Of a stretch of DNA of 64,000 bases, positions 1 to 64,000 are shown in pieces. The stretch covers positions 967,233 to 1,031,232 of the forward strand of contig JAFDZW010000005.1 in the NCBI GenBank assembly GCA_018266755.1. The letters are read 5' to 3'. Under the pieces are notes generated by a model. The model did no database searches and was not told the origin of the DNA. It saw only the letters and a program-made list of their open reading frames with translations. A program made the translations under genes and the position numbers. The number at the start of each line of letters is the position of its first letter. The first letter of the stretch is position 1. Origin of the DNA: Bacteroidota bacterium. GTDB lineage: Bacteria > Bacteroidota > Ignavibacteria > Palsa-1295.

Positions 1-506
1 GAGAGAATTCCGCTTGCCGTGTTCTGCGAACCGCCGGCAACGATCCCCCACCAACCCGATGCGGTGTTGAGTTGTCCGCCGCCGATGACGCTTTGCGTCC
101 CGCTTGCGACCTCAGTCGTCGCGCTGCGCGTGACTTGCAGATCGATCGCTTCGCTGCCGCGCGGATCGCCGCCTGCGTCACGCTGAATACTGCTATTGGT
201 ATTGAGTCGCAGCCGAATGACATTATTCGTACGCACGTCGAGGGCTTGATTATCGAGCGTGCCGATAAAATTCGTACCAGCCGTTGTACTGAGATTGCCC
301 GTCGTCAGCCATGCCGACGATACGCCCGGCCCAGTTTGCACCAGCAGCGTGCCGCCGCCCGACGGTAGTACGAACGTTCCGCCCGGATTAGCACCGGTGA
401 TGAGTGAGTAGTGGCCTGCACCGTCATCGACCTGCGCCGAATGCCCTTGTGCAAATGCACCCTGTGCGAATGCCGCCATGGCAGCGAGAAGAACGAATGT
501 TTTCAT
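1..506 (-). CDS. N-terminal part of a secreted repeat protein (signal peptide MKTFVLLAAMAAFAQGAFA, then Gly/Thr-rich 'GTNFIGTLDNQALDV' tail-fibre/collar-like region). Partial, runs off the window start
   Basis: Translated by hand from the minus strand. ATG at 506..504, clear signal peptide, open to the window edge. Absent from the ORF track because there is no in-window stop. Confidence 0.45.
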   Translation of the reverse strand, partial: MKTFVLLAAMAAFAQGAFAQGHSAQVDDGAGHYSLITGANPGGTFVLPSGGGTLLVQTGPGVSSAWLTTGNLSTTAGTNFIGTLDNQALDVRTNNVIRLRLNTNSSIQRDAGGDPRGSEAIDLQVTRSATTEVASGTQSVIGGGQLNTASGWWGIVAGGSQNTASGIL

Positions 507-774
507 GTCTGTAGCTAGTAACGACTCATCGCCGACCCCGAGGCCGTCGATGAAACGATGAAGAATGATCGCAGAGATGGCTCACCTCATATTTCTTCCG
601 CGAACATATTACAAAATACAAAGATACGCATTGTCTCCCAATAATTTCTAAAACCAATCGATGGGTTGCCGGACCCGGCGGTTGGTAAACAAAACTGCGT
701 GTCGAAACTACCGTATATTTGCAGGGTCATTACTGTTAGACAATTTCTCGGACACGCAGATCGTTATTCACACC

Positions 775-1290
775 ATGCGCAGATTACATTCCATTTCATC
801 CGTTGTTGTACTCGCGTTGCTCGCCCTCACTCTTGCAGGCAGCAGCACTGCATTCGCGCAGCGAGCGAAGAACTCCATCGCCGTCGGCGCTGCGTTCGCT
901 GGCCTTCCGACGCTCGTGCAGGCGCAGTACGAAACTCGTATCGGTGACGACCAGAGCATCGTCGGCCGTTTTATTTACGGACTCAATACCAATGATTATT
1001 CCGGTTACGGGCTCGGCGCAGCGTACCGCTTTTATCTGACGGACGATCAGCCCGTCAAAGGGCTTAGCGTCGGGCCGGCGCTCGAAGTATTGTTCTATAG
1101 TAATTCGAAGTTAGTGCGCAGTTCACGCATCCTCATGATTGGCGCCGAAGGGGCGTACAAACTGATGCTCGGTCAGTTCTCGATCGAACCGGCGTTGTCG
1201 TTTCGTATCGGTGTGAGCGGCGGAGAAAGTCTTTCTAAATTTACGAGCACGCTGATCTATCCTGCCGTCTATCTCGGCTACGCGTGGTAG
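775..1290 (+). CDS. small outer-membrane beta-barrel protein (paralog 1 of 3)
   Basis: Signal peptide MRRLHSISSVVVLALLALTLAGSSTAFAQ inside ORF 661..1290. Alternating beta-strand pattern and C-terminal aromatic 'YLGYAW'. Confidence 0.55.
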   Translation: MRRLHSISSVVVLALLALTLAGSSTAFAQRAKNSIAVGAAFAGLPTLVQAQYETRIGDDQSIVGRFIYGLNTNDYSGYGLGAAYRFYLTDDQPVKGLSVGPALEVLFYSNSKLVRSSRILMIGAEGAYKLMLGQFSIEPALSFRIGVSGGESLSKFTSTLIYPAVYLGYAW

Positions 1291-1856
1291 GTCGCCGGTT
1301 CGTATTCCTTCATCGCACCCTTCGGCTGTCCGCAGCCGGAGGGTGTTCGCTTTTGATTCTGCTGGTCGCGCTCGGCGCGGCACACGCACAGACCGATAGC
1401 GCCAGAACGCCGATGCATCGCTACGCGCCGGCTGTCGGGCTCGACGTCGGCTACGGCTGGCGAAGCGGTACCGGCGAGCACGGACCGGATCTTGCCGTCA
1501 TGTACCGCGACGCGCTCGGTACGATTGACCTCGAAGCGATCTTGTATCAGCGGTGGTTCAATAACGATACCTATAGTCTCGGCCACTTCGGCTTCGGCTT
1601 CGGCTTTCTGGTATTCATGCCGGGAATGTTTGACCATGTGAGCGGCCGCGCCGGACTCGAACCGAAGATCGGCGTCGATTTCACCGTCTGGACGACAACG
1701 CTCGGAATCGGTATTCCGGTGGGAGCCGAATACTACCTTCCGCTTGTTGCATCTTGGGACGCATCCCTCGGTGCGTCGGTGGAACCACAGTTTAATTTGA
1801 ACACGGACAAGAACACCGTCGTGTTCGATCTGAGAATCGGAATTCGATATCATTAA
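1284..1856 (+). CDS. small outer-membrane beta-barrel-like protein (paralog 2)
   Basis: Signal-like N-terminus LLILLVALGAAHAQT, Gly/aromatic-rich beta pattern, ends in aromatic 'IRYH'. Overlaps the upstream gene by 7 nt. Confidence 0.45.
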   Translation: MVGRRFVFLHRTLRLSAAGGCSLLILLVALGAAHAQTDSARTPMHRYAPAVGLDVGYGWRSGTGEHGPDLAVMYRDALGTIDLEAILYQRWFNNDTYSLGHFGFGFGFLVFMPGMFDHVSGRAGLEPKIGVDFTVWTTTLGIGIPVGAEYYLPLVASWDASLGASVEPQFNLNTDKNTVVFDLRIGIRYH

Positions 1857-1859
1857 GAA

Positions 1860-2639
1860 ATGATGCAGCACCGCCTACGTCGTATCATCCTTCCTCTTGC
1901 ATGCGTTCTCGCATCGCTTACGATCGTGTTCGGCGACACCGCCTATGCCCAGGGGCCTGCAACGCCCACGGTGCACGATACAGCGAGCTCGATCCAGAAG
2001 CGCCGCCAGGATATGGCGCTCGTTCGCAAGCTCGGCGTGATGCCGTATGCGACACTCAGCTACAATCTGCAATCGGGCCAGGCATTCCCGAAAAGCGCCG
2101 CCGGCGTGGGGTATGGCCTCGGCATCGCCTTCGACTTCGCGCCCGACCGCCAGCCGCTTGGCCTCTATATCGACTTTGCGTATCAGGATATGCGTGCATC
2201 TTCAAACGATGGCGCATGCAAGCTCATCCATCCGCAGACCGATACCATTGCGGTTACGGTGCCGGTGACGCACTATTTCTCGTACGCATTAATGGAGGTG
2301 TTCGCCAAGCTGCAATCGCCCCGTACCAACGGGTATTTCCTGATCGGTCTGAGCGCCGGTATTTCGACGACCAGCCTGACCGACAAACAGGGGCCAGGGG
2401 TGGATGAGTATTCGGAGTGGGGGCCGACCACGGAATACCACAAGGTACGTCTCGATCTTCGGGCCGGTCTTGGCTTCCGGCTTGCGCAGATCAGCACGCA
2501 CGATCTCATTTTCGAAGCGCGTTTCGGCTACCCGCTGACAACGGTCCTCTCGGATTACCAGGATGTGTGCAACGGTTCCGAAGCACACGGGCCGTGGCGT
2601 ATCGTGACGCTGCAAGGCAACCTGGGTCTTCGCCTCTAA
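1860..2639 (+). CDS. outer-membrane beta-barrel-like protein (paralog 3)
   Basis: Signal peptide MMQHRLRRIILPLACVLASLTIVFGDTAYAQ. The repeated 'LGLxIDFAY / RAGLGFRL' pattern is typical of OMP barrels. Confidence 0.5.
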   Translation: MMQHRLRRIILPLACVLASLTIVFGDTAYAQGPATPTVHDTASSIQKRRQDMALVRKLGVMPYATLSYNLQSGQAFPKSAAGVGYGLGIAFDFAPDRQPLGLYIDFAYQDMRASSNDGACKLIHPQTDTIAVTVPVTHYFSYALMEVFAKLQSPRTNGYFLIGLSAGISTTSLTDKQGPGVDEYSEWGPTTEYHKVRLDLRAGLGFRLAQISTHDLIFEARFGYPLTTVLSDYQDVCNGSEAHGPWRIVTLQGNLGLRL

Positions 2640-3399
2640 GCTCGCTCGCGTTCCTCCTGCACATTCGTCGAATGCCGCTATGATCGGCATGCGTTCTCCT
2701 GCGATTCTGCTTGAATTTTGATATTTTTTTTCGATTTCCCGTCCCGTAATTTCGCAACGCGTTGTTGCACATTCGCAATGCTCACAGCATGCGGATGTTC
2801 CGCGGACGCGCTCGACGCGTGCGCAATGCAATCGTGCCACGGGAAAACAAGCAGTGGATCGGGGTGGCCGAAACCCGCTACGGTTCGTAGCGCTTGCATG
2901 GGTATCAATACGTTTACGCGCTCGGGTATTCCCCGTGCGATGTGAGAGTAATGATGGTTCTGTCGATTGCATCGCTCGATGCAATCGACACAGACACATC
3001 GGCCACCCTATCCGCTCAGCGCAGCACCGATCGTTTCGGTCGCCGGATCCACTCGCGCCGGCAGCGCTCAGCCTCCGAGCCTTCGTGCTTCGGAGGAGGT
3101 ATGTGTGCCGTTTTGCGCAAGGACATTATACCGATCATTAGACGGTAGTTCGTGTAGACACAACGGCGCAACAACGCAGCCCGCGCAGAGGCGGAGAGAA
3201 CCATCGTTTGGGGAGCCTGTTCGTCCTGTCTGCATCGCGCGGTCCTATGTATGGTTACATCATCGACGCGCGTGTGGCGCAGTGATCGTTGCGGTCGCAT
3301 CCGATCGGCAGCGTCACCTGTATACATCTCTATCACCCATGCGAGATCGCCCCGCACGACCACCAGCGGCTGGTAAGGGTTCCCCACATCGAAGTACTT

Positions 3400-4827
3400 A
3401 TGGCTGATCGCCCCATCAAGATCGCAAAACTAATTCCGGTTCTGCATTCGGACGAACTCCGAACCATCGGTGAACATCTCACCCCGGAAGAAGCGGAATT
3501 GGTCGAGGCCGTACGATCGAATCCCGCCGTGACACGGTCCCAACTCCTGAAGCGCTTCGGACAAACGAACCGACAGCTCAATCTGAGCGCCCACGCCGTC
3601 TGGCGGAAAGTGATGGCACATTGCGCCGGAGGAAGCGAGGAGGACGTTGCGGAGTTTATGGCCGAACGCGGACTCTTCGATCAGGTGATGCCGCAACTTC
3701 GGCGCATCGAACGCCAATTACTCGATCAGCGCGCATCCGCCGAGCGCATGACGTCGTTCTATCACCGCGCGTCGTCGATCGTCTTCAACAAACTGCCCGC
3801 CAATATCGTCGACAGTAACGTGCTGGTCGAATATGCTCGCAAGCACGACGCCCACACAAAACGCGGCGCTGCCACGACAGCCGACCAGGAAGTATTCCTC
3901 TATGCGATCGTTACGCAGGCGCTCTCGCCATATTCCGATATCTCCGGCACGCTGCACGACAAACGCAACCGCACGATTCGCGCGCTTGCATCGGCGTATC
4001 GTTTCTTTCGCAATTCGAACGACGCATGCTGTGAAGCACGCTTCTCGTTCACCTATGCATACAACCTCATCCTCGCCGACCGCCAACCACGACTCGTCTC
4101 GAGCCTGATCGAACGAATCCGAACGATCGGCGAAACTGCCCCCTGTCAGCGCGAACCGTTCGTGCGCGATTACCCGCATATTCTCGAAGCACTTCGCCAT
4201 GCATTCAAGGGTGAGCATGCGTCGGCATTAGACGTATGTCGTCGCGCGTATCCGAACGATCTGCATCTGGACTCGCAGCCTCCGGCGATCATACTTGCAA
4301 AATGCGCATCGTTGCTCGCACTCGAAGAAGACGATCGGTTTGCGTCGATTGCCGATGCGTTCGATGCGCAGATCGAAACGAACGGCCGCGATCTTGCGAC
4401 ACTCTTTCGCATGCGCCTATTGATGCTCGAACACCGCATCCTCAACGGCACACCGCAGGAAGTTGACCAGGCGCACGCACAACTTACCGTTGCACATGCC
4501 CGACTACCCCGGCCGGATTTCACACAGGAGTGGCTCTACCGGTCCATCCTCCCGTTCGCACTCTTTCCGGGTAAAGACGAGTTTGGTGCGGCGACAGCAG
4601 AGACGGAAGTTGTCCTGCGATGGCTCGCACGCCGCGGCATGCGCAGCGATCATCCGCAGACGCTGGCACTGCAAGGGCTCCAAAGCCTCATTACACATGC
4701 ACATCAACGCGACGTCCTCGCGCGCAAGGTACAGCTTTATCGTGCAAAATTGCAGACGCTCTACGGCACACAACAAGCGATCCTTGGGCGTCTGCTCGGC
4801 CGCGCGCACGAGGCGTTAGTACGCTGA
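3400..4827 (+). CDS. hypothetical all-alpha protein (ORF 3289..4827; likely start MADRPIKIAK at 3400)
   Basis: Long ORF on the coding strand with no recognisable motif. The start is inferred from the internal Met after a ~700-bp non-coding gap. Confidence 0.4.
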   Translation: MADRPIKIAKLIPVLHSDELRTIGEHLTPEEAELVEAVRSNPAVTRSQLLKRFGQTNRQLNLSAHAVWRKVMAHCAGGSEEDVAEFMAERGLFDQVMPQLRRIERQLLDQRASAERMTSFYHRASSIVFNKLPANIVDSNVLVEYARKHDAHTKRGAATTADQEVFLYAIVTQALSPYSDISGTLHDKRNRTIRALASAYRFFRNSNDACCEARFSFTYAYNLILADRQPRLVSSLIERIRTIGETAPCQREPFVRDYPHILEALRHAFKGEHASALDVCRRAYPNDLHLDSQPPAIILAKCASLLALEEDDRFASIADAFDAQIETNGRDLATLFRMRLLMLEHRILNGTPQEVDQAHAQLTVAHARLPRPDFTQEWLYRSILPFALFPGKDEFGAATAETEVVLRWLARRGMRSDHPQTLALQGLQSLITHAHQRDVLARKVQLYRAKLQTLYGTQQAILGRLLGRAHEALVR

Positions 4828-5012
4828 GTCGTATTCTCCGAAGAAATTTCCACGCACTACGTGAGGTTTTTGTGAGGCGGTTTTCGTGCATAGCCACATA
4901 TATTCGTCCGTACTCATTCCATCGACACAGGCGCCCGCTACGAATGGTCACGATCGTATACGCCCGTCGGCCGACGGTGGTATTTCATTGCAACTACACA
5001 TCACCTACTACT

Positions 5013-5309
5013 ATGGCAACGTCAACGATCAAGACACGAGAAGAACTGGCGAAGATTGCCGCCATCTCCGCTGCGAACACGCTCAAACAACACGGCTTCG
5101 ACACCAAGCATATTGTCGCCGGCGAAGGCACGATATCGAGCGTACCGGACAAGCACTGGATCGGGATTTGGATCGACGAGAATCCGCATATTCCTGTCGG
5201 CGGACCGCATGGACCGATCTGGATCGGCATCATCGCCGACACGAAGTTCGGCACGCACGCCGTCAACGAAGTGAAAACCGGATTAAAAGAGGCAGGATTC
5301 TCGCGGTGA
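5013..5309 (+). CDS. hypothetical 98-aa protein (MATSTIKTREELAKIAAIS...)
   Basis: Internal Met of ORF 4620..5309. The upstream part of that ORF is Arg-rich junk. The stop overlaps the next start (GTGA). Confidence 0.35.
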   Translation: MATSTIKTREELAKIAAISAANTLKQHGFDTKHIVAGEGTISSVPDKHWIGIWIDENPHIPVGGPHGPIWIGIIADTKFGTHAVNEVKTGLKEAGFSR

Positions 5310-5779
5310 ACCCAACCGAACCTCACGCACTGCCTGAGGCGGAGGGAATGCTCTGCCCAAGTGTATGGCCCGATATGCCGGGTGCGCAGGTCTTTGGCGT
5401 CATCGATCGTTCGGGAGAGAAACCGGTACTGACTCCGTTACAGAAGCCCGTACCGGTGACGCCGGAGATTCTCGAACTTGCCGCACCGGCTGATCCTGCG
5501 CTCGTCTTTCGGTTCACCGGGACCTGTGCCGAATCGAAGTGTCAGCACTTCGACGGACACGATTGCACGCTTGCAACACGAGTCGTCCAGTTATTACCGC
5601 CGGTCACCGACGATCTTCCCATCTGCAGCATCAGACCCGATTGCAGATGGTGGGCGCAGGAAGGTCGCGCAGCGTGTATGCGTTGTCCCGAACTCGTCTC
5701 GCACGTGTACGAACCAACGATCACGATCGCTGCGGTCGCCGATCCGCCGACGCATGCATCGGCGATCGTCTCCGGCTGA
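5306..5779 (+). CDS. hypothetical Cys-rich protein (CxxxxC...CxxxxxC...C, possible metal-binding)
   Basis: GTG at 5306 overlaps the TGA of the upstream gene (alternative ATG at 5345). C-terminal half of ORF 4886..5779, with several spaced Cys pairs. Confidence 0.35.
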   Translation: MNPTEPHALPEAEGMLCPSVWPDMPGAQVFGVIDRSGEKPVLTPLQKPVPVTPEILELAAPADPALVFRFTGTCAESKCQHFDGHDCTLATRVVQLLPPVTDDLPICSIRPDCRWWAQEGRAACMRCPELVSHVYEPTITIAAVADPPTHASAIVSG

Positions 5780-5783
5780 AGCG

Positions 5784-7268
5784 CTAATTATCGATCTGCG
5801 CGCGCTGCAGATGGCCGGAGTAGTCAATGTAGACCGACTTCCATTCGGTGTAGAAATCGAAGACAGCCCAGCCGCCTTCGCGGTGGCCGTTGCCTGTTGC
5901 TTTCGTCCCGCCGAACGGCATGTGCGCTTCGGCGCCGATGGTGGGAGCGTTAATGTATGTAATGCCCGCTTCGATGTCGCGCACGGCAAGCATGGCTGCA
6001 TTGATATCGCGCGTGTAGATACTCGACGAAAGACCATAGATCACGTTATTCGTGATCTCGATCGCCTCTTCGAGTGAGTGACACTTCAACACGGACAGCA
6101 CCGGCCCGAAGATCTCCTCTTTTGCAATGGTCATTGTCGGCGTCACGCCGGTAAAGATCGTCGGCTCGAAGAACCAGCCCTTCTCTAATCCGGGTCCGGT
6201 CGCAGCCTTGCCGCCGAGCAGGCAATTGGCGCCTTCGTCGTTGCCGATGCGAACGTAGCGCTCGACGTTGCGCAGTTGTTTTTCGTTTACGATCGGACCG
6301 ACTTCCGTCCCGGCAACAAGCCCGTCGCCAAGTTTCAGCGTCGAAACGCGCGCTCGCAACATCTCGACAAACTTGTCATGAATATCTGCATGTAAGATCA
6401 GCCGCGACGTTGCGGTGCAACGCTGCCCCGTCGTGCCGAAGGCGCCCCAGAGCACACCCGTCAACGCAAGTTCGAGATCGGCGTCGGGCATCACGATCTG
6501 CGCATTCTTGCCGCCCATTTCGAGGCAGACATGCTTTGCGCGTGCGCCGCATTTCTCGGCAACCGTCTTCCCGGTCGTTGTCGAGCCGGTGAAGCTGATC
6601 GTCGTGATCCGCGGATGATCGACGATTGCCGCGCCGACAACACTGCCGATGCCGTGGACGATATTGACTACTCCGGCAGGCAATCCGGCTTCGAGTAAGA
6701 TCTCGAGCAGCACATTTGCCGTGCGCGGCGTATCTTCTGCGGGCTTGAAGACGAACGTGTTACCCGCAACCAACCCCGGAAACAGATTCCAGGTCGGGAT
6801 CGCCATCGGAAAATTCCAGGGCGTGATGAGTCCGCAGACGCCGACCGGCACGCGGAACGAGAGATTCATCTTGTTCGGCAACTCGCTCGGCGTGTTATAG
6901 CCGAACAACCGCCGGCCTTCGGTGGCGCAGTAGAATGCGGTATCGATTCCCTCCTGCACATCGCCTTTTGTTTCGGCAAGTGGCTTGCCCATTTCGCGAG
7001 TCATGATAGCGGCGATCTCGTCCTTACGCTCAATCATGAGTTCGCCTGCTTTGCGGATGATCTCGCCTCGTGCCGGTGCCGGAACCAGCCGCCATGTCTT
7101 GTATGCCTCCGCCGCAGCACGGGCGGCTTCGTCCACGTCGTGCGGCGTCGAGAGTGGAAATGTCCCGATCACATCGTCCCAATTGGCAGGGTTGCGGTTC
7201 TCGAAGATTTTGCCGCCGGTGGCATCGACCCATTTGCCGGCAATATTATTCTGAAATTTTTGCGACAT
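5784..7268 (-). CDS. NAD(P)+-dependent aldehyde dehydrogenase
   Basis: 494 aa. ALDH family motifs 'FTGSTTTGK', 'LEMGGKNA' (catalytic Glu) and 'GQRCTA' (catalytic Cys). Confidence 0.9.
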   Translation of the reverse strand: MSQKFQNNIAGKWVDATGGKIFENRNPANWDDVIGTFPLSTPHDVDEAARAAAEAYKTWRLVPAPARGEIIRKAGELMIERKDEIAAIMTREMGKPLAETKGDVQEGIDTAFYCATEGRRLFGYNTPSELPNKMNLSFRVPVGVCGLITPWNFPMAIPTWNLFPGLVAGNTFVFKPAEDTPRTANVLLEILLEAGLPAGVVNIVHGIGSVVGAAIVDHPRITTISFTGSTTTGKTVAEKCGARAKHVCLEMGGKNAQIVMPDADLELALTGVLWGAFGTTGQRCTATSRLILHADIHDKFVEMLRARVSTLKLGDGLVAGTEVGPIVNEKQLRNVERYVRIGNDEGANCLLGGKAATGPGLEKGWFFEPTIFTGVTPTMTIAKEEIFGPVLSVLKCHSLEEAIEITNNVIYGLSSSIYTRDINAAMLAVRDIEAGITYINAPTIGAEAHMPFGGTKATGNGHREGGWAVFDFYTEWKSVYIDYSGHLQRAQIDN

Positions 7269-7474
7269 AAAACGAATTATGGGATTGTTGTATCATCAAA
7301 CGAATTCCGCACCGAAAACGGTCGCGGAAGAGTTGTTTTCTCGTTGTCATTCCGAACGGAGTGCAGCGATGTGAGGAATCTGGTGCCGCACCGATCGACC
7401 GCCGAACGTGTGTCGTCACAGATTTTTTCCTTCGGTCGCAATGACGATGGAAGAATACGGTTAGGAACACGATC

Positions 7475-7990
7475 ATGAAAGCCACACAAATTCTCTCGCT
7501 TCTTGCGCTCGCAGCAGCGCTAAACATTCTCTCGACGAACTCCTTTGCGCAAGGCGGCATGGGCAAGATGCCCCGCGAAGATGTCGTCATGATCTCGCAG
7601 GTCGTACGCGATTCGCTTTCGGACGAGATGTACGCCCGCATCAACGACCTCAAGCGCTATGCACTTGCGAACAACGCCGACAGCGCCGCGCCGCTGATCG
7701 CCTTCAACACCGGTGCCGGGAAAGTCTGGGCCTGGACTAAAGCCTGCGACCTCAAGAATCCGGACGAAGCGAAGCGCGTCGCCGACGTGCTGGCGAAGTT
7801 CAAGAAGTTCTATACCGATTTCCCGGACGAGATGCATCAGCAGTACTTCGCGATGTTCAAATCGAAAGATACACCGTCGGGCCAGATGCTGCATTACCAA
7901 ATCGATCTGACCAAAGGCGGCAAGAAGCGGATGGTCAGTTTCCATTTCTTCCCGATCGGCGACAAACTGCTCTTTGGAGATGCATACTAA
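7475..7990 (+). CDS. secreted hypothetical protein
   Basis: Signal peptide MKATQILSLLALAAALNILSTNSFAQ, 171 aa. Confidence 0.5.
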   Translation: MKATQILSLLALAAALNILSTNSFAQGGMGKMPREDVVMISQVVRDSLSDEMYARINDLKRYALANNADSAAPLIAFNTGAGKVWAWTKACDLKNPDEAKRVADVLAKFKKFYTDFPDEMHQQYFAMFKSKDTPSGQMLHYQIDLTKGGKKRMVSFHFFPIGDKLLFGDAY

Positions 7991-8062
7991 GGGAACGGAC
8001 GAATGATGCAGAATGAAGGATGAAATTCATTTCGACATTCACCATTCACGCTTCACACATCA

Positions 8063-9067
8063 TTGATGATCATTACGTTCGTCGGTCCCGCACAATCGAG
8101 GTTCGTCCAGAACGATATTGAGATCTTGAGTCGCCGGCATACGCTGCGGCTCGTCGATGCCAATGTCGGGCGTGGAAGCTCGGCAGCGATGAACCTGCTG
8201 AAAATGGAGTGGGAGATCATCCGAAAGATCTTCGGCTCGCAGGCCCTCTTCTTCTGGTTCGCTGACTATTATTCGCTCATCCCGACGATCGTCGCCCGGC
8301 TGCTCGGCAAGAAGGTGTATGTCGTTGCCGGCGGATTCGATGTGACGTATATCCCGGAGGTCAAGAGCGGCGCGCGCGTGCGGCCGCTGCGGTGGTTTCT
8401 CGTGCGCAACACGCATCGCTTCGCGACGAGAGTATTCCCCGTGAGCAACTACGCACAGCATCTGCTCGATACGAACTCGGTGCATCACGGGCCGAGCGAG
8501 GTGATCTATAACGCTGTCGACACGAAACGTTTTCCCTTTTCCGACCGCGAGCGTCAGCCGATTGCGATCACCGTCACCCAACTCGATATCGTTCTCGACT
8601 ATCTGCTCAAAGGCATCGACGTGTTCATCAAGACCGCCGCAGCAATGCCCGATGTGCGGTTCGAACTTGTCGGCATTCGTGGCGAAGCACTCATACATGC
8701 ACGCAACGAGGCGGCGGGGCTATCGAACATCACCATCACCGAAGGGCCCGTGAAGTATGAGACATTGCTCGAATACTATCACACCGCATCGACGTACTGT
8801 CAGCTTTCGATGGACGAGACCTTCGGTGTCGCGACTGCCGAAGCGATGAGTTGCGGCTGCATCCCGGTCGTGAGCGAAGTGCCGAGCCTGCGCGAAGTCA
8901 CCGGCGAAACAGGCTACGTGGTAGACCGTACGGACATCCAAGCCGTCGCAGCCGCGATCCGCAGGAGCTTCGAGGCGACCAGCGACGATCGCCGCCGCGC
9001 GAGCGAATACGTGAAGCAATTCGACATCGACCGGCGAGCGGAAGCGTTGCTCGAGGCAATGGGCTAA
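8063..9067 (+). CDS. glycosyltransferase family 4 (GT1-type fold, 'glycosyl transferase group 1')
   Basis: C-terminal 'ETFGVATAEAMSCGCIPVVSEV...' EX7E-type motif typical of GT4 enzymes. Confidence 0.75.
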   Translation: MMIITFVGPAQSRFVQNDIEILSRRHTLRLVDANVGRGSSAAMNLLKMEWEIIRKIFGSQALFFWFADYYSLIPTIVARLLGKKVYVVAGGFDVTYIPEVKSGARVRPLRWFLVRNTHRFATRVFPVSNYAQHLLDTNSVHHGPSEVIYNAVDTKRFPFSDRERQPIAITVTQLDIVLDYLLKGIDVFIKTAAAMPDVRFELVGIRGEALIHARNEAAGLSNITITEGPVKYETLLEYYHTASTYCQLSMDETFGVATAEAMSCGCIPVVSEVPSLREVTGETGYVVDRTDIQAVAAAIRRSFEATSDDRRRASEYVKQFDIDRRAEALLEAMG

Positions 9068-9103
9068 TAGGAACCATTCACTTCCACGCGAGGTACAATT
9101 GAT

Positions 9104-9307
9104 ATGACCATCAAAGTAGTCTTGGAAAAGGGTGAGGACGGTTTTATCGTGGCTCATTGTCCGTCGCTAAAAGGATGCTGGTCTCAAGGTCGCACGAGAG
9201 ACGAAGCGATCGCTAACATCCGAGAGGCGATAGAACTCTACCTCGAAGTCGAACCGGTCGATCTTGTTGTCGACGAGGACCACGAGGTTGTCGAGCTTTC
9301 GTTATGA
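9104..9307 (+). CDS. hicB: HicB-family antitoxin (UPF0150)
   Basis: 67 aa, 'VVLEKGEDGFIVAHCPSLKGCWSQGRTRDEAIANIREAIELYLE' matches the HicB N-terminal fold. ATGA overlap with the downstream hicA. Confidence 0.7.
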   Translation: MTIKVVLEKGEDGFIVAHCPSLKGCWSQGRTRDEAIANIREAIELYLEVEPVDLVVDEDHEVVELSL

Positions 9308-9519
9308 AGCTTCCGCTATTGCACGCCCGCGAGGTGATCGCGGCTCTTACACGCTTAGGTTTTCAAGAATCGCATCGACGCGGCTCGCATGTGAAACTCG
9401 TGCATCAGGACGGCCGTGTAATCATCATTCCGTACCACAATCCTGTCGACCGTTTTACGCTCAAAGGCGCACTGCGGGATGCAGAGATCTCGACTGAAGA
9501 ATTTCTCAACGCACTCTGA
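9304..9519 (+). CDS. hicA: HicA-family mRNA interferase toxin
   Basis: 71 aa, 'REVIAALTRLGFQESHRRGSHVKLVHQDGRVIIIPYH' is the HicA/YcfA dsRBD-like motif with the conserved RGSH. Confidence 0.75.
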   Translation: MKLPLLHAREVIAALTRLGFQESHRRGSHVKLVHQDGRVIIIPYHNPVDRFTLKGALRDAEISTEEFLNAL

Positions 9520-9523
9520 ACTC

Positions 9524-10840
9524 TTGAAATTTTCCCAACATCTCGGTAAAGGCGCATGGGGTTTCGCGACGAAGCTCTTGCCTGCGGTCTATGGCGTCGT
9601 GACGACCGTGCTCGTCTTTAAGGTCATGCCCAAGATCGAATGCGGCGAACTGAGTCTGTTCCAGGTGATCTTTGGGATGATTTTTACCTTCGCCGACAGC
9701 TTCGCACTCCAGGCCGTCGTCAAGTTCGGCGTCGATCCCGCCAACGACCTGCGCGAACTGCTCACGGCGACATCCGGACTGTTCTTCGCATTCCTCGCCG
9801 TCGTGCTCGGCACGTTCGCACTCTTCCCTGCTGCATTCGGCGAACTGATGAAAGCGCCTTCGCTGCCCGGGCTGATCCCGAGCCTCGTGTTGCTGACGAT
9901 TGTCACGATCCCGCGTGTGGTCGCAAGCAAGATTTTTCAGATGCGCTTCCATACAAAAGAGCTCTTCTTCATGGACCTCATTTACTTCGGGGGTTCGAGC
10001 GTCGTCGTGACGATCCTTGCATTCTCCGGAAAACTCTCGACGGCATCCGACGTGATCTTCATTACGATCATCTCCGCCACGCTGAGCTCTGTGTATTCGA
10101 TCATTGCAGCACGACACGACATCATCTTCAAACCACGATTCTCGAAGTCGATGACGAAGAAGATTTTCGAGTTCACACGATACCAAACGGCGACCGGAAC
10201 GGTGCACGTCGCACAACAGAATCTCGACAGCCTTCTGATTAGCTCGATCCTTGGTGTCGAGGCGTTAGCCAATTATCAAGTGGCGAAGTTCTTCTTCAAA
10301 GGGTTTGACGTACTGCGCGATACGCAGGGCATTTTCGTCTTTCCTGCATCGAGCAAATACTATGCAGCCGGCGACTTCGCGACGCTCAAGAAGATCATTG
10401 AAAAAGCGGCGAGTTTCCTGTTCCTGCTCATGGTGCCGATGTGTATCGTGTTGATCGTGGTCGCTCCGTTTATTTTCCATCTTCTCTACGGTTCGAAGTT
10501 CGACGTCAGCATCAATGTCTTCCGAGTACTGATCGCGACGGGTCTGATTCTGCCGTCGGTGATGGTTTCGATGAGCGCGCTCGTCGGCATGGGGAAAGTA
10601 AAAGAGGTATTTCGCATCATCCTCTCTTCGCTCGTCGTCAACGTCGCACTTGCGTTTGCGTTGATGCCGCATCTGCATCTGATCGGAGCAGCCGTCGCAT
10701 TTTTGGTCTCCATGACGGTGCAGGCAGTCGCAGGATACCGGACGATGTCGAAAGACGTGCGGCTCGAACTGCGCGAATTCCTCTTCCGAGGCCTGGAAGA
10801 CGGAAAGCATTTCCTCAAAGCGCGTCTGGCCCGAGGGTAG
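9524..10840 (+). CDS. Wzx-like oligosaccharide flippase / polysaccharide biosynthesis protein (MOP superfamily)
   Basis: At least 12 predicted TM helices in the Wzx-like pattern. ORF 9479..10840 overlaps hicA, so the likely start is the in-frame TTG at 9524. Confidence 0.65.
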   Translation: MKFSQHLGKGAWGFATKLLPAVYGVVTTVLVFKVMPKIECGELSLFQVIFGMIFTFADSFALQAVVKFGVDPANDLRELLTATSGLFFAFLAVVLGTFALFPAAFGELMKAPSLPGLIPSLVLLTIVTIPRVVASKIFQMRFHTKELFFMDLIYFGGSSVVVTILAFSGKLSTASDVIFITIISATLSSVYSIIAARHDIIFKPRFSKSMTKKIFEFTRYQTATGTVHVAQQNLDSLLISSILGVEALANYQVAKFFFKGFDVLRDTQGIFVFPASSKYYAAGDFATLKKIIEKAASFLFLLMVPMCIVLIVVAPFIFHLLYGSKFDVSINVFRVLIATGLILPSVMVSMSALVGMGKVKEVFRIILSSLVVNVALAFALMPHLHLIGAAVAFLVSMTVQAVAGYRTMSKDVRLELREFLFRGLEDGKHFLKARLARG

Positions 10841-10875
10841 TTGGCAACGGATCGATCTGTTGCGCGAGTCGATAC

Positions 10876-11565
10876 TCAGTCTTTCGATTTCGGGTTCTCT
10901 CCGAAGACCACCACCGGCGTTCCGACGGACATCATGCGAAAGAGTGTTGCCGCAGCGAACATCGGCACGCGGATGCAGCCGTGCGATGCCGGGACGGCCG
11001 GCACGCTTTGCGCGCCATGGATCGCAAAGCCGCCGCGAATGTACATCGGGTCGTAGAGCATTCCGAGCTCGCTCTTTTTCCAGCCGCTTACTTTGTAGTA
11101 AATGCGAAACGTACCGCGCGGCGTACGTGCATACTCCCATCCCTTTTCGGGATAGAAAAACTTCTGACCGTTGCCCGTCGATACGGGGAGGATTCGCCAG
11201 ACGTGATCCACCGAATCCACAACGAATAATACCTGCCGATTGAGGTCCACTTCCATGTGTAAGCGGTGCATCGAGTCGCGTGCGAGCGGACGCTCGGCGC
11301 GACGGATGGCCATGGCAACCGAATCTGAGAGTTTCCCGGTGCGCTTCAAGCGCTGTACTTTCTCGAAGGCGACGATTGCCTGACGATTCTTTGAACTAAG
11401 TGGTGTCGCAGAAGTGTCGGGCCAAAATCCTAAGGAGGATAAGCGGACGAGCGCTTCATGCACATTCCAGCTTTTCTCGATACCGTTCGGACGAGTCTGA
11501 GCTGTCACCGAGTTCGCGGCGAACTGCAGGACGGCCACCATGAAAACCACGGAAGTACGGCGCAT
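10876..11565 (-). CDS. L,D-transpeptidase (YkuD domain) with an N-terminal peptidoglycan-binding-like domain
   Basis: 'HGAQSVPAVPASHGCIRV' catalytic His/Cys motif. Signal peptide MRRTSVVFMVAVLQFAANSVTAQT, start trimmed from ORF 10876..11640. Confidence 0.8.
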   Translation of the reverse strand: MRRTSVVFMVAVLQFAANSVTAQTRPNGIEKSWNVHEALVRLSSLGFWPDTSATPLSSKNRQAIVAFEKVQRLKRTGKLSDSVAMAIRRAERPLARDSMHRLHMEVDLNRQVLFVVDSVDHVWRILPVSTGNGQKFFYPEKGWEYARTPRGTFRIYYKVSGWKKSELGMLYDPMYIRGGFAIHGAQSVPAVPASHGCIRVPMFAAATLFRMMSVGTPVVVFGENPKSKD

Positions 11566-11681
11566 TGACCGGATTGCGTTCAACAACTGTGCCAATAACG
11601 AAAGGCCCCGCACAACCGTGGGCGGAGCCTTTGACAACATGCTCTGTAATAAATCTTAACGGCATTCAGCAGAATCCGCCA

Positions 11682-12344
11682 CTATCGTTTGCGGAGTGTG
11701 ACCGTTGCAGAATCGCGGCCGAAGAGGTTATTTGCCTGATCGAATGCTGAGTACACAATCTTGTATGTCCCAAGACGAAAGAGTGTTGGCTGGGAGAATG
11801 CTCCCATCGGAGCGAGTACCGTATCCAGACCGGTCGTCGTAACGTGTATCGAAACCGAGGACACGTACTTACTATTCGAGTACGCAGAGAACACTGGAGG
11901 CAAAATGCCGAGGCGGAGCGTACTGTCCGTCGTGATCACCGAGGTGTCAACCTGATGTGGAGTAACGCTCATCCAGTGGATCGTATCGTCGACAATTGCA
12001 GGTACCGTTGTGCTTGCGAGCAGTGTATCCCGGAATCGGTCGAAGGCCTTGGCGGTGACGGTGAACGTACCAGGTGTAAGAAAGAAGTGCTCGATCTGAG
12101 ACCCCGTCGGGGGGGTAACACCCGCTCCATCACCAAAATCGAAGGTGTAGTACACGTCACTCTGCGCAACGCCGTTCATGCGGGCGCTCACTGCGACGGT
12201 AGTATAGCGTGTTGCGTGTATCGTTGACGGCAGAACCTCCAACGCATTGTTCGAATTGCTCGTCGTTGACGTAGCCGGGTCGCTTTTGCAAGCACTTAGA
12301 AATGCCAACGCAGCGATGTATATGAGTAGGACTCGAATGTTCAT
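11682..12344 (-). CDS. lipoprotein with a PKD-like domain
   Basis: Lipobox 'AFLSAC' after MNIRVLLIYIAAL. 'YYTFDFGDGAG...FTVTAKAFD' is a PKD domain signature. Confidence 0.55.
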   Translation of the reverse strand: MNIRVLLIYIAALAFLSACKSDPATSTTSNSNNALEVLPSTIHATRYTTVAVSARMNGVAQSDVYYTFDFGDGAGVTPPTGSQIEHFFLTPGTFTVTAKAFDRFRDTLLASTTVPAIVDDTIHWMSVTPHQVDTSVITTDSTLRLGILPPVFSAYSNSKYVSSVSIHVTTTGLDTVLAPMGAFSQPTLFRLGTYKIVYSAFDQANNLFGRDSATVTLRKR

Positions 12345-12708
12345 GATCTCTCTTGAGCTGGTGTATGATCTGCGAGTGGGCTCGCTGGATATAGAATGCG
12401 TCTGACGAGTGAAAGTTACACGGAGTGGTGCGTTTAGAGTTCGACAGGCCCGCAGTGGTTCCGTTTGAATAGACAACGCAACGGTTTACGCAGACGTCAT
12501 TCTGAGCATTCTTCTGCGACCACAGGAGCAGAAGCGAAGAATCCCTATGGCGGAGCCTCGCTGCGTTTCATCAAGGGATTCTTCGCGGAGTTTACACTGA
12601 GCACAGCGAATGTGCTCAGAATGACGTTGTCTACCAGACATAGCCACTCCCACAACCCCAACGCAACATCTTGGCCTGCGCAATCTCCCTCCCCGAACCA
12701 GCGACCCC

Positions 12709-13491
12709 ATGCCCCTGTTGTGTTGGCCAACGCACCTATCACTGCCGATGCTTCTCGGGCTGATTCTTAGTATCGTCGCGGCGACCGCGCAGGTTGCCAG
12801 CGGACTTTCCGCCCTGCGGGCGCGGAAGTTTCCGCATACGTGGGAGCGTGCGCTGCTGGCGCTTGGCGCGGGGTTTATCCTTGCTCTGGTATTCCTCGAT
12901 CTCATCCCCGAGAGTTTCCATCTGACCGAAAACGAGAGCACGTCCGCCTTGTTTATCCTGCTCGGGTTCAGCTTACTGCATTTCTTCGAACATACGGTCG
13001 TCGAGCATTTTCACTTCGGCGAAGAGACGCACGAACATCCGCATGTCGCCCATACCTCCGTCTTCGGCGCCGTAGGCGGGCTGACGCTGCATGCGTTCTT
13101 CGACGGAATGGCGATTGCCTCGATCAGCAACGCACATCCCGAAATGGGCGTGCTTACCTGCATCGCCGTGCTGCTGCACAAGATCCCCGAAGGTCTAACC
13201 GTCGCCAGTGTCATGACCGCCGGGAATAAGAGTACCGGCGCGGCAAAACGAGCGACCTACTCGCTCGGACTTGCAACGATCCTCGGCGCGATGTTCGTCT
13301 ATCTCTTCATCGAGATCAACGCACATATTATCGGCGTACTGTTCGCATTGTCGGCCGGTGCTGCGCTCTATGTCGGCGCCAGCGACCTCATCCCGGAGAT
13401 CAATAAGACCAAAGGTCGACGCATTCCGCTGCTGGTGTTCTTGGGAATGTTGTTGTTTTATTTAGGGACGGTCATCGTCGGAGCACTTTGA
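12709..13491 (+). CDS. ZIP family metal (zinc) transporter, ZupT-like
   Basis: Multi-TM protein with His-rich 'HFHFGEETHEHPHVAH', 'HAFFDGMAIA' and 'LLHKIPEGL' ZIP signatures. Alternative start at 12748. Confidence 0.8.
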   Translation: MPLLCWPTHLSLPMLLGLILSIVAATAQVASGLSALRARKFPHTWERALLALGAGFILALVFLDLIPESFHLTENESTSALFILLGFSLLHFFEHTVVEHFHFGEETHEHPHVAHTSVFGAVGGLTLHAFFDGMAIASISNAHPEMGVLTCIAVLLHKIPEGLTVASVMTAGNKSTGAAKRATYSLGLATILGAMFVYLFIEINAHIIGVLFALSAGAALYVGASDLIPEINKTKGRRIPLLVFLGMLLFYLGTVIVGAL

Positions 13492-13566
13492 ATACGATTT
13501 TGCTCCGCCACACTCCGAACAGCCAGACTCCAATTTTGTCTTATTTTTGAACCCACATATTCACTA

Positions 13567-14187
13567 ATGCTTCGAACTATGAAACTCAAGCTGTTTGCGA
13601 TCCCCCTCATTGCTGCTGCCCTCATCGGCACCGGCTGCGGAAAGAAAGAAGATAAAGCACAAGAAGCTGCCGATGCTGCGCAGAAGGCGGCGCAGCAAAT
13701 GGCGCAACAGACCGCGCCTGCTGCCGCTGGCGGTGCGCATACGCCCGGCGTAGTGATCCCGGCCAAGACGCTTGCCGGCGCACTCGTCGCGCCGTCTGGG
13801 TATACGATCGAAGGCGAGCCGGAAACCATGGAGATGGATCTCCAGGGACAGAAGTGGTCCCATGCGAATGCAACCTACAAGAATGGCGAGAAAACCATTA
13901 AGATCGGAATCTACGATTACAACTACATCACCGGTCTGAGCACGGCATACTCTGCCATGATGAATATGAACATGGAGTCGAACGACGAGTCGATGCATAC
14001 CGACAAGATCGGCGGCTTTCCGGCGTGGGTCGATTGGAAGAAGAAGAGTAACCAAGGGACGATCGGCGTCATCGTCAACGACCGTGTGTTTGTCGTGACC
14101 GAGGGTCATACCGGCACAACACTCGACGAGATCAAAGCTGCCGCCTCGGGCATCAACTATTCCGCGATTGCTTCCGCCACGAAGTAA
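13567..14187 (+). CDS. lipoprotein, hypothetical
   Basis: Lipobox 'LIGTGCG' with an Ala/Gln-rich linker. The antisense ORF 13564..14232 is judged spurious. Confidence 0.55.
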   Translation: MLRTMKLKLFAIPLIAAALIGTGCGKKEDKAQEAADAAQKAAQQMAQQTAPAAAGGAHTPGVVIPAKTLAGALVAPSGYTIEGEPETMEMDLQGQKWSHANATYKNGEKTIKIGIYDYNYITGLSTAYSAMMNMNMESNDESMHTDKIGGFPAWVDWKKKSNQGTIGVIVNDRVFVVTEGHTGTTLDEIKAAASGINYSAIASATK

Positions 14188-14279
14188 CGGCCGAATTGTA
14201 TCGTAGTAGCGCCGGCTGTTAGCCGGAGCCACTGCGTGACCAGTATCTATGATAGGACGGACTCTCAGTCCGTCCTATT

Positions 14280-15032
14280 GTGTTATTAGGCCGAACCAAT
14301 TACCGCATGATTCGCCGTATACTCGCAACCATCGTGTTTCTTATCGCCACCGTGATCCTCTCGGTGCTGTCGATCCCGGCGGCGCTCGTCGATCGCAGCG
14401 GTCGGCTCTACTGTTCGATGGCCCGTGTATGGTCGCGGATATTTCTTACGTTGTTCGGGCTGCGTGTGGTCGTTCGTGGCGCCGGGCATCTTTCGAAATC
14501 CGAGCATTACATTTTCGCGGCTAATCACGCGAGCTATACCGACATTCCGGCCGTGTTTGTTGCGATCCCCAAAGATATTCGCCTCGTGCTTCGCCATACG
14601 CTGACGAAAATCCCAATCTGGGGTTGGTCGCTCTGGGCAAGTCCGTTTCTCATTATCGACCGCGGGAATGCGGTCAAGGCAAAACGCACGCTGAACGCAG
14701 CCGTCACAAAGATCAAAGCCGGCGCATCGGTGCTGCTCTTCCCCGAAGGGACACGCACGCACGATGGGAAGCTGCAAGCGTTCAAGCGCGGCGCATTTCA
14801 TCTGGCCTACGAAAGCGGCGCGAACGTCGTACCGGTGCATATACACGGCACGTTCGATGTCCACAACCGCTTCGAGCGTCTGCCGAGATCGAACATGACC
14901 ATTACCGTCACGATCGGCAAACCCCTCAGCGTCGATACGAGCATCGACGGCGACCGCAATCGCGAAATGGACCTCATGCAACGAACCGAAGAAGCGGTAA
15001 GGAAACTTATCCCGAATGTCACTAGTGATTGA
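14280..15032 (+). CDS. plsC: 1-acyl-sn-glycerol-3-phosphate acyltransferase
   Basis: Acyltransferase motifs 'NHASYTD' (HX4D) and 'FPEGTR', with an N-terminal TM helix. Confidence 0.8.
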   Translation: MLLGRTNYRMIRRILATIVFLIATVILSVLSIPAALVDRSGRLYCSMARVWSRIFLTLFGLRVVVRGAGHLSKSEHYIFAANHASYTDIPAVFVAIPKDIRLVLRHTLTKIPIWGWSLWASPFLIIDRGNAVKAKRTLNAAVTKIKAGASVLLFPEGTRTHDGKLQAFKRGAFHLAYESGANVVPVHIHGTFDVHNRFERLPRSNMTITVTIGKPLSVDTSIDGDRNREMDLMQRTEEAVRKLIPNVTSD

Positions 15033-17091
15033 CGATGAGCAGCCCGTCCATCGATTCTTCTTGTGTGTGAACCCAAATATTGTAAGTTCCATCCGGGACA
15101 TTCGTCAGGTCGATGGAATGCGAGTGCGCGCCTGCAGATTCAAATCCTTCATTGCGTGAAAGTACGAGTTTGCCAAGGACGTCTCGGATCTCGATTCTCA
15201 CCATCGACGCGGAAGGCATGTGGTAACTGATCCCCAGACGCAAAGCGCACGGGTTAGGCCACAGAGTCAATACTTGACTCTGTGGTGTTTCTCCTCGTTC
15301 GACCCCTAGTTCTCGAAGAGAGTGCCTCCAGACTCCATAGCCCCAAAGGCCCACAAACAGTTCGCTGTCCGACTGGATGAGCGTCTTGCCATACGGGCCA
15401 GGAAGCCCATCGTCCATGCTCGTCCACAATGCACCATCATTGTTCGATCGATAGAGATACCCAAGGCCGGAGACGGCAAATACTGAACCACCGACGACAC
15501 AAAAGTTGATCACAGATGAGTCGACCATCCCATTGAATGCGGCGGACCAGGTAGTCCCAAGATCGGATGATCGAAAAATCCCACCTTCCGTTCCTGCGAG
15601 CAGATACTGACCGCTGAACGCTACGGCGTTAACAGCACGTGAAGAGGCGACTCCAAGCTTCAATTGATATTCATGAGTCCAGCTTACTCCACGATCCACA
15701 GACACGTAGAGCCCATCGCGTGTCCCCACACAGATGGTGTCCCCCGAGATGCAGACTGATTCTGACCAACCCAGAACAACGGAGTCTGCCTGCCAGGAGC
15801 TCCCCTTGTCCGTCGAACGATATAGTCCGGCTGTCGTAGCTGCGAACAGTATGGAATCCCTGCTCGCAATTGAACTGACTGTCACATTGCTGAATGCAGG
15901 ACCCGTGCGCACCCAAGTATTCCCGTCGTCAGAGGAACGGATGACTCCCTCTCTATGGGTCCCGGCGTAGAGATCGCCGTCGGCGGCAGCAAAGCAATAG
16001 ACACCATCGAGTGACACGCTGCGACGAGTCGTGCTCCATGTATCTCCTCTGTCCGTTGAACGAAACACCGATCCATCAACGGCCCCTGCGATCAAGGTGC
16101 CATTTCGAGCATAAAGAGAGTATACGAATGTATTCCCAAGCCCGTCGTTACTTGTGTTCCAACCCCTACCCGTGTCCGAGGATCGGGCTATGCCGGAATT
16201 GTAGGTGCCTGCCAAAAGATTACCACCCGCAACTGCGACGGCTAATATGCTTTTGTCCTGCAACCCCAGAGTGTCAATCGCCCAAGAATCACCATTGTCG
16301 GTAGAAACAAATGGCCCGGATCTGGTGCCTACAATAAGCTTCGAACCAAGCGTTGCAAGTGCAGTCGGTCCGAGCAGATAAGGCCCAGTGCGAAGTTCTG
16401 CCCAAGTCTTGCCACTGTCATTTGACCTAAAGACGGAGTTGCTTGCTGTGAAGAGGCTTGTACCGACCCCCACAATGCTGTTCGTGTGCAGATTCGTCAA
16501 TCCGGTATTCAAAGCGAGCCACGTATCTCCGTTATCCTCAGACGCAGCCACACCGCCCCCGTATAGACATGCATAAACCCGCTGGCCGAGAATGGCGAGT
16601 GCTCGAACATCAAGTTTCGTAAGTCCTGTACTGACAGATGTCCAGCTTGCACCATTATTTGTGCTGCGAAATACACCGTTGCTTCGAGTACCGGCAAACA
16701 CCACGCCATCCTTTGCAGCGAGCGCTTGAACCAGTTCTCCCTCAAGCCCATCGCTTACCGAAACCCATGAAGCCCCATCGTCGGACGATCGGAAGAACCC
16801 GAAGTCCCCCGCGGCGTACACAAGTTGAGGTGTTGATGCCAAGGCACTGACACTACCTATCAGGAGGTTCGTTGCGCTCCGTGACCAACTCACGCCTCCG
16901 TCGACCGATCTAAATAGCCCTCCGCCGATCGTTCCTGCATAAACATCGGATCCCTTGACTGCAAAGCATACTACCCGGCCACCGTACGGTCCATTTGTCG
17001 GCAACCACTGCGCCATAGCGGTGCGGTGTCCAAACCCAATGATTCCACTCACGAAGAGCAAGAATATACTTACGGTGATTTTGCTTTGCAT
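15022..17091 (-). CDS. T9SS cargo: BNR/Asp-box repeat beta-propeller protein (Ycf48/GH74/sortilin-like) with Por secretion C-terminal domain
   Basis: Signal peptide. More than 10 repeats of 'FRSxDxGxSW'. C-terminal ~80 aa 'LWPNPCA...YNIWVHT...LLIVNH' is a T9SS CTD. Confidence 0.75.
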   Translation of the reverse strand: MQSKITVSIFLLFVSGIIGFGHRTAMAQWLPTNGPYGGRVVCFAVKGSDVYAGTIGGGLFRSVDGGVSWSRSATNLLIGSVSALASTPQLVYAAGDFGFFRSSDDGASWVSVSDGLEGELVQALAAKDGVVFAGTRSNGVFRSTNNGASWTSVSTGLTKLDVRALAILGQRVYACLYGGGVAASEDNGDTWLALNTGLTNLHTNSIVGVGTSLFTASNSVFRSNDSGKTWAELRTGPYLLGPTALATLGSKLIVGTRSGPFVSTDNGDSWAIDTLGLQDKSILAVAVAGGNLLAGTYNSGIARSSDTGRGWNTSNDGLGNTFVYSLYARNGTLIAGAVDGSVFRSTDRGDTWSTTRRSVSLDGVYCFAAADGDLYAGTHREGVIRSSDDGNTWVRTGPAFSNVTVSSIASRDSILFAATTAGLYRSTDKGSSWQADSVVLGWSESVCISGDTICVGTRDGLYVSVDRGVSWTHEYQLKLGVASSRAVNAVAFSGQYLLAGTEGGIFRSSDLGTTWSAAFNGMVDSSVINFCVVGGSVFAVSGLGYLYRSNNDGALWTSMDDGLPGPYGKTLIQSDSELFVGLWGYGVWRHSLRELGVERGETPQSQVLTLWPNPCALRLGISYHMPSASMVRIEIRDVLGKLVLSRNEGFESAGAHSHSIDLTNVPDGTYNIWVHTQEESMDGLLIVNH

Positions 17092-17349
17092 CCTTCTATG
17101 CGACTATGAAGTGCTATTTATAGAATCAACCTCGTCGTACTCCGTATTGTTACATCGCGATGCCCAGCTACACGCTCACTCTTCCCCCCCGCAGACGGCG
17201 TTAGCTATGGCTATGCTTTATATCTCCATTCTCTGCATAGACGGCGACGTACTCCTCGGCGACAAGGCCAAGCGTTTCCCATCCTGACTGACGTTCACCT
17301 ATCCGGCACAGTAGCTTCCGTAGAGATACCCTACGAAGCCCGCGATGTC

Positions 17350-19440
17350 TCAATGCCGCACCACTAACGGCGTCTGCGAGATACTACCCCCAGCGTTGAC
17401 CACGCAGCGATACATGCCCGACGCCAGGCCACTGAGGTCGAGTGTACAGTTTTGGTCTCCCGCTGCGCCGATCACATCGCGCATATATACCGCTCTGCCC
17501 ACTGCATCGACAAGCCAGATCGTCGTGCCAGTGCCATTATCCTGCTGACCGATATGAATCGTCGTTCGTAGGTCGGCCGGGTTCGGCGAAACCGAAAGAA
17601 GAGGCGATGATTGCGATAGCGTCGTTCGCGGTACATCCAGTTGGAAGAACGAGCGGGTCCAGAGTCCGTAATTGTTTGAACTCAGGTAGAGCTTATCCCC
17701 GGTCAGCGCCATTCCGCCGATCGCCAGATTCGAATATGTGCCAAGAGTAATCTGTACCCACTCCTGGCCTTGATCGGTCGAGAACCAACCGGTGTACCAC
17801 CCGCCGAGAAAGAGCGTCGTGCGATCGGGCGAAAACAACACGATGTAATTCGAATCGCCGAGTGGTGTCGCGATATGCGACCAGTTGGCACCGCGATCCG
17901 TCGTGCGGAATACACCGTTGTACTGTGAACTCACATACACTCCTTCTCGCGTAGCGACAAGTGAGGCGATATGCTCCCCCACCGTCCCGCTTCCGCTTGC
18001 AGCCCATGATGCGCCGTTATCCGTCGAAACAAACACGCCGCTGTTCGTCCCGACAAATATGGCCGTGTCGTCCGAAGCGAAGCAGATAAGCGTCTTCTTC
18101 GGCATCGTGCTGCTCACATCCGCCCATGTATTGCCGCCATCGGTGGAGCGATACATACTACTATCGAACAATCCCGCGAACAGGTTTTTCCCGGCCTCGC
18201 CGATGAATAGTGTCTGTGTGGGCGGTATGCCATTGTCACGTCGTTTCCATGTCGCGCCGGAATCGTCGGACCGGAAGATGTTCGTGTTGTTCGACGTGTA
18301 CACTGTCCCGCTGCGTGTCGCAAACAAATTATATGGGGAGAGTAGCCCGGAGGTGTCCGGTGAACTGTAGATCCAATTCTGGCCCTCATCGACCGAACGG
18401 ACCACCCCTCCATAGCCTGGCATGAGGAGCGTCGAGCCAAGCGAGGTAATCGGGCCCGTACCGTAGATCGACACGCCATAATGAACAGTATTCCAGTGCG
18501 CTCCGAAATCGCTCGATGCGAGGATCGTGCCTCCGGATATCGTCGCGGCGAACAGCAGTCCAGAACGTGCGGTGATCGCTGTGATCATGGTGTCCGGCAC
18601 TCCGGTATTTGCCGATTCCCAACTCAGCCCTCCGTCGGTCGATCGGTACAACCCCGAGTCGCGTGTTGCCGCCACCACCGCATTTCCCGCATGCGCAAGC
18701 CCGATGACGGCTCGATTCCAAATTGTACTGTCGCTCCAGGTCGTGCCGCCATCAAGCGAGCGCATGACGCCGTCGCCTCGACCCACGATGATCGTATCAC
18801 CCGCAATATTGATCGCATTTACAAGATATTCGGTTGGGCGGATGAACGTCCAATGCGCTCCGCGATCGAGCGACCGATAGATCCCGCCGTTGAGCCCAGC
18901 GTATGCGAACGCGAACACGCGGTCGCCGTCGGCCGCCAGCGATACCACACCGCGGTATGCGATCCCTGTATTCACCGGCGTCCAGTGTGCGCCAAGATCG
19001 GTCGAGCGATACACGCCGCTATCGCGCAAGCCACAGTAGATCACCGTGCCGCTCGAAGCAAGCGCGGTCACCGAATATTGTGAAAGGCCGCTGCTGGCGC
19101 CCGACCAACTATTTCCCTGATCGCTCGAACGAAAGACGCAATCCGTCGGGGCCACCAACGACGAGCCGTCGGAGCCGGCGAATACTGTAGAGCCGATCGT
19201 CGCAATGCAGGTGAAGCCCAGAGGCATTCCATAATTCCAGGTCGGTACCCTGACCCAATACCTGCCATTGTCGTTCGAGCGGTAGATACCGTTATTGGTC
19301 GAAGCGTACAGGACGCCTCCCGTCCCTACAAGTCCGTTCACGGTCCCGAAGAAACCGACCGGCTGCCACTGGGCCTCGACGGTGGTGGTCAGAGTGAAGC
19401 TGCTGAGAATGAACAGAATGAGTATTGTGCGTTTTGACAT
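17350..19440 (-). CDS. T9SS cargo: BNR/Asp-box repeat beta-propeller protein, paralog of 15022..17091
   Basis: Signal peptide, repeated 'YRSxDxGxxW' blades, C-terminal 'SVSPNPAD...MYRCVVNAGG...LVVRH' T9SS CTD. Confidence 0.75.
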   Translation of the reverse strand: MSKRTILILFILSSFTLTTTVEAQWQPVGFFGTVNGLVGTGGVLYASTNNGIYRSNDNGRYWVRVPTWNYGMPLGFTCIATIGSTVFAGSDGSSLVAPTDCVFRSSDQGNSWSGASSGLSQYSVTALASSGTVIYCGLRDSGVYRSTDLGAHWTPVNTGIAYRGVVSLAADGDRVFAFAYAGLNGGIYRSLDRGAHWTFIRPTEYLVNAINIAGDTIIVGRGDGVMRSLDGGTTWSDSTIWNRAVIGLAHAGNAVVAATRDSGLYRSTDGGLSWESANTGVPDTMITAITARSGLLFAATISGGTILASSDFGAHWNTVHYGVSIYGTGPITSLGSTLLMPGYGGVVRSVDEGQNWIYSSPDTSGLLSPYNLFATRSGTVYTSNNTNIFRSDDSGATWKRRDNGIPPTQTLFIGEAGKNLFAGLFDSSMYRSTDGGNTWADVSSTMPKKTLICFASDDTAIFVGTNSGVFVSTDNGASWAASGSGTVGEHIASLVATREGVYVSSQYNGVFRTTDRGANWSHIATPLGDSNYIVLFSPDRTTLFLGGWYTGWFSTDQGQEWVQITLGTYSNLAIGGMALTGDKLYLSSNNYGLWTRSFFQLDVPRTTLSQSSPLLSVSPNPADLRTTIHIGQQDNGTGTTIWLVDAVGRAVYMRDVIGAAGDQNCTLDLSGLASGMYRCVVNAGGSISQTPLVVRH

Positions 19441-19559
19441 CTGTTAGCGGATGGTACGTCACTATAAACTCCCAAGCATACCCGATGTTACAACGGGGGC
19501 CGGGGCACCGAGGGAATTTGCGAATAATCTTCCGGCCCGTTATCGTGTTACGATTGCCT

Positions 19560-20387
19560 ATGTTGCAGATCCTGATCCCAACGCCCACAGGTGCATCCAT
19601 CGCGATCGGTGGGGGCACCGAACGCTTCCCTGTGATTGCCGGACCATGCGTCGTCGAGTCGTACGACGTGCTCTCGGCGGTCGCCGAGAAGCTCGCGGCG
19701 ATCCAAACGAAGCTCCCCGTCGATTTTATTTTCAAATCGTCCTACCGCAAGGCCAACCGCACCAGCGGCTTGAGCTTTACAGGGATCGGCGACGTTGCCG
19801 CACTCGGTTTGCTGGAGCAGATCAAGAAGACCTACGGCTTCCCGATCCTGACCGACGTGCATCTGCCCGACGAGGCCGCGCTCGCGGCGCAAGTCGCCGA
19901 TGTGCTGCAGATCCCCGCATTCCTCGCGCGGCAATCCGATCTGCTCGAAGCTGCGGCAGCAACCGCGAAGATCATTAATATCAAGAAGGGACAGTTCATG
20001 TCGCCCGAAGATATGAAGTTTGCGCGCGAAAAAGTGGTGGCCGCAGGGAATCCGAATGTCACAGTAACCGAGCGTGGAACGACATTTGGATATGGCGATC
20101 TTATCGTCGATTTTCGTTCGCTCCCCGTCATGCGCGAGTTCGGCTCGCCGGTGATCTTCGACGCGACGCATAGTGTGCAGCGCCCCAGCCAACACGGCAA
20201 GTCGGGCGGCGCACGCGAATTTATTCCGCCGCTGGCACGTGCAGCCATGGCCGTCGGCATCGACGGGATGTTTATCGAGACGCATCCGAACCCGGCCGAA
20301 GCCAAGAGCGATGCCGCGACGCAGTTGCCGCTCGGCGAGTTGGAAGGATTGCTTACTTCGCTGATCTCGATCCGAAATGCACTGTGA
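19560..20387 (+). CDS. kdsA: 3-deoxy-8-phosphooctulonate (KDO8P) synthase
   Basis: 'FPVIAGPCVVES', 'FIFKSSYRKANRTS' and 'FDATHSVQ' match the KdsA/DAHP-synthase family. Start trimmed from ORF 19425..20387. Confidence 0.85.
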   Translation: MLQILIPTPTGASIAIGGGTERFPVIAGPCVVESYDVLSAVAEKLAAIQTKLPVDFIFKSSYRKANRTSGLSFTGIGDVAALGLLEQIKKTYGFPILTDVHLPDEAALAAQVADVLQIPAFLARQSDLLEAAAATAKIINIKKGQFMSPEDMKFAREKVVAAGNPNVTVTERGTTFGYGDLIVDFRSLPVMREFGSPVIFDATHSVQRPSQHGKSGGAREFIPPLARAAMAVGIDGMFIETHPNPAEAKSDAATQLPLGELEGLLTSLISIRNAL

Positions 20388-20471
20388 TACCGTAGGGGCG
20401 ATGCTTGCGTCGCCCGCGCTTTCGTACACCACCGACCACGGGCGATGTATTACTCTACTCAATAATAGATC

Positions 20472-21224
20472 GTGATACACTTTCCGCGCTCGCTCACGAC
20501 TGCCGAACTCGAGTTCGTTCGTTGGATTCTTCCAGCCGAATGCGAAACCTATCGCCTTGCGCTCGAACGAATCGAGAACGATATCATTGTCGGCGAAGGC
20601 CGATGGGGACACGGCGATTTGATGATGGGCAACCAGGGCGCCGAACTCGACCTCTCGCTCGGTATGGCGCCGGTCGTTGCGTACGGCGAATGCCACACGC
20701 GCGGTGGCGGTTCGATCTCGATCAGCGTGCACGATCCGAATCCGGACAATCTGATCGAGGTGCAATTCAGCGGCCAGTGGCCGATCCCGGACGACATTGA
20801 AGTAACTTCGGGCTGGACGTATTCGTACTGGAAACCCGGCATGCCGTGCCCGGCGACTGGTGAAATAGTACGCGAGGTCGTGCTGACCGACTCGAATCTG
20901 CATCCGCTCTATACGCTTGCGATCTCGACAGCCAAGCATGTTGTATGGCTGCATCACCATACGACTGGGTTCAATCAAATGATCGCTGTCACCGGTTTTG
21001 CCGACGAAGTGTTCCGCACGCATCAGATCCGGGATGCAAAACTCGTAACGCAGCCTGCGAAAATGTTCGAAACGCTTGCGGAATATTCCGACAGCGATTT
21101 GCGGCATGCGCTCTTAGAACAGAATTCGATTGCGAGCCGTAAATTTGATGCGGGCAAGATCGCGCTTCCGCCCGAGCGGGTGAAGCCGTCGATCATCGGA
21201 AAGTTATTCACCCGGCACAAGTAG
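20472..21224 (+). CDS. hypothetical protein, sits between kdsA and kdsD
   Basis: 250-aa ORF on the coding strand with no KdsB or KdsC motifs. Confidence 0.45.
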   Translation: MIHFPRSLTTAELEFVRWILPAECETYRLALERIENDIIVGEGRWGHGDLMMGNQGAELDLSLGMAPVVAYGECHTRGGGSISISVHDPNPDNLIEVQFSGQWPIPDDIEVTSGWTYSYWKPGMPCPATGEIVREVVLTDSNLHPLYTLAISTAKHVVWLHHHTTGFNQMIAVTGFADEVFRTHQIRDAKLVTQPAKMFETLAEYSDSDLRHALLEQNSIASRKFDAGKIALPPERVKPSIIGKLFTRHK

Positions 21225-21261
21225 CATCGCGCCACGCCGGGGCTACACGAATACTATTACA

Positions 21262-22269
21262 GTGCATACAGAGCGTACCCGATCGTTATTCGAATCTGCG
21301 AAACGCACATTCCGCATCGAGTCCGAGACCATCGCGCAAACGATGGCATCGCTCGACGAACTCGATTTCGCACGCGCATGCGAGCTGATGCTTGCCTGTA
21401 GCGGCCGTGTGGTGGTCAGCGGCATGGGCAAATCGGGCCATATCGCCCGCAAGATCGCCTCGACGCTCACTTCGACCGGCACGCCTGCCATCTTCTTGCA
21501 TCCGGCGGAAGCGTCGCACGGCGACATCGGCCTCTTGCAGCGCGGCGATATATTGCTTATGCTCTCGAAGAGCGGCGAGTCCGACGAGCTGGCGCCCGTC
21601 CTCTCGGCGGCGAACGAACGGCAGGTTCCGATCATCGCGATCACTTCGAATGCACGTTCGCAGCTTGCAAAGGCCGCACGCGACGGCGGCGGTGCGACAC
21701 TCTTCGCCATCGTCAAAGAAGAAGCGTGCCCGCACGATCTGGCGCCGACATCGTCAACAACGGCGCAGCTTGTCATCGGCGATGCAATCGCCGTTGCGTT
21801 GCTCGAGGCGCGCAATTTCACGAGCGACGACTTCGCACGATTGCATCCCGGCGGCGCACTCGGCCGCAGACTGACGATGACTGTGCGCGATCTGATGTCG
21901 AGCGGCGCGGACATTCCGATCGTTACTCGCGAGACGCCGCTGCCGGCCGTCATGCTCGAAATCTCCGGCAAGAGATTAGGAGCCGCATGTGTCGTCGACC
22001 GTACGAACTCGCTCGTCGGCATTGTCACCGATGGCGACTTGCGGCGATTCTTCCAGCGGCAGGAACTGGTCGATGTGCGCACCGTGACCGCAGGCGACCT
22101 CATGAGCCAGACGCCGAAAACTACGTCTGCCGATACACTCGCCATCGAAGCGCTCCACCACATGGAAGACCCGTCGCCGAAAGTGATGCAGCTTCCGGTG
22201 CTCGATGAACATGGGCATGTCGTGGGGCTCATTCATCTGCATGAAATCGTCAGAGTCGGGATCGCGTGA
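21262..22269 (+). CDS. kdsD: arabinose-5-phosphate isomerase (SIS + tandem CBS domains), KdsD/KpsF
   Basis: 'VVVSGMGKSGHIARKIASTLTSTGTPA' SIS motif, then 'VTDGDLRR' in the CBS pair. Confidence 0.85.
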   Translation: MHTERTRSLFESAKRTFRIESETIAQTMASLDELDFARACELMLACSGRVVVSGMGKSGHIARKIASTLTSTGTPAIFLHPAEASHGDIGLLQRGDILLMLSKSGESDELAPVLSAANERQVPIIAITSNARSQLAKAARDGGGATLFAIVKEEACPHDLAPTSSTTAQLVIGDAIAVALLEARNFTSDDFARLHPGGALGRRLTMTVRDLMSSGADIPIVTRETPLPAVMLEISGKRLGAACVVDRTNSLVGIVTDGDLRRFFQRQELVDVRTVTAGDLMSQTPKTTSADTLAIEALHHMEDPSPKVMQLPVLDEHGHVVGLIHLHEIVRVGIA

Positions 22270-22991
22270 ACACTGTGCACACAGAGTGTCAGCCTGAATC
22301 TAAGGCTGAGAATTCGTTGAGACCCACCTCACGGGTTGCAATGCGCCGCTACACATGCTTCGGGCGGCTGCCGATGGCAATTTCTCTGGGAATCTCATGC
22401 CGCTTATGCGTTCTGGCAATGATCGTGCTCTTATTCTCTTGCACCAGCGGCGAAGTCACACCGCCGAAATCCGCAACGATCGCCGAACAGGAAGGCCCGA
22501 CACAAATCGGCACCGATACACGCGTGACATTTTCGAGCGACGGCAAAGTTCGTGCAGTGCTCAATGCCAAAGGCGTTCGCATCTGGGAGCGCCAACGCTA
22601 CACGAAGCTCGATTCGTCGGTACGCGTCGATTTCTTCGATAAAGAGAACAAACGTTCGAGCGTGCTTACCTCTCGTCGCGCGTTTATCAACGACAACACG
22701 AAGAATATGACGGCATACGATTCCGTCAAGATCACGAGCGATTCCGGCACCGTGGTTATCACCGACTCGTTGCTTTGGGATAATCAAACCCATGAGATCC
22801 GCTCCGACGCATTCGTGCGCATCACGGAAAAGAACGGCCGTGTCACCAACGGCCACGGCTTCGTCAGCGACCAGGACATGACGAACTACCACATCCTCCG
22901 CCCCATCATCGACGCTCCGGCCTCGGCCTACCAAAACCCGAACGCCCAGGCCCCACTCTCGACACCGATCAAGCCTGGCTTTGGAAACTGA
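22266..22991 (+). CDS. LptC-like / OstA-like lipoprotein (probable LPS export component). Likely start at 22341 or 22374
   Basis: Immediately follows kdsD, as in the kdsD-(kdsC)-lptC arrangement. Lipoprotein signal '...MIVLLFSC'. The beta-rich ~180-aa body fits LptC by size and context only. Confidence 0.35.
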   Translation: MNTVHTECQPESKAENSLRPTSRVAMRRYTCFGRLPMAISLGISCRLCVLAMIVLLFSCTSGEVTPPKSATIAEQEGPTQIGTDTRVTFSSDGKVRAVLNAKGVRIWERQRYTKLDSSVRVDFFDKENKRSSVLTSRRAFINDNTKNMTAYDSVKITSDSGTVVITDSLLWDNQTHEIRSDAFVRITEKNGRVTNGHGFVSDQDMTNYHILRPIIDAPASAYQNPNAQAPLSTPIKPGFGN

Positions 22992-23013
22992 GCAGAACGT
23001 GGGGAGAATGTTA

Positions 23014-23094
23014 AATGTAAAATGTAAGATGTAAAATGTAAAATTGGAATGCAGTATCGCTTAATTTTACATTTTACATCTTACATTTTACATT
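23014..23094. repeat. perfect 32-bp inverted repeat (arms 23014..23045 and 23063..23094, 17-nt spacer). AT-rich, built from ATGTAAA direct repeats
   Basis: Read directly: 'aatgtaaaatgtaagatgtaaaatgtaaaatt' and its exact reverse complement. Lies between the lptC-like gene and the helicase gene. Confidence 0.8.
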
Positions 23095-23172
23095 CTGCAC
23101 GCCACATTCCGTATTTTACATTCGAATTTCCTGCCACATTCCGGACTCAATTCGTGTTAGATTCGCCCCCAA

Positions 23173-25488
23173 ATGCAATCGAAACTTCTTACCGGACTGA
23201 ACCCTGCGCAGGCGGCCGCTGTCAGCGGCTCCGACGGACCGACGATGGTTGTCGCCGGCGCCGGCTCGGGCAAAACGCGCGTCCTGACGCATCGCATCGC
23301 CTACTTGCTCGAGCGCGGCATTCGTCCGTGGGAAATTCTTTCGCTGACCTTTACTAACAAGGCCGCCGGCGAAATGAAGGAGCGCATCGCGCATCTGGTC
23401 GGCGCAGACCTGACGGCCGATTTGTGGATGGGTACGTTCCATTCGGTCTTCGCCCGAATTCTCCGTCGTCATGCCGAACTACTCGGCTACACCCAAAGTT
23501 TTTCGATCTACGACACCGACGATACGCTTGCGCTGATCAAGCGTACAATGGAGCGGCTCAATATTCCGCGCGATCAGTTCAATCCCAACGCCGTCCGAAG
23601 CCGCATTTCGTCGCTGAAGAACAATCTCATCCGCCCCGAAGAGTTTTCGCTGATGGCGCATGACTTCTTCAGCGAGAAAATCGCGGAAATATATCCGGAG
23701 TATATCAAAGGACTCAAGGAATCGAACGCGATGGACTTCGACGATCTGCTTGTAAAGACGATCGAGCTCTTCGTCCATCATCCCGAAGCGCTCGAGATGT
23801 ACAAGCGTCGCTTTCGCTATGTGCTTGTCGACGAGTATCAGGATACCAACCGGGCGCAGTACATGGTCATCAAGCTGCTCGCCGACGAACACCGCAATCT
23901 GACGGTCGTCGGCGACGATGCCCAGTCGATCTACGCGTTTCGCGGCGCCGACATCAAGAATATTCTCGACTTCGAGAAAGATTATCCCGACGTCAAGACG
24001 TTTCGTCTGGAACAGAATTACCGTTCGACCGGCAACATCCTCGCCACTGCCGATACGCTGATCAAGCACAACAAGAAACAGATCGCGAAGACGCTCTTTA
24101 CCGATAATCCGAAGGGCGACCCGGTTCGGGTGGTCGAATGCTCGGACGAACGCGAAGAAGGGGCGTTCATCGTTCGCTCGATCGAAGACGAGATCCGCAA
24201 AGAACGCTACGGGCTCAACCAGTTTGCGGTGCTCTACCGCACCAACGCACAAAGCCGCGCACTCGAAGATGCATTCCGCCGACAGGGCATCCCGTACATC
24301 ATTATCGGCGGCGTCGCGTTCTACAAGCGAAAAGAAATCAAAGATGCGCTCGCATACATTCGCCTGCTTGTCAATCCGGCAGATAACGAATCGGTGGTGC
24401 GCGTCATCAACTTTCCCGCGCGCGGCATCGGCGAGACCACACTCAAGCGTGTGCTCGAATTCGCCCGCGAGAGCGGTACCTATGTGCTCGATATTCTCGG
24501 TCAGGCAGAACAGATTCCGGGCATCATGCCGCGCCTCGTCGGGAAACTACAGGGTTTTCATAATCTCATCGAGAAGTATCGCAAGGTTCGCAACGAACTC
24601 AGCCCCAGCGAACTGCTCCGTTCGCTCATCGACGAAACGGGCATGCTTGCGGAGCTCAAACTCGAGAACACCCTCGAGTCGCTCGCACGCTATGAGAACT
24701 TGCGCGAATTTCTGTCGGCAATCACCGATCACTTCACCGAAAAGCCCGATGCGACGATCGAGTCCTTCCTCGAAGAGATCTCGCTTGTGAGCGACATCGA
24801 TAATGTGGACGGTTCGAAGAATGCCGTCACGCTCATGACGCTGCATGCGGCCAAAGGACTGGAATTTCCGGTCGTGTTCGTCACAGGCCTCGAAGAAGGG
24901 CTCTTCCCGAATCCGAACACATCGTTCGACGATTTTTCGATCGAAGAAGAGCGCCGTCTGCTCTACGTCGGCATCACGCGCGCGATGAAGAAGTGTTTTC
25001 TGACCTACGCGAAGAACCGGCTGAAATACGGCGAGTATTCCTCCGCAATGGCGTCGCGTTTTCTCGACGAAGTGAGCGAATCCGAAAGCGTCGAACTCAC
25101 GACGAGTTACGGTTCGCACGTCTCGTCGCTTCGCAGCCGCACCACATCGAGCGATACCGATTTCGTCACTAACTCTCCGGTCTTCAACCGTTCGGCGACG
25201 ATCGGCAACCGTACGTTCGGTACGAAGAAATATCCGTCGAAGACCTACGGCTCCTCTCCCGCGTCTCGTTCACCCTATGCGCAGGAGGATGCGCCGAGCG
25301 AGTATTCGCAGGTCGAATCGGACGGTCAGGTACTGCGTCGCGGGGTACGCGTCTCGCACGAGATTTTCGGCGAGGGCCGCGTGATCGAAGTCAGCGGCAA
25401 AGGCGACCAGGCCAAAGCCGTCGTCGATTTCGAAGGCCGAGGCCGAAAGAACCTGATGCTGAAGTTCGCGAAGCTGCGAGTCTTATAA
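23173..25488 (+). CDS. ATP-dependent DNA helicase, UvrD/PcrA/Rep family
   Basis: 'GAGSGKTRVLTHRIAYL' Walker A, 'VLVDEYQDTN' and 'GDDAQSIYAFRGA'. The C-terminal 'GxRVxHxxFGEGxV' UvrD C-terminal domain is present. Confidence 0.9.
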   Translation: MQSKLLTGLNPAQAAAVSGSDGPTMVVAGAGSGKTRVLTHRIAYLLERGIRPWEILSLTFTNKAAGEMKERIAHLVGADLTADLWMGTFHSVFARILRRHAELLGYTQSFSIYDTDDTLALIKRTMERLNIPRDQFNPNAVRSRISSLKNNLIRPEEFSLMAHDFFSEKIAEIYPEYIKGLKESNAMDFDDLLVKTIELFVHHPEALEMYKRRFRYVLVDEYQDTNRAQYMVIKLLADEHRNLTVVGDDAQSIYAFRGADIKNILDFEKDYPDVKTFRLEQNYRSTGNILATADTLIKHNKKQIAKTLFTDNPKGDPVRVVECSDEREEGAFIVRSIEDEIRKERYGLNQFAVLYRTNAQSRALEDAFRRQGIPYIIIGGVAFYKRKEIKDALAYIRLLVNPADNESVVRVINFPARGIGETTLKRVLEFARESGTYVLDILGQAEQIPGIMPRLVGKLQGFHNLIEKYRKVRNELSPSELLRSLIDETGMLAELKLENTLESLARYENLREFLSAITDHFTEKPDATIESFLEEISLVSDIDNVDGSKNAVTLMTLHAAKGLEFPVVFVTGLEEGLFPNPNTSFDDFSIEEERRLLYVGITRAMKKCFLTYAKNRLKYGEYSSAMASRFLDEVSESESVELTTSYGSHVSSLRSRTTSSDTDFVTNSPVFNRSATIGNRTFGTKKYPSKTYGSSPASRSPYAQEDAPSEYSQVESDGQVLRRGVRVSHEIFGEGRVIEVSGKGDQAKAVVDFEGRGRKNLMLKFAKLRVL

Positions 25489-25618
25489 AAGCAAGGGGCG
25501 CCGACTACTGTCGGCGCTACCGGTGGGGTACTCATTCTGATCAACCATCCTGCCTCGTCTCGAACTCTACCGCCGAGCGATTGTTCTGTAGCACTCGGAT
25601 TTATCATCCACCATTGCC

Positions 25619-28432
25619 ATGACGCATTTCGAGGCTCCCCGCTTTCGAACGGTCTCACTGTTGTGTTTCCTTGCGATCTTCGTTGTTGCTATTTCGGGCA
25701 GCCGAGCCCAGACGCTGCCGTTCCCATCGACCGGACAGAATATGGACTTCGAAGACGATTCGCTCATGCACTTCCCCCTTCGCGGGTGGTTCACCCCTGC
25801 AAAAGAGTACATGCCGAATTACGCGGCAACGATCTCGAAGACATCGCCGTCTCACGGGGTGCAGTGTGCGCGGATCGCGAGCGTCGCACCGCCGAACCCG
25901 GGCGAGTTCGGCAACCTGATGCAGACGATCGACGCGAAGCCCTATCGCGGGAAAGTTGTTCGGTTTCGGGCAGCGCTTCGTACCGACGGATCGACAACGT
26001 GTTATGCACGGCTCTGGATGCGCGTTGACCGCAGCAAGCAACGCACCGGGTTCTCCGACAACATGTCCGATCGCCGCGTCAATAGCTCGACGTGGCGCAG
26101 CTACGACATTATCGGACGGGTTGATACCGATGCGGTCGTCATCAATATCGGGTGCATGCTCAATGGCAGCGGCGAAGCATATATCGACGATGCACACTTC
26201 GATATCGTCGAAGCGGATAGCATGCTCTTTGCTCGTCAAGAGGCGAAGCCGCTCACGCCTCGGGGCCTCGAGAACCTCGTCGCGTTCGCAAAATTATACG
26301 GATACGTTCGGTTCTTTCATCCGAGCGACGGTGTTGCCGACGCGAACTGGAATATCATCCCGATCAACGGCGTTCGTGCTGTCGAAGACGCGCCGGACGC
26401 TGCAACACTTGCAACGAGACTGCAAACGTTCTTCGCCCCGGTTGCCCCGTTGCTTCGAGTGTTTGCAAACGAGAAGCCGGCGGCCACTCCACCAGAGCTT
26501 GCACATCCATCGGACACGGATGTTGCCATCGCATGGCTGCATCACGGCGTCCGTCTTCTCGGCGACGGCAACATGTATAATAGCCGCCGCGTATCGGCTG
26601 ACGAATTCACCGGCCGCACGGCGACCGAAGGCGCGTACGGCGGTCTGACCCAGACTGTTAATGCTTCATCGCTGCGCGGACAACATGTCACATATTCGGT
26701 CTATACACATTCGGGCTTCGGAAGTCATGAAGTCCCGGTCGAGTTCGCCATCCGAGTCGCCAGCCACGGCGCATTCAACGAGACACCACTCGAGCATACG
26801 CTCGTCGTGCCATCGCCGCAATGGCAGCGAGTAAGCGTCTCTGCAACGATACCGGTCGATGCAGACAGCATCAGCGTCTCGGCTCGCATCTACGCCGCGA
26901 CGGGCGTATATTACGATGACGAAGCGCTCTGCATCGGCGATAGTGTCACGCCGGAGCATCCGAATCTGTTGCTCAACGGCAGTTTCGAAGAAGGCTGGAA
27001 ACATTGGGACGGCTCGCCGACGAACGATTACGTCGAAGATATTCGTACCGGAGAGCATTTCAGCGGCATGGCCGCCGCGTTCTCGACAGTCTCGCAAGCG
27101 GTGAAGCATACAAGTGCATTCCCGAGCACCACGCCTGCTCGCTATGACCTTGGCGCAGGCGTATCTTGTCTGTTGCCGATCGCATTACCCAAATCGCTGA
27201 CGCATCTTCTGGGCACAGGCGGCCACCGAGCGATCGACACGCTTCGCAGCGGGTACTACCCAAGCGGCAACGACCGTGCGACGCGGCTTGCGGACGTGAT
27301 CACTGCCTGGAACATCATTGAGCACTTCTGGCCGTACTTCGATGTCGTCCATGTAGATTGGATGCACGAACTCCGCGCGGCACTCACGCGCGCCGCGAGC
27401 GATGACGACGATCTGCGCTTCGGTCGCACACTCCGAATAATGATGGCATCGTTGCACGACGGACACGCATGGGTCGGAGATATGGCGCCGCACCGACAAG
27501 CCCCGTTCACGGCCGTCATCGCAGACAGCAGAGTCGTCGTCAATCAACTCGCCGAAGGATATGCGGGTGCGATTCGCGTTGGCGATGTGATCAATAAAGT
27601 AAATGGAGTCCCCATCGCGCAATGGTACGCACGGATCGATAGTCTGACACCCGCCGCCACTCGGACGGCGCATGAATACAAGGTGTATGAGAACCTCTAT
27701 GCTGCGCTCGACGCCGATAGCGTGGTATTGACGATCAGCGACCGAGACAATAAGTATCGCGACATCGCCGAAGTTGTGCCGAGTGTTACGCCGACATTTG
27801 CTCGACCGAAGAAAGAACATATCGGTGAATTGCGCGATGGAATCTGGTATGTCGATCTCGATGCGACAACATCGGACGAGCTTAGCGCAGCGCTCGGCAA
27901 ACTCGAACATGCAAACGCAGTGATCTTCGATCTGCGCGGGTATCCGAATCACATGCTTCGCGAACCGATCTCGCACATGATCTCGACGACTGCACTATCG
28001 CCTCGGATGAGCGTCCCGCTGGTGATGTTGCCCGATCGCGTCGATGCAAAGTGGAGCAATGTCCGATGGCAGATCAAACCGAGTCTGCCCCACCTGACGA
28101 ATATCGTCCATCTGGCCGACGGACGCGCCGTCAGCGCCGCCGAGACGTATCTGAGTATCATCGACGCATACCACATCGGCGAGATTGTCGGCGATACCAC
28201 CGCCGGCACGGACGGGAATATTAATCCATTCACGCTCCCGGGAGAATTCTATGTGTCCTGGACCGGCATGCAAGTGCTCAAGCACGACGGTTCGCAATTA
28301 CATGACGTCGGCATTGCACCGACGGTCGTGTGCAAACCGACACTCCGCGGCATTCGCGATGGAAAAGACGAAGTACTCGAAAAAGGCATCGAAGTAGCCG
28401 AAAAAATGATCGCGCACCAACCGATTCACTGA
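25619..28432 (+). CDS. secreted S41-family peptidase (tail-specific / tricorn-interacting type) with a large N-terminal extension
   Basis: Signal peptide. 'AVIFDLRGYPNHM' and 'GDTTAGTDG' S41 signatures and a PDZ-like 'GDVINKVNGVPI'. Confidence 0.65.
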   Translation: MTHFEAPRFRTVSLLCFLAIFVVAISGSRAQTLPFPSTGQNMDFEDDSLMHFPLRGWFTPAKEYMPNYAATISKTSPSHGVQCARIASVAPPNPGEFGNLMQTIDAKPYRGKVVRFRAALRTDGSTTCYARLWMRVDRSKQRTGFSDNMSDRRVNSSTWRSYDIIGRVDTDAVVINIGCMLNGSGEAYIDDAHFDIVEADSMLFARQEAKPLTPRGLENLVAFAKLYGYVRFFHPSDGVADANWNIIPINGVRAVEDAPDAATLATRLQTFFAPVAPLLRVFANEKPAATPPELAHPSDTDVAIAWLHHGVRLLGDGNMYNSRRVSADEFTGRTATEGAYGGLTQTVNASSLRGQHVTYSVYTHSGFGSHEVPVEFAIRVASHGAFNETPLEHTLVVPSPQWQRVSVSATIPVDADSISVSARIYAATGVYYDDEALCIGDSVTPEHPNLLLNGSFEEGWKHWDGSPTNDYVEDIRTGEHFSGMAAAFSTVSQAVKHTSAFPSTTPARYDLGAGVSCLLPIALPKSLTHLLGTGGHRAIDTLRSGYYPSGNDRATRLADVITAWNIIEHFWPYFDVVHVDWMHELRAALTRAASDDDDLRFGRTLRIMMASLHDGHAWVGDMAPHRQAPFTAVIADSRVVVNQLAEGYAGAIRVGDVINKVNGVPIAQWYARIDSLTPAATRTAHEYKVYENLYAALDADSVVLTISDRDNKYRDIAEVVPSVTPTFARPKKEHIGELRDGIWYVDLDATTSDELSAALGKLEHANAVIFDLRGYPNHMLREPISHMISTTALSPRMSVPLVMLPDRVDAKWSNVRWQIKPSLPHLTNIVHLADGRAVSAAETYLSIIDAYHIGEIVGDTTAGTDGNINPFTLPGEFYVSWTGMQVLKHDGSQLHDVGIAPTVVCKPTLRGIRDGKDEVLEKGIEVAEKMIAHQPIH

Positions 28433-28538
28433 CAACCGACGGATTACATGTGCTCCCAAGTAGTGGAAATACGATAGGTTATCGTAGGGTCTCCCGTTTG
28501 GCACGATAGTTGAGCATATTCATGGTAGTGTTCACAAA

Positions 28539-28961
28539 TTGCACACTCCTATGAAAGCATATCGATTCATAGCGGGAGCAATGATGCTGACATCGCTCCT
28601 TTGTAGTTGTAAGGACACGCACGAGAGGCCGGAAGCGCAGGCCATGGCCGCTGTTGCAAGCGCGCCGGTCGTAGATACGGCGGCAATCCTCGCTGCCGAC
28701 TGGGACCGCTTCAAACTTCAATCCGAACAGCGCATCGCCGAAATCGAGGACAGCTTGTCACTCTATGACATGAAGATTCGCAATGCGACGGCGACGAGCA
28801 GAGCGGCGAGAAACGATGTGCGCGAACGCGTGATCGCCCTACATCGCCGACTCGCTCAGCGTGACGAAGCACAAGGAAGCATGAAACGCGCGGGCGAAGC
28901 GATCACTCGCGGCATCGATACACTCGGACGAAAGGTATCGCACCTCTTCACGAAGGATTAG
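28539..28961 (+). CDS. lipoprotein, hypothetical (likely start MKAYRF at 28554)
   Basis: Lipobox 'LLCSCK', 140 aa. Confidence 0.45.
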   Translation: MHTPMKAYRFIAGAMMLTSLLCSCKDTHERPEAQAMAAVASAPVVDTAAILAADWDRFKLQSEQRIAEIEDSLSLYDMKIRNATATSRAARNDVRERVIALHRRLAQRDEAQGSMKRAGEAITRGIDTLGRKVSHLFTKD

Positions 28962-28995
28962 GAAGTTTCTTCCCCTGTGTACGTAGCCTACCTCA

Positions 28996-29039
28996 TACAC
29001 CTACAGTGGCGCACAGTGTATCGCGCTACTGTAGGTGTA
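28996..29039. terminator. 18-bp imperfect hairpin between convergent genes (candidate bidirectional terminator)
   Basis: 'atacacctacagtggcgc' / 'gcgctactgtaggtgtat' with a 9-nt loop. The right arm overlaps the stop codon of the minus-strand GT9 gene. Confidence 0.4.
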
Positions 29040-30108
29040 TTGCTGACTGATAGACTTTTTCGACCGGCAGGTGGTCTAAGCAGAAATACTCGGGATTGAC
29101 GCATGTGCCGCGGAAGTAGCACTGGCACGGCTTGTCCGGTTCGATGAGCTCGCCGAGACCATACAGATCGCCGAACTCGTACTTATTGAATATATTATTG
29201 ATCAGGACAATCTTCTTTTCGAGTGCGACTGCAATATGAAACGCCATCGTCACACCGCTGATGATCGTCGAGCACTTGTCGACAAGCGAGATGAACTGCT
29301 TCAACCCGAACGTCCCGAGGTACTGTGCAGCACCGTCGGCAAGGCGAGCGATCTCGCGGTTGCGCGCATCTTCGTCGGGTCCGCCGAGTAACAGCACGCC
29401 GTAGCCTTGCGACTGTAATTTCTTTGCCAACTCGGCCCAGTGTTCGACGGCCCACAAGCGCGACGTCCAGCGCGCACCCGCGCCGGTGTTCATGCCGATA
29501 AGCGGCTTCGAGAGATCGAGTCCCTCGAACTGCATATCTGCCGGAGCGTCGATCAGATATTTCTCGCCGGCGAATTTGTAGCCGCAGATCTCGAAGAGTT
29601 CTTCGGGATATGATTTGCGATTCGCTTTGCTGACATCGTCGAACACGCCGGTGACATACTTCTCGGCTGCCAACGCATTCGCCGGACGCGACACGCCAAG
29701 CTCGTCGAGCAGGAAGCCTTCTTTACGTTTGGCGTGCAAGCGGTTTGCAAGCGCGCAGGCGTGATGGTCTTTATCGAGATTGATGATACGCGAAAACTTC
29801 AGCGCACCGAGGATCTCGAGACTATCAGGGCTCCACTTCAGGATGCGATCGACCATCGACGTCGGCACCAATTCCGGCGAGAGCGTCAACCACCAAATGC
29901 GCGCAGTCGGGTGCTCGTTCTTCAGCGGCGTAAGCAGCGGTGTGGTGCGCAGCACGTCGCCCGCTGCGCCGAGCTTGATGACGAGGATGTTCTCGGTGAC
30001 GGGTGCGTAGTGTTCGCAGCCGTCGCAATGCACGCCGAACTCTTTATGTGGCTTGCACGGAATGTCGCCTCGAAAATGCCGACAATCGGAATTGATGAGA
30101 ATGTCCAT
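29026..30108 (-). CDS. glycosyltransferase family 9 (LPS heptosyltransferase-like) with an N-terminal Cys-rich segment
   Basis: 'VLVIKLGAAGDVLRTTPLL' and C-terminal 'GPDEDARNREIARL...ISGVTMAFHIAVAL' fit the GT9 ADP-heptose:LPS heptosyltransferase pattern. Confidence 0.65.
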   Translation of the reverse strand: MDILINSDCRHFRGDIPCKPHKEFGVHCDGCEHYAPVTENILVIKLGAAGDVLRTTPLLTPLKNEHPTARIWWLTLSPELVPTSMVDRILKWSPDSLEILGALKFSRIINLDKDHHACALANRLHAKRKEGFLLDELGVSRPANALAAEKYVTGVFDDVSKANRKSYPEELFEICGYKFAGEKYLIDAPADMQFEGLDLSKPLIGMNTGAGARWTSRLWAVEHWAELAKKLQSQGYGVLLLGGPDEDARNREIARLADGAAQYLGTFGLKQFISLVDKCSTIISGVTMAFHIAVALEKKIVLINNIFNKYEFGDLYGLGELIEPDKPCQCYFRGTCVNPEYFCLDHLPVEKVYQSAIHLQ

Positions 30109-30193
30109 CCTTCAATGCAAAATTCGATCTGAACACGGTACGATTTACATTCGATGTACGAACGTCACATGCGTTCGCCGTACATGCAATGTC

Positions 30194-31900
30194 TTAATGA
30201 TTCCTCGGTCGCGGTGCGCGTCGTTGGCGCTCGACCGAAGTCTGCTGGTTGCGCATCGAGTTCTTCACCATCATTTCGCCGAGCAAGCCGATCGAGATGA
30301 GTTGCACGCCGACCAAAATCAGCAGCACACCGAGCAGCAGGATCGGGCGATTCGAAAGCGTCGTGAGTCCGCGTGCCCATTCGACGGAGACCCACACATT
30401 GATGACAAAGCCGATGAAGGCGAAGAGTGTGCCGATCGTCCCGAAGAAATGCAGCGGGCGGCGGCCGTAGCGATTGGTGAAGATGATGGTCAAGAGATCT
30501 AAGAAGCCTTTGAAAAAGCGGCTCGTGCCGAATTTGGATTTTCCGAACTTACGCGGGTGATGCAACACCGGCACTTCCGCAACACGGAAGCCCATCCAGT
30601 GTGCCAGAGCCGGCAAATAGCGGTGCATTTCGCCGTAGACGTCGAGCGAGTCGGTCACGGCCTTGCGATACGCTTTGAGCCCGCAATTGAAATCATGCAA
30701 TTTCAATCCGCTAAAGAAGCTGGTGACGGAGTTGAAGAGCTTCGACGGCGCCGTCTTCGAAAGCGGATCGTTACGCTTCTTCTTCCAGCCGGTCACGAGA
30801 TCGTATCCTTCGTCGAGTTTCGAGATCAGATTCGTGAACTCCTTCGGGTCGTCCTGCAGATCGGCGTCCATCGTGATGACGATGCCGTGCTTCGCTTCGC
30901 GAAATCCTGCGGCAAGCGCCGCCGACTTTCCTAAGTTCGAGCGGAATGTCAGCACCGTGACGCGGCTCGTCCCTTCGGCGATGTCTCGCAAGATCTCCGA
31001 AGAACGATCGGTCGAGCCATCGTTGATGAGAATGATCTCGTTATTCTTCTCGCACAATTTGAACAGCTCTTCGCGGACCGATGCGACGAGTTCGCGAAGC
31101 GATTCCTGCTCGTTATAGAGCGGGATCACCACAGAGATACCCAGGTTTGTCGCCATCGCACGGGCTCGTGGGAATGCGTTGTCCGCCGTTTTCGGTCCTC
31201 CGACACGCATCTCCGGCCTCGGCGGTCGTTGCTCTCTGCGCTGTTCGGGGCGCGCACCTCGATCGGGTCGCTCGCTTCGCTCCGGGCGCTCGCTGCGTTC
31301 GGGACGATCGCCACGATCGGCTCGCGGAGCGCGTTCCGGCCGTTCGCTGCGCTCAGGACGCTCACGACGTTCGGGGCGCTGACCACGAGTGCCGCGATCA
31401 GCACGCGGTTCTGCGGAAGCACCTTCGGGCTGCGCCGTTTCAGCGGCCGATTCGGCAATGCCTGCTGCCAGCGTCGGCTGACCTTCCGGTCTCGGACCGC
31501 GATCGCGGCGGTCACGGCCTCGTCGGTCGCGACCACGATCACGACGTTCTCGCGGCTGGTGTTCGCCTTCCGGCGTCTCGGCGGGTGCAGGAGCCTCGGT
31601 CTGCATTTCTTCCGTCGTCTCGGCGAGGACGGGGCTGAGGGGTTCGACATCTTTGGCCGGGATGAACAAGTCCGGAACCTCGAGTTGCGTACGCGATGCT
31701 GCCGATGCTTCGGCCTCGGTCTTGGGCTCGCTCGCCATCGGTGGCGCTTCGACGGGTTCGCTTGCGGGCTGGGCACTGTGTTGCTGCTTCATGCGTGCCG
31801 CCATCCGTTCGGCGATGATGTCCCGTGCCGGTGCTGGCGTCGGTGCGCGTTCGGGACGTTCTTCGCTCTGGCTTTCCAGAGGGGTCAATTCGTTGTCCAT
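30194..31900 (-). CDS. GT2 polyprenyl-phosphate glycosyltransferase (DPM1/ArnC/GtrB-like, two C-terminal TM helices). The maximal ORF adds a 248-aa Pro/Glu/Arg-rich repeat N-terminal extension
   Basis: 'VVIPLYNE...DGSTD...TMDADLQDDP' GT2 motifs. The internal Met MATNLG at 31156 gives a canonical 320-aa enzyme, so the real start is uncertain. Confidence 0.75.
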   Translation of the reverse strand: MDNELTPLESQSEERPERAPTPAPARDIIAERMAARMKQQHSAQPASEPVEAPPMASEPKTEAEASAASRTQLEVPDLFIPAKDVEPLSPVLAETTEEMQTEAPAPAETPEGEHQPRERRDRGRDRRGRDRRDRGPRPEGQPTLAAGIAESAAETAQPEGASAEPRADRGTRGQRPERRERPERSERPERAPRADRGDRPERSERPERSERPDRGARPEQRREQRPPRPEMRVGGPKTADNAFPRARAMATNLGISVVIPLYNEQESLRELVASVREELFKLCEKNNEIILINDGSTDRSSEILRDIAEGTSRVTVLTFRSNLGKSAALAAGFREAKHGIVITMDADLQDDPKEFTNLISKLDEGYDLVTGWKKKRNDPLSKTAPSKLFNSVTSFFSGLKLHDFNCGLKAYRKAVTDSLDVYGEMHRYLPALAHWMGFRVAEVPVLHHPRKFGKSKFGTSRFFKGFLDLLTIIFTNRYGRRPLHFFGTIGTLFAFIGFVINVWVSVEWARGLTTLSNRPILLLGVLLILVGVQLISIGLLGEMMVKNSMRNQQTSVERQRRAPRPRNH

Positions 31901-32003
31901 TCGTATCTACGTTCTGCCCATACAGGGTAAGCTGAGATAACACGGCACTTGCCAAAAACGTCCGCAGAATGGATCGCTCCGTTCGACCGCTCGGGGCGAG
32001 TGG

Positions 32004-32513
32004 TTATAACACGGCTGCCCGGACCGCTTCGACCGCAGTTTGAGCGTTGGATACATCGAGAATCGTCGGGTCCTCACGCGTCGGTACCTTGATCACCAAC
32101 CGGACCGTTCCGGTGGTATACCCGCATGCTTTCGAGAGGCGGCTGTCCCAATCGAGGATGACACCGGTCGTCGCTTCCTTGCGAAACCCGCGGCGGAAGA
32201 GCCATTTGAATACGCCCGGAACGTCGGGCAAGGCAGCAACGGGGATGATCTTGACCTGTTCGCTCGGCATAGTGCTGCGCAGATGGGTCTCGGGTGCAGT
32301 ATAGTTGCCATTGAAGCTCGTGTGCAGCGCTGCGCCGATGATTCGTGCATTGTCGGAGGCATCGCGGTCGGCGATCACCAGAACGAAGGGCTTTGCAGAA
32401 AACGCAGACCACACGACCTCCTCGCCGAATTGGTCTTCCGCAGGTTCGCCGGAGAGCGCACCAAGGATGCGCCCCCAACTGAGCGTGAGCAGTATGAGAG
32501 CCTGAAGCGTCAC
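32004..32513 (-). CDS. secreted hypothetical protein
   Basis: N-terminal signal MTLQALILLTLSWGRILGALSG. Co-directional with the flanking envelope genes. The antisense ORF 32040..32702 is judged spurious. Confidence 0.4.
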   Translation of the reverse strand: MTLQALILLTLSWGRILGALSGEPAEDQFGEEVVWSAFSAKPFVLVIADRDASDNARIIGAALHTSFNGNYTAPETHLRSTMPSEQVKIIPVAALPDVPGVFKWLFRRGFRKEATTGVILDWDSRLSKACGYTTGTVRLVIKVPTREDPTILDVSNAQTAVEAVRAAVL

Positions 32514-32560
32514 GAATGCGCGTATTATTTTGTCCTACGCTGTGACGGTCGGGCTCGGAT

Positions 32561-34426
32561 TTATTTTGCGGCCGGGCCTCCGGGTGTTCCAGGTTTTTTC
32601 CCGACCACATCGCGTGGGCCGCGAACCGTGAATACCCATGCTTTGAGTTGCCGTTCGAATTGCTCCATCGGCAGCGGACCCATCGAAAGCACTTGGTCGT
32701 GAAATGCTTTCAGATCGAACTTCCCGTCCGGCGTGAGCTCGCTTCGCGTATAGTCGAGCATTTCGCGAATGCGCATCTCGCCCATCTTGTATGCGAGAGC
32801 CTGCCCAGGATCGGCGATGTAGCGATCTACTTCGACTTCGATGTCGTGACTTGCCTTCGGGACATTCTTCGTGAAATACTCGATCGCTTGTTCGCGGGTC
32901 CACCCCTTCCAGTGAATACCGACATCGACCACGAGCCGGATCGCTCGCCACATTTCATAGCTCAACTGCCCCATCCGATCCGCTGGTGTGGTGTAGAAGC
33001 CAAGCTGATCGCCGAGACTCTCGGCATAGAGCGCCCAGCCTTCGACGTATGCCGTGTAATCGAGATACTTACGCAGATCGGGCAATGTATGCTGTTCGTC
33101 GCTGTATGATAACTGCAAGTGATGGCCCGGAACGGCTTCATGGAGAGACAATGGCTGCATCTCCCACTTCGGTCGCGACGAGAGATCGTACGTATTCACC
33201 CGATACACACCCGGGCGATGCGCAGCCGCAGAACCGGGCTCGTAATACGCTGTCGTTGCTTCCTTCGCCGCATAGGCAGGAACGGGTAGCACGACAAGCG
33301 GCGACGACGGAATGTGCGAGAAGATCGTCGGCAGCCCCTTCTGTGCTTTTTCGACGATCTCACGATACCCTGCGACGAGGCTTGCGGAATCGGTATAGAA
33401 GAATTGTTTGTCGTGGCGCAGAAAATCGAAATACGCGGTAAGATCGCCGCTAAACCCGGCAGCCTGACGCACCGAATCCATTTCTTTGCGGATCCGCTCG
33501 ACCTCTTTCGTGCCCATCTCGAAAATCACGTCGGGGACATAGTTCGTCGTCGTATGGTGTGCTGCTTTCCATTTATACCATTCGGGCCCCTTCGGCAGAT
33601 CGCGCATCCCGATCGTCTCGCGGCAGTGCGGGATGTACGTCTTCACCATAAAATCTCTAAACTTCTCGAATGCCGGTACGATCTGCGATGCGTAGATCTG
33701 TTGCGCCTGGCGATTGAGTTCGTCGCGATCAGCAATAGCGATTGCCGTCGGTAGTTCGACAAAACGCGCAAGCAGCGGCGAGTTCAACGGCTCGGTCGGG
33801 ATGAGGGCCGCGATTTGATCGGGCACGCCGCGCATAATGATCTTCGGCTGCACGATGTGTTGGTCGATGCCACGTTGCAGCATCGCGATGGTCTGATCGA
33901 TCAGCTTCGGCAGCGCTCGCAGACGCGCGAGAATGTCATTGTAGTCTTCGAGTGTCGCATGTGGCTGCCGATCGAGCGTGCCGACGGCGTCGATCTGCGG
34001 ACCCGATTGCTGCGAGACGAGCAGGTAATCGTCATGAAACGCGTAGCCTGCGAGACGGTCGATCGCCCAGGATTGGATCGCCTTAAAATCCGACTTTCCT
34101 TGTTCGTCGAGATACTGCTGCCGGTTGCCCCATCGAAGCTGTGCGAGAAATTCGTTAAGATCTTCGCGTCGGCGGCCGGTCGCTTCCGGTGCGAGTTCGC
34201 TCCATCGGTCGTTTTGCCCGGGGTAGCCGACTTCGGTCGCCCACTCCGGAAATTCGTGCATGAGCGACGCCCATTCGCTGTCGAGCAATTCGTAGAGCGT
34301 TGGTTTGGGTTCGTTCGGATTGATCGTATGCTGTGCGCGCAGCGACGACGCTGTGGCGGTGAGCATGGTCAAGGCAGCGGCGGCAAGAATCGCAAACTGT
34401 AGCCCGCGTGTGGATGTATTGGTCAT
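32561..34426 (-). CDS. DUF885-family protein (putative secreted metallopeptidase)
   Basis: 'HEAVPGHHLQ' is the DUF885 signature. Signal peptide at the internal Met MTNTSTRGLQFAILAAAALTML, start trimmed from ORF 32561..34789. Confidence 0.65.
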   Translation of the reverse strand: MTNTSTRGLQFAILAAAALTMLTATASSLRAQHTINPNEPKPTLYELLDSEWASLMHEFPEWATEVGYPGQNDRWSELAPEATGRRREDLNEFLAQLRWGNRQQYLDEQGKSDFKAIQSWAIDRLAGYAFHDDYLLVSQQSGPQIDAVGTLDRQPHATLEDYNDILARLRALPKLIDQTIAMLQRGIDQHIVQPKIIMRGVPDQIAALIPTEPLNSPLLARFVELPTAIAIADRDELNRQAQQIYASQIVPAFEKFRDFMVKTYIPHCRETIGMRDLPKGPEWYKWKAAHHTTTNYVPDVIFEMGTKEVERIRKEMDSVRQAAGFSGDLTAYFDFLRHDKQFFYTDSASLVAGYREIVEKAQKGLPTIFSHIPSSPLVVLPVPAYAAKEATTAYYEPGSAAAHRPGVYRVNTYDLSSRPKWEMQPLSLHEAVPGHHLQLSYSDEQHTLPDLRKYLDYTAYVEGWALYAESLGDQLGFYTTPADRMGQLSYEMWRAIRLVVDVGIHWKGWTREQAIEYFTKNVPKASHDIEVEVDRYIADPGQALAYKMGEMRIREMLDYTRSELTPDGKFDLKAFHDQVLSMGPLPMEQFERQLKAWVFTVRGPRDVVGKKPGTPGGPAAK

Positions 34427-34481
34427 AATAGATGCGGGGGCGTTGATACGGCGCAAAAATACAACAATCGAAGCAGAATTC

Positions 34482-36053
34482 CTAACGTGCCTCTCTGCGG
34501 CGGAACCGACCGGCGATCTCAGCGAAGAACGCACGCTCGCGTTCGCTGAAAAAACCGAAGGCGAAGAGTCCGCCAATGGCAATGCCGGTGCAGGCAACGC
34601 GCACCATGAAGACTGCGGCAGAACCACTAACTGCGCCCACCCCGACAAGAATGCGTTCGGCAACAAACGCAACGCCGACCACCAGCGCGAGCAGTCCGAT
34701 GCGGCCCCATTCATATTGGATGGGATACGCTCGCTGCGACGGAATATAGATCGCGATTGCCATCGCAATATACGCGGCCAACGTCGCAAGCGCTGCGCCC
34801 ATGATGCCGAGCGGCGGAATGAGCAATAAATTTACAGCCACATTCACAAGTGCGCCGAGGCCGGTAATAGACGGCAGTGTCTTGTTGCGCTCTTTGATAT
34901 AGATGCCCGCAATGAAATTCGTGTACATTCCTTGAAAGACGTAGGCGAAGAGCACAACCGGAATGATATTCATCCCGCTCAAATAATCCGCCCGCAACAA
35001 GCGTCGGCCAAAGACGGGCGTCGAGAGCACGTACGGAAGAAAGAACGAAAGCAATAAGAACGCGACGAGCGCAATGAGCATGAAGTACGTGAAGATCCGC
35101 GAGAACAACAAGCGTGCACGCACATCGTCGGTTTTGTGCTGGCGCATAAAGAACGGCCGCCACGCATACTCGAATAGGCTCACAAACACCATCATGATAA
35201 AGCCCATCCGGTAGTTCGCCTGATAAATACCCACCGCGCCAAGCCCAAGATAGAGCTGCACGATCGGCCGGTCGATCACCTGCACCATCATCGCTCCGAG
35301 ATAGGCCGGGACGTTCGTCAGACCGAAGACGAGCATCGTCCGAAGCGAAGTCGCCTTCGAGTCATGCGACGCAGTGCCACCGCCGCTTCTATACTTCGCG
35401 AGGATCGTCGGCACGAGCATCAACACCTGCACCGCCGATGCGACCAGATTCGCCACGAAGATCCCTTCGACTCCTGCATGGAAGCCGAGAATCAGCACAA
35501 AATTCAGGATGAGAGTAATGACGATATTCGTAAGCTTGATCGCCGCAAACTTCTTCGCACGATGTTCGAGTCGCAGGTCGGCGAACGGCAGTACCGAGAT
35601 CGCATCGAGCAGCAGGATGATCGCCGAGTACCGCACGATACGCGTGAGCATCGGCAGCATCGGCGTGATGTCGGTCTTCGGGTCGAAGAATAGCGGCGGC
35701 GCAAGTGTCGGAGCAAGAAAGAAAAACCCGATCGAGAGCAAGGCTCCGACGGCGACGATGGTATTGAACGAACCGCTGAAGAGGCGCGTCTGCCGCATGC
35801 CGTCGGCCGCTTCGTGTTCGCCGCGCGATGCATAGCGGAAGTACGCTCCTTCGAGCCCGAGCGGATACACGACGTTCAGGAATGCGATCCAGGTATAGAG
35901 CACACTCGAGATGCCGTACTCGCTCGTCGAATGCAGGACGTTCACATAGAACGGAACGAGCAGAAAATTGAGGAATCGGCCGATCACGGTACTCGTCCCG
36001 TAAATCAGCGTCTCTTTGGAAAGCGCGGCGAGTTCTTTACGCATGTTCGGCAA
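34482..36053 (-). CDS. Wzx-like polysaccharide/LPS flippase (MOP superfamily)
   Basis: 523 aa with 12-14 TM helices, 'polysaccharide biosynthesis protein' architecture. Confidence 0.65.
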   Translation of the reverse strand: MPNMRKELAALSKETLIYGTSTVIGRFLNFLLVPFYVNVLHSTSEYGISSVLYTWIAFLNVVYPLGLEGAYFRYASRGEHEAADGMRQTRLFSGSFNTIVAVGALLSIGFFFLAPTLAPPLFFDPKTDITPMLPMLTRIVRYSAIILLLDAISVLPFADLRLEHRAKKFAAIKLTNIVITLILNFVLILGFHAGVEGIFVANLVASAVQVLMLVPTILAKYRSGGGTASHDSKATSLRTMLVFGLTNVPAYLGAMMVQVIDRPIVQLYLGLGAVGIYQANYRMGFIMMVFVSLFEYAWRPFFMRQHKTDDVRARLLFSRIFTYFMLIALVAFLLLSFFLPYVLSTPVFGRRLLRADYLSGMNIIPVVLFAYVFQGMYTNFIAGIYIKERNKTLPSITGLGALVNVAVNLLLIPPLGIMGAALATLAAYIAMAIAIYIPSQRAYPIQYEWGRIGLLALVVGVAFVAERILVGVGAVSGSAAVFMVRVACTGIAIGGLFAFGFFSERERAFFAEIAGRFRRREAR

Positions 36054-36112
36054 AAATACGCGTAATTACCGATTGCATCGTATCTTCGTGATGGTGACTC
36101 GTTCGTACTGAC

Positions 36113-37759
36113 ATGCTATCTCCGGCAACACATCGCGCAGCATTTCGTTCGTGTAGGTCGGTCGTACTGACCGCGATCCTGGTGTTCGTCGGCCCATTCG
36201 TTTCGTTCGCACAGTCTATTTATCTCTCCGACTCCTTCCCGGGTGGTGTCACCGCCGGCGGATATGCACCGGACAACGACGGTTCGGGATCGGGCCAGAT
36301 CATGCTCCATTTCCCCGCCGGTGCACAGGTCGTCAAAGCGATTCTCTTTGCCGGGAATTTCGATACGCCGGCAATACTTCCGCTGATGCTTAACGGCCAC
36401 CCAATCCGCTTGGACCCTGCGACCCAAATGACGCTGGGACATTGGTCGAGTTACGGCGATCCTGCCAGCACACATGCTGTCGATGTAACATCGTTGATCG
36501 ACCCGGCTCAACAAACCCAAACGCTCGACGTTCCGCCGCAGCCTCCGACATCGCATCGATATGTGGACTTTTGGCTCGTCGTCGAATACACGTTCGCTGG
36601 CGCGACACAAACGCGCGTCACCGTTGTGCTCGATACGCAAGACTTTGCTTCGTCGCTCAACTTCAGAATTCCGATCGCCCGCCATGCTGTTAGTCGCCGG
36701 CCGCTTGGCTTCGGTGCGTATGTAGGATATGTATGCAATTCCAATTCGGATGGCGAAATCGTCAATGCCAACAACGCTCGTCTCGGTGTTGTCGGCGGGC
36801 ACGAAGCGAATTCGGGTAACTGCGCGGGCCCGATGCCGCACTTCTACTATGAGCGCGGTACGCTCGTCGGGCTTGGCGAGTGTGGCGCCGATCAAGCGAT
36901 GGATACGACCGATGTGCTCAGCGATATCCGGGGGCTCGTCCGCCCGAGCGATCAGACCGTCACGGTTACGCTCGATCACATCTCGAGCGCGACGCCGAAT
37001 GACAACAGTGTATGGGGCCTCGTCGTCGTCGATGGCGACACGATCTGCACGAATCCGACGATCTCACTCTCGCCAACATTCGCCACGGCGAAACCAGGCT
37101 ATGCGATCGACTATGCGCTGATGGCAAGTTCTCCGCTCGTCGACATCGCTGCGCTTGATGTCGATATCGAGTTGATCGGCGACAACCTCGAGCTCAATAG
37201 CATCGAATCCGCAAATACGGTGACGTTCGACCGGTGGTTGCAACCGACGCATCTCTCGTTGCACGGCGCTCCGTATCTCGTCACTCCCAACGATACACTT
37301 GCGCTCTTGCACTTCGATGTCAGTGTAGGACGCGACACACTTACGAGACTTCATTTATCGCACCTGCAGATCGACGAAATCGACGAGTCGCTTGTTCCCT
37401 GCGGCGCCTCGCTGCCGTCCGCAACGACACCCGACCCGACGTTTATCATGACGGATACTTGCAGCTCCGCCGAGATCCGCCAGTACCTTCGAACGGGAAG
37501 GGTGATCGTCGTTTCGAAGATCGTACCGAATCCCGTGTCGAATAGCGCAGTGCTCGAAGTGCAGGCACGTGCCGAGTGCGATGCGTCAATAGAAATTGTC
37601 GATGTATTGGGAAACACAGTAGCTCGGCAATCCAGCCATCTGCATCAGGGTACGAACGACCTCACACTCGACCTTGGCAACATAGCATCCGGCTTCTATC
37701 AAATCGTACTGCGTACTCCCGCAGAGAATACACGAACCCCGCTCGTAAAAATCGACTGA
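36113..37759 (+). CDS. T9SS cargo protein, hypothetical function
   Basis: Signal/anchor 'VVLTAILVFVGPFVSFAQS'. C-terminal 'VSKIVPNPVSNSAVLEVQ...GFYQIVLRTP...LVKID' T9SS CTD. Confidence 0.6.
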   Translation: MLSPATHRAAFRSCRSVVLTAILVFVGPFVSFAQSIYLSDSFPGGVTAGGYAPDNDGSGSGQIMLHFPAGAQVVKAILFAGNFDTPAILPLMLNGHPIRLDPATQMTLGHWSSYGDPASTHAVDVTSLIDPAQQTQTLDVPPQPPTSHRYVDFWLVVEYTFAGATQTRVTVVLDTQDFASSLNFRIPIARHAVSRRPLGFGAYVGYVCNSNSDGEIVNANNARLGVVGGHEANSGNCAGPMPHFYYERGTLVGLGECGADQAMDTTDVLSDIRGLVRPSDQTVTVTLDHISSATPNDNSVWGLVVVDGDTICTNPTISLSPTFATAKPGYAIDYALMASSPLVDIAALDVDIELIGDNLELNSIESANTVTFDRWLQPTHLSLHGAPYLVTPNDTLALLHFDVSVGRDTLTRLHLSHLQIDEIDESLVPCGASLPSATTPDPTFIMTDTCSSAEIRQYLRTGRVIVVSKIVPNPVSNSAVLEVQARAECDASIEIVDVLGNTVARQSSHLHQGTNDLTLDLGNIASGFYQIVLRTPAENTRTPLVKID

Positions 37760-37787
37760 CACGCGACAGACTTCGCGCAGTGTATTT

Positions 37788-38582
37788 TTGATCCGGTATA
37801 TTGCTGCATTGATGAATGTGTTCTATGGATATCTCGGCGCATCGATCGTCGCTGCAGTTGCGTGGCGACTGCGGGCATTGTCACCAAGCGGCGCAGTTGC
37901 GGCTGTTGTTGTTGGCGGGACGATCTTCGCATTCGGGGATCTCTCGGCAACCACCATCCTGCTCGCCTTCTTTCTCAGCGGCTCGCTGCTGTCGCGTCTG
38001 AACGAACGTCATGCCGGTGCGCGCGACTGGAAACAAGTGCTCGCGAATGGTCTTGTGCCGACACTCGCGATCATGTTGCTTGCCGCGCGACACGATCTTC
38101 GCCCGGAGGCGACACTCCTGTTTCTCGGTTCGCTCGCTACTGCAACCGCCGATACGTGGGCGACGGAGTTCGGGAAACGCTTCGGCACGAATGTGTACGA
38201 TTGTCTTTCGTGGCAGCCGATGACACCGGGACTCTCCGGCGGCATATCGCTGGTCGGCACACTCGCAAGCGTCGCAGGCGCAACGGTGATCGCCGCGCTC
38301 TCGCTCGTCCCGTATCCGAACGATGTCGGTCTGTGCGGGTTGGTCTTTGTGAAACCAATGCTTGTCGTCCCGACCGCAGGAGTATGCGGTGCGCTTATCG
38401 ACAGCATTATCGGTTCGGCGCTGCAGGTCAAATACAAGACAAGCGACGGCACCATTATCGAAGAGCGGCGTGCGGACTCCGAACATCTCCGCGGCCTGCG
38501 CTGGCTCGGCAACAACGCAACGAACCTGATCTCGACATTCATCGGCGGCATCGTCGCTGTCGGCATCGCGGAGTGGTTTTGA
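37788..38582 (+). CDS. DUF92-family integral membrane protein (TMEM19-like)
   Basis: 6-7 TM helices, with 'GLSGGISLVGTLAS' and 'ATEFGKRFG' resembling DUF92/TIGR00297. Confidence 0.5.
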   Translation: MIRYIAALMNVFYGYLGASIVAAVAWRLRALSPSGAVAAVVVGGTIFAFGDLSATTILLAFFLSGSLLSRLNERHAGARDWKQVLANGLVPTLAIMLLAARHDLRPEATLLFLGSLATATADTWATEFGKRFGTNVYDCLSWQPMTPGLSGGISLVGTLASVAGATVIAALSLVPYPNDVGLCGLVFVKPMLVVPTAGVCGALIDSIIGSALQVKYKTSDGTIIEERRADSEHLRGLRWLGNNATNLISTFIGGIVAVGIAEWF

Positions 38583-38590
38583 TGAAATAA

Positions 38591-38617
38591 AAAAGGACGG
38601 ACAATGCGTCCGTCCTT
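38591..38617 (-). terminator. rho-independent terminator of cfa (10-bp GC-rich stem 'aaggacggac/gtccgtcctt', 5-nt loop, U-tract on the minus strand)
   Basis: Read directly. On the minus-strand transcript the hairpin is followed by 'uuuuuuauuu'. Confidence 0.6.
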
Positions 38618-38644
38618 CCGTGCTCGACCGGTGATCGTGAACAA

Positions 38645-39859
38645 TCAGTAGTTGATTTCCATAGGATGCGTCAGCTCGACGCCACCGAAGGAGTGGCCGT
38701 TGGTAAAGAGGTCGCGCTCGCCGAGGTTCGTGCCGGCGAACCATTGACGACGGTTGAACTCGTCGCGGTTCTTGTTGCAGACGATCTGGAAGCACGTCGA
38801 ATTTCCCTGCTTCGCAATATCGACCGACCAGCCGAGGAAGATCTCCCAGCACCGGAACCACCACTGGCCATACTTCGCGAGGATCTCTTCCTTGTGCGAC
38901 TGCCAGTTGTAATACCACAATTGGATCGTCTGCGAGTAATGAATACCGATGTTCTCGACCGAGTGAATCTCGAAACCGGCCTTCTCCAAACGCTTCACGA
39001 CGAATGATAGCGGCATAGACGCATCTGCGCCCGGGAAGATATACTGCGCCATAAAGCCACCCCAGATGAGCGACTCCTGATGATACCCGGCTCGCAAGCC
39101 CGCGATCTGCAAATAGAACAATCCGTCATCTTCGAGCAAACCGGCGATCTGCTTCATGAACTTGGTGAAGTGCTTGACGCCGACATGCTCTGCCATTTCG
39201 AGGCAGGTAATCTTATTGTACTTTGCATCGGGGATGCTGCGATAATCCATACGATGAACGCGGGCTTTGTCCTTGACGCCCCAGCGTTCGATTTGTGCGT
39301 TCGCATAATCCGCGCCCGCCTGTGCGATCGTGATGCCGGTCGAATCGGTCCCGTAGTATTTCGCCGAATGCGCGACGAGCGTCCCCCAGCCGCAGCCGAT
39401 ATCAAGGTGCTTCTCACCTGCTTTCATTTTAATTTTTTGGCAGACGAGATTCATCTTTTGGTCTTGCGCCGTTTCAAGATCTTCTTTTCCCGTCTTGAAA
39501 AACGCGGAGGTATAGATCATGCGATCGCCCAGGAATCCGCCGAAGAAATCGTTGCCGCGATCATAATGGTCGCGAATGACTTTCTCATCTTGTGCCGCAG
39601 AATGGATCGTCACCTGCGGGATGAACTGCGAGAATAAAAATTTCAGGTGGTGCGCGACGTACTGATAATTAAAATACTGCCGTCGGTTCTGCAAGAGCTT
39701 CTGCACATCGCATGTCAGATCGACTCGGCCGTTCATATAATCTTCGATGAACGTGGTGATGGGTACGGTGCGTCCGTTGCGGTAGCGATCTTCGACCTTC
39801 GGGTCACGGGGGATTACAATGTCCCGAATGTTCTTCGAAAGCGGCGTTTCTGAGGTCAT
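38645..39859 (-). CDS. cfa: cyclopropane-fatty-acyl-phospholipid synthase family SAM-dependent methyltransferase
   Basis: 'HLDIGCGWGTLVAHSAKYYG' SAM-binding motif I. CMAS/CFA family length and 'YIFPGADASMP'. Confidence 0.8.
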   Translation of the reverse strand: MTSETPLSKNIRDIVIPRDPKVEDRYRNGRTVPITTFIEDYMNGRVDLTCDVQKLLQNRRQYFNYQYVAHHLKFLFSQFIPQVTIHSAAQDEKVIRDHYDRGNDFFGGFLGDRMIYTSAFFKTGKEDLETAQDQKMNLVCQKIKMKAGEKHLDIGCGWGTLVAHSAKYYGTDSTGITIAQAGADYANAQIERWGVKDKARVHRMDYRSIPDAKYNKITCLEMAEHVGVKHFTKFMKQIAGLLEDDGLFYLQIAGLRAGYHQESLIWGGFMAQYIFPGADASMPLSFVVKRLEKAGFEIHSVENIGIHYSQTIQLWYYNWQSHKEEILAKYGQWWFRCWEIFLGWSVDIAKQGNSTCFQIVCNKNRDEFNRRQWFAGTNLGERDLFTNGHSFGGVELTHPMEINY

Positions 39860-40097
39860 ATATCGTGGATGATGGGTGAAAATATACGTAGGTGATGGAG
39901 TACCGAAGTACCCTGGGTGCGTGGTGGTCGAACGAAGGTACGCACGGAATGCGCTGTACGGGTGAAAACGCCGATTTTGTGCCCGGAGCGATTCGCGAAT
40001 GCCATGCTGCGTGAATTCACATTCATCTTGTCACGGGGGTTGCATTCCGGTCGTTGAACGCATATATTTGTTCACACTCATTCATTCACGTACCACT

Positions 40098-40700
40098 ATG
40101 ACACACACACGCAATACCCGTATGACGTTCGCGACGCTGCTCGCGCTGGCGATCGTCCTGTTCGCTTCGAACACATTCGCAGCGCTCAACGCATACCTGC
40201 AACTCAAAGGCACGAAGAGCGGCAAAATATATAAGAGCTCGCTCGATGCCAGCGGCAAGTTCTCGTTCTCGAATGTCGAGCCGGGGACATACAGCCTCAT
40301 CTTTGTCAGCGAGGACGGCAGCAATCCGCCCGCTTCCATCGAGATCCAAAGCTTCTCGTGGGGAGCGACAAACTCCGGTTCGATGTCGTCGGGATCGATG
40401 AGCTCGGGCCGCGCAAGCGCATCGGCAACGACATCGAAGAATTCGCCAGTGACCCGCTCGAACATCTCGAATAACCGAGTAAGCTGCCCGAGCGGCGTAA
40501 CCGTCTCGACCGGCGACCTCGACGGCGACGGCATCCCGGACGTGATTACCTCGCCCGTGACGATCAGCATCAGCAATGCCGACGGTTCACGAGGACAAGT
40601 ATTCTCGAAGGTCGTGCTTCAGGATATCACCGTCTCGAGTGCCTGCTCCCCCTCCGGTGCCTGCAAAGGAAACTGGAATTTGAAAGAGAATGTGAAGTAG
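40098..40700 (+). CDS. secreted hypothetical protein (Ser/Gly-rich linker)
   Basis: Signal peptide MTHTRNTRMTFATLLALAIVLFASNTFA, start trimmed from ORF 39999..40700. Confidence 0.45.
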   Translation: MTHTRNTRMTFATLLALAIVLFASNTFAALNAYLQLKGTKSGKIYKSSLDASGKFSFSNVEPGTYSLIFVSEDGSNPPASIEIQSFSWGATNSGSMSSGSMSSGRASASATTSKNSPVTRSNISNNRVSCPSGVTVSTGDLDGDGIPDVITSPVTISISNADGSRGQVFSKVVLQDITVSSACSPSGACKGNWNLKENVK

Positions 40701-40838
40701 TCGAGAATTGTCAATTGCCCCGTATCCAATGGTTGGAGCGGGGCAATTTCCCTCCACCCTTGTCCGCGTCCCCGTCCGTCCCCGCAACTCTTCATCCACT
40801 GATGTGTTTCACTGACTGTTGGGCAACTATGCTATCAA

Positions 40839-43442
40839 ATGAAGGGTCACGCAATCTACAGATCCATCCGAGCATCTTCACGAGTCGTATGCTTGATGCT
40901 CTTATTCTTGACGGCTTGTTCTACTGAACCGGAGCTCAATCCCGTTCCACTCCCGGGTCTCGAACTTGGTGACTCAGTTCGTTTGGGCACGGCTGAGATC
41001 GGGCCTGGCGGCGGAACACTTGCCGATGATCTCGGTATTGGTCCAACGGTAACGGTACCTGCAAGTGCGTTTACAACGAGTCGGACTTGCACGCTTAGCC
41101 AAGCCTTGATCAAATCACAAACCTTTGGGGAGAACATCTACCCGGAAACGCCGCTGTATCGTCTCGATATCGGTACTGATTATCCCGCACGCAATATTGT
41201 GGTTCGCATCGCAGTGAAGATGAAGTCCGACCGATTCTATATGCCGTTCTATTTTGATGCGGTAACGCATCAGTTGGACGCGATTCCCATCTCGACCATC
41301 GACAATCAAAGCATCACGTTCGTCATCCGACACTCCGGTTCGATCTTCGTCAGTTCAATCGCTCGTACAGCACTGAAGGGAAAGATCACATCTGCTTTTG
41401 ATGTGGCACACGATGCATGGAACATTCCGAATGTGGGCACTTCTGCCTTCCCCAATGGGCTTGCCAGCGGCCTTTCGCTCGGCGCGCTCTGGTATTATTG
41501 TAGCAAGTGGATAACCACCGGAACATCCCTTGGGAGTGCATTCCAGGAACCGACGTACTCGAACGATACCCTTTGGATGGCGCACCCACGGAGTTTTCGC
41601 GCAGTGAACGCGATTGAATCGGCGTGTGCTTGGACGACAACGGCTACCAACCTGATCGAACATCTGACTGGCGGTGACAACACGCTTACTCGAAATGAGT
41701 TAGCCTATGCCTTACTTGCCACTCACAAACCACAGGCACTGTGCCTTACCAATCGTCTAATCACGGCGAGGGTCCCGATCGTCGTTACGGGCCTGAACGA
41801 GAATCTCGCCACCGTATACGACCCCTGCTATCCTGGTGCAACGGATCGCTCTATCGACGTGTCCGCAAAAGCAACGCAGGCTTATAGCACATCGTACACC
41901 GTTTCAAACTTAATACAGTCAGACGAGCACGAATTTCCCTTTATTAGTTATATCGGTGGCTATGCGATCCTGGATTATGCTACAATCGCAGCAGGATATT
42001 CAGCATCCGTCACCGGTGTTCCGCAAGACCTCTTTTCGGGCGTGCGGGCAGATCATGGTGTGATACGAACGGGAGACACCCTCCAGTGTATTGACCCCGC
42101 CATCCGGTTGGACTTCTCGGGCCGAACGAAGACGAGCATCTCGATTTATCTCAATGGCGCATTCCGGTCCTACTCGACAGGCGATGTAATCCCTATCAAG
42201 CGCGGAGAAAATGTGGTTGGGATTTATATGGATTCTGCGTCGCCATACGTGAACAAACGTACATGGGTTGGTTGGCAATGGCTGCACGCATCATTTGAAC
42301 CGTTGCTTATTACGATGAAGCCGACAAATCCGGTCTCTCACACCCGGGAGTACTTTGGAATTGTTTCTCCCTTGTACCAACAATCCGGAGTCACGTTCGA
42401 GTGGAATTTTGGCGATGGGACCACTGAGCAGCGCGCATACCCGAACGACACGATCTCACATGTGTACGACCACGAAGGAAGCTACCCTCTCACGATACAC
42501 ATCAGACCGAGCGCCGGCACGGTTCCGCAGGACTCCTTCTCACAAACGATAATTGTCAGTGCACCCGCTGTAGCCATCATACCATTGGATTCGACGTTGC
42601 CGTTCGTCGGAACGCCACAGGCGTTCGTCGTACAGGTATCTCCGAAACCCGAACAGCGGTTCAGGATTCGCTGGACGGTGGTGGGAGTCGGCGCAAACCA
42701 AGTGTTAGCGGATACAGCGTGGTGGGTTCATACATTTGCGAGCGCAGGCATGTACACGTTGCGAGCGGATCTACTCGATAGCAAAGACATCGTGTTTGCC
42801 TCTACAACGCGCACCATCCAAATTTCTCCGGCATTAAGCCCGCCAACAATCGCCGAACTTCAATCCAAGAGGAATCTCCTGGTCCGATTTACCGGCGATA
42901 TTCAGTTCGACGGCACCGTACAGTGGTACACGACATTTGTCTACGGAACGGGCAGTAGTCGTGACTCGGCAGCCAATCGGCTACAGTGGGACCAACCGGG
43001 GACGACATGCAGTCTGAAGTGGTCGACCTCTTGGAGTTCACACGTCGTTACCGATTCGATCTTCAACTTCTACCATGACGAATCCGACAGCCGATCCCTA
43101 TCGATTAGCATCCACTTCGCGACCGACTATTCTACCGTCTCGAATTTCGCATGTGCGTCATCTCATGCGTGGAGTGAATACTCCAACAGTGCCATGACCG
43201 AGAACTACAATACGAATTCGGATGAGAATGCCTTAGAGGGCAACTCCATCTCGTATCATGGTCGTAATAACGATACAATTGTCTACCGGCGCAGTGGCCC
43301 AATGGTAGAGCAACTCTTGTCAAAGATCGAGTATAAGGCATCTCTATACTACAAGCATGGGGCAAGCGGCCACGCCGACTATGTGAAAACGAATTGGTCT
43401 AACAGCGCCAAACCGCCGATTGTTGATATTCTCTTCTATTGA
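40839..43442 (+). CDS. large lipoprotein with a PKD domain
   Basis: Lipobox 'LFLTACS'. 'TFEWNFGDGTTEQRAYPNDTISHVYDHEGSYPLTIHI' is a PKD domain. Confidence 0.55.
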   Translation: MKGHAIYRSIRASSRVVCLMLLFLTACSTEPELNPVPLPGLELGDSVRLGTAEIGPGGGTLADDLGIGPTVTVPASAFTTSRTCTLSQALIKSQTFGENIYPETPLYRLDIGTDYPARNIVVRIAVKMKSDRFYMPFYFDAVTHQLDAIPISTIDNQSITFVIRHSGSIFVSSIARTALKGKITSAFDVAHDAWNIPNVGTSAFPNGLASGLSLGALWYYCSKWITTGTSLGSAFQEPTYSNDTLWMAHPRSFRAVNAIESACAWTTTATNLIEHLTGGDNTLTRNELAYALLATHKPQALCLTNRLITARVPIVVTGLNENLATVYDPCYPGATDRSIDVSAKATQAYSTSYTVSNLIQSDEHEFPFISYIGGYAILDYATIAAGYSASVTGVPQDLFSGVRADHGVIRTGDTLQCIDPAIRLDFSGRTKTSISIYLNGAFRSYSTGDVIPIKRGENVVGIYMDSASPYVNKRTWVGWQWLHASFEPLLITMKPTNPVSHTREYFGIVSPLYQQSGVTFEWNFGDGTTEQRAYPNDTISHVYDHEGSYPLTIHIRPSAGTVPQDSFSQTIIVSAPAVAIIPLDSTLPFVGTPQAFVVQVSPKPEQRFRIRWTVVGVGANQVLADTAWWVHTFASAGMYTLRADLLDSKDIVFASTTRTIQISPALSPPTIAELQSKRNLLVRFTGDIQFDGTVQWYTTFVYGTGSSRDSAANRLQWDQPGTTCSLKWSTSWSSHVVTDSIFNFYHDESDSRSLSISIHFATDYSTVSNFACASSHAWSEYSNSAMTENYNTNSDENALEGNSISYHGRNNDTIVYRRSGPMVEQLLSKIEYKASLYYKHGASGHADYVKTNWSNSAKPPIVDILFY

Positions 43443-43537
43443 TTAGGGTTTGACTTCAGAAACGGTTCGGGGCACCGGTTTGGGGTGCCCGACCCGTTCC
43501 TGAATATTTCTCACCAGGTGTGCATACTATCAGTGGC

Positions 43538-44203
43538 TCAATAGAACGTCGGCCAGAGGGTGATCTTCAAGTCCGTCCCGTTCGAGAGGGTGACGACGAT
43601 CTGTACTAACCCGAATTTGTGATTGGTGATGTATTTGATCTTCGTCACGCCGTTGAGATCGTTCACCGGCGTTTCCTCGGTCGTGTTGGTCTTGATGAGC
43701 AGGAAGCCATAGCTAAAATCGTCGGTGGTCGATTTTTGCGTCACGGTGCGGGTGACGGTCGTACCTGACGATGTGGTGAACGTGTACTTATCGCCCACCG
43801 AACAGTTGTACTTGATGATAGTGAACGGCTTCGACCAGTCGGAATCCGCCAACCGGTAATCCTGAATCCCTTCCGAGGTCATGCGCACATGGACTTCTGT
43901 ATTCAAGTTGCCTGCCGTGTCGAGCCTGCTGGCCGGAAGGATCGAACGCAACGCGGGGTACGCCGACAGATCGGCCCAGACACGGACCGTCACAAAGCCG
44001 TTCTGATTCTTCGTGATATACATCGTATCGCGCAGCGCTACGTACGAACTTCCGAGATAGACAGTTGGTGAAAAGTCATTGCCAACGGTATTGAGCGGAA
44101 TGTTCGTATCGCCGCCGAGGTCGTTCGGCCCTTCGGTCGAGCTTTGGCTGCATGCCACGAGGGTCATGGCTGCAAGCATGAGGAGCAAGGTTCGGATCTT
44201 CAT
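43538..44203 (-). CDS. lipoprotein, hypothetical
   Basis: MKIRTLLLMLAAMTLVACS lipobox, start trimmed from ORF 43538..44221. Confidence 0.5.
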   Translation of the reverse strand: MKIRTLLLMLAAMTLVACSQSSTEGPNDLGGDTNIPLNTVGNDFSPTVYLGSSYVALRDTMYITKNQNGFVTVRVWADLSAYPALRSILPASRLDTAGNLNTEVHVRMTSEGIQDYRLADSDWSKPFTIIKYNCSVGDKYTFTTSSGTTVTRTVTQKSTTDDFSYGFLLIKTNTTEETPVNDLNGVTKIKYITNHKFGLVQIVVTLSNGTDLKITLWPTFY

Positions 44204-44409
44204 ATATCCTCCGTAAGACATTTGTTTACGCCTGCGAAGCTTTTGTTACGGCCACCGGTACGCTCTTCTTCGTGGCAGTCGCCGGAAGTGCGCTGATAAT
44301 CAACCACTTCCGATGTTCAATCGGCCCCATTGGGCCTAACTACTCGCTATTCTTGCAATTAGAATGCCAAACAGAGATGCGGCGTTGACGTATCTTTGTC
44401 CTTGGCAGC

Positions 44410-46242
44410 ATGGCCGATATTTTCATCTCATACTCACGCAACGATTCGGAACAGGCCCTTGCCTTGGTCGATCGATTGCGCGCACATGGAATGACCGTCT
44501 GGATCGACCAGCACGGACTCGAAGCCGCGACGTCGTGGAGCAAGGAGATCGCGAACGCGCTGCAACAGTGCGATGTGATGCTCCTGCTGCTCTCCTCGAC
44601 GGCAGTGAGTTCGGTGAATGTCGCAAAAGAACTCTCTGCCGCATCCCAGCTCCATAAACGCATCGTCCCTGTCCAGCTCGAGCGTGTCGAACTGCAAGGC
44701 GAATTCCTCTACCATCTATCGGGGCTGCAGCGCGCGAAATACGACGACTTCGATTCGATCCTGCGGGCGGTGGCCAAAACAGATCAGGAAGTCTCACCCA
44801 ATACAACGAACTCGACCGAGCAAGCCCCGCCTCGTGCCCGAAAGACACGGCTTCGGGCTATCGTTGCTGCTTCGATCATTCTGGTGCTCGGCGCCGTAGG
44901 CTACTTCGCGTTCCGCCCGAGTTCATCCGGCAGTACGGCGAGCACGGTCAAGACGCTGTTGGTTCTGCCGTTCGAGAGTCTGAGCGCCGACAAAGAGAAC
45001 GAGTACTTCGCCGATGGCATGACGGCCACGCTAATCGATATGCTTGTCCCCGTGACCGACCTGCAGGTGGCCGACCGCAGCACGTCCATGGAATTCAAAT
45101 CGTCGAAGCGGGACGTCAAAGAAATCTCAAAACTGGTCGGATGCCGCTATATCGTCAACGGCACCGTGCAGCGTGAGGCCGACCGCATTTTGATCAATGC
45201 CCAAATGTCCGATGCCGAAACGGGATCGGTGCTCTTCAGCAAGTCCTTCTTTGGCTCATCACGCGATCTGTTCCAGTTGCAGCAACAGATCGCGCAAAAC
45301 ATTGTCGTAGAACTCCAACTGTCGCTTTCTACCGATTCGGTGTATGTGCCGCTGGGCGGGAAGCCCGCCAGTCCGGAAGCCTGGGACCTGTGCATGAGAG
45401 CTGACTACGAAGAGAGCCACAACCGCATCGATTCCTCGATCGCATTGTACGTACGTGCTACACAGTTTTCCCCATACTACGCACATCCGTATCTCCAGGC
45501 CGCGCGTGAATATGGCAACAAGTACATGGGCGACACCACCGCCACGCGGTCATTGGTGCTGGCAGACTCGTTTCTGGCGATCGGACGCAAACTTGATACC
45601 GCCCAACTATATTCGCATTTTGTTGGCAGTTGGATCGCAACGGTTCATCATGATTACGACCGAGCGATCTCCGAAGCGACCGCGTATCTGAAGAAGCAGC
45701 CCAGGCGCTCAGGCGGCTATTATCTGTTGGCTCTGGCATACGCTACTTCAAAACAATACGGCCTTGCTGCCGACAATTTCCTCGAGTCACTGAAGCGGGA
45801 TCCGACTGCGCCGCAAGACCGGTTCATGGTACTCTACTGTCTGTGGTTTGCGCATGATACCGTGCGATTGCATCAACAAGCGGCAGCGTCTATCCCGATC
45901 TTCGAAGCATGGCTCAAGTGGCACCCGGACGACAAATCCGTCAGCAACAATAGCATCCCGCTGGCATTGGTATGGTCCGGCCGAGGCGATGAAGCCTGCA
46001 AGCGGATGGAAGATCTGCTCAGGACCCCGAACGTCGACTCGCAGTACGTCCTGAATACCGCAGCGATCAGCGCCCTCAGTGGTAAGCTCGACCGAGCGAT
46101 GGAGATCATGCGGGGCAAGATCGCCCGCTCCGGCGTGCAGAGCGTCGACTTCGAACGCCCCTTCTTCGATAATCTCCGCAACCTCCCGGAATTTCAGTCA
46201 TGGGTAAAGCAGAAGGAAGCACTACCGAAGAAGCATGGCTGA
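44410..46242 (+). CDS. TIR-domain protein, paralog A: TIR – TM helix – TolB-N-terminal-like domain – TPR region
   Basis: 'MADIFISYSRNDSEQALALVDRLRAHGMTVWIDQHGLEAATSWSKEIANALQQCDVMLLLLSSTAVSSVNVAKEL' is a TIR_2-like domain. It is the only paralog with a hydrophobic segment 'LRAIVAASIILVLGAVGYFAF'. 'LLVLPFESLSADKENEYFADG...RYIVNGTVQ' is a TolB_N-like domain. Confidence 0.8.
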   Translation: MADIFISYSRNDSEQALALVDRLRAHGMTVWIDQHGLEAATSWSKEIANALQQCDVMLLLLSSTAVSSVNVAKELSAASQLHKRIVPVQLERVELQGEFLYHLSGLQRAKYDDFDSILRAVAKTDQEVSPNTTNSTEQAPPRARKTRLRAIVAASIILVLGAVGYFAFRPSSSGSTASTVKTLLVLPFESLSADKENEYFADGMTATLIDMLVPVTDLQVADRSTSMEFKSSKRDVKEISKLVGCRYIVNGTVQREADRILINAQMSDAETGSVLFSKSFFGSSRDLFQLQQQIAQNIVVELQLSLSTDSVYVPLGGKPASPEAWDLCMRADYEESHNRIDSSIALYVRATQFSPYYAHPYLQAAREYGNKYMGDTTATRSLVLADSFLAIGRKLDTAQLYSHFVGSWIATVHHDYDRAISEATAYLKKQPRRSGGYYLLALAYATSKQYGLAADNFLESLKRDPTAPQDRFMVLYCLWFAHDTVRLHQQAAASIPIFEAWLKWHPDDKSVSNNSIPLALVWSGRGDEACKRMEDLLRTPNVDSQYVLNTAAISALSGKLDRAMEIMRGKIARSGVQSVDFERPFFDNLRNLPEFQSWVKQKEALPKKHG

Positions 46243-47965
46243 TATTTTCATCTCGTACTCCCGCAACGACTCCGAGCAGGCTCTTGCCTTAGCCGAGCAA
46301 CTGCGCGCGAACGGATTGGACGTCTGGATCGACCAGCATGGCATCGAAGGGGCAACGAGTTGGAGCAAGGAGATCGCTAATGCGCTACAGGCCTGTCACA
46401 CCATGCTGCTGTTGCTGTCGCCCACCGCTGTTGCATCGAAGAATGTCGCGAAGGAACTCTCGGTCGCAACACAACTAAATAAGCATATTGTCCCGGTTCA
46501 GGTCGTTCGAACGACGCTTGAAGGCGAGTTCCTCTACCATCTCTCTGCGCTGCAACGCGTCAAGATAGCAGACGTAGATGCAATTCTCCGTGCGATCGCC
46601 GGCACTGCGCAGGATCGACCGGTGCGTCACGCACCTAAACCGATCGATGAACGGAAGTCGCTGATGATCCTGCCGTTCAAGGATCTCTCTCCGACAGCCG
46701 ACAACGGCTGGTTCGCCGATGGGATGGTCAGCGAACTCATCGACTCCCTTTCGCATATCAAGTCATTGCGGTTGGTGGACAAACAGACGACGAACGAGTA
46801 CAAGACCTATCAGGGCCACCTCGCCGACTATGCCCGCGAAATGGGCATCCGATTCTTCGTACAAGGCGACGTCCGGAAGTTCGGCGACCAGATCAAGATC
46901 TCGTGCACCTTGCTCGACATCGATACTGCCGATCACTTATGGCAGATCTCCCATAAGGGGACGATGTCCGACATCTTCGACATGCAGGAAGAGCTTGCGA
47001 GAAAAGTGGTCGATGGTCTGAAGCTGCATCTGCTCGCATCGGAAGAGAAGAAGCTTTCAAGCCGCGGCACCTCGAATGCCGAAGCGTATGAGATGTACTT
47101 GAAGGCCGAGGAATTCTATGACAAAGACACGAAAGTCTCAGTAGAATACGCCATGAAGGCGATCGAACGAAGCCTGGAGTTGGACCCAGATTTCCCGCAA
47201 GCGATGCTGCGGCGTGCGATCATTCTTGTTCGTTACCAACACGGATTTGGGGGTAGTGCGGAAATGCTCGATGAAGCCGAAGCCCTATTTGAAAGGGCAA
47301 AGAAAAAGCTCTCCCCTTCCGACGATTGGCGTGTTCTCGCCGGTCCGGGTATTCTGGCAATGGCGCGCGGCAATTTTGCATTGGCCGAATCGATCGCTCG
47401 TGAGAATGTCTCGATCGATCCGAACGATTATTACAGGCACAATGCACTGGCGTATTGTCTGTTCCTTCAAGGTCGGTACGAAGAGGTGCTCGTCGAACAT
47501 GAAGCATGTCTTGCGATCGTTCCTGAATCCTACAAATGTGCGCGCCAGATCGTCATGATGGCATGGAATATGGATCGGCCCGACCTCAAAGCTGATTATG
47601 CCCGGCGATTCATTCATCTGTTCCGGCGGAGAATGCAGCTCATGCCGAATGACGATGAAGCCTCCGTTCTCTATGGATTGTTACTGTTCTACCTCGGCCG
47701 CAGAGACGATGCACTCAGTCATCTCGACACGATCAGTGACGATCATATCACCGACGAATTGTCTTTTCGAATCCTCGCATGCCTTGCGGCACTTCTTGGC
47801 AGACCGGAGCGAGCAATCCGGTCGATGCAGTTGAGTGCTGAGATGGATCTGAACGAATGGCACCTGGCCTTGCTTAATAAGTCGGAGCTCGATTCGCTCA
47901 GGGACAGAGAAGACTTCCGTCGATTGGCAGAAGCTTGGAAAGCACGGTTGACGTCCAATGGCTGA
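46235..47965 (+). CDS. TIR-domain protein, paralog B (TIR – TolB_N-like – TPR), soluble
   Basis: 'MADIFISYSRNDSEQALALAEQLRANGLDVWIDQHGIEG', 'MILPFKDLSPTADNGWFADG'. The start ATG overlaps the upstream stop (ATGGCTGA). Confidence 0.8.
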   Translation: MADIFISYSRNDSEQALALAEQLRANGLDVWIDQHGIEGATSWSKEIANALQACHTMLLLLSPTAVASKNVAKELSVATQLNKHIVPVQVVRTTLEGEFLYHLSALQRVKIADVDAILRAIAGTAQDRPVRHAPKPIDERKSLMILPFKDLSPTADNGWFADGMVSELIDSLSHIKSLRLVDKQTTNEYKTYQGHLADYAREMGIRFFVQGDVRKFGDQIKISCTLLDIDTADHLWQISHKGTMSDIFDMQEELARKVVDGLKLHLLASEEKKLSSRGTSNAEAYEMYLKAEEFYDKDTKVSVEYAMKAIERSLELDPDFPQAMLRRAIILVRYQHGFGGSAEMLDEAEALFERAKKKLSPSDDWRVLAGPGILAMARGNFALAESIARENVSIDPNDYYRHNALAYCLFLQGRYEEVLVEHEACLAIVPESYKCARQIVMMAWNMDRPDLKADYARRFIHLFRRRMQLMPNDDEASVLYGLLLFYLGRRDDALSHLDTISDDHITDELSFRILACLAALLGRPERAIRSMQLSAEMDLNEWHLALLNKSELDSLRDREDFRRLAEAWKARLTSNG

Positions 47966-49703
47966 TATTTTTATCTCATACTCGCGCCACGATTCGGAGC
48001 AGGCTCTTGGTTTGGTCGCTCACTTGCGCGCGCAGGGTGTGGATGTCTGGATCGACCAGCACGGCATCGAAGGGGCGGCGAGTTGGAGCAAGGAGATCGC
48101 CAACGCACTGGAATCCTGCCATACGATGCTCCTGCTGCTTTCGCCGACGGCTGTCACATCGGAGAACGTTGCGAAGGAATTGGCGGCCGCGACGCAGCTC
48201 AAGAAACGCATTGTCCCGGTACAGGTCATCCGCACTGCCCTCAGCGGTGAATTTCTCTATCATCTCTCCGGCCTGCAGCGCGTGAAGATCGCGGACGTCG
48301 ACGGCATTCTGCGTGCGATCAATACGAGTAAGTCGTCGGCCATCCCGATTCAGCCGAAGGCTGTACAACCTGTTGACGAGCGCAAGAGCCTCATGATTCT
48401 GCCGTTCAAGGATCTCTCCCCGACCGCCGATAACGGCTGGTTCGCCGACGGCATCGTCAGCGAACTCATCGACTCGCTCTCGCGCGTGAAGTCACTGCGA
48501 TTGGTAGATAAACAGACAACGAGCGAGTACAAGACCTATCAAGGTCATTTAGCTGATTATGCTCGCGAGATGCGCATTCGCTACTTCCTGCAGGGCGACG
48601 TTCGGAAGTTCGGCGATCAGATCAAGATCTCTTGCACGTTGCTCGATATCGACACCGCCGATCACTTATGGCAGATCTCCCACAAAGGGACGATGTCCGA
48701 TATCTTCGACATGCAGGAAGAACTTGCGAGAAAAGTGGTCGATGGGCTGAAGGTGCACCTGCTCGCATCGGAAGAGAAGAAGCTTGCGAACCGGGGTACG
48801 TCGAATGCCGAAGCGTATGAGATGTACTTGAAATCCGCAGAGTTCTTCGGCAAGCACACCAAGGTCGGCACGGAGCATGCGCTCGCCTCGATCAGGCGTG
48901 CGCTGGAGCTCGACCCCAACTTTCCACAGGCCATGCTTCGCTGTGCGATCATTCTGATCACATTGCATCAACATTTTGGATGGCCGGCCAACGTTCTGGA
49001 TGAGGCAGACCGTCTGCTTGAGGCTGCGCGGCTGGTGCTTTCCCCTACCGATGACTGGCGGGTGTTGGGGACACACGCGTTGCGATTGTGGGTATCCGGC
49101 GATCCTGATGCAGCCGAAGCATTGATGCGTGAGAACCTTCGCATCGATCCGGCGGACACGGATCGCCTCAACCAGCTCGGAGTCTTCCACTCGGTGCAGC
49201 ATCGGTTTTCAGAAGCGTTGGTCGAATTCGAAGCAATATTCGCCCTCACCCCAGATTCCTATCGCGCCGCCAGAACGTTGATCGGGACAGCATGGGCACT
49301 TCGAGATCGCGACCGCAAAGTGCAGTACGCACACCAGTTTTTCGATCTCGTGGTTGCGCGCATGAGCACCATGCCGGATGATGACGATGCTCGTATCGTC
49401 TATGGGCTGTTGCTGGTCTATCAAGGCAGGATCGACGAAGCACGGCAACAGCTCCATGCATTTCCGGACGATCACATCGTCATCGAAGAATCCTACCGCA
49501 ACCTTGCCGGGCTCGCCGCGATGGTCGGTGAAGGCGACCGCGCCATTCGTCTCTTGCAGACGTTCACCGAGCGGTTCGGGACAACGCTCACTGCTGAGCA
49601 TCTGCTGTGGTTTAGTGATCAGGAGTTCGAACCCATCAGCGATCGAGAAGAGTTTATTCGCCTCGAAGAAGAGTGGACACGCCGCGTACATTCTAATGGC
49701 TGA
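47958..49703 (+). CDS. TIR-domain protein, paralog C. Very similar to B across the TIR and TolB_N-like domains and divergent in the C-terminal TPR region
   Basis: 'MADIFISYSRHDSEQALGLVAHLRAQGVDVWIDQHGIEG'. Same ATGGCTGA junction at both ends. Confidence 0.8.
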   Translation: MADIFISYSRHDSEQALGLVAHLRAQGVDVWIDQHGIEGAASWSKEIANALESCHTMLLLLSPTAVTSENVAKELAAATQLKKRIVPVQVIRTALSGEFLYHLSGLQRVKIADVDGILRAINTSKSSAIPIQPKAVQPVDERKSLMILPFKDLSPTADNGWFADGIVSELIDSLSRVKSLRLVDKQTTSEYKTYQGHLADYAREMRIRYFLQGDVRKFGDQIKISCTLLDIDTADHLWQISHKGTMSDIFDMQEELARKVVDGLKVHLLASEEKKLANRGTSNAEAYEMYLKSAEFFGKHTKVGTEHALASIRRALELDPNFPQAMLRCAIILITLHQHFGWPANVLDEADRLLEAARLVLSPTDDWRVLGTHALRLWVSGDPDAAEALMRENLRIDPADTDRLNQLGVFHSVQHRFSEALVEFEAIFALTPDSYRAARTLIGTAWALRDRDRKVQYAHQFFDLVVARMSTMPDDDDARIVYGLLLVYQGRIDEARQQLHAFPDDHIVIEESYRNLAGLAAMVGEGDRAIRLLQTFTERFGTTLTAEHLLWFSDQEFEPISDREEFIRLEEEWTRRVHSNG

Positions 49704-51438
49704 TATTTTCATCTCATACTCACGCAAAGACCTCGACCAAGCGCTTTCGCTTGTCGAACGACTCAAGGCGGCCGGTTTTGATGTCTGGATCGACCGGCAC
49801 GGGATCGAGGGGGCGAATAGTTGGAGCAAGGAGATCGCCAATGCACTCGAATCGGCCTCGATCTTCTTGTTGCTACTCTCCGAATCTTCCGTCGCATCGC
49901 CGAATGTCTCGAAAGAACTCGGCGTCGCGACCCTGCTACAAAAACGGATCGTCCCGCTGCGACTGGACCGTGTCGAACTCCGAGGTGAGTTCTTGTATCA
50001 CTTGGCGAATCTGCAGTACGTTCGGTTCGAGGAGTTCGATGCGCTCGTGAGCGTTTTGAGTGGCAAGCCGACTCCGCGCGGAGTGACACCCGCAAAGAGC
50101 TCGGACGACCGCAAGAGCCTGATGATCCTGCCCTTCGACGACCTCTCGCCTACCGCGGACAACGGCTGGTTCGCCGATGGCATTGTCAGCGAAATGATCA
50201 GCGCTCTTTCGAACGTCAAATCATTGGTCGTCACTGACCCGCAGACGACCAAGGACTTCAAACGCTATAAAGGCGCGCTTCCTGCCTATGCGAAGGAGAT
50301 GTCGATCCGATATTTCGTGCATGGCGATGTGAGGAAGTTCGGGGACAGCATCAAGATCACCGCCCGTCTTCTGGATATTGCGACTGGAGATTACCTGTGG
50401 CAAGAGTCCATGAAAGGCACGATGAGCGACATCTTCGAGATCCAGGAGCATGTAGCGAAAAAGGTGCTTGATGGACTGGCGGCGATCCTTTCGACCGAAG
50501 AGACATCGACACTTTCCACGCACGGAACCAAGAACACCGACGCCTATGAACTATTCTTGAAGGCCTGCGAGTACTATGCACGAAACACGCTGGAAGGATT
50601 TCGACTTACTGCTCAGCTCTGCGACGAAGCGATCCGCCTTGAGCCCGAATATGTTCAGCCGATCAATTACAAGGCGCTCGCACTACTAGCGATCTATCGG
50701 CATTACGAACGAGACCCTCGGCTGTTGGGCGAAGCGGAGCGACTCTGTCAGGAGGCACTGCGGCTCAACGCTGGTTTTCGCCAAGCATACTTCCCTTTGT
50801 CGCAGATACAGTTGTATCGTGGCAAGATCGCTCAAGCAGAGGAGACCGCAATCGAATACATCAGGAAGGCGCCTGATGACTTTCACAGCCATTTCACGCT
50901 CGCTTTCGTCTACGGTCAAAGCAACAACTACTCCAGAGCGATCCCGCTCATGGAAGAAGCGATTCGTCTGCGGCCCGGCGATCTTGTCTTGTTGTGGAAC
51001 CTTGTGGTGGTGTGCGACAGTGCAGGCGCGAAAGAGAAATGCGCTCAGTGGGCTGAAGAAGCACTTCCGTACTTCGAACGCTATACTAAGCTGCATCCCG
51101 ATCATGAAGACAAACGTCTCATTCATGCGGCGCTTCTGCAGATGAGCGGAAGAACGGATGCCGCCCATGCTGCCGCGACAAGGCTCAAGGCCTCTCGAGA
51201 TGCGGTGACTCTCTACAATACTGCCTGTCTCTTTGGGAAGGTCGATGACAAGAACGAAGCACTCGCGACACTCAAAATGTCTATCGAGACAGGGATGAAG
51301 GACGTCGATGCACTAAAGCACTTTCTTGCCGATACTGATCAGGGGGTCGCGTCACTCTCGGGGACCCCGCAATTCGAAGAGGTGCTACGTTTGATTGAAT
51401 CGCTAGAAGGCGAAACCGATCCAAGAACGCATGGCTGA
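49696..51438 (+). CDS. TIR-domain protein, paralog D (TIR – TolB_N-like – TPR)
   Basis: 'MADIFISYSRKDLDQALSLVERLKAAGFDVWIDRHGIEG'. Start trimmed from ORF 49378..51438 to the Met overlapping the stop of C. Confidence 0.8.
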   Translation: MADIFISYSRKDLDQALSLVERLKAAGFDVWIDRHGIEGANSWSKEIANALESASIFLLLLSESSVASPNVSKELGVATLLQKRIVPLRLDRVELRGEFLYHLANLQYVRFEEFDALVSVLSGKPTPRGVTPAKSSDDRKSLMILPFDDLSPTADNGWFADGIVSEMISALSNVKSLVVTDPQTTKDFKRYKGALPAYAKEMSIRYFVHGDVRKFGDSIKITARLLDIATGDYLWQESMKGTMSDIFEIQEHVAKKVLDGLAAILSTEETSTLSTHGTKNTDAYELFLKACEYYARNTLEGFRLTAQLCDEAIRLEPEYVQPINYKALALLAIYRHYERDPRLLGEAERLCQEALRLNAGFRQAYFPLSQIQLYRGKIAQAEETAIEYIRKAPDDFHSHFTLAFVYGQSNNYSRAIPLMEEAIRLRPGDLVLLWNLVVVCDSAGAKEKCAQWAEEALPYFERYTKLHPDHEDKRLIHAALLQMSGRTDAAHAAATRLKASRDAVTLYNTACLFGKVDDKNEALATLKMSIETGMKDVDALKHFLADTDQGVASLSGTPQFEEVLRLIESLEGETDPRTHG

Positions 51439-51550
51439 TATGTTCATCTCGTACTCACACAAAGACCTTGAGCAGGAAATGTCGCTTGTCGAGCGATTCA
51501 TTTCACCAGACGCCCTGATTTTCTCATTCCATCTATCATTATGTCACTGA
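51431..51550 (+). pseudogene. 5' remnant of a further TIR paralog (MADMFISYSHKDLEQEMSLVERF..., 39 codons then stop)
   Basis: Starts at the same ATGGCTGA junction on the stop of paralog D. Keeps ~22 aa of the TIR N-terminus, then diverges and terminates where the BNR gene begins. Confidence 0.6.
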
Positions 51551-53367
51551 AACACCTTGCCCTGATAGTATTGATCTCTTCTGCCCGAATTGCGACGGCG
51601 CAGGAGGTTGCACCGCAGACTCCGGAATCCGACCGTGAACTCAGTCGTGCTCTGAAAGTCGCGAAGCTCGGCGATCGACTCTATCGGGAATGCGACGTAT
51701 TTCGGCGCGTGATCGATCATCAACTATCTCAACAGCCAGCATCGCAAGTATCGAGCGTTCTATCGACCGAACCACTTCAGTCGCTCGGCGACACATCACT
51801 GGATATTACGCATTCCTCTTCAGACGAGTCTGAGACAACCGTCGCGATCAGCCGTACGAATCCAAACATGATCGTTGTCGGGTTCAATGACGCGGCACAA
51901 ATAGCGAATGGGATAGGCATGACCGCCTGCGTTTCCACCGATGCCGGAAATACGTGGTCACGACAGCATTTGCCAAAAGTGAATTTCCACGGAGCAAACG
52001 CGTGGTGCGATCCTATTCTCACGTGCGATGATTCCGGCATGTTCTACTATGCCTTCCTCATCATCACACCCAACATGTCGCTGAGTGATATTATGGTCGG
52101 GCGCAGCAAAGACGGTCGGAATTGGGTGCTGGGGTCACCGGTTGTCGGTGACACGATCGCACCAACCAAACTGCAGGATAAACCCACGATCGCTGTCGAT
52201 CGCGATCCGAACAGCCCATACCACGGGAGGCTCTATATTGCATGGTCGGAATATCCGTCACTCGCCGACACATTGTGGGATGGGATCAATTATGTGGCAT
52301 ATAGCGATGATCATGGCGTCAGTTGGTCAAAGCCGTTAGAGTATAGCACCGCATTCGGACACTTTGCAACACTGCGTATCGGCAAAGGCGGAACGGTGTT
52401 CATTTCTTCGAATAACTTTCGCGACGAGACCGTTGCCTCGTTCGCCGTGGAAGTCTCGCATGACGGCGCTAAGACGTTCTCTGAGTATCCGATCGCGATG
52501 CGACAAAAAGCATATCCCGTCGATCATAATGTCTATATGTATGCCATGTTAAAGGGGTCGAAGGGTTTCCGAATCGACCCCTACATTAGCTTCGATCTCG
52601 ATCCCGAAACAAATGATCTGTTTGCCGTGTACGGATCGTACGACACGATCAAGAAAGCCGCCCGCGAATTCATCGTTCGTTCGACCGACGAAGGCGTGTC
52701 GTGGTCATCCCCCATTCAGGTAGGCGATCCAACGCTCTTAGGACTCGACCATTGTATGCCGTGGGTGAGCTTCGACCCCTCTACAAAAAAGGCATACGTA
52801 ACAATGTATAGTTCTGAAGAGGATACAGCCAATGTGCTTATGCGGAGAGTTCGATACTCCTTCGATACACCAACGAACGCCGAGCCGCTCGGGACCCGAC
52901 TTTTCAACCCACTCCTCGCTTCAGTCGCGACCGGGGGTCGTTGGGCTAATATGGGCGACTATACGTATAGCGATGCCTTCGGTGGCACGTTCGTCGATGT
53001 CTGGGCCGAGAACCGTCCACCCAGCTACAATGACGGCGATGTCTTCGCATACGTTTCTTCACCGGCGACACACGCCGGTGTGATCCGTCAACTCAATGCA
53101 CCAACGATCGCGATCAGTGACCTCAGCCCGAATCCGGTGCATGGAGATCGGATCAGCTTCACACTGACCGGCGACCGTTCGAGGGAAGTACTCATTCATG
53201 TGCAAGACGTTCTGGGGCACGAAGTCTTGAGTGCCACTGCAAAGCTGGATGCAGGTACTCTCACAGATGTAACACTCGATATCGGAACGCTCGCCGCCGG
53301 GAGCTATCTCATAGTTATCGATGGCAATGACGAATCTGTCTGCCGGCGTTTTGTCATTGTTCGATAA
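51541..53367 (+). CDS. T9SS cargo: BNR/Asp-box repeat sialidase-like glycosyl hydrolase, sitting inside the TIR array
   Basis: Signal peptide. Asp-boxes 'STDAGNTWS', 'SDDHGVSWS', 'STDEGVSWS'. C-terminal 'LSPNPVHGD...GSYLIVIDGNDESVCRRFVIVR' T9SS CTD. Confidence 0.7.
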   Translation: MSLKHLALIVLISSARIATAQEVAPQTPESDRELSRALKVAKLGDRLYRECDVFRRVIDHQLSQQPASQVSSVLSTEPLQSLGDTSLDITHSSSDESETTVAISRTNPNMIVVGFNDAAQIANGIGMTACVSTDAGNTWSRQHLPKVNFHGANAWCDPILTCDDSGMFYYAFLIITPNMSLSDIMVGRSKDGRNWVLGSPVVGDTIAPTKLQDKPTIAVDRDPNSPYHGRLYIAWSEYPSLADTLWDGINYVAYSDDHGVSWSKPLEYSTAFGHFATLRIGKGGTVFISSNNFRDETVASFAVEVSHDGAKTFSEYPIAMRQKAYPVDHNVYMYAMLKGSKGFRIDPYISFDLDPETNDLFAVYGSYDTIKKAAREFIVRSTDEGVSWSSPIQVGDPTLLGLDHCMPWVSFDPSTKKAYVTMYSSEEDTANVLMRRVRYSFDTPTNAEPLGTRLFNPLLASVATGGRWANMGDYTYSDAFGGTFVDVWAENRPPSYNDGDVFAYVSSPATHAGVIRQLNAPTIAISDLSPNPVHGDRISFTLTGDRSREVLIHVQDVLGHEVLSATAKLDAGTLTDVTLDIGTLAAGSYLIVIDGNDESVCRRFVIVR

Positions 53368-53382
53368 TTTCCCGAACGACCC

Positions 53383-55116
53383 GTGGCTGATATCTTCATC
53401 TCATACTCACGCAAAGACGCCGAAGCGGCGCTCGCATTAGCGGAGCGTCTGCGCAGTGACGGCGCGAGCGTGTGGATGGATACAGCCGCATTGGCGGCAG
53501 CCGAGACCTGGAGCGCGGAGATCGTCACTGCGATCGAAGGGTGTACGTTCTTCATCGTCCTGATCTCACCGAATGCTGTGGCGAGCAGAAACGTGACCAA
53601 AGAGGTGTCGCTCGCTTCGGAGTCGAAGAAGACGATCATCCCGATCGAGCTCGTGCGGTGCGAACTCAATCCCGCAATGAAGTATGCGCTCGCCGGCCTG
53701 CAGAAGGTGAAGCTCCACGATGAAGTAACACTGCACCGCAGCCTTTCCAAACTGGGACTCGCTCCGGGAGTTCATACTGCACCGTCGGCTCCCCAAGCAG
53801 TAGCATCGCCATCTCGTGCGGACTCTGGCCCCACACGCCTTGCCGTGTTTCCGTTCGAAGATCAATCGCCCACACGCGACCACGAGTGGTTCAGCGATGG
53901 GCTCACCGATGAACTGATCTCGATGCTCAACAAGGTCGATGCGCTGCTCGTACTCGATCGCAACTCGACGCGCGCATATCGCGATGCGAAGATGACGACC
54001 AAGCAGATCGCTCGTGAACTGCAGGTACGATATGTGATCGTCGGTGCCGTCCGCAAAGCGGGCGAGAAGATCAGGGTTCAGGCATCGCTCATCGATCCCG
54101 AGACCGGAAAGGTGCTGTGGGATGAGAAGTTCAACGGCACCATGGACGATATCTTCGAGATCCAGGAGAAGACGGCCCGAGATATTGTCGAAGGACTGAA
54201 GATCACGCTCACCCCGGCAGAACGCAGCTCACTCGATCAGAAGATGACGGACTCGCCCGAGGCATACGAACTGCTCATGCGAGCGAGCCGCAAACTCGAT
54301 GAGGAAATGGATCATGCCGGAGGAACGCGCTTGGCAGAACGCGCCTTGGAGATTGATCCGAACTGTGCCGCAGCCCTTTATCTGATCTCGGTCGCGACGT
54401 CGAACCAATATCGAATCGGTAACCGATCCGATGCGTCACTGCTCGAACGCGAACGCGGACTCGTCAAGCAACTGATGACACTTGCTCCTGAGACGCACTA
54501 TTGTTATATCGCCCGAGCAAATTATTACCTGAACATCGACGAGACGGAGCTCGCCGTGGAAATGGCGGAGCGAGCCGTCAGCGTTAGTCCGAAACGCCCC
54601 CGATCTCACGGTGTGCTTGGGTTTATTTATTCGCGTCTCAATCGTCCGGCCGATGCGGTCAGAGAATTTCGTCGTGCGATCGAGCTCGATCCGAACTCCG
54701 GTACTGATCATGTCAGCCTCTTGACCGTCCTCTTTGTCAGTGGAGCGCCGCTCGAACAATTGCGCGCCCAGTACCCGAACGTCAAACGACACCTTGACGC
54801 ACGGATAGCTGAGTACCCCGACTCGCTCAGGATTCGGACGGAACTGCTGAATGCTGCCATCCAAGCGCAAATCCCGGACGATGCCGTAGCAGTTGCTGAA
54901 GCCATCCTCGCCAGAGGAGATGTGGACGCTGATACCGAATACTGTTGCGCCGAGGCCTTCGTACTCGCCGGCGATCTCGAGCGAGGCCGCACACATCTTC
55001 GCTCCGCGATCGATCGAGGCCAGGACACCTTCACCATTTGGGATGAATCCGGTTTCCTCCCGCTCAACGGCACGCCGGAATACGACTTCCTGGTTGCACA
55101 TATTGCAAGAGACTAA
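53383..55116 (+). CDS. TIR-domain protein, paralog F (TIR – TolB_N-like – TPR). GTG start
   Basis: '(V)ADIFISYSRKDAEAALALAERLRSDGASVWMDTAALAAAETW', 'LAVFPFEDQSPTRDHEWFSDGLTDELI'. Confidence 0.75.
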   Translation: MADIFISYSRKDAEAALALAERLRSDGASVWMDTAALAAAETWSAEIVTAIEGCTFFIVLISPNAVASRNVTKEVSLASESKKTIIPIELVRCELNPAMKYALAGLQKVKLHDEVTLHRSLSKLGLAPGVHTAPSAPQAVASPSRADSGPTRLAVFPFEDQSPTRDHEWFSDGLTDELISMLNKVDALLVLDRNSTRAYRDAKMTTKQIARELQVRYVIVGAVRKAGEKIRVQASLIDPETGKVLWDEKFNGTMDDIFEIQEKTARDIVEGLKITLTPAERSSLDQKMTDSPEAYELLMRASRKLDEEMDHAGGTRLAERALEIDPNCAAALYLISVATSNQYRIGNRSDASLLERERGLVKQLMTLAPETHYCYIARANYYLNIDETELAVEMAERAVSVSPKRPRSHGVLGFIYSRLNRPADAVREFRRAIELDPNSGTDHVSLLTVLFVSGAPLEQLRAQYPNVKRHLDARIAEYPDSLRIRTELLNAAIQAQIPDDAVAVAEAILARGDVDADTEYCCAEAFVLAGDLERGRTHLRSAIDRGQDTFTIWDESGFLPLNGTPEYDFLVAHIARD

Positions 55117-55117
55117 C

Positions 55118-56839
55118 GTGGCAGATATTTTCATTTCATACTCACGCAAAGATTCCGAGCAGGCACTCGCACTTGCCGATCGGCTACGCTCGAGCGGAGC
55201 GGATGTCTGGATGGACACCGCATCGCTGACGGCGGCAGAAACATGGAGCGCGGAGATAGTGTCGGCGATCCGCAGTTGTCACACGTTCATCGTGATGCTC
55301 TCGCCGAATTCGGTCACTTCGAAGAATGTGGTGAAAGAAGTCGGGCTGGCGTCGGAGCGCGACAAACGGATCATCCCGATCGTGCTCGAGCCATGCGTTC
55401 TCAGCGATGCAATGCAGTACGCACTCGCGGGCATTCATCACGTAAAGATCAACGACCGGGACGCATTGGACCGAGCATTAAGCAAGATCGGCCTCGTCGC
55501 AACCACCCCCGTCGCTGAAGCACCGAGCGACCCGGTATCTGCATTCCCCGACAACCTCATTCGCATCGCCGTGCTGCCGTTCGATGACCAATCCCCTGCC
55601 CATGACCACGAATGGTTCAGCGATGGCCTGACCGACGAACTGATCTTGACATTGAATAAGCTCGATGCACTCTTTGTGCTTGACCGGAAATCTTCGCAAC
55701 TCTACAAGGATGCTCGCATCTCCGTGAAGCAGATCGCGGCCGAGCTCAACGTCCGCTACATCATTAGCGGCGCCGTGCGCAAAGCCGGACAGAACATTCG
55801 CGTGCAGGTGTCACTCATAGAGGCGACATCGGGCGTAACGCTCTGGGATGAAAAATTCTCGGGGACGATGGATGACATCTTTGAGATCCAGGAAAGAACC
55901 GCGTTCGACATTGCCGAAGGCTTGAAGCTGAAGCTCACGCCGGCTGAAATGCTCCTGCTCGAAGAAAAGACAACAACATCTTCTGAAGCGTATCGTCTGC
56001 TTCTGCAAGCCCGGGAAAAGAACAACAGCTTCGCCGACAGTGCCGGCGCCATTGAGGATCTCAAGCATGCCATCAGGATCGATCCCGGATTCCTTCCCGC
56101 ATACGCGATACTCTCTGTCGCGTATGCAAACGAATATCGCAGCTCGAACCGTACCAACGCAACCCTCCTCGATCTCTCGAAACGAGCAATGGACGAGATC
56201 AGGCAAATCGATCCGAACTCGCCCTTCTACTATGGTCCATGCGCCAATTACTATCTGAATATCGGCGAGCGCGAACTCGCATTGGACATGGCGAACAAGC
56301 TCGTTGAGCTTCGGCCAAAACAATTTGTGTCGTACGCGATCCTCGGATTCATGCAGGATTCGCTCGGCAACTACCGCGAGGCGATGCGCGCGTTCCAACG
56401 GGCCATCGAGCTCGATCCGGCAACGGCCACGAACTATGTGAAGCTGGCTACCGCGGCGTTCCGACTGGGCGAAATGGATGCGATCGAATGGTGTTGGGAG
56501 AAAGGGCGGCCGTTGTACGAGCGCTTGATCGCAGCACACCCGGAACGGATGTGGGCCAAACTGGAGTACTTGTTTCTCTCCCTCTTTGCTGGGTATGTTG
56601 ACATTGCTGTAGAAATGGCAGAATCGATCGAACGCTTACCTGACCTCCCTCTCGAGACCCATACGCAGCTTGCCGCAGTCTGGATGGCCAATGGCCAGAT
56701 CGAGCGCGGGACCAAAGCGTTACAGTATGCGATCGACGGAGGGTATGTGGCGTTCGAAGGCATGGACCGACGTCTCTATCGCGCGATCGAAGGCACACCG
56801 TTGTACCAGTTCGTCCTCGATCACATTGTACGACCCTGA
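55118..56839 (+). CDS. TIR-domain protein, paralog G (TIR – TolB_N-like – TPR). GTG start. Closest to F
   Basis: '(V)ADIFISYSRKDSEQALALADRLRSSGADVWMDTASLTAAETW', 'IAVLPFDDQSPAHDHEWFSDGLTDELI'. Start inferred inside ORF 54893..56839. Confidence 0.75.
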   Translation: MADIFISYSRKDSEQALALADRLRSSGADVWMDTASLTAAETWSAEIVSAIRSCHTFIVMLSPNSVTSKNVVKEVGLASERDKRIIPIVLEPCVLSDAMQYALAGIHHVKINDRDALDRALSKIGLVATTPVAEAPSDPVSAFPDNLIRIAVLPFDDQSPAHDHEWFSDGLTDELILTLNKLDALFVLDRKSSQLYKDARISVKQIAAELNVRYIISGAVRKAGQNIRVQVSLIEATSGVTLWDEKFSGTMDDIFEIQERTAFDIAEGLKLKLTPAEMLLLEEKTTTSSEAYRLLLQAREKNNSFADSAGAIEDLKHAIRIDPGFLPAYAILSVAYANEYRSSNRTNATLLDLSKRAMDEIRQIDPNSPFYYGPCANYYLNIGERELALDMANKLVELRPKQFVSYAILGFMQDSLGNYREAMRAFQRAIELDPATATNYVKLATAAFRLGEMDAIEWCWEKGRPLYERLIAAHPERMWAKLEYLFLSLFAGYVDIAVEMAESIERLPDLPLETHTQLAAVWMANGQIERGTKALQYAIDGGYVAFEGMDRRLYRAIEGTPLYQFVLDHIVRP

Positions 56840-57097
56840 CCAAGAGGCGGGCAACTCAACTCAAGTACGAGATAGGGCTACCAACCTCCTCTGACTCTCC
56901 CAGAATTTGTCCACAGCTCCTTGGACTATCACCCAAGATCGTGGCTCTCTGTGCCAATTGAATTATTTGTAACAACTTATATGTTTTGACATAGAATAGA
57001 GCAAGCCTAATGCATCATTGCTTCGTACACCCTGTCTGTTCGATCCAATGAATTGAATTACCTCTTTGATCTTAACTCATAATCTAAGGATACACGA

Positions 57098-58048
57098 ATG
57101 TCAGAAAAGAAAATCATCGTCGTCTTCGGGGCGACTGGCGCACAGGGCGGCGGACTCGTCCGCGCGATCTTGAACGATAGCAATAGCGAATTCTCGGTGC
57201 GCGCCGTTACGCGTGACACCACTTCTCCGAAGGCGCAAGCGATTGCCGCAATGGGCGCAGAACTTGTTGCCGGTGATGTCGATGACATCGCTTCCGTGAA
57301 GAAGGCATTGCAGGGCGCGTACGGAGCGTACTTCGTCACGTTCTTCTGGTCGCACTTCTCGGCAGAGAAAGAGACCGCCGAAGCGAAGGCGCTTGCCGAA
57401 GCCGCGAAGGAAGCCGGCTTGAAGCATGTGATCTGGTCCACGCTCGAAGACGTACGTAAGTTCGTGCCGCTCGCTGACAGCTCGATGCCGACACTGCACG
57501 GCAAGTACAAAGTCCCGCACTTCGACGGCAAAGGCGAAGCCGATCAGTATTTCATCGCAGCGGGCGTCCCGACGACGTTCTTGCTCGCGTCATTCTACTG
57601 GGAGAATCTGATCTACTTCGGTTCGGGTCCGAAGCGTGGTGCCGATGGCAAGCTCGCACTGACTTTCCCGATGGGCAACAAGAAGATGGCGGGCATCGCA
57701 TCCGAGGATATCGGTCGCTGCGCGTACGGCATCTTCAAGAAAGGTCCGTCGATGGCCGGCAAGCGCATCGGTATCGCGGGCGAACATCTGAGCATCGCCG
57801 AGATGGCGACGGCATTGTCGAAGGCGATCGGTGAAGAAGTAGTGTATAACGAAGTCACCCCCGATGTCTATCGCAGCTTCGGCTTCCCGGGTGCGGACGA
57901 TGTCGGCAACATGTTCCAATTCTATCGCGACTTCGAAGAGGTGTGCAACACCACGCGCAATGTCAGCTACTCGAAAGAGCTGAACCCGCAGCTGCAGTCG
58001 TTCGAAACCTGGCTCGCAACCAACGCGAAGAGCATCCCGCTCGACTAA
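57098..58048 (+). CDS. NmrA-like family NAD(P)-binding protein (atypical SDR)
   Basis: 'IIVVFGATGAQGGGLVRAIL' Rossmann motif. Length and 'HFDGKGEADQY' fit NmrA/HSCARG. Confidence 0.8.
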   Translation: MSEKKIIVVFGATGAQGGGLVRAILNDSNSEFSVRAVTRDTTSPKAQAIAAMGAELVAGDVDDIASVKKALQGAYGAYFVTFFWSHFSAEKETAEAKALAEAAKEAGLKHVIWSTLEDVRKFVPLADSSMPTLHGKYKVPHFDGKGEADQYFIAAGVPTTFLLASFYWENLIYFGSGPKRGADGKLALTFPMGNKKMAGIASEDIGRCAYGIFKKGPSMAGKRIGIAGEHLSIAEMATALSKAIGEEVVYNEVTPDVYRSFGFPGADDVGNMFQFYRDFEEVCNTTRNVSYSKELNPQLQSFETWLATNAKSIPLD

Positions 58049-58085
58049 GCGCGAATCTCCGAGGTACGACCAGTACCGCAACCGG

Positions 58086-58127
58086 CCCCTGTCAGCTCGA
58101 TCACCACGAGTGGCAGGGGTTTTGTTT
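58086..58127 (+). terminator. rho-independent terminator after the NmrA-like gene
   Basis: 'cccctg...cagggg' stem followed by 'ttttgttt'. Confidence 0.5.
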
Positions 58128-58168
58128 GGCCGGCGAAATTCAAACCGCCTCCGTCGCAGCACATCCTT

Positions 58169-58371
58169 GAATCAACCACCCCAACCCCGCCTTGAAAAGG
58201 CGGGGCCTCTTGTTATCTTTGCTTACGCAGGTTCATGATTTGCCTACAAGGAGTATTCTGTGCTGCTTGAAGCTAAATGCGATTGCACTTGCGCACTAAA
58301 ATCGTAATTGGCGTAAGCAAAGTAAATTAGATAGCCCCGCCTTTTCAAGGCGGGGTTGGGGTGGTTGATTC
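58169..58371. mobile_element. MITE-like ~203-bp palindromic element, copy 1 (38-bp terminal inverted repeats with an internal 'ccccgcc ttgaaaa ggcgggg' hairpin)
   Basis: Left TIR 58169..58206 'gaatcaaccaccccaaccccgccttgaaaaggcggggc' and its reverse complement at 58334..58371. Inner 12-bp IR 'ctttgcttacgc/gcgtaagcaaag'. A second copy lies 600 bp away. Confidence 0.6.
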
Positions 58372-58383
58372 GTATTTTCGCAC

Positions 58384-58794
58384 ATGCTCCGCCGATTCAA
58401 CAATAACCCGATCAACAAAGACCGCCGTCGCGAGTTACGCTCGAATCCTACGCGCGCGGAATCAGAATTGTGGCACGGACTTCGCAATCATCGCTCCGGG
58501 TACAAATTCCGCCGCCAGCAAGGGCTCGGGCCATTCATCGTGGATTTCTACTGCCCCGCATTTCATCTCGCGGTAGAAGTCGATGGCGCAACGCATGATT
58601 CGCTCGAGCAACAAGAGTACGATTCGCGAAGGAGCGAATACCTGCGTGCAAATGGAATCGACGCCATCCGCTTCACAGACGGCGAAGTGCTGTGGAGCGT
58701 AGATATCTGCGTAGCGAAGATCGCCGAACGGATCGAAGAGATCAAACGAGGACGTGGTGGCACATCGGAATCAACCACCCCAACCCCGCCTTGA
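58384..58794 (+). CDS. DUF559 endonuclease-domain protein (Vsr/PD-(D/E)xK-like)
   Basis: 'LRSNPTRAESELWHGLRNHRSGYKFRRQQGLGPFIVDFYCPAFHLAVEVDGATH' is the DUF559 signature. The last ~9 codons (STTPTPP*) are encoded by the left end of MITE copy 2. Confidence 0.75.
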   Translation: MLRRFNNNPINKDRRRELRSNPTRAESELWHGLRNHRSGYKFRRQQGLGPFIVDFYCPAFHLAVEVDGATHDSLEQQEYDSRRSEYLRANGIDAIRFTDGEVLWSVDICVAKIAERIEEIKRGRGGTSESTTPTPP

Positions 58795-58967
58795 AAAGGC
58801 GGGGCGTCTTATCATCTTCGCTTACGCCGGTTGAAGATATCCGTACATGGAATAGTTATTGCGGCGTACGCTGAACCCAGTTGCACTTGAACACCACATT
58901 CAAAATTGGCGTAAGCAAAGTACATTAGATAGCCCCGCCTTTTCAAGGCGGGGTTGGGGCGGTTGAC
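58768..58967. mobile_element. MITE-like ~200-bp palindromic element, copy 2
   Basis: Same 38-bp TIRs (58768..58805 and 58933..58967) and the same inner 'gcttacgc...attggcgtaagcaaagta.attagata' core as copy 1. Confidence 0.6.
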
Positions 58968-59081
58968 CTCGGCCACCAGAATGAATGCCTGCAATAGACA
59001 GCTGTAATTCTAAAGCTACCCAGCATAATGAGTGCAAAGTAAAAGCCACGTCGTAATCGCTCGGCGAGCTATGAGCAAGAA

Positions 59082-59345
59082 TTGCTGGCGTCGCTGAAGA
59101 ACCCCGACGAAGCGCTCGCATATCTGCGTGTCTCATTTCAGGTCGACGACCCGCGAGTTTTCCTTACCACACTGCGCCGTGTCGCACAAGCCAACGGCGG
59201 TTTCACCGAACTTACCGCCCGCACCGGCCTCAACCGCGAGAACCTCTACCGAACGCACTCCCCCACCGGCAACACGAAGTTCGTCAATATCGAAGCAGTG
59301 CTGCGATCGTTTGGGATGAAGTTGACGGTGGAGAGGGTAAGCTGA
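59082..59345 (+). CDS. HigA-family addiction-module antidote protein (TIGR02684-like), orphan and possibly 5'-truncated
   Basis: 'SLKNPDEALAYLRVSFQVDDPRVFLTTLRRVAQANGGFTELTARTGLNRENLYRTHSPTGNTKF...VLRSFGMKLTV' matches the 'putative addiction module antidote' family. The open frame extends to 59043 with no ATG, and there is no toxin gene upstream. Confidence 0.55.
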   Translation: MLASLKNPDEALAYLRVSFQVDDPRVFLTTLRRVAQANGGFTELTARTGLNRENLYRTHSPTGNTKFVNIEAVLRSFGMKLTVERVS

Positions 59346-59352
59346 TTACGCG

Positions 59353-59436
59353 GACGACATCAGCCTCGATTCTCTCGAACGGATCGCCAAAGCCCTCGGA
59401 GTGGAGATCCAAGTGCTGCTGATGAAGCGAGAGTGA
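59353..59436 (+). pseudogene. C-terminal fragment of an XRE-type HTH protein ('DDISLDSLERIAKALGVEIQVLLMKRE*')
   Basis: 27-codon open stretch with an HTH_3 C-terminal-like sequence, no start codon and no N-terminal part. Confidence 0.3.
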
Positions 59437-59590
59437 GCTTACTTGAGTAATCCCCCAAAAGCCTAGTATGATGCAACTTCGATGCAAAGAGAATGCAAAC
59501 TCTATGTACCGCTAAGTAGTTATAGAACGGTATTGCCAAATAGAGCTACCACTCAAGTAGTAACAAGAATCTCGTTCGGGCACAGCATAG

Positions 59591-60598
59591 ATGGCACAAA
59601 TTAAGTATCTTACCGCTCTAATCCGAGCCCACGTTGAGGGTGATGAGACTACTTTCAGAAGGCTGGTACTTCAATTGGCATCAATCGAAGCGAGTGCCGG
59701 ACATAGTCATGCTGCACAACAGATTAGAGAAGTACTCGACCAAAGTACCACTAAAGTACTCGGACAGCAAACAGGGAAACCCATTCCCTACGTAAATAGC
59801 CCTGGTACTCGTGTCGATCTCTCAGGACTACTTCATGCGAGCAATCGAGAGGAGCGTCTTGGAGATATCGTTCTGGCTCCTGCTACGAGACACACTCTTG
59901 AGCGCGTATTGGAAGAATGGCGTAACAGCTCTCTGTTGGAATCCCACAGCCTAAGGAAACGCAACAAACTCCTTTTAGTCGGACCTCCCGGATGTGGCAA
60001 GACTTTCTCTGCGAGAGTTCTAGCTGGTGAACTGCACCTTCCACTTTTCGTGGTAAGACTAGATGGTCTCATTTCCCGGTTTCTAGGAGAAACGGCCAAC
60101 CATCTTCGGAATATTTTTGAGGCAATGCAATTGACTCCTGGCGTATACCTGTTTGACGAATTCGATGCCATCGGAACAAACCGTGGAGAGGGCAGGGACG
60201 TTGGTGAAATCAGACGAGTATTGAGCGCATTCCTTCTTCTTCTGGAAAACTTCGCGGGCAACAGTCTGATAATCGCTGCTACAAATTATAAGGACTTGCT
60301 GGATCATGCTCTGTTTAGGCGATTCGATGATGTTATTGAGTATCCCCTTCCATCACCACACGATTTGGAATCCCTATTCAAACTTAAGGTCTCCGGTTTC
60401 GTCCATGCTCCGATCGAGTTTCCCGAGCTTGCAAAACTTGCTACCGGTATGAGTTATGCAGATGCTACAAAGTGTGTGATGGAAGCTATGAAGAATACTG
60501 TCATTGCAAAAAAGTCGAAGCTCACCGAATCTTCAATTGTCAACGCAATCCTGGAAAGGAAAGGATTGAAATCTCAGGAACAATATCCCTCCAGCTAG
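59591..60598 (+). CDS. AAA+ ATPase (classical AAA clade). Candidate IetA-like defence ATPase
   Basis: Walker A 'LLVGPPGCGKTF', Walker B 'VYLFDEFDAIG', sensor-1 'IIAATN' and an arginine finger. Lower G+C than the flanks. Confidence 0.85.
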   Translation: MAQIKYLTALIRAHVEGDETTFRRLVLQLASIEASAGHSHAAQQIREVLDQSTTKVLGQQTGKPIPYVNSPGTRVDLSGLLHASNREERLGDIVLAPATRHTLERVLEEWRNSSLLESHSLRKRNKLLLVGPPGCGKTFSARVLAGELHLPLFVVRLDGLISRFLGETANHLRNIFEAMQLTPGVYLFDEFDAIGTNRGEGRDVGEIRRVLSAFLLLLENFAGNSLIIAATNYKDLLDHALFRRFDDVIEYPLPSPHDLESLFKLKVSGFVHAPIEFPELAKLATGMSYADATKCVMEAMKNTVIAKKSKLTESSIVNAILERKGLKSQEQYPSS

Positions 60599-60611
60599 TG
60601 ATTACTAGCGA

Positions 60612-63026
60612 ATGGCACGCAGATTTGAGCTAAAACACCTATCCCTTCCCGATCCTCTAAAAGAGGGCTACAAAGCTCCCCAATCCGGTCGGAAGATTGA
60701 AGTTCCTAGTCGTGATCCTGAAACTCACGCATCCGAACTAAGGAGACAATTAAGAGAAATAAAGCGGGATGCCCTTCCAGGGGACAGGATCGTTGCTATC
60801 AAAGGAAGTCCGTCTCTAATTGCCAAGTTGGACTCCCTAACTGATCGATCAAGAGATCAGGAGGTTCTGCAAACGCGACAGAGCGATAATAACAACCTAA
60901 CTGCCATCGTCCGATTTTCGAGGCGTGGAATTGGAAAGTTCGAGCGGAAGCTGGACGCTTACCAATCCGGATCGAACTTGACGACGAAGAAGCCGAAAAA
61001 CAACGATCTATTTGCAAGCATAGAAGGGATTACCCAAGCTCTACTAGAAGACCTGTTCGTTGGCGATCAAACCATTCTCCGGTCCGATCCAGCGATTCCA
61101 CTATGGTGGGAGTTGTGGATTAGGGGTGGAGTATTAGAACCTCAACTAGCCAAACAGGCTCGGACTAAACTCTCCGAACTGGCAGACTCCTTAGATGTCT
61201 CCATCGAAATGGAGAAGAGGATAGTTCTTTCCGAAAGACAGATTTTGCTCGTTGAATTCACACTTGACCAACTGCGATGGTTGGTAGGAGAGTATGAAGA
61301 CATTGCAGAAATTAGAAAGCCGAGTAGGACTGTAGTACAGAGTCTCTCACACGCCAGACACGTGATTGCTGACATTTCTGCACTAGCTAATCGGATTGAA
61401 CCACCTAGTGATCTTATGGCCCCAAGCGTCGCCCTCATCGACACAGGCTTGAACGATGGACATTCGCTGCTAAACAAGATAATTGCGCAGGATGGTCTAT
61501 TTTCAATAGACTCAGCTTCGGAATCGACAAGTGACTCATACCCTACAGGTCATGGAACTCCAGTGGCAGGGGTGGCGGCATACAGTGACCTTGCGGGACT
61601 GATTGGTGGTGGTGGACATGAAAAACTTGACCATTGGATCGAGTCTGTCCGAGTCCCGCGAGACGAGGATGGTTCTTCACGACACCTTTGGGGTGCAACA
61701 ACAAAAGCCGCGATAGATAAGATTGAGCAGGGGCAGCCACGTCAACGAGTTTTCTGCTTGGCATGGGGCGCCGAAACTGACACCCCAACATACAGAACAT
61801 CATGGTCCTCGGAGGTTGACATGCTGGCATACAACCGGGGAAAAGGACGTGTCGTCATGGTTAGCGGTGGTAACCTCCCTGATGGCAGCAACGATCATGG
61901 ACGGATTCAACGCCCGACGGACTATCCACTACGCAACATGACAACCTTTCTACACGACCCTTCATTTGCTCTCAACTGCTTATGTGTCGGGGGATATACT
62001 GAACTCTGTGACATTCTCCCTCCCCGACCGAATCTTGAAGCACTTGCAAAACTCGGGCAGTTATCACCTTTTTCCAGGACCGGCCAAGCTGGAAAACCGA
62101 TCAAACCAGATATTGTCTGTGAAGGCGGAAATCTTGTGTGGGATGGCTATTTCCTAAGCAACAATGAGGATGGACTTAGCATCTTAACGACTAGTGCAGA
62201 TATACAGCGAGGCCCTTTCGAAAATGCATCGGGTACGAGTCCTGCTGTAGCTGCAGGTGCTCGTATTGCGGCCAAGGTGTGGGCCTCCAATACCAAACTG
62301 AGCCCACAATCCATTAGAGGACTAGTTGTGCATTCCGCCTCATGGACCGATGCAATGAACGAGCAATTTCCAGTCAAGGCGGACAGACTTCGTGCATTCG
62401 GATACGGTGTCCCTAATCTTGGGTTCGCGTGCAGAAGCGCAATATCAGCGACCACACTAATATCCGAGGATACAATATTTCTTCGGAAAACCGTCGAAAA
62501 TCGGACCGTTGATGCTAGAGAGGTTTGTTTCTATGATCTTCCGTGGCCAAGACATTTCTTAGAGTCGATCCCAGACACAGAGGTAGAAATTAGAGTCACA
62601 CTATCATACTTTGCTGAACCCAAATCCGGGGATGGCGCAGACTATCAAGGTGCTGCACTTCGATGGCGGATGCAAGGGCCGGTCGAAAAGGAATTGGAGT
62701 TTCTCAAGCGTGTGAATGCATCAAGAAGAGATGACGACGTTTCTACAGGCTTTAGTGATCCAATTCACTGGGAAATCGGTTACCAGTCCCGCAGCAAGGG
62801 TTCGGTGCAGTCTGATCGCTGGGTAACAACGGCTACCCAGCTTGCTGCCTGTGGAAAGATTGCTGTCTTTCCCAAATATGGCTGGTGGGACTATAACCGG
62901 GTCAAACGCCCCCACCAGGAGCTGGCATTTTCTCTTATCGTCTCCGTCACAGCAAAGGACGAGTCTATCGACCTGTATTCAGCGATTGAGAATGAGTTGA
63001 GAATCCCAGTTATTCTTGAAACCTAG
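60612..63026 (+). CDS. S8 subtilisin-like serine peptidase. Candidate IetS-like partner
   Basis: Catalytic triad motifs 'VALIDTGLN' (Asp), 'GHGTPVAGVAAY' (His) and 'GTSPAVAAGA' (Ser). Follows the ATPase with a 13-bp gap. Confidence 0.85.
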   Translation: MARRFELKHLSLPDPLKEGYKAPQSGRKIEVPSRDPETHASELRRQLREIKRDALPGDRIVAIKGSPSLIAKLDSLTDRSRDQEVLQTRQSDNNNLTAIVRFSRRGIGKFERKLDAYQSGSNLTTKKPKNNDLFASIEGITQALLEDLFVGDQTILRSDPAIPLWWELWIRGGVLEPQLAKQARTKLSELADSLDVSIEMEKRIVLSERQILLVEFTLDQLRWLVGEYEDIAEIRKPSRTVVQSLSHARHVIADISALANRIEPPSDLMAPSVALIDTGLNDGHSLLNKIIAQDGLFSIDSASESTSDSYPTGHGTPVAGVAAYSDLAGLIGGGGHEKLDHWIESVRVPRDEDGSSRHLWGATTKAAIDKIEQGQPRQRVFCLAWGAETDTPTYRTSWSSEVDMLAYNRGKGRVVMVSGGNLPDGSNDHGRIQRPTDYPLRNMTTFLHDPSFALNCLCVGGYTELCDILPPRPNLEALAKLGQLSPFSRTGQAGKPIKPDIVCEGGNLVWDGYFLSNNEDGLSILTTSADIQRGPFENASGTSPAVAAGARIAAKVWASNTKLSPQSIRGLVVHSASWTDAMNEQFPVKADRLRAFGYGVPNLGFACRSAISATTLISEDTIFLRKTVENRTVDAREVCFYDLPWPRHFLESIPDTEVEIRVTLSYFAEPKSGDGADYQGAALRWRMQGPVEKELEFLKRVNASRRDDDVSTGFSDPIHWEIGYQSRSKGSVQSDRWVTTATQLAACGKIAVFPKYGWWDYNRVKRPHQELAFSLIVSVTAKDESIDLYSAIENELRIPVILET

Positions 63027-63405
63027 CTCTTATGGTATAACCACGAGTAGCTTAACACAAAGTATGCCTATGCCCTCCATATAATTGCCGTGATATTTCA
63101 AGAATTCCGCCCGGCCGCGGGTGCCTCTTTCATTAACTTTTCAGAAATCGGTGATGGGCACCTTGACAACGGCCGGAAAATTTCGTATCTATGCACCATG
63201 AGAATTGTGCGACAATGGGCACCTACCCATATCTATCAAGAATTCGATCAGGAGCCGGCGGAAGCCGGCTCTTGTGCGTATGGGGGTGGGTGGTGTGTGT
63301 GCACAATCATGTCGTTGATATCAAAGCAGATAAAATGTAAACTAACCGTTTTGGGCACCTCACGTCGCAACCAGGAAAGGCCCCGGTGCGTTTACCCCGC
63401 TCGCT

Positions 63406-64000
63406 ATGCTACTCGATCAGTTACAGTCAATTCACGACAAGTTCGCGGCCATCGAATCCGACCTCGCGGACCCGGCGCTCATGGGCGACCAGAAGCGCAT
63501 GGCAGCGCTTGCACGCGAACGGCGTCAGCTTCTGCCGATCGAGGAGGCGTATCACAAGTATAAGAAGATGACCGACGACCTCGCAGGTGCCCGCGAGGTG
63601 CTGCGCGAGACGCGCGACCCCGAAATGCGCGAGATGGCCGAAGTCGAGATGCATTCGGTCGAAGAAGAGCTTGCGAAATACGATGAGGAGGTGAAGTACC
63701 TTCTCGTGCCGCAAGACCCCGACGACAGCCGCAACTGCATCGTCGAGATCCGCGCCGGCACGGGCGGCGACGAAGCCGCGCTCTTCGCCGGCGACCTCTA
63801 CCGCATGTACATGCGCTACGCCGAGCGGCAAGGTTGGAAGATGGAGACCATCGACTACAACGAGACGGGTCTCAAAGGCTTCAAGGAAGTGTCGTTCTCG
63901 CTCGAGGGCGAGAATGTGTACGGCAAGATGAAATGGGAAGGCGGCGTGCACCGCGTGCAGCGAGTCCCCGAGACCGAACAGCAAGGCCGCATCCATACGA
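63406..64000 (+). CDS. prfA: peptide chain release factor 1 (partial, continues past the window end)
   Basis: Hand translation: '[23 protein letters not shown]...[33 protein letters not shown]...[20 protein letters not shown]' matches RF1. No in-window stop, so it is absent from the ORF track. Confidence 0.85.

Follow-up and report, generated by a model that had tools for sequence, protein, structure and literature searches.

In the window, the whole stretch of 64,000 nucleotides that was analysed, two palindromic elements of about 200 nt bracket a small nuclease gene, and the second element runs into the end of the gene. The arrangement raises the question of whether a mobile element landed beside an unrelated gene or whether the repeat and the gene belong together. 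Element copy 1 (58169..58371, 203 nt, strandless) and element copy 2 (58768..58967, 200 nt, strandless) are each an inverted pair of triplex-type arms, with a core of 127 nt between the arms of copy 1 and 126 nt between those of copy 2. The left arm of copy 1 (58169..58206) has its G-rich motif strand on the minus strand, and the right arm (58334..58371, plus) lies directly upstream of the gene. In copy 2 the left arm (58768..58805, minus) overlaps the end of the open reading frame and the right arm (58932..58967, plus) reaches a low-GC IetAS island at its outer end. The sequence-only reading gave both elements 38-bp terminal inverted repeats; those of copy 1 are indeed 38 nt and perfect, but the arms of copy 2 match over 35 nt at 97%. 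The inner 12-bp inverted repeat that it described was recovered in both copies, with one mismatch in copy 2. Its halves, CTTTGCTTACGC (58218..58229, plus) and GCGTAAGCAAAG (58312..58323, plus), are near-invariant among five copies from two organisms, whereas the length of the enclosed core varies.

Copies 1 and 2 are direct repeats of 83-86% identity. Long hairpins had been expected, and both copies folded far better than their shuffles, copy 1 at -126.4 kcal/mol (z = -15.8; 0/200 shuffles as good) and copy 2 at -110.7 kcal/mol (z = -14.2; 0/200). A longer duplicated segment was rejected because the flanks are non-homologous: for the DNA outside the two copies, shuffles scored as high in 178 of 300 and in 99 of 300 trials, and the GCACATC that both copies have immediately to their left is without significance. 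The description of these elements as real, repeated, palindromic and non-coding, with these positions and sequences, therefore holds, and they are no local duplication. The anatomy of repeats and gene is thus established. Arm sites in the 64-kb window number four, all in the two copies, with 0 expected by chance.

The module that recurs is the single 38-nt arm rather than the 200-nt unit. Arms were also found alone, as outward-facing pairs and as tandem arrays, and they occur without the gene at many sites, on 6 contigs of one Kapaibacterium MAG and on many contigs of sample Ga0114975. The outward-facing pairs of Ga0114975 were considered as internally deleted DUF559 cassettes, a reading left unsupported as only the arm extensions match. 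The repeat is therefore not confined to the two copies of the window, a possibility that the sequence-only reading had raised against itself; other genomes contain the arm at dispersed sites, and another DUF559 protein that ends in the same arm-encoded tail lies on a further contig of what is probably the window's MAG. That MAG would comprise the contigs with MBS1903825.1 and MBS1904653.1.

Each arm consists, in order, of a C-rich block, a short loop, a complementary G-rich block, a loop of 2-3 nt and a mirror G-rich block. With this three-block design a small hairpin can form and, in theory, a purine-motif triplex within the strand. Parsed as CCCCGCCTT, TTC, AAGGCGGGG, TT and GGGGTGGTT, the left arm of copy 1 gives 9/9 base pairs and 8/9 triads; the T-variant gives 9/9. 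Over 9-10 positions the design fits 14/14 arms tested, drawn from 11 DUF559 loci and E. coli. The ITxF criteria ask for three consecutive stems, the first of pyrimidines, the second of complementary purines and the third a purine mirror, with G.G:C, A.A:T or T.A:T triads, stem lengths of 6-15 nt, at most one mismatch and loops of 1-6 nt (PMC4666352). The window arm falls into ITxF class II with a G/C-rich stem, and its loops in the 9-nt parse are of 3 nt and 2 nt. In related genomes the arm is dispersed, multi-copy and intergenic, and four arms are known from the window itself, with indirect signs of further ones in its genome. The arm belongs to the BoxC / PIT / "triplex motif" (TM) class of intrastrand-triplex repeats. 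Knowledge of such repeats in E. coli dates back to the early 1990s, and hundreds of genomes contain them; BoxC was reportedly first described by Bergler and colleagues in 1992 from the envM (fabI) region. To our knowledge, no function or mobilising enzyme has been found for them in about 30 years. Intrastrand-triplex repeats of this kind are found in E. coli and cyanobacteria.

As a control for the three-block design, shuffling of the G-rich tail was uninformative, with 67% of shuffles passing at 7 nt, and a cross-lineage control was used instead. Within a lineage the mirror block agreed with the purine block at 0.88 or better in 10/10 pairs, six of them perfect; across lineages the mean agreement was 0.75 and 7/88 pairs reached 0.9. 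The hairpin stems are of two kinds, CCCCTCC/GGAGGGG in 30 arms and CCCCGCC/GGCGGGG in 11 arms, with 0 mixed. Single Kapaibacterium elements carry two arms with different compensated variants, so that the hairpin of each arm is kept and the arm-to-arm pairing is broken. On these comparisons, conservation is of the small hairpin in each arm. Selection on the long 200-nt hairpin was also considered and is unsupported, given that these within-element variants break it. Triplex formation by isolated strands has been examined for TMECO by CD, NMR or footprinting, and DMS footprinting in E. coli did not detect the triplex in vivo (PMC4666352).

The gene between the elements (58384..58794, plus strand, 136 aa) encodes a DUF559 protein (Pfam E = 1.9e-26), a nuclease of the Vsr fold and PD-(D/E)XK type. 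Its closest structures are 3HRL (E = 7e-18) and the catalytic domain of a homing endonuclease, I-Bth0305I (3R3P; Foldseek E = 9e-4, TM 0.70), which is nearest among the relatives so far characterised. The Vsr family proper was not matched: Pfam gave DUF559 and a sub-threshold MTES_1575, and Vsr appeared as a distant structural match (E = 0.064). No methyltransferase adjoins the gene. Across 25 homologs, residues D54, E65, D67, D80, R83 and R96 do not vary. The DUF559 family, which is very large and made up of small nucleases, has a solved structure and no function that we know of.

The open reading frame overlaps copy 2 by 27 nt, as the sequence-only reading observed, and the left arm of copy 2 encodes the last 8 codons and the stop. 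The TGA (58792-58794) lies in the loop of the small hairpin of the arm. The right arm of copy 1 (58334-58371) and this left arm of copy 2 (58768-58805) place the gene between inverted repeats of 38 nt without mismatch. The arm-encoded 'STTPTPP' at the C-terminus is the sole low-confidence stretch of the predicted structure. A proline-rich tail is present in only about a third of 119 homologs, and the tails are translated in different frames in different homologs, so it is the DNA that is conserved and not the peptide. Between the upstream arm and the ATG lies a conserved spacer, GTATTTTCGCAC (58372..58383, plus), which may be a promoter element; it resembles the -7 box (TAnnTTTG) of Bacteroidota promoters. 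An inner CTTTGC was dropped as a conserved -7 box since TAnnTTTG fits copy 1 only. Upstream of the gene, CGTATnTTTGCACATG is common to the window, L031, L045 and L046.

The layout of repeat, gene and repeat, each time in a lineage-specific version, was found in 11/11 readable DUF559 loci (the window, L004, L008, L015, L031, L032, L033 from Methylomonas, L034, L035 from WOR-3, L036 and L039), Bacteroidota-like MAGs being among their sources. A single query protein led to these loci, which do not sample DUF559 at random. The arm starts right where the conserved domain ends, and the arms nearest the two gene ends both face away from the gene. L039 has the exact design of the window, with an element of ~165 nt and a homologous core on either side. 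The window hairpin followed by GGGGTTGGGGTGGTT(A/G)ATTC stands upstream of the gene in L004, L008, L015, L031, L045 and L046. Across the ~130 kb of the 11 loci, arm-like matches lie within 350 nt of the gene, and elsewhere three trivial short ones were seen. E. coli K-12 ycjD is likewise a DUF559 gene, which ends in RSPSP and its stop inside a degenerate arm. The junction of gene and arm is common to homologs down to 36% identity and to ycjD, and is therefore the ancestral architecture of the gene family. The proposal that a local insertion had remodelled the gene's 3' end is not supported in view of this junction, and copy 1 is moreover orthologous in a relative. By sequence comparison, a repeat, a small Vsr-fold nuclease gene and a repeat make up the setting that is conserved for this gene family from phylum to phylum, and both the conservation and the specificity of the association of DUF559 with the repeat are shown by the loci compared.

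The sequence of the arm does not track protein identity in any simple way, which counts against the partnership of gene and repeat proposed below. L008 and L015 have nearly the same arm as the window although their proteins share 36-40% identity with its protein, whereas Methylomonas, at 48% protein identity, has a different arm. In a bacterial-domain survey, 'DUF559 domain-containing protein' was enriched (odds ratio 14) among coding sequences touched by inverted repeats, a result left uninterpreted there (PMC9881135). A search of the open-access literature found no paper linking DUF559, Vsr, COG2852 or ycjD to REP, MITE, BoxC or triplex repeats, and an earlier description elsewhere is possible. 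Arms also bracket an Mrr-like gene and an HNH-repeat/ASCH-like pair in L003.

The cassette was compared with related DNA at its borders. L045, from another assembly, is 96% identical to window positions 58352-58964 and diverges at the arm terminus, with unrelated DNA beyond. The right flank of L045 had no match anywhere in the 64-kb window, so its identification with the window sequence past the IetAS island was rejected. As judged from this alignment, the arm terminus of copy 2 is a breakpoint that borders on the IetAS defence island. At the other side, L041, a relative of about 91% DNA identity, has the orthologue of copy 1 at the same site, roughly 93% identical, and its contig terminates exactly at the arm. 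The comparison with an empty site by way of the NmrA ortholog ends there, as the contig of the relative stops before the position of the gene. The cassettes are located in defence-rich regions. Near the window cassette, TA-type and defence genes are seen.

These results are best explained by a REP/RAYT (REPIN)-like partnership of triplex-type repeats with a Vsr-fold nuclease, a reading to which we give about an even chance. The nuclease would recognise the arm by its sequence, its non-B structure or both, and would nick or cut there. Host recombination and repair would then copy, homogenise, delete or rearrange the arms and adjacent DNA; host repair is invoked because a PD-(D/E)XK hydrolase cannot itself transfer strands. 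In this way a dispersed population of arms could be maintained and the gene would stay embedded in its own repeats, and variable regions could come to break at arm termini, as is seen next to the IetAS island. We infer both the action of the nuclease on the arms and their repair-mediated spread from the sequences. A broader proposal, which we regard as tentative and rather doubtful, is that DUF559 proteins supply the cognate enzyme that the BoxC/PIT/triplex-motif repeats have lacked. They would form a second phylum-spanning symbiosis of repeat and nuclease, analogous to REPIN-RAYT, in which a Vsr-fold hydrolase recognises a non-B (hairpin/triplex) motif and causes the reported local instability, including the exchange of defence islands at arm termini.

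The same layout could arise from a selfish gene of the homing type, in which a free-standing DUF559 homing endonuclease cuts 'empty' solo elements and repair copies repeat, gene and repeat in; the repeats would then be pre-existing targets and landing pads and not products of the nuclease. Both flanking copies have homology to a solo element, which would let double-strand-break repair bring the gene into it. L045 and the window carry this cassette beside different DNA, the window's MAG probably has at least two diverged copies of the gene, the closest characterised structural relative is the I-Bth0305I catalytic domain, and relatives of DUF559 have been described as the EDxHD homing-endonuclease family (PMC9403480, PMC3424549). 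Yet the gene is low-copy where the arms are many, and copy 1 and ycjD are stably inherited, fixed loci. No occupied site with an empty counterpart was found, and the gene stands free between repeats with no intron or intein. The protein, at ~120 aa, also has no counterpart of the extra DNA-binding region that I-Bth0305I carries. We consider homing unlikely. Somewhat less likely still is a passive co-location, with the arms as recombination-prone or structure-forming DNA that accumulates at the borders of small, horizontally acquired genes and defence islands, and DUF559 as a frequent passenger that has no enzymatic link to them. The placement of cassettes within defence-rich regions and the other cargo between arms in L003 agree with it, as does the unusual variability of E. 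coli TM loci whatever the class of the neighbouring gene (PMC4666352). It leaves unexplained that 11/11 loci and E. coli share one geometry across phyla, with the arm at the domain end, and that arms are nearly absent from the remaining ~130 kb of the loci. Were the association passive, it would be ordinary, yet a useful annotation rule.

The sequence-only reading had favoured a MITE-like element. In its classical form this would mean that the 200-nt units are non-autonomous transposons which owe their movement to a transposase located elsewhere, and that two of them flank the nuclease gene by chance, with the potential to mobilise it. The view is suited by the terminal inverted repeats, the small size, the multiple copies and the different right-hand context in L045, but no target-site duplication was found among the five aligned copies, and no transposase or integrase, and so none sharing the ends of the element, was present among the window ORFs scanned. 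The genes bounded by arms are DUF559, with other nuclease-type cargo in L003, and no transposase or integrase has been reported at E. coli TMECO sites (PMC4666352). The single arm is the unit and is commonly met alone, as an outward pair or in an array, and the arrangement is conserved across phyla rather than sporadic. A MITE or composite transposon is thus improbable. What survives of the composite unit that was proposed to move the nuclease is, in spirit, that nuclease and repeats form a unit, as a REP/RAYT-style gene between repeats and not as a composite transposon. It is more improbable still that the arms are an expression module, whether terminator, insulator, mRNA-stabilising hairpin or sRNA, that serves DUF559 and adjacent genes. 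The GC-rich hairpin has a T-containing tail on one side, a promoter-like box follows the upstream arm, and the downstream arm comes after the stop codon. Nevertheless, Rfam gave nothing in 57900-59200 at a permissive threshold, a conserved mirror block would be useless in a terminator, and dispersed copies keep no consistent distance or orientation to genes. PIT elements, as cited in PMC4666352, have no promoter or terminator activity in E. coli; the terminator or sRNA suggested earlier for the element is not supported. An integron-like array without integrase, with the palindromes as attC sites and DUF559 as the cassette, is barely credible and was rejected on structure and on the missing integrase. 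The order of palindromic site, small ORF and palindromic site resembles one, the ends AATCAAC...GTTGATT are one mismatch each from RYYYAAC/GTTRRRY, and TA-type and defence genes lie nearby. The 38-nt arms, however, pair uninterrupted, with neither extrahelical bases nor an unpaired central spacer, and a hairpin and a mirror block are present within each single arm. There are two sites only, the partner gene is always DUF559, and no integrase was seen in the window ORFs scanned.

The partnership of Vsr-fold nuclease and triplex-type repeats can be placed against known systems. With BoxC/PIT/TMECO (Hoyne et al. 2000; Holder et al. 2015, PMC4666352) the arm shares a G/C-rich three-block unit of ~35-38 nt, a dispersed and intergenic occurrence with no transposase nearby, and a position at the borders of variable regions. 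Inverted pairs are frequent in both and have systematically differing members, type A and type B in E. coli and G-variant and T-variant in Kapaibacterium. In contrast, the window arm, with CCCCGCC/GGCGGGG/GGGGTGG, departs from the strict TMECO consensus 5'-CCCTCNCCC N3-6 GGGNGAGGG N3 GGGNGAGGG, and it comes from a Bacteroidota-like MAG where TMECO was reported from Proteobacteria. Paired arms here enclose 127 nt of core, in which an inner inverted repeat is conserved, whereas TMECO pairs have a short spacer. No associated gene appears in the published TMECO work (PMC4666352); here DUF559 is the constant neighbour. As in REP/REPIN-RAYT, short palindromes occur single, inverted-paired or clustered, a low-copy nuclease gene is flanked by repeats dispersed in its genome (the Kapaibacterium MAG and E. 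coli), and the locus is vertically inherited. The enzyme differs, being a PD-(D/E)XK Vsr-fold hydrolase of ~120-136 aa instead of an HUH Y1 (IS200/IS605-like) transposase as in RAYT, so covalent strand transfer is not expected, and the system would work like REPIN-RAYT without being a member. The repeat differs as well, in its three-block mirror design and the lack of the GTAG/CGTC tag of REP. EDxHD/Vsr-like homing endonucleases such as I-Bth0305I have the catalytic fold and a small, selfish-looking nuclease gene in common with DUF559, but here there is neither intron or intein nor an additional DNA-binding region, and the gene is flanked by dispersed repeats instead of being inserted in a conserved host gene. 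Bacterial MITEs (Correia/NEMIS, Nezha) are similar in length (~200 nt), terminal inverted repeats, long hairpin potential and copy number; they differ in that target-site duplication and cognate transposase are absent here and the half-element, the arm, is independent with its own internal structure.

If the partnership is true, two long-standing orphans, the BoxC/PIT/TM repeats and DUF559, would explain each other. The proline-rich 'tails' on many annotated DUF559 proteins are explained by the association as translated repeats, and it likewise explains why predicted targets of 'programmed inversion' are enriched in DUF559 (PMC9881135). The association also gives a testable candidate enzyme for the repeat family, directly in E. 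coli K-12.

In E. coli, a type A-mm TMECO that conforms to the strict consensus lies ~170 nt downstream of ycjD. The motif by ycjD is present in 5426/5426 E. coli genomes, at a median of 17 places. Among 60 evenly sampled genomes, those with ycjD had 12-26 other copies (median 18) and those without had 1-14 (median 3). The TMECO loci of K-12 number 18, and there are B2 strains with 1-5 motifs. The gene is found in phylogroups A, B1 and C (and in ST69 and ST182), with eefRABCD instead in B2, D, E, F and G (PMC12817139), so that the correlation of ycjD with repeat count, being confounded by phylogroup, amounts to two or three independent contrasts only. As a test, this real difference was set aside as too confounded. 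In D/E-like genomes the difference is small (13-15 places with ycjD, 12-13 without), and O157:H7-type genomes have 12-13 copies though they are without ycjD. The boundary between the ycjD and eef alleles lies 30-40 nt from the motif. K-12 itself has 23 TMECO copies.

Both of the ~200-nt elements with terminal inverted repeats that the sequence-only reading placed around the DUF559 gene were borne out, and their coordinates are accurate. Copy 1 (58169-58371) carries perfect 38-nt terminal inverted repeats (arms) and copy 2 (58768-58967) carries 35-nt arms at 97%; the copies are direct repeats of 83-86% identity. On the folding check suggested there, both form far more stable folds than shuffled sequence does (z = -15.8 for copy 1 and -14.2 for copy 2). 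Within the window the arm is found at four places, each of them in these elements, against a chance expectation of none. No homology was found between the DNA flanking the two copies externally, which makes the element itself, and not a longer duplicated segment, the unit that is repeated. An inner 12-bp inverted repeat, CTTTGCTTACGC/GCGTAAGCAAAG (58218-58229 and 58312-58323), is found also in copy 2 and in loci L001, L004, L041 and L045 of other assemblies; it is near-invariant in all full elements, from two organisms, with ~37 to 103 nt of intervening sequence. Across the five full elements of two organisms the arms are near-invariant too, and the core centre varies in sequence and length.

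The DUF559 gene (58384-58794; Pfam E = 1.9e-26) does end inside copy 2 as claimed, with its final 27 nt in the element and its TGA in the loop of the arm's small hairpin. C-termini of DUF559 homologs are likewise translated repeats (e.g. STAPSPP, STAPSPRLEKAGEF, LNLPPTPSL, TPSPFQGEGRD) in different reading frames, and one N-terminal extension is of like character. Between the upstream arm and the start codon lies the motif CGTATnTTTGCACATG (58371-58386), found also at 4988-5003 of locus L031 and at the L045 and L046 starts. It resembles TAnnTTTG, the -7 promoter box of Bacteroidota. Such a box just 3 nt ahead of the ATG suggests that the DUF559 mRNA has little or no leader.

The association of gene and repeat was followed in 11 distinct readable DUF559 loci: the window, L004, L008, L015, L031, L032, L033 (Methylomonas), L034, L035 (WOR-3), L036 and L039. 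In all 11, an arm in one orientation precedes the gene and the gene ends in or just before an inverted arm; complete inverted arm pairs on both sides are usual. L039 is closest to the window layout, with a ~165-nt palindromic element of homologous core on each side. Over the ~130 kb of these loci, nearly all sequences resembling the arm are found no farther than 350 nt from the gene. Conversely, of 30 loci picked for the arm, 3 have a DUF559 gene, and it abuts the arm every time. Independently, a domain-wide inverted-repeat survey recorded both 'DUF559 domain-containing protein' and 'Endonuclease domain-containing protein' as enriched, at odds ratios of 14 and 9.6, and offered no interpretation (PMC9881135). 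No description of a DUF559-repeat partnership was found in the searchable open-access papers, and on that literature it appears to be undescribed so far. Arms also bracket other nuclease-type cargo in a Kapaibacterium MAG (L003, 4392-6840), namely an Mrr-like restriction enzyme gene (4463-5637) and, by eye, an HNH-repeat-like and ASCH-like gene pair (6036-6760); the element in L039 likewise has an ASCH gene after it (3051-3233).

The recurring module is the arm rather than the 200-nt unit. Of the genomes in the species collection, one has the exact 27-nt arm core: a Candidatus Kapaibacterium MAG, with 7 sites spread over 6 contigs. A degenerate arm was matched at 25 sites spread over 24 metagenome stretches, most of which come from a single sample and represent many of its contigs. 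Arms are arranged as inward-facing pairs (the window type) or outward-facing pairs, as single copies a short way upstream of genes, or beside tandem runs of small hairpins. In the population of metagenome sample Ga0114975, such tandem arrays with a short spacer (period ~33 nt) adjoin full arms (L014 4600-4819; L019 7265-7390; L008 1-140 and 650-760). The 7-bp hairpin of the arm covaries: CCCCTCC/GGAGGGG in 30 arms, CCCCGCC/GGCGGGG in 11, and mixed in none. In single Kapaibacterium elements the two arms are different hairpin variants, each keeping its own hairpin while arm-to-arm pairing is broken. The arm is therefore what selection acts on, not the long 200-nt fold.

Holder et al. 2015 (PMC4666352) equate TMECO, the E. 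coli triplex-motif repeat, with the BoxC repeats described in the 1990s and with the PIT elements (Hoyne et al. 2000). Three blocks define the class: the first is of pyrimidines, the second of purines, and the third is a purine block that mirrors the second. The window arm parses as CCCCGCCTT, TTC, AAGGCGGGG, TT and GGGGTGGTT, with 9/9 pairs and 8/9 triads; the T-variant gives 9/9, as do the arms of every other DUF559 locus. A first control, in which the G-rich tail was shuffled, was uninformative and was replaced by comparing mirror blocks within and across lineages. Against the purine block of their own lineage, 10/10 pairs score at least 0.88, six of them perfect, whereas against other lineages the mean is 0.75 and only 7/88 pairs reach 0.9. 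The strict TMECO consensus is not matched by the window arm, which on its sequence is a member of the general BoxC/PIT/TM class outside the TMECO subfamily. The class is already known; what the window contributes is a subtype of new sequence, from a Bacteroidota-like MAG.

In E. coli K-12 the DUF559 gene, ycjD, ends ...RSPSP* within a C-rich hairpin, and ~170 nt downstream stands CCCTCGCCCCTCTGGGGAGAGGGTTAGGGTGAGGGG, which matches the 'type A mm' TMECO (PMC4666352) and is found in 5426/5426 complete E. coli genomes at a median of 17 places. Of the 5426, 3377 have ycjD; the others carry eefRABCD at that site (also PMC12817139), and the allele boundary falls 30-40 nt from the TMECO. Among 60 evenly sampled genomes, other TMECO copies number 12-26 (median 18) with ycjD and 1-14 (median 3) without (Mann-Whitney p = 2e-10), a split that follows phylogroups (PMC12817139). 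As the contrast is also small in D/E-like genomes, the link between copy number and ycjD is only suggestive. Holder et al. reported TMECO sites without functional correlation of flanking genes and without mobility activities, and their text does not mention ycjD, DUF559 or endonuclease (PMC4666352). Some 60-110 nt past the ycjD stop, between the degenerate arm and the TMECO (L042 ~4300-4365, between ycjD and fabI), part of the ycjD 3' end is found a second time, as ggagacggtgctggagaatattc..., perhaps left over from an earlier rearrangement.

Among solved structures, 3HRL, which is endonuclease-like and uncharacterised, gives the best sequence match to the DUF559 protein (E = 7e-18). It is also the top structural match of the AlphaFold model (mean pLDDT 83), ahead of the I-Bth0305I homing-endonuclease catalytic domain (E = 9e-4, TM 0.70) and, more distantly, Vsr. 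The repeat-encoded tail (residues 126-132) is the model's sole low-confidence segment. Among 25 homologs, D54, E65, D67, D80, R83 and R96 never vary and H71 hardly does. The model of 58384-58791 also matches the nuclease domains of PvuRts1I and AbaSI, and several Tetrahymena and Toxoplasma mitoribosomal proteins (TM up to 0.67 on the query).

Beyond the established anatomy, repeat class, conserved and specific gene-repeat association and breakpoints at arm ends, we propose that the DUF559 nuclease would recognise the arm and nick or cut there, and that host repair or recombination would afterwards copy, homogenise or rearrange arms and adjacent DNA. By analogy, this would be a partnership of repeat and nuclease like REP/RAYT, differing in its hydrolytic Vsr-fold nuclease and three-block repeat; we give it an even chance. 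Homing of the gene into pre-existing repeats is a less probable account. Somewhat less probable still is passive co-location at recombination-prone DNA.

The MITE-like elements and composite mobile unit of the sequence-only reading fared less well. None of the five full elements, which come from two organisms, shows a target-site duplication, and among the scanned ORFs of the window there is neither an integrase nor a transposase nor a cytosine methyltransferase. In the relative L041 (~91% identical DNA), copy 1 stands at the same site, with the contig end exactly at the arm, so copy 1 was inherited rather than recently inserted. A classical MITE or composite transposon is improbable; an expression module, such as the terminator or sRNA also put forward, is slightly more so, and an integron cassette is the remotest of these. 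The anatomy by itself is a solid regularity that can be checked, and it opens two old questions to direct test in E. coli K-12: the function of DUF559 proteins, and the cause of the spread or instability of BoxC/TM repeats.

A terminator-like strong hairpin, CCCCTGTCAG...GTGGCAGGGGTTTTGTTT (58088-58131), follows the NmrA gene just upstream of copy 1 and is conserved in L041. In L045, the DUF559 gene and copy 2 are retained at 96% identity and homology ends at 58964, the arm terminus; the right flank of L045 has no match in the window. Position 58964 is, in the window, the edge of a low-GC defence island (GC down to 0.48) that starts just past the right arm of copy 2. It holds an anti-phage pair of IetA (AAA ATPase) and IetS (S8 peptidase) at 59591-63026 (PADLOC E = 2e-76 and 7e-45; NCBIfam IteA/IteS below cut-off). 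An HI1420-type antitoxin ORF (59072-59345), with no toxin partner seen, has a TTG start and a Pfam match from profile position 11; an ATG at 59072 misses the reading frame by one base, and the 5' end may be frameshifted or truncated beside the element. Six tandem paralogs with an N-terminal TIR domain and TPR repeats (44410-56839), interrupted by a BNR/Por-secretion-tail gene (51541-53367), form an array shared with L041, with the look of a gene family, of defence or NADase type, that has expanded.
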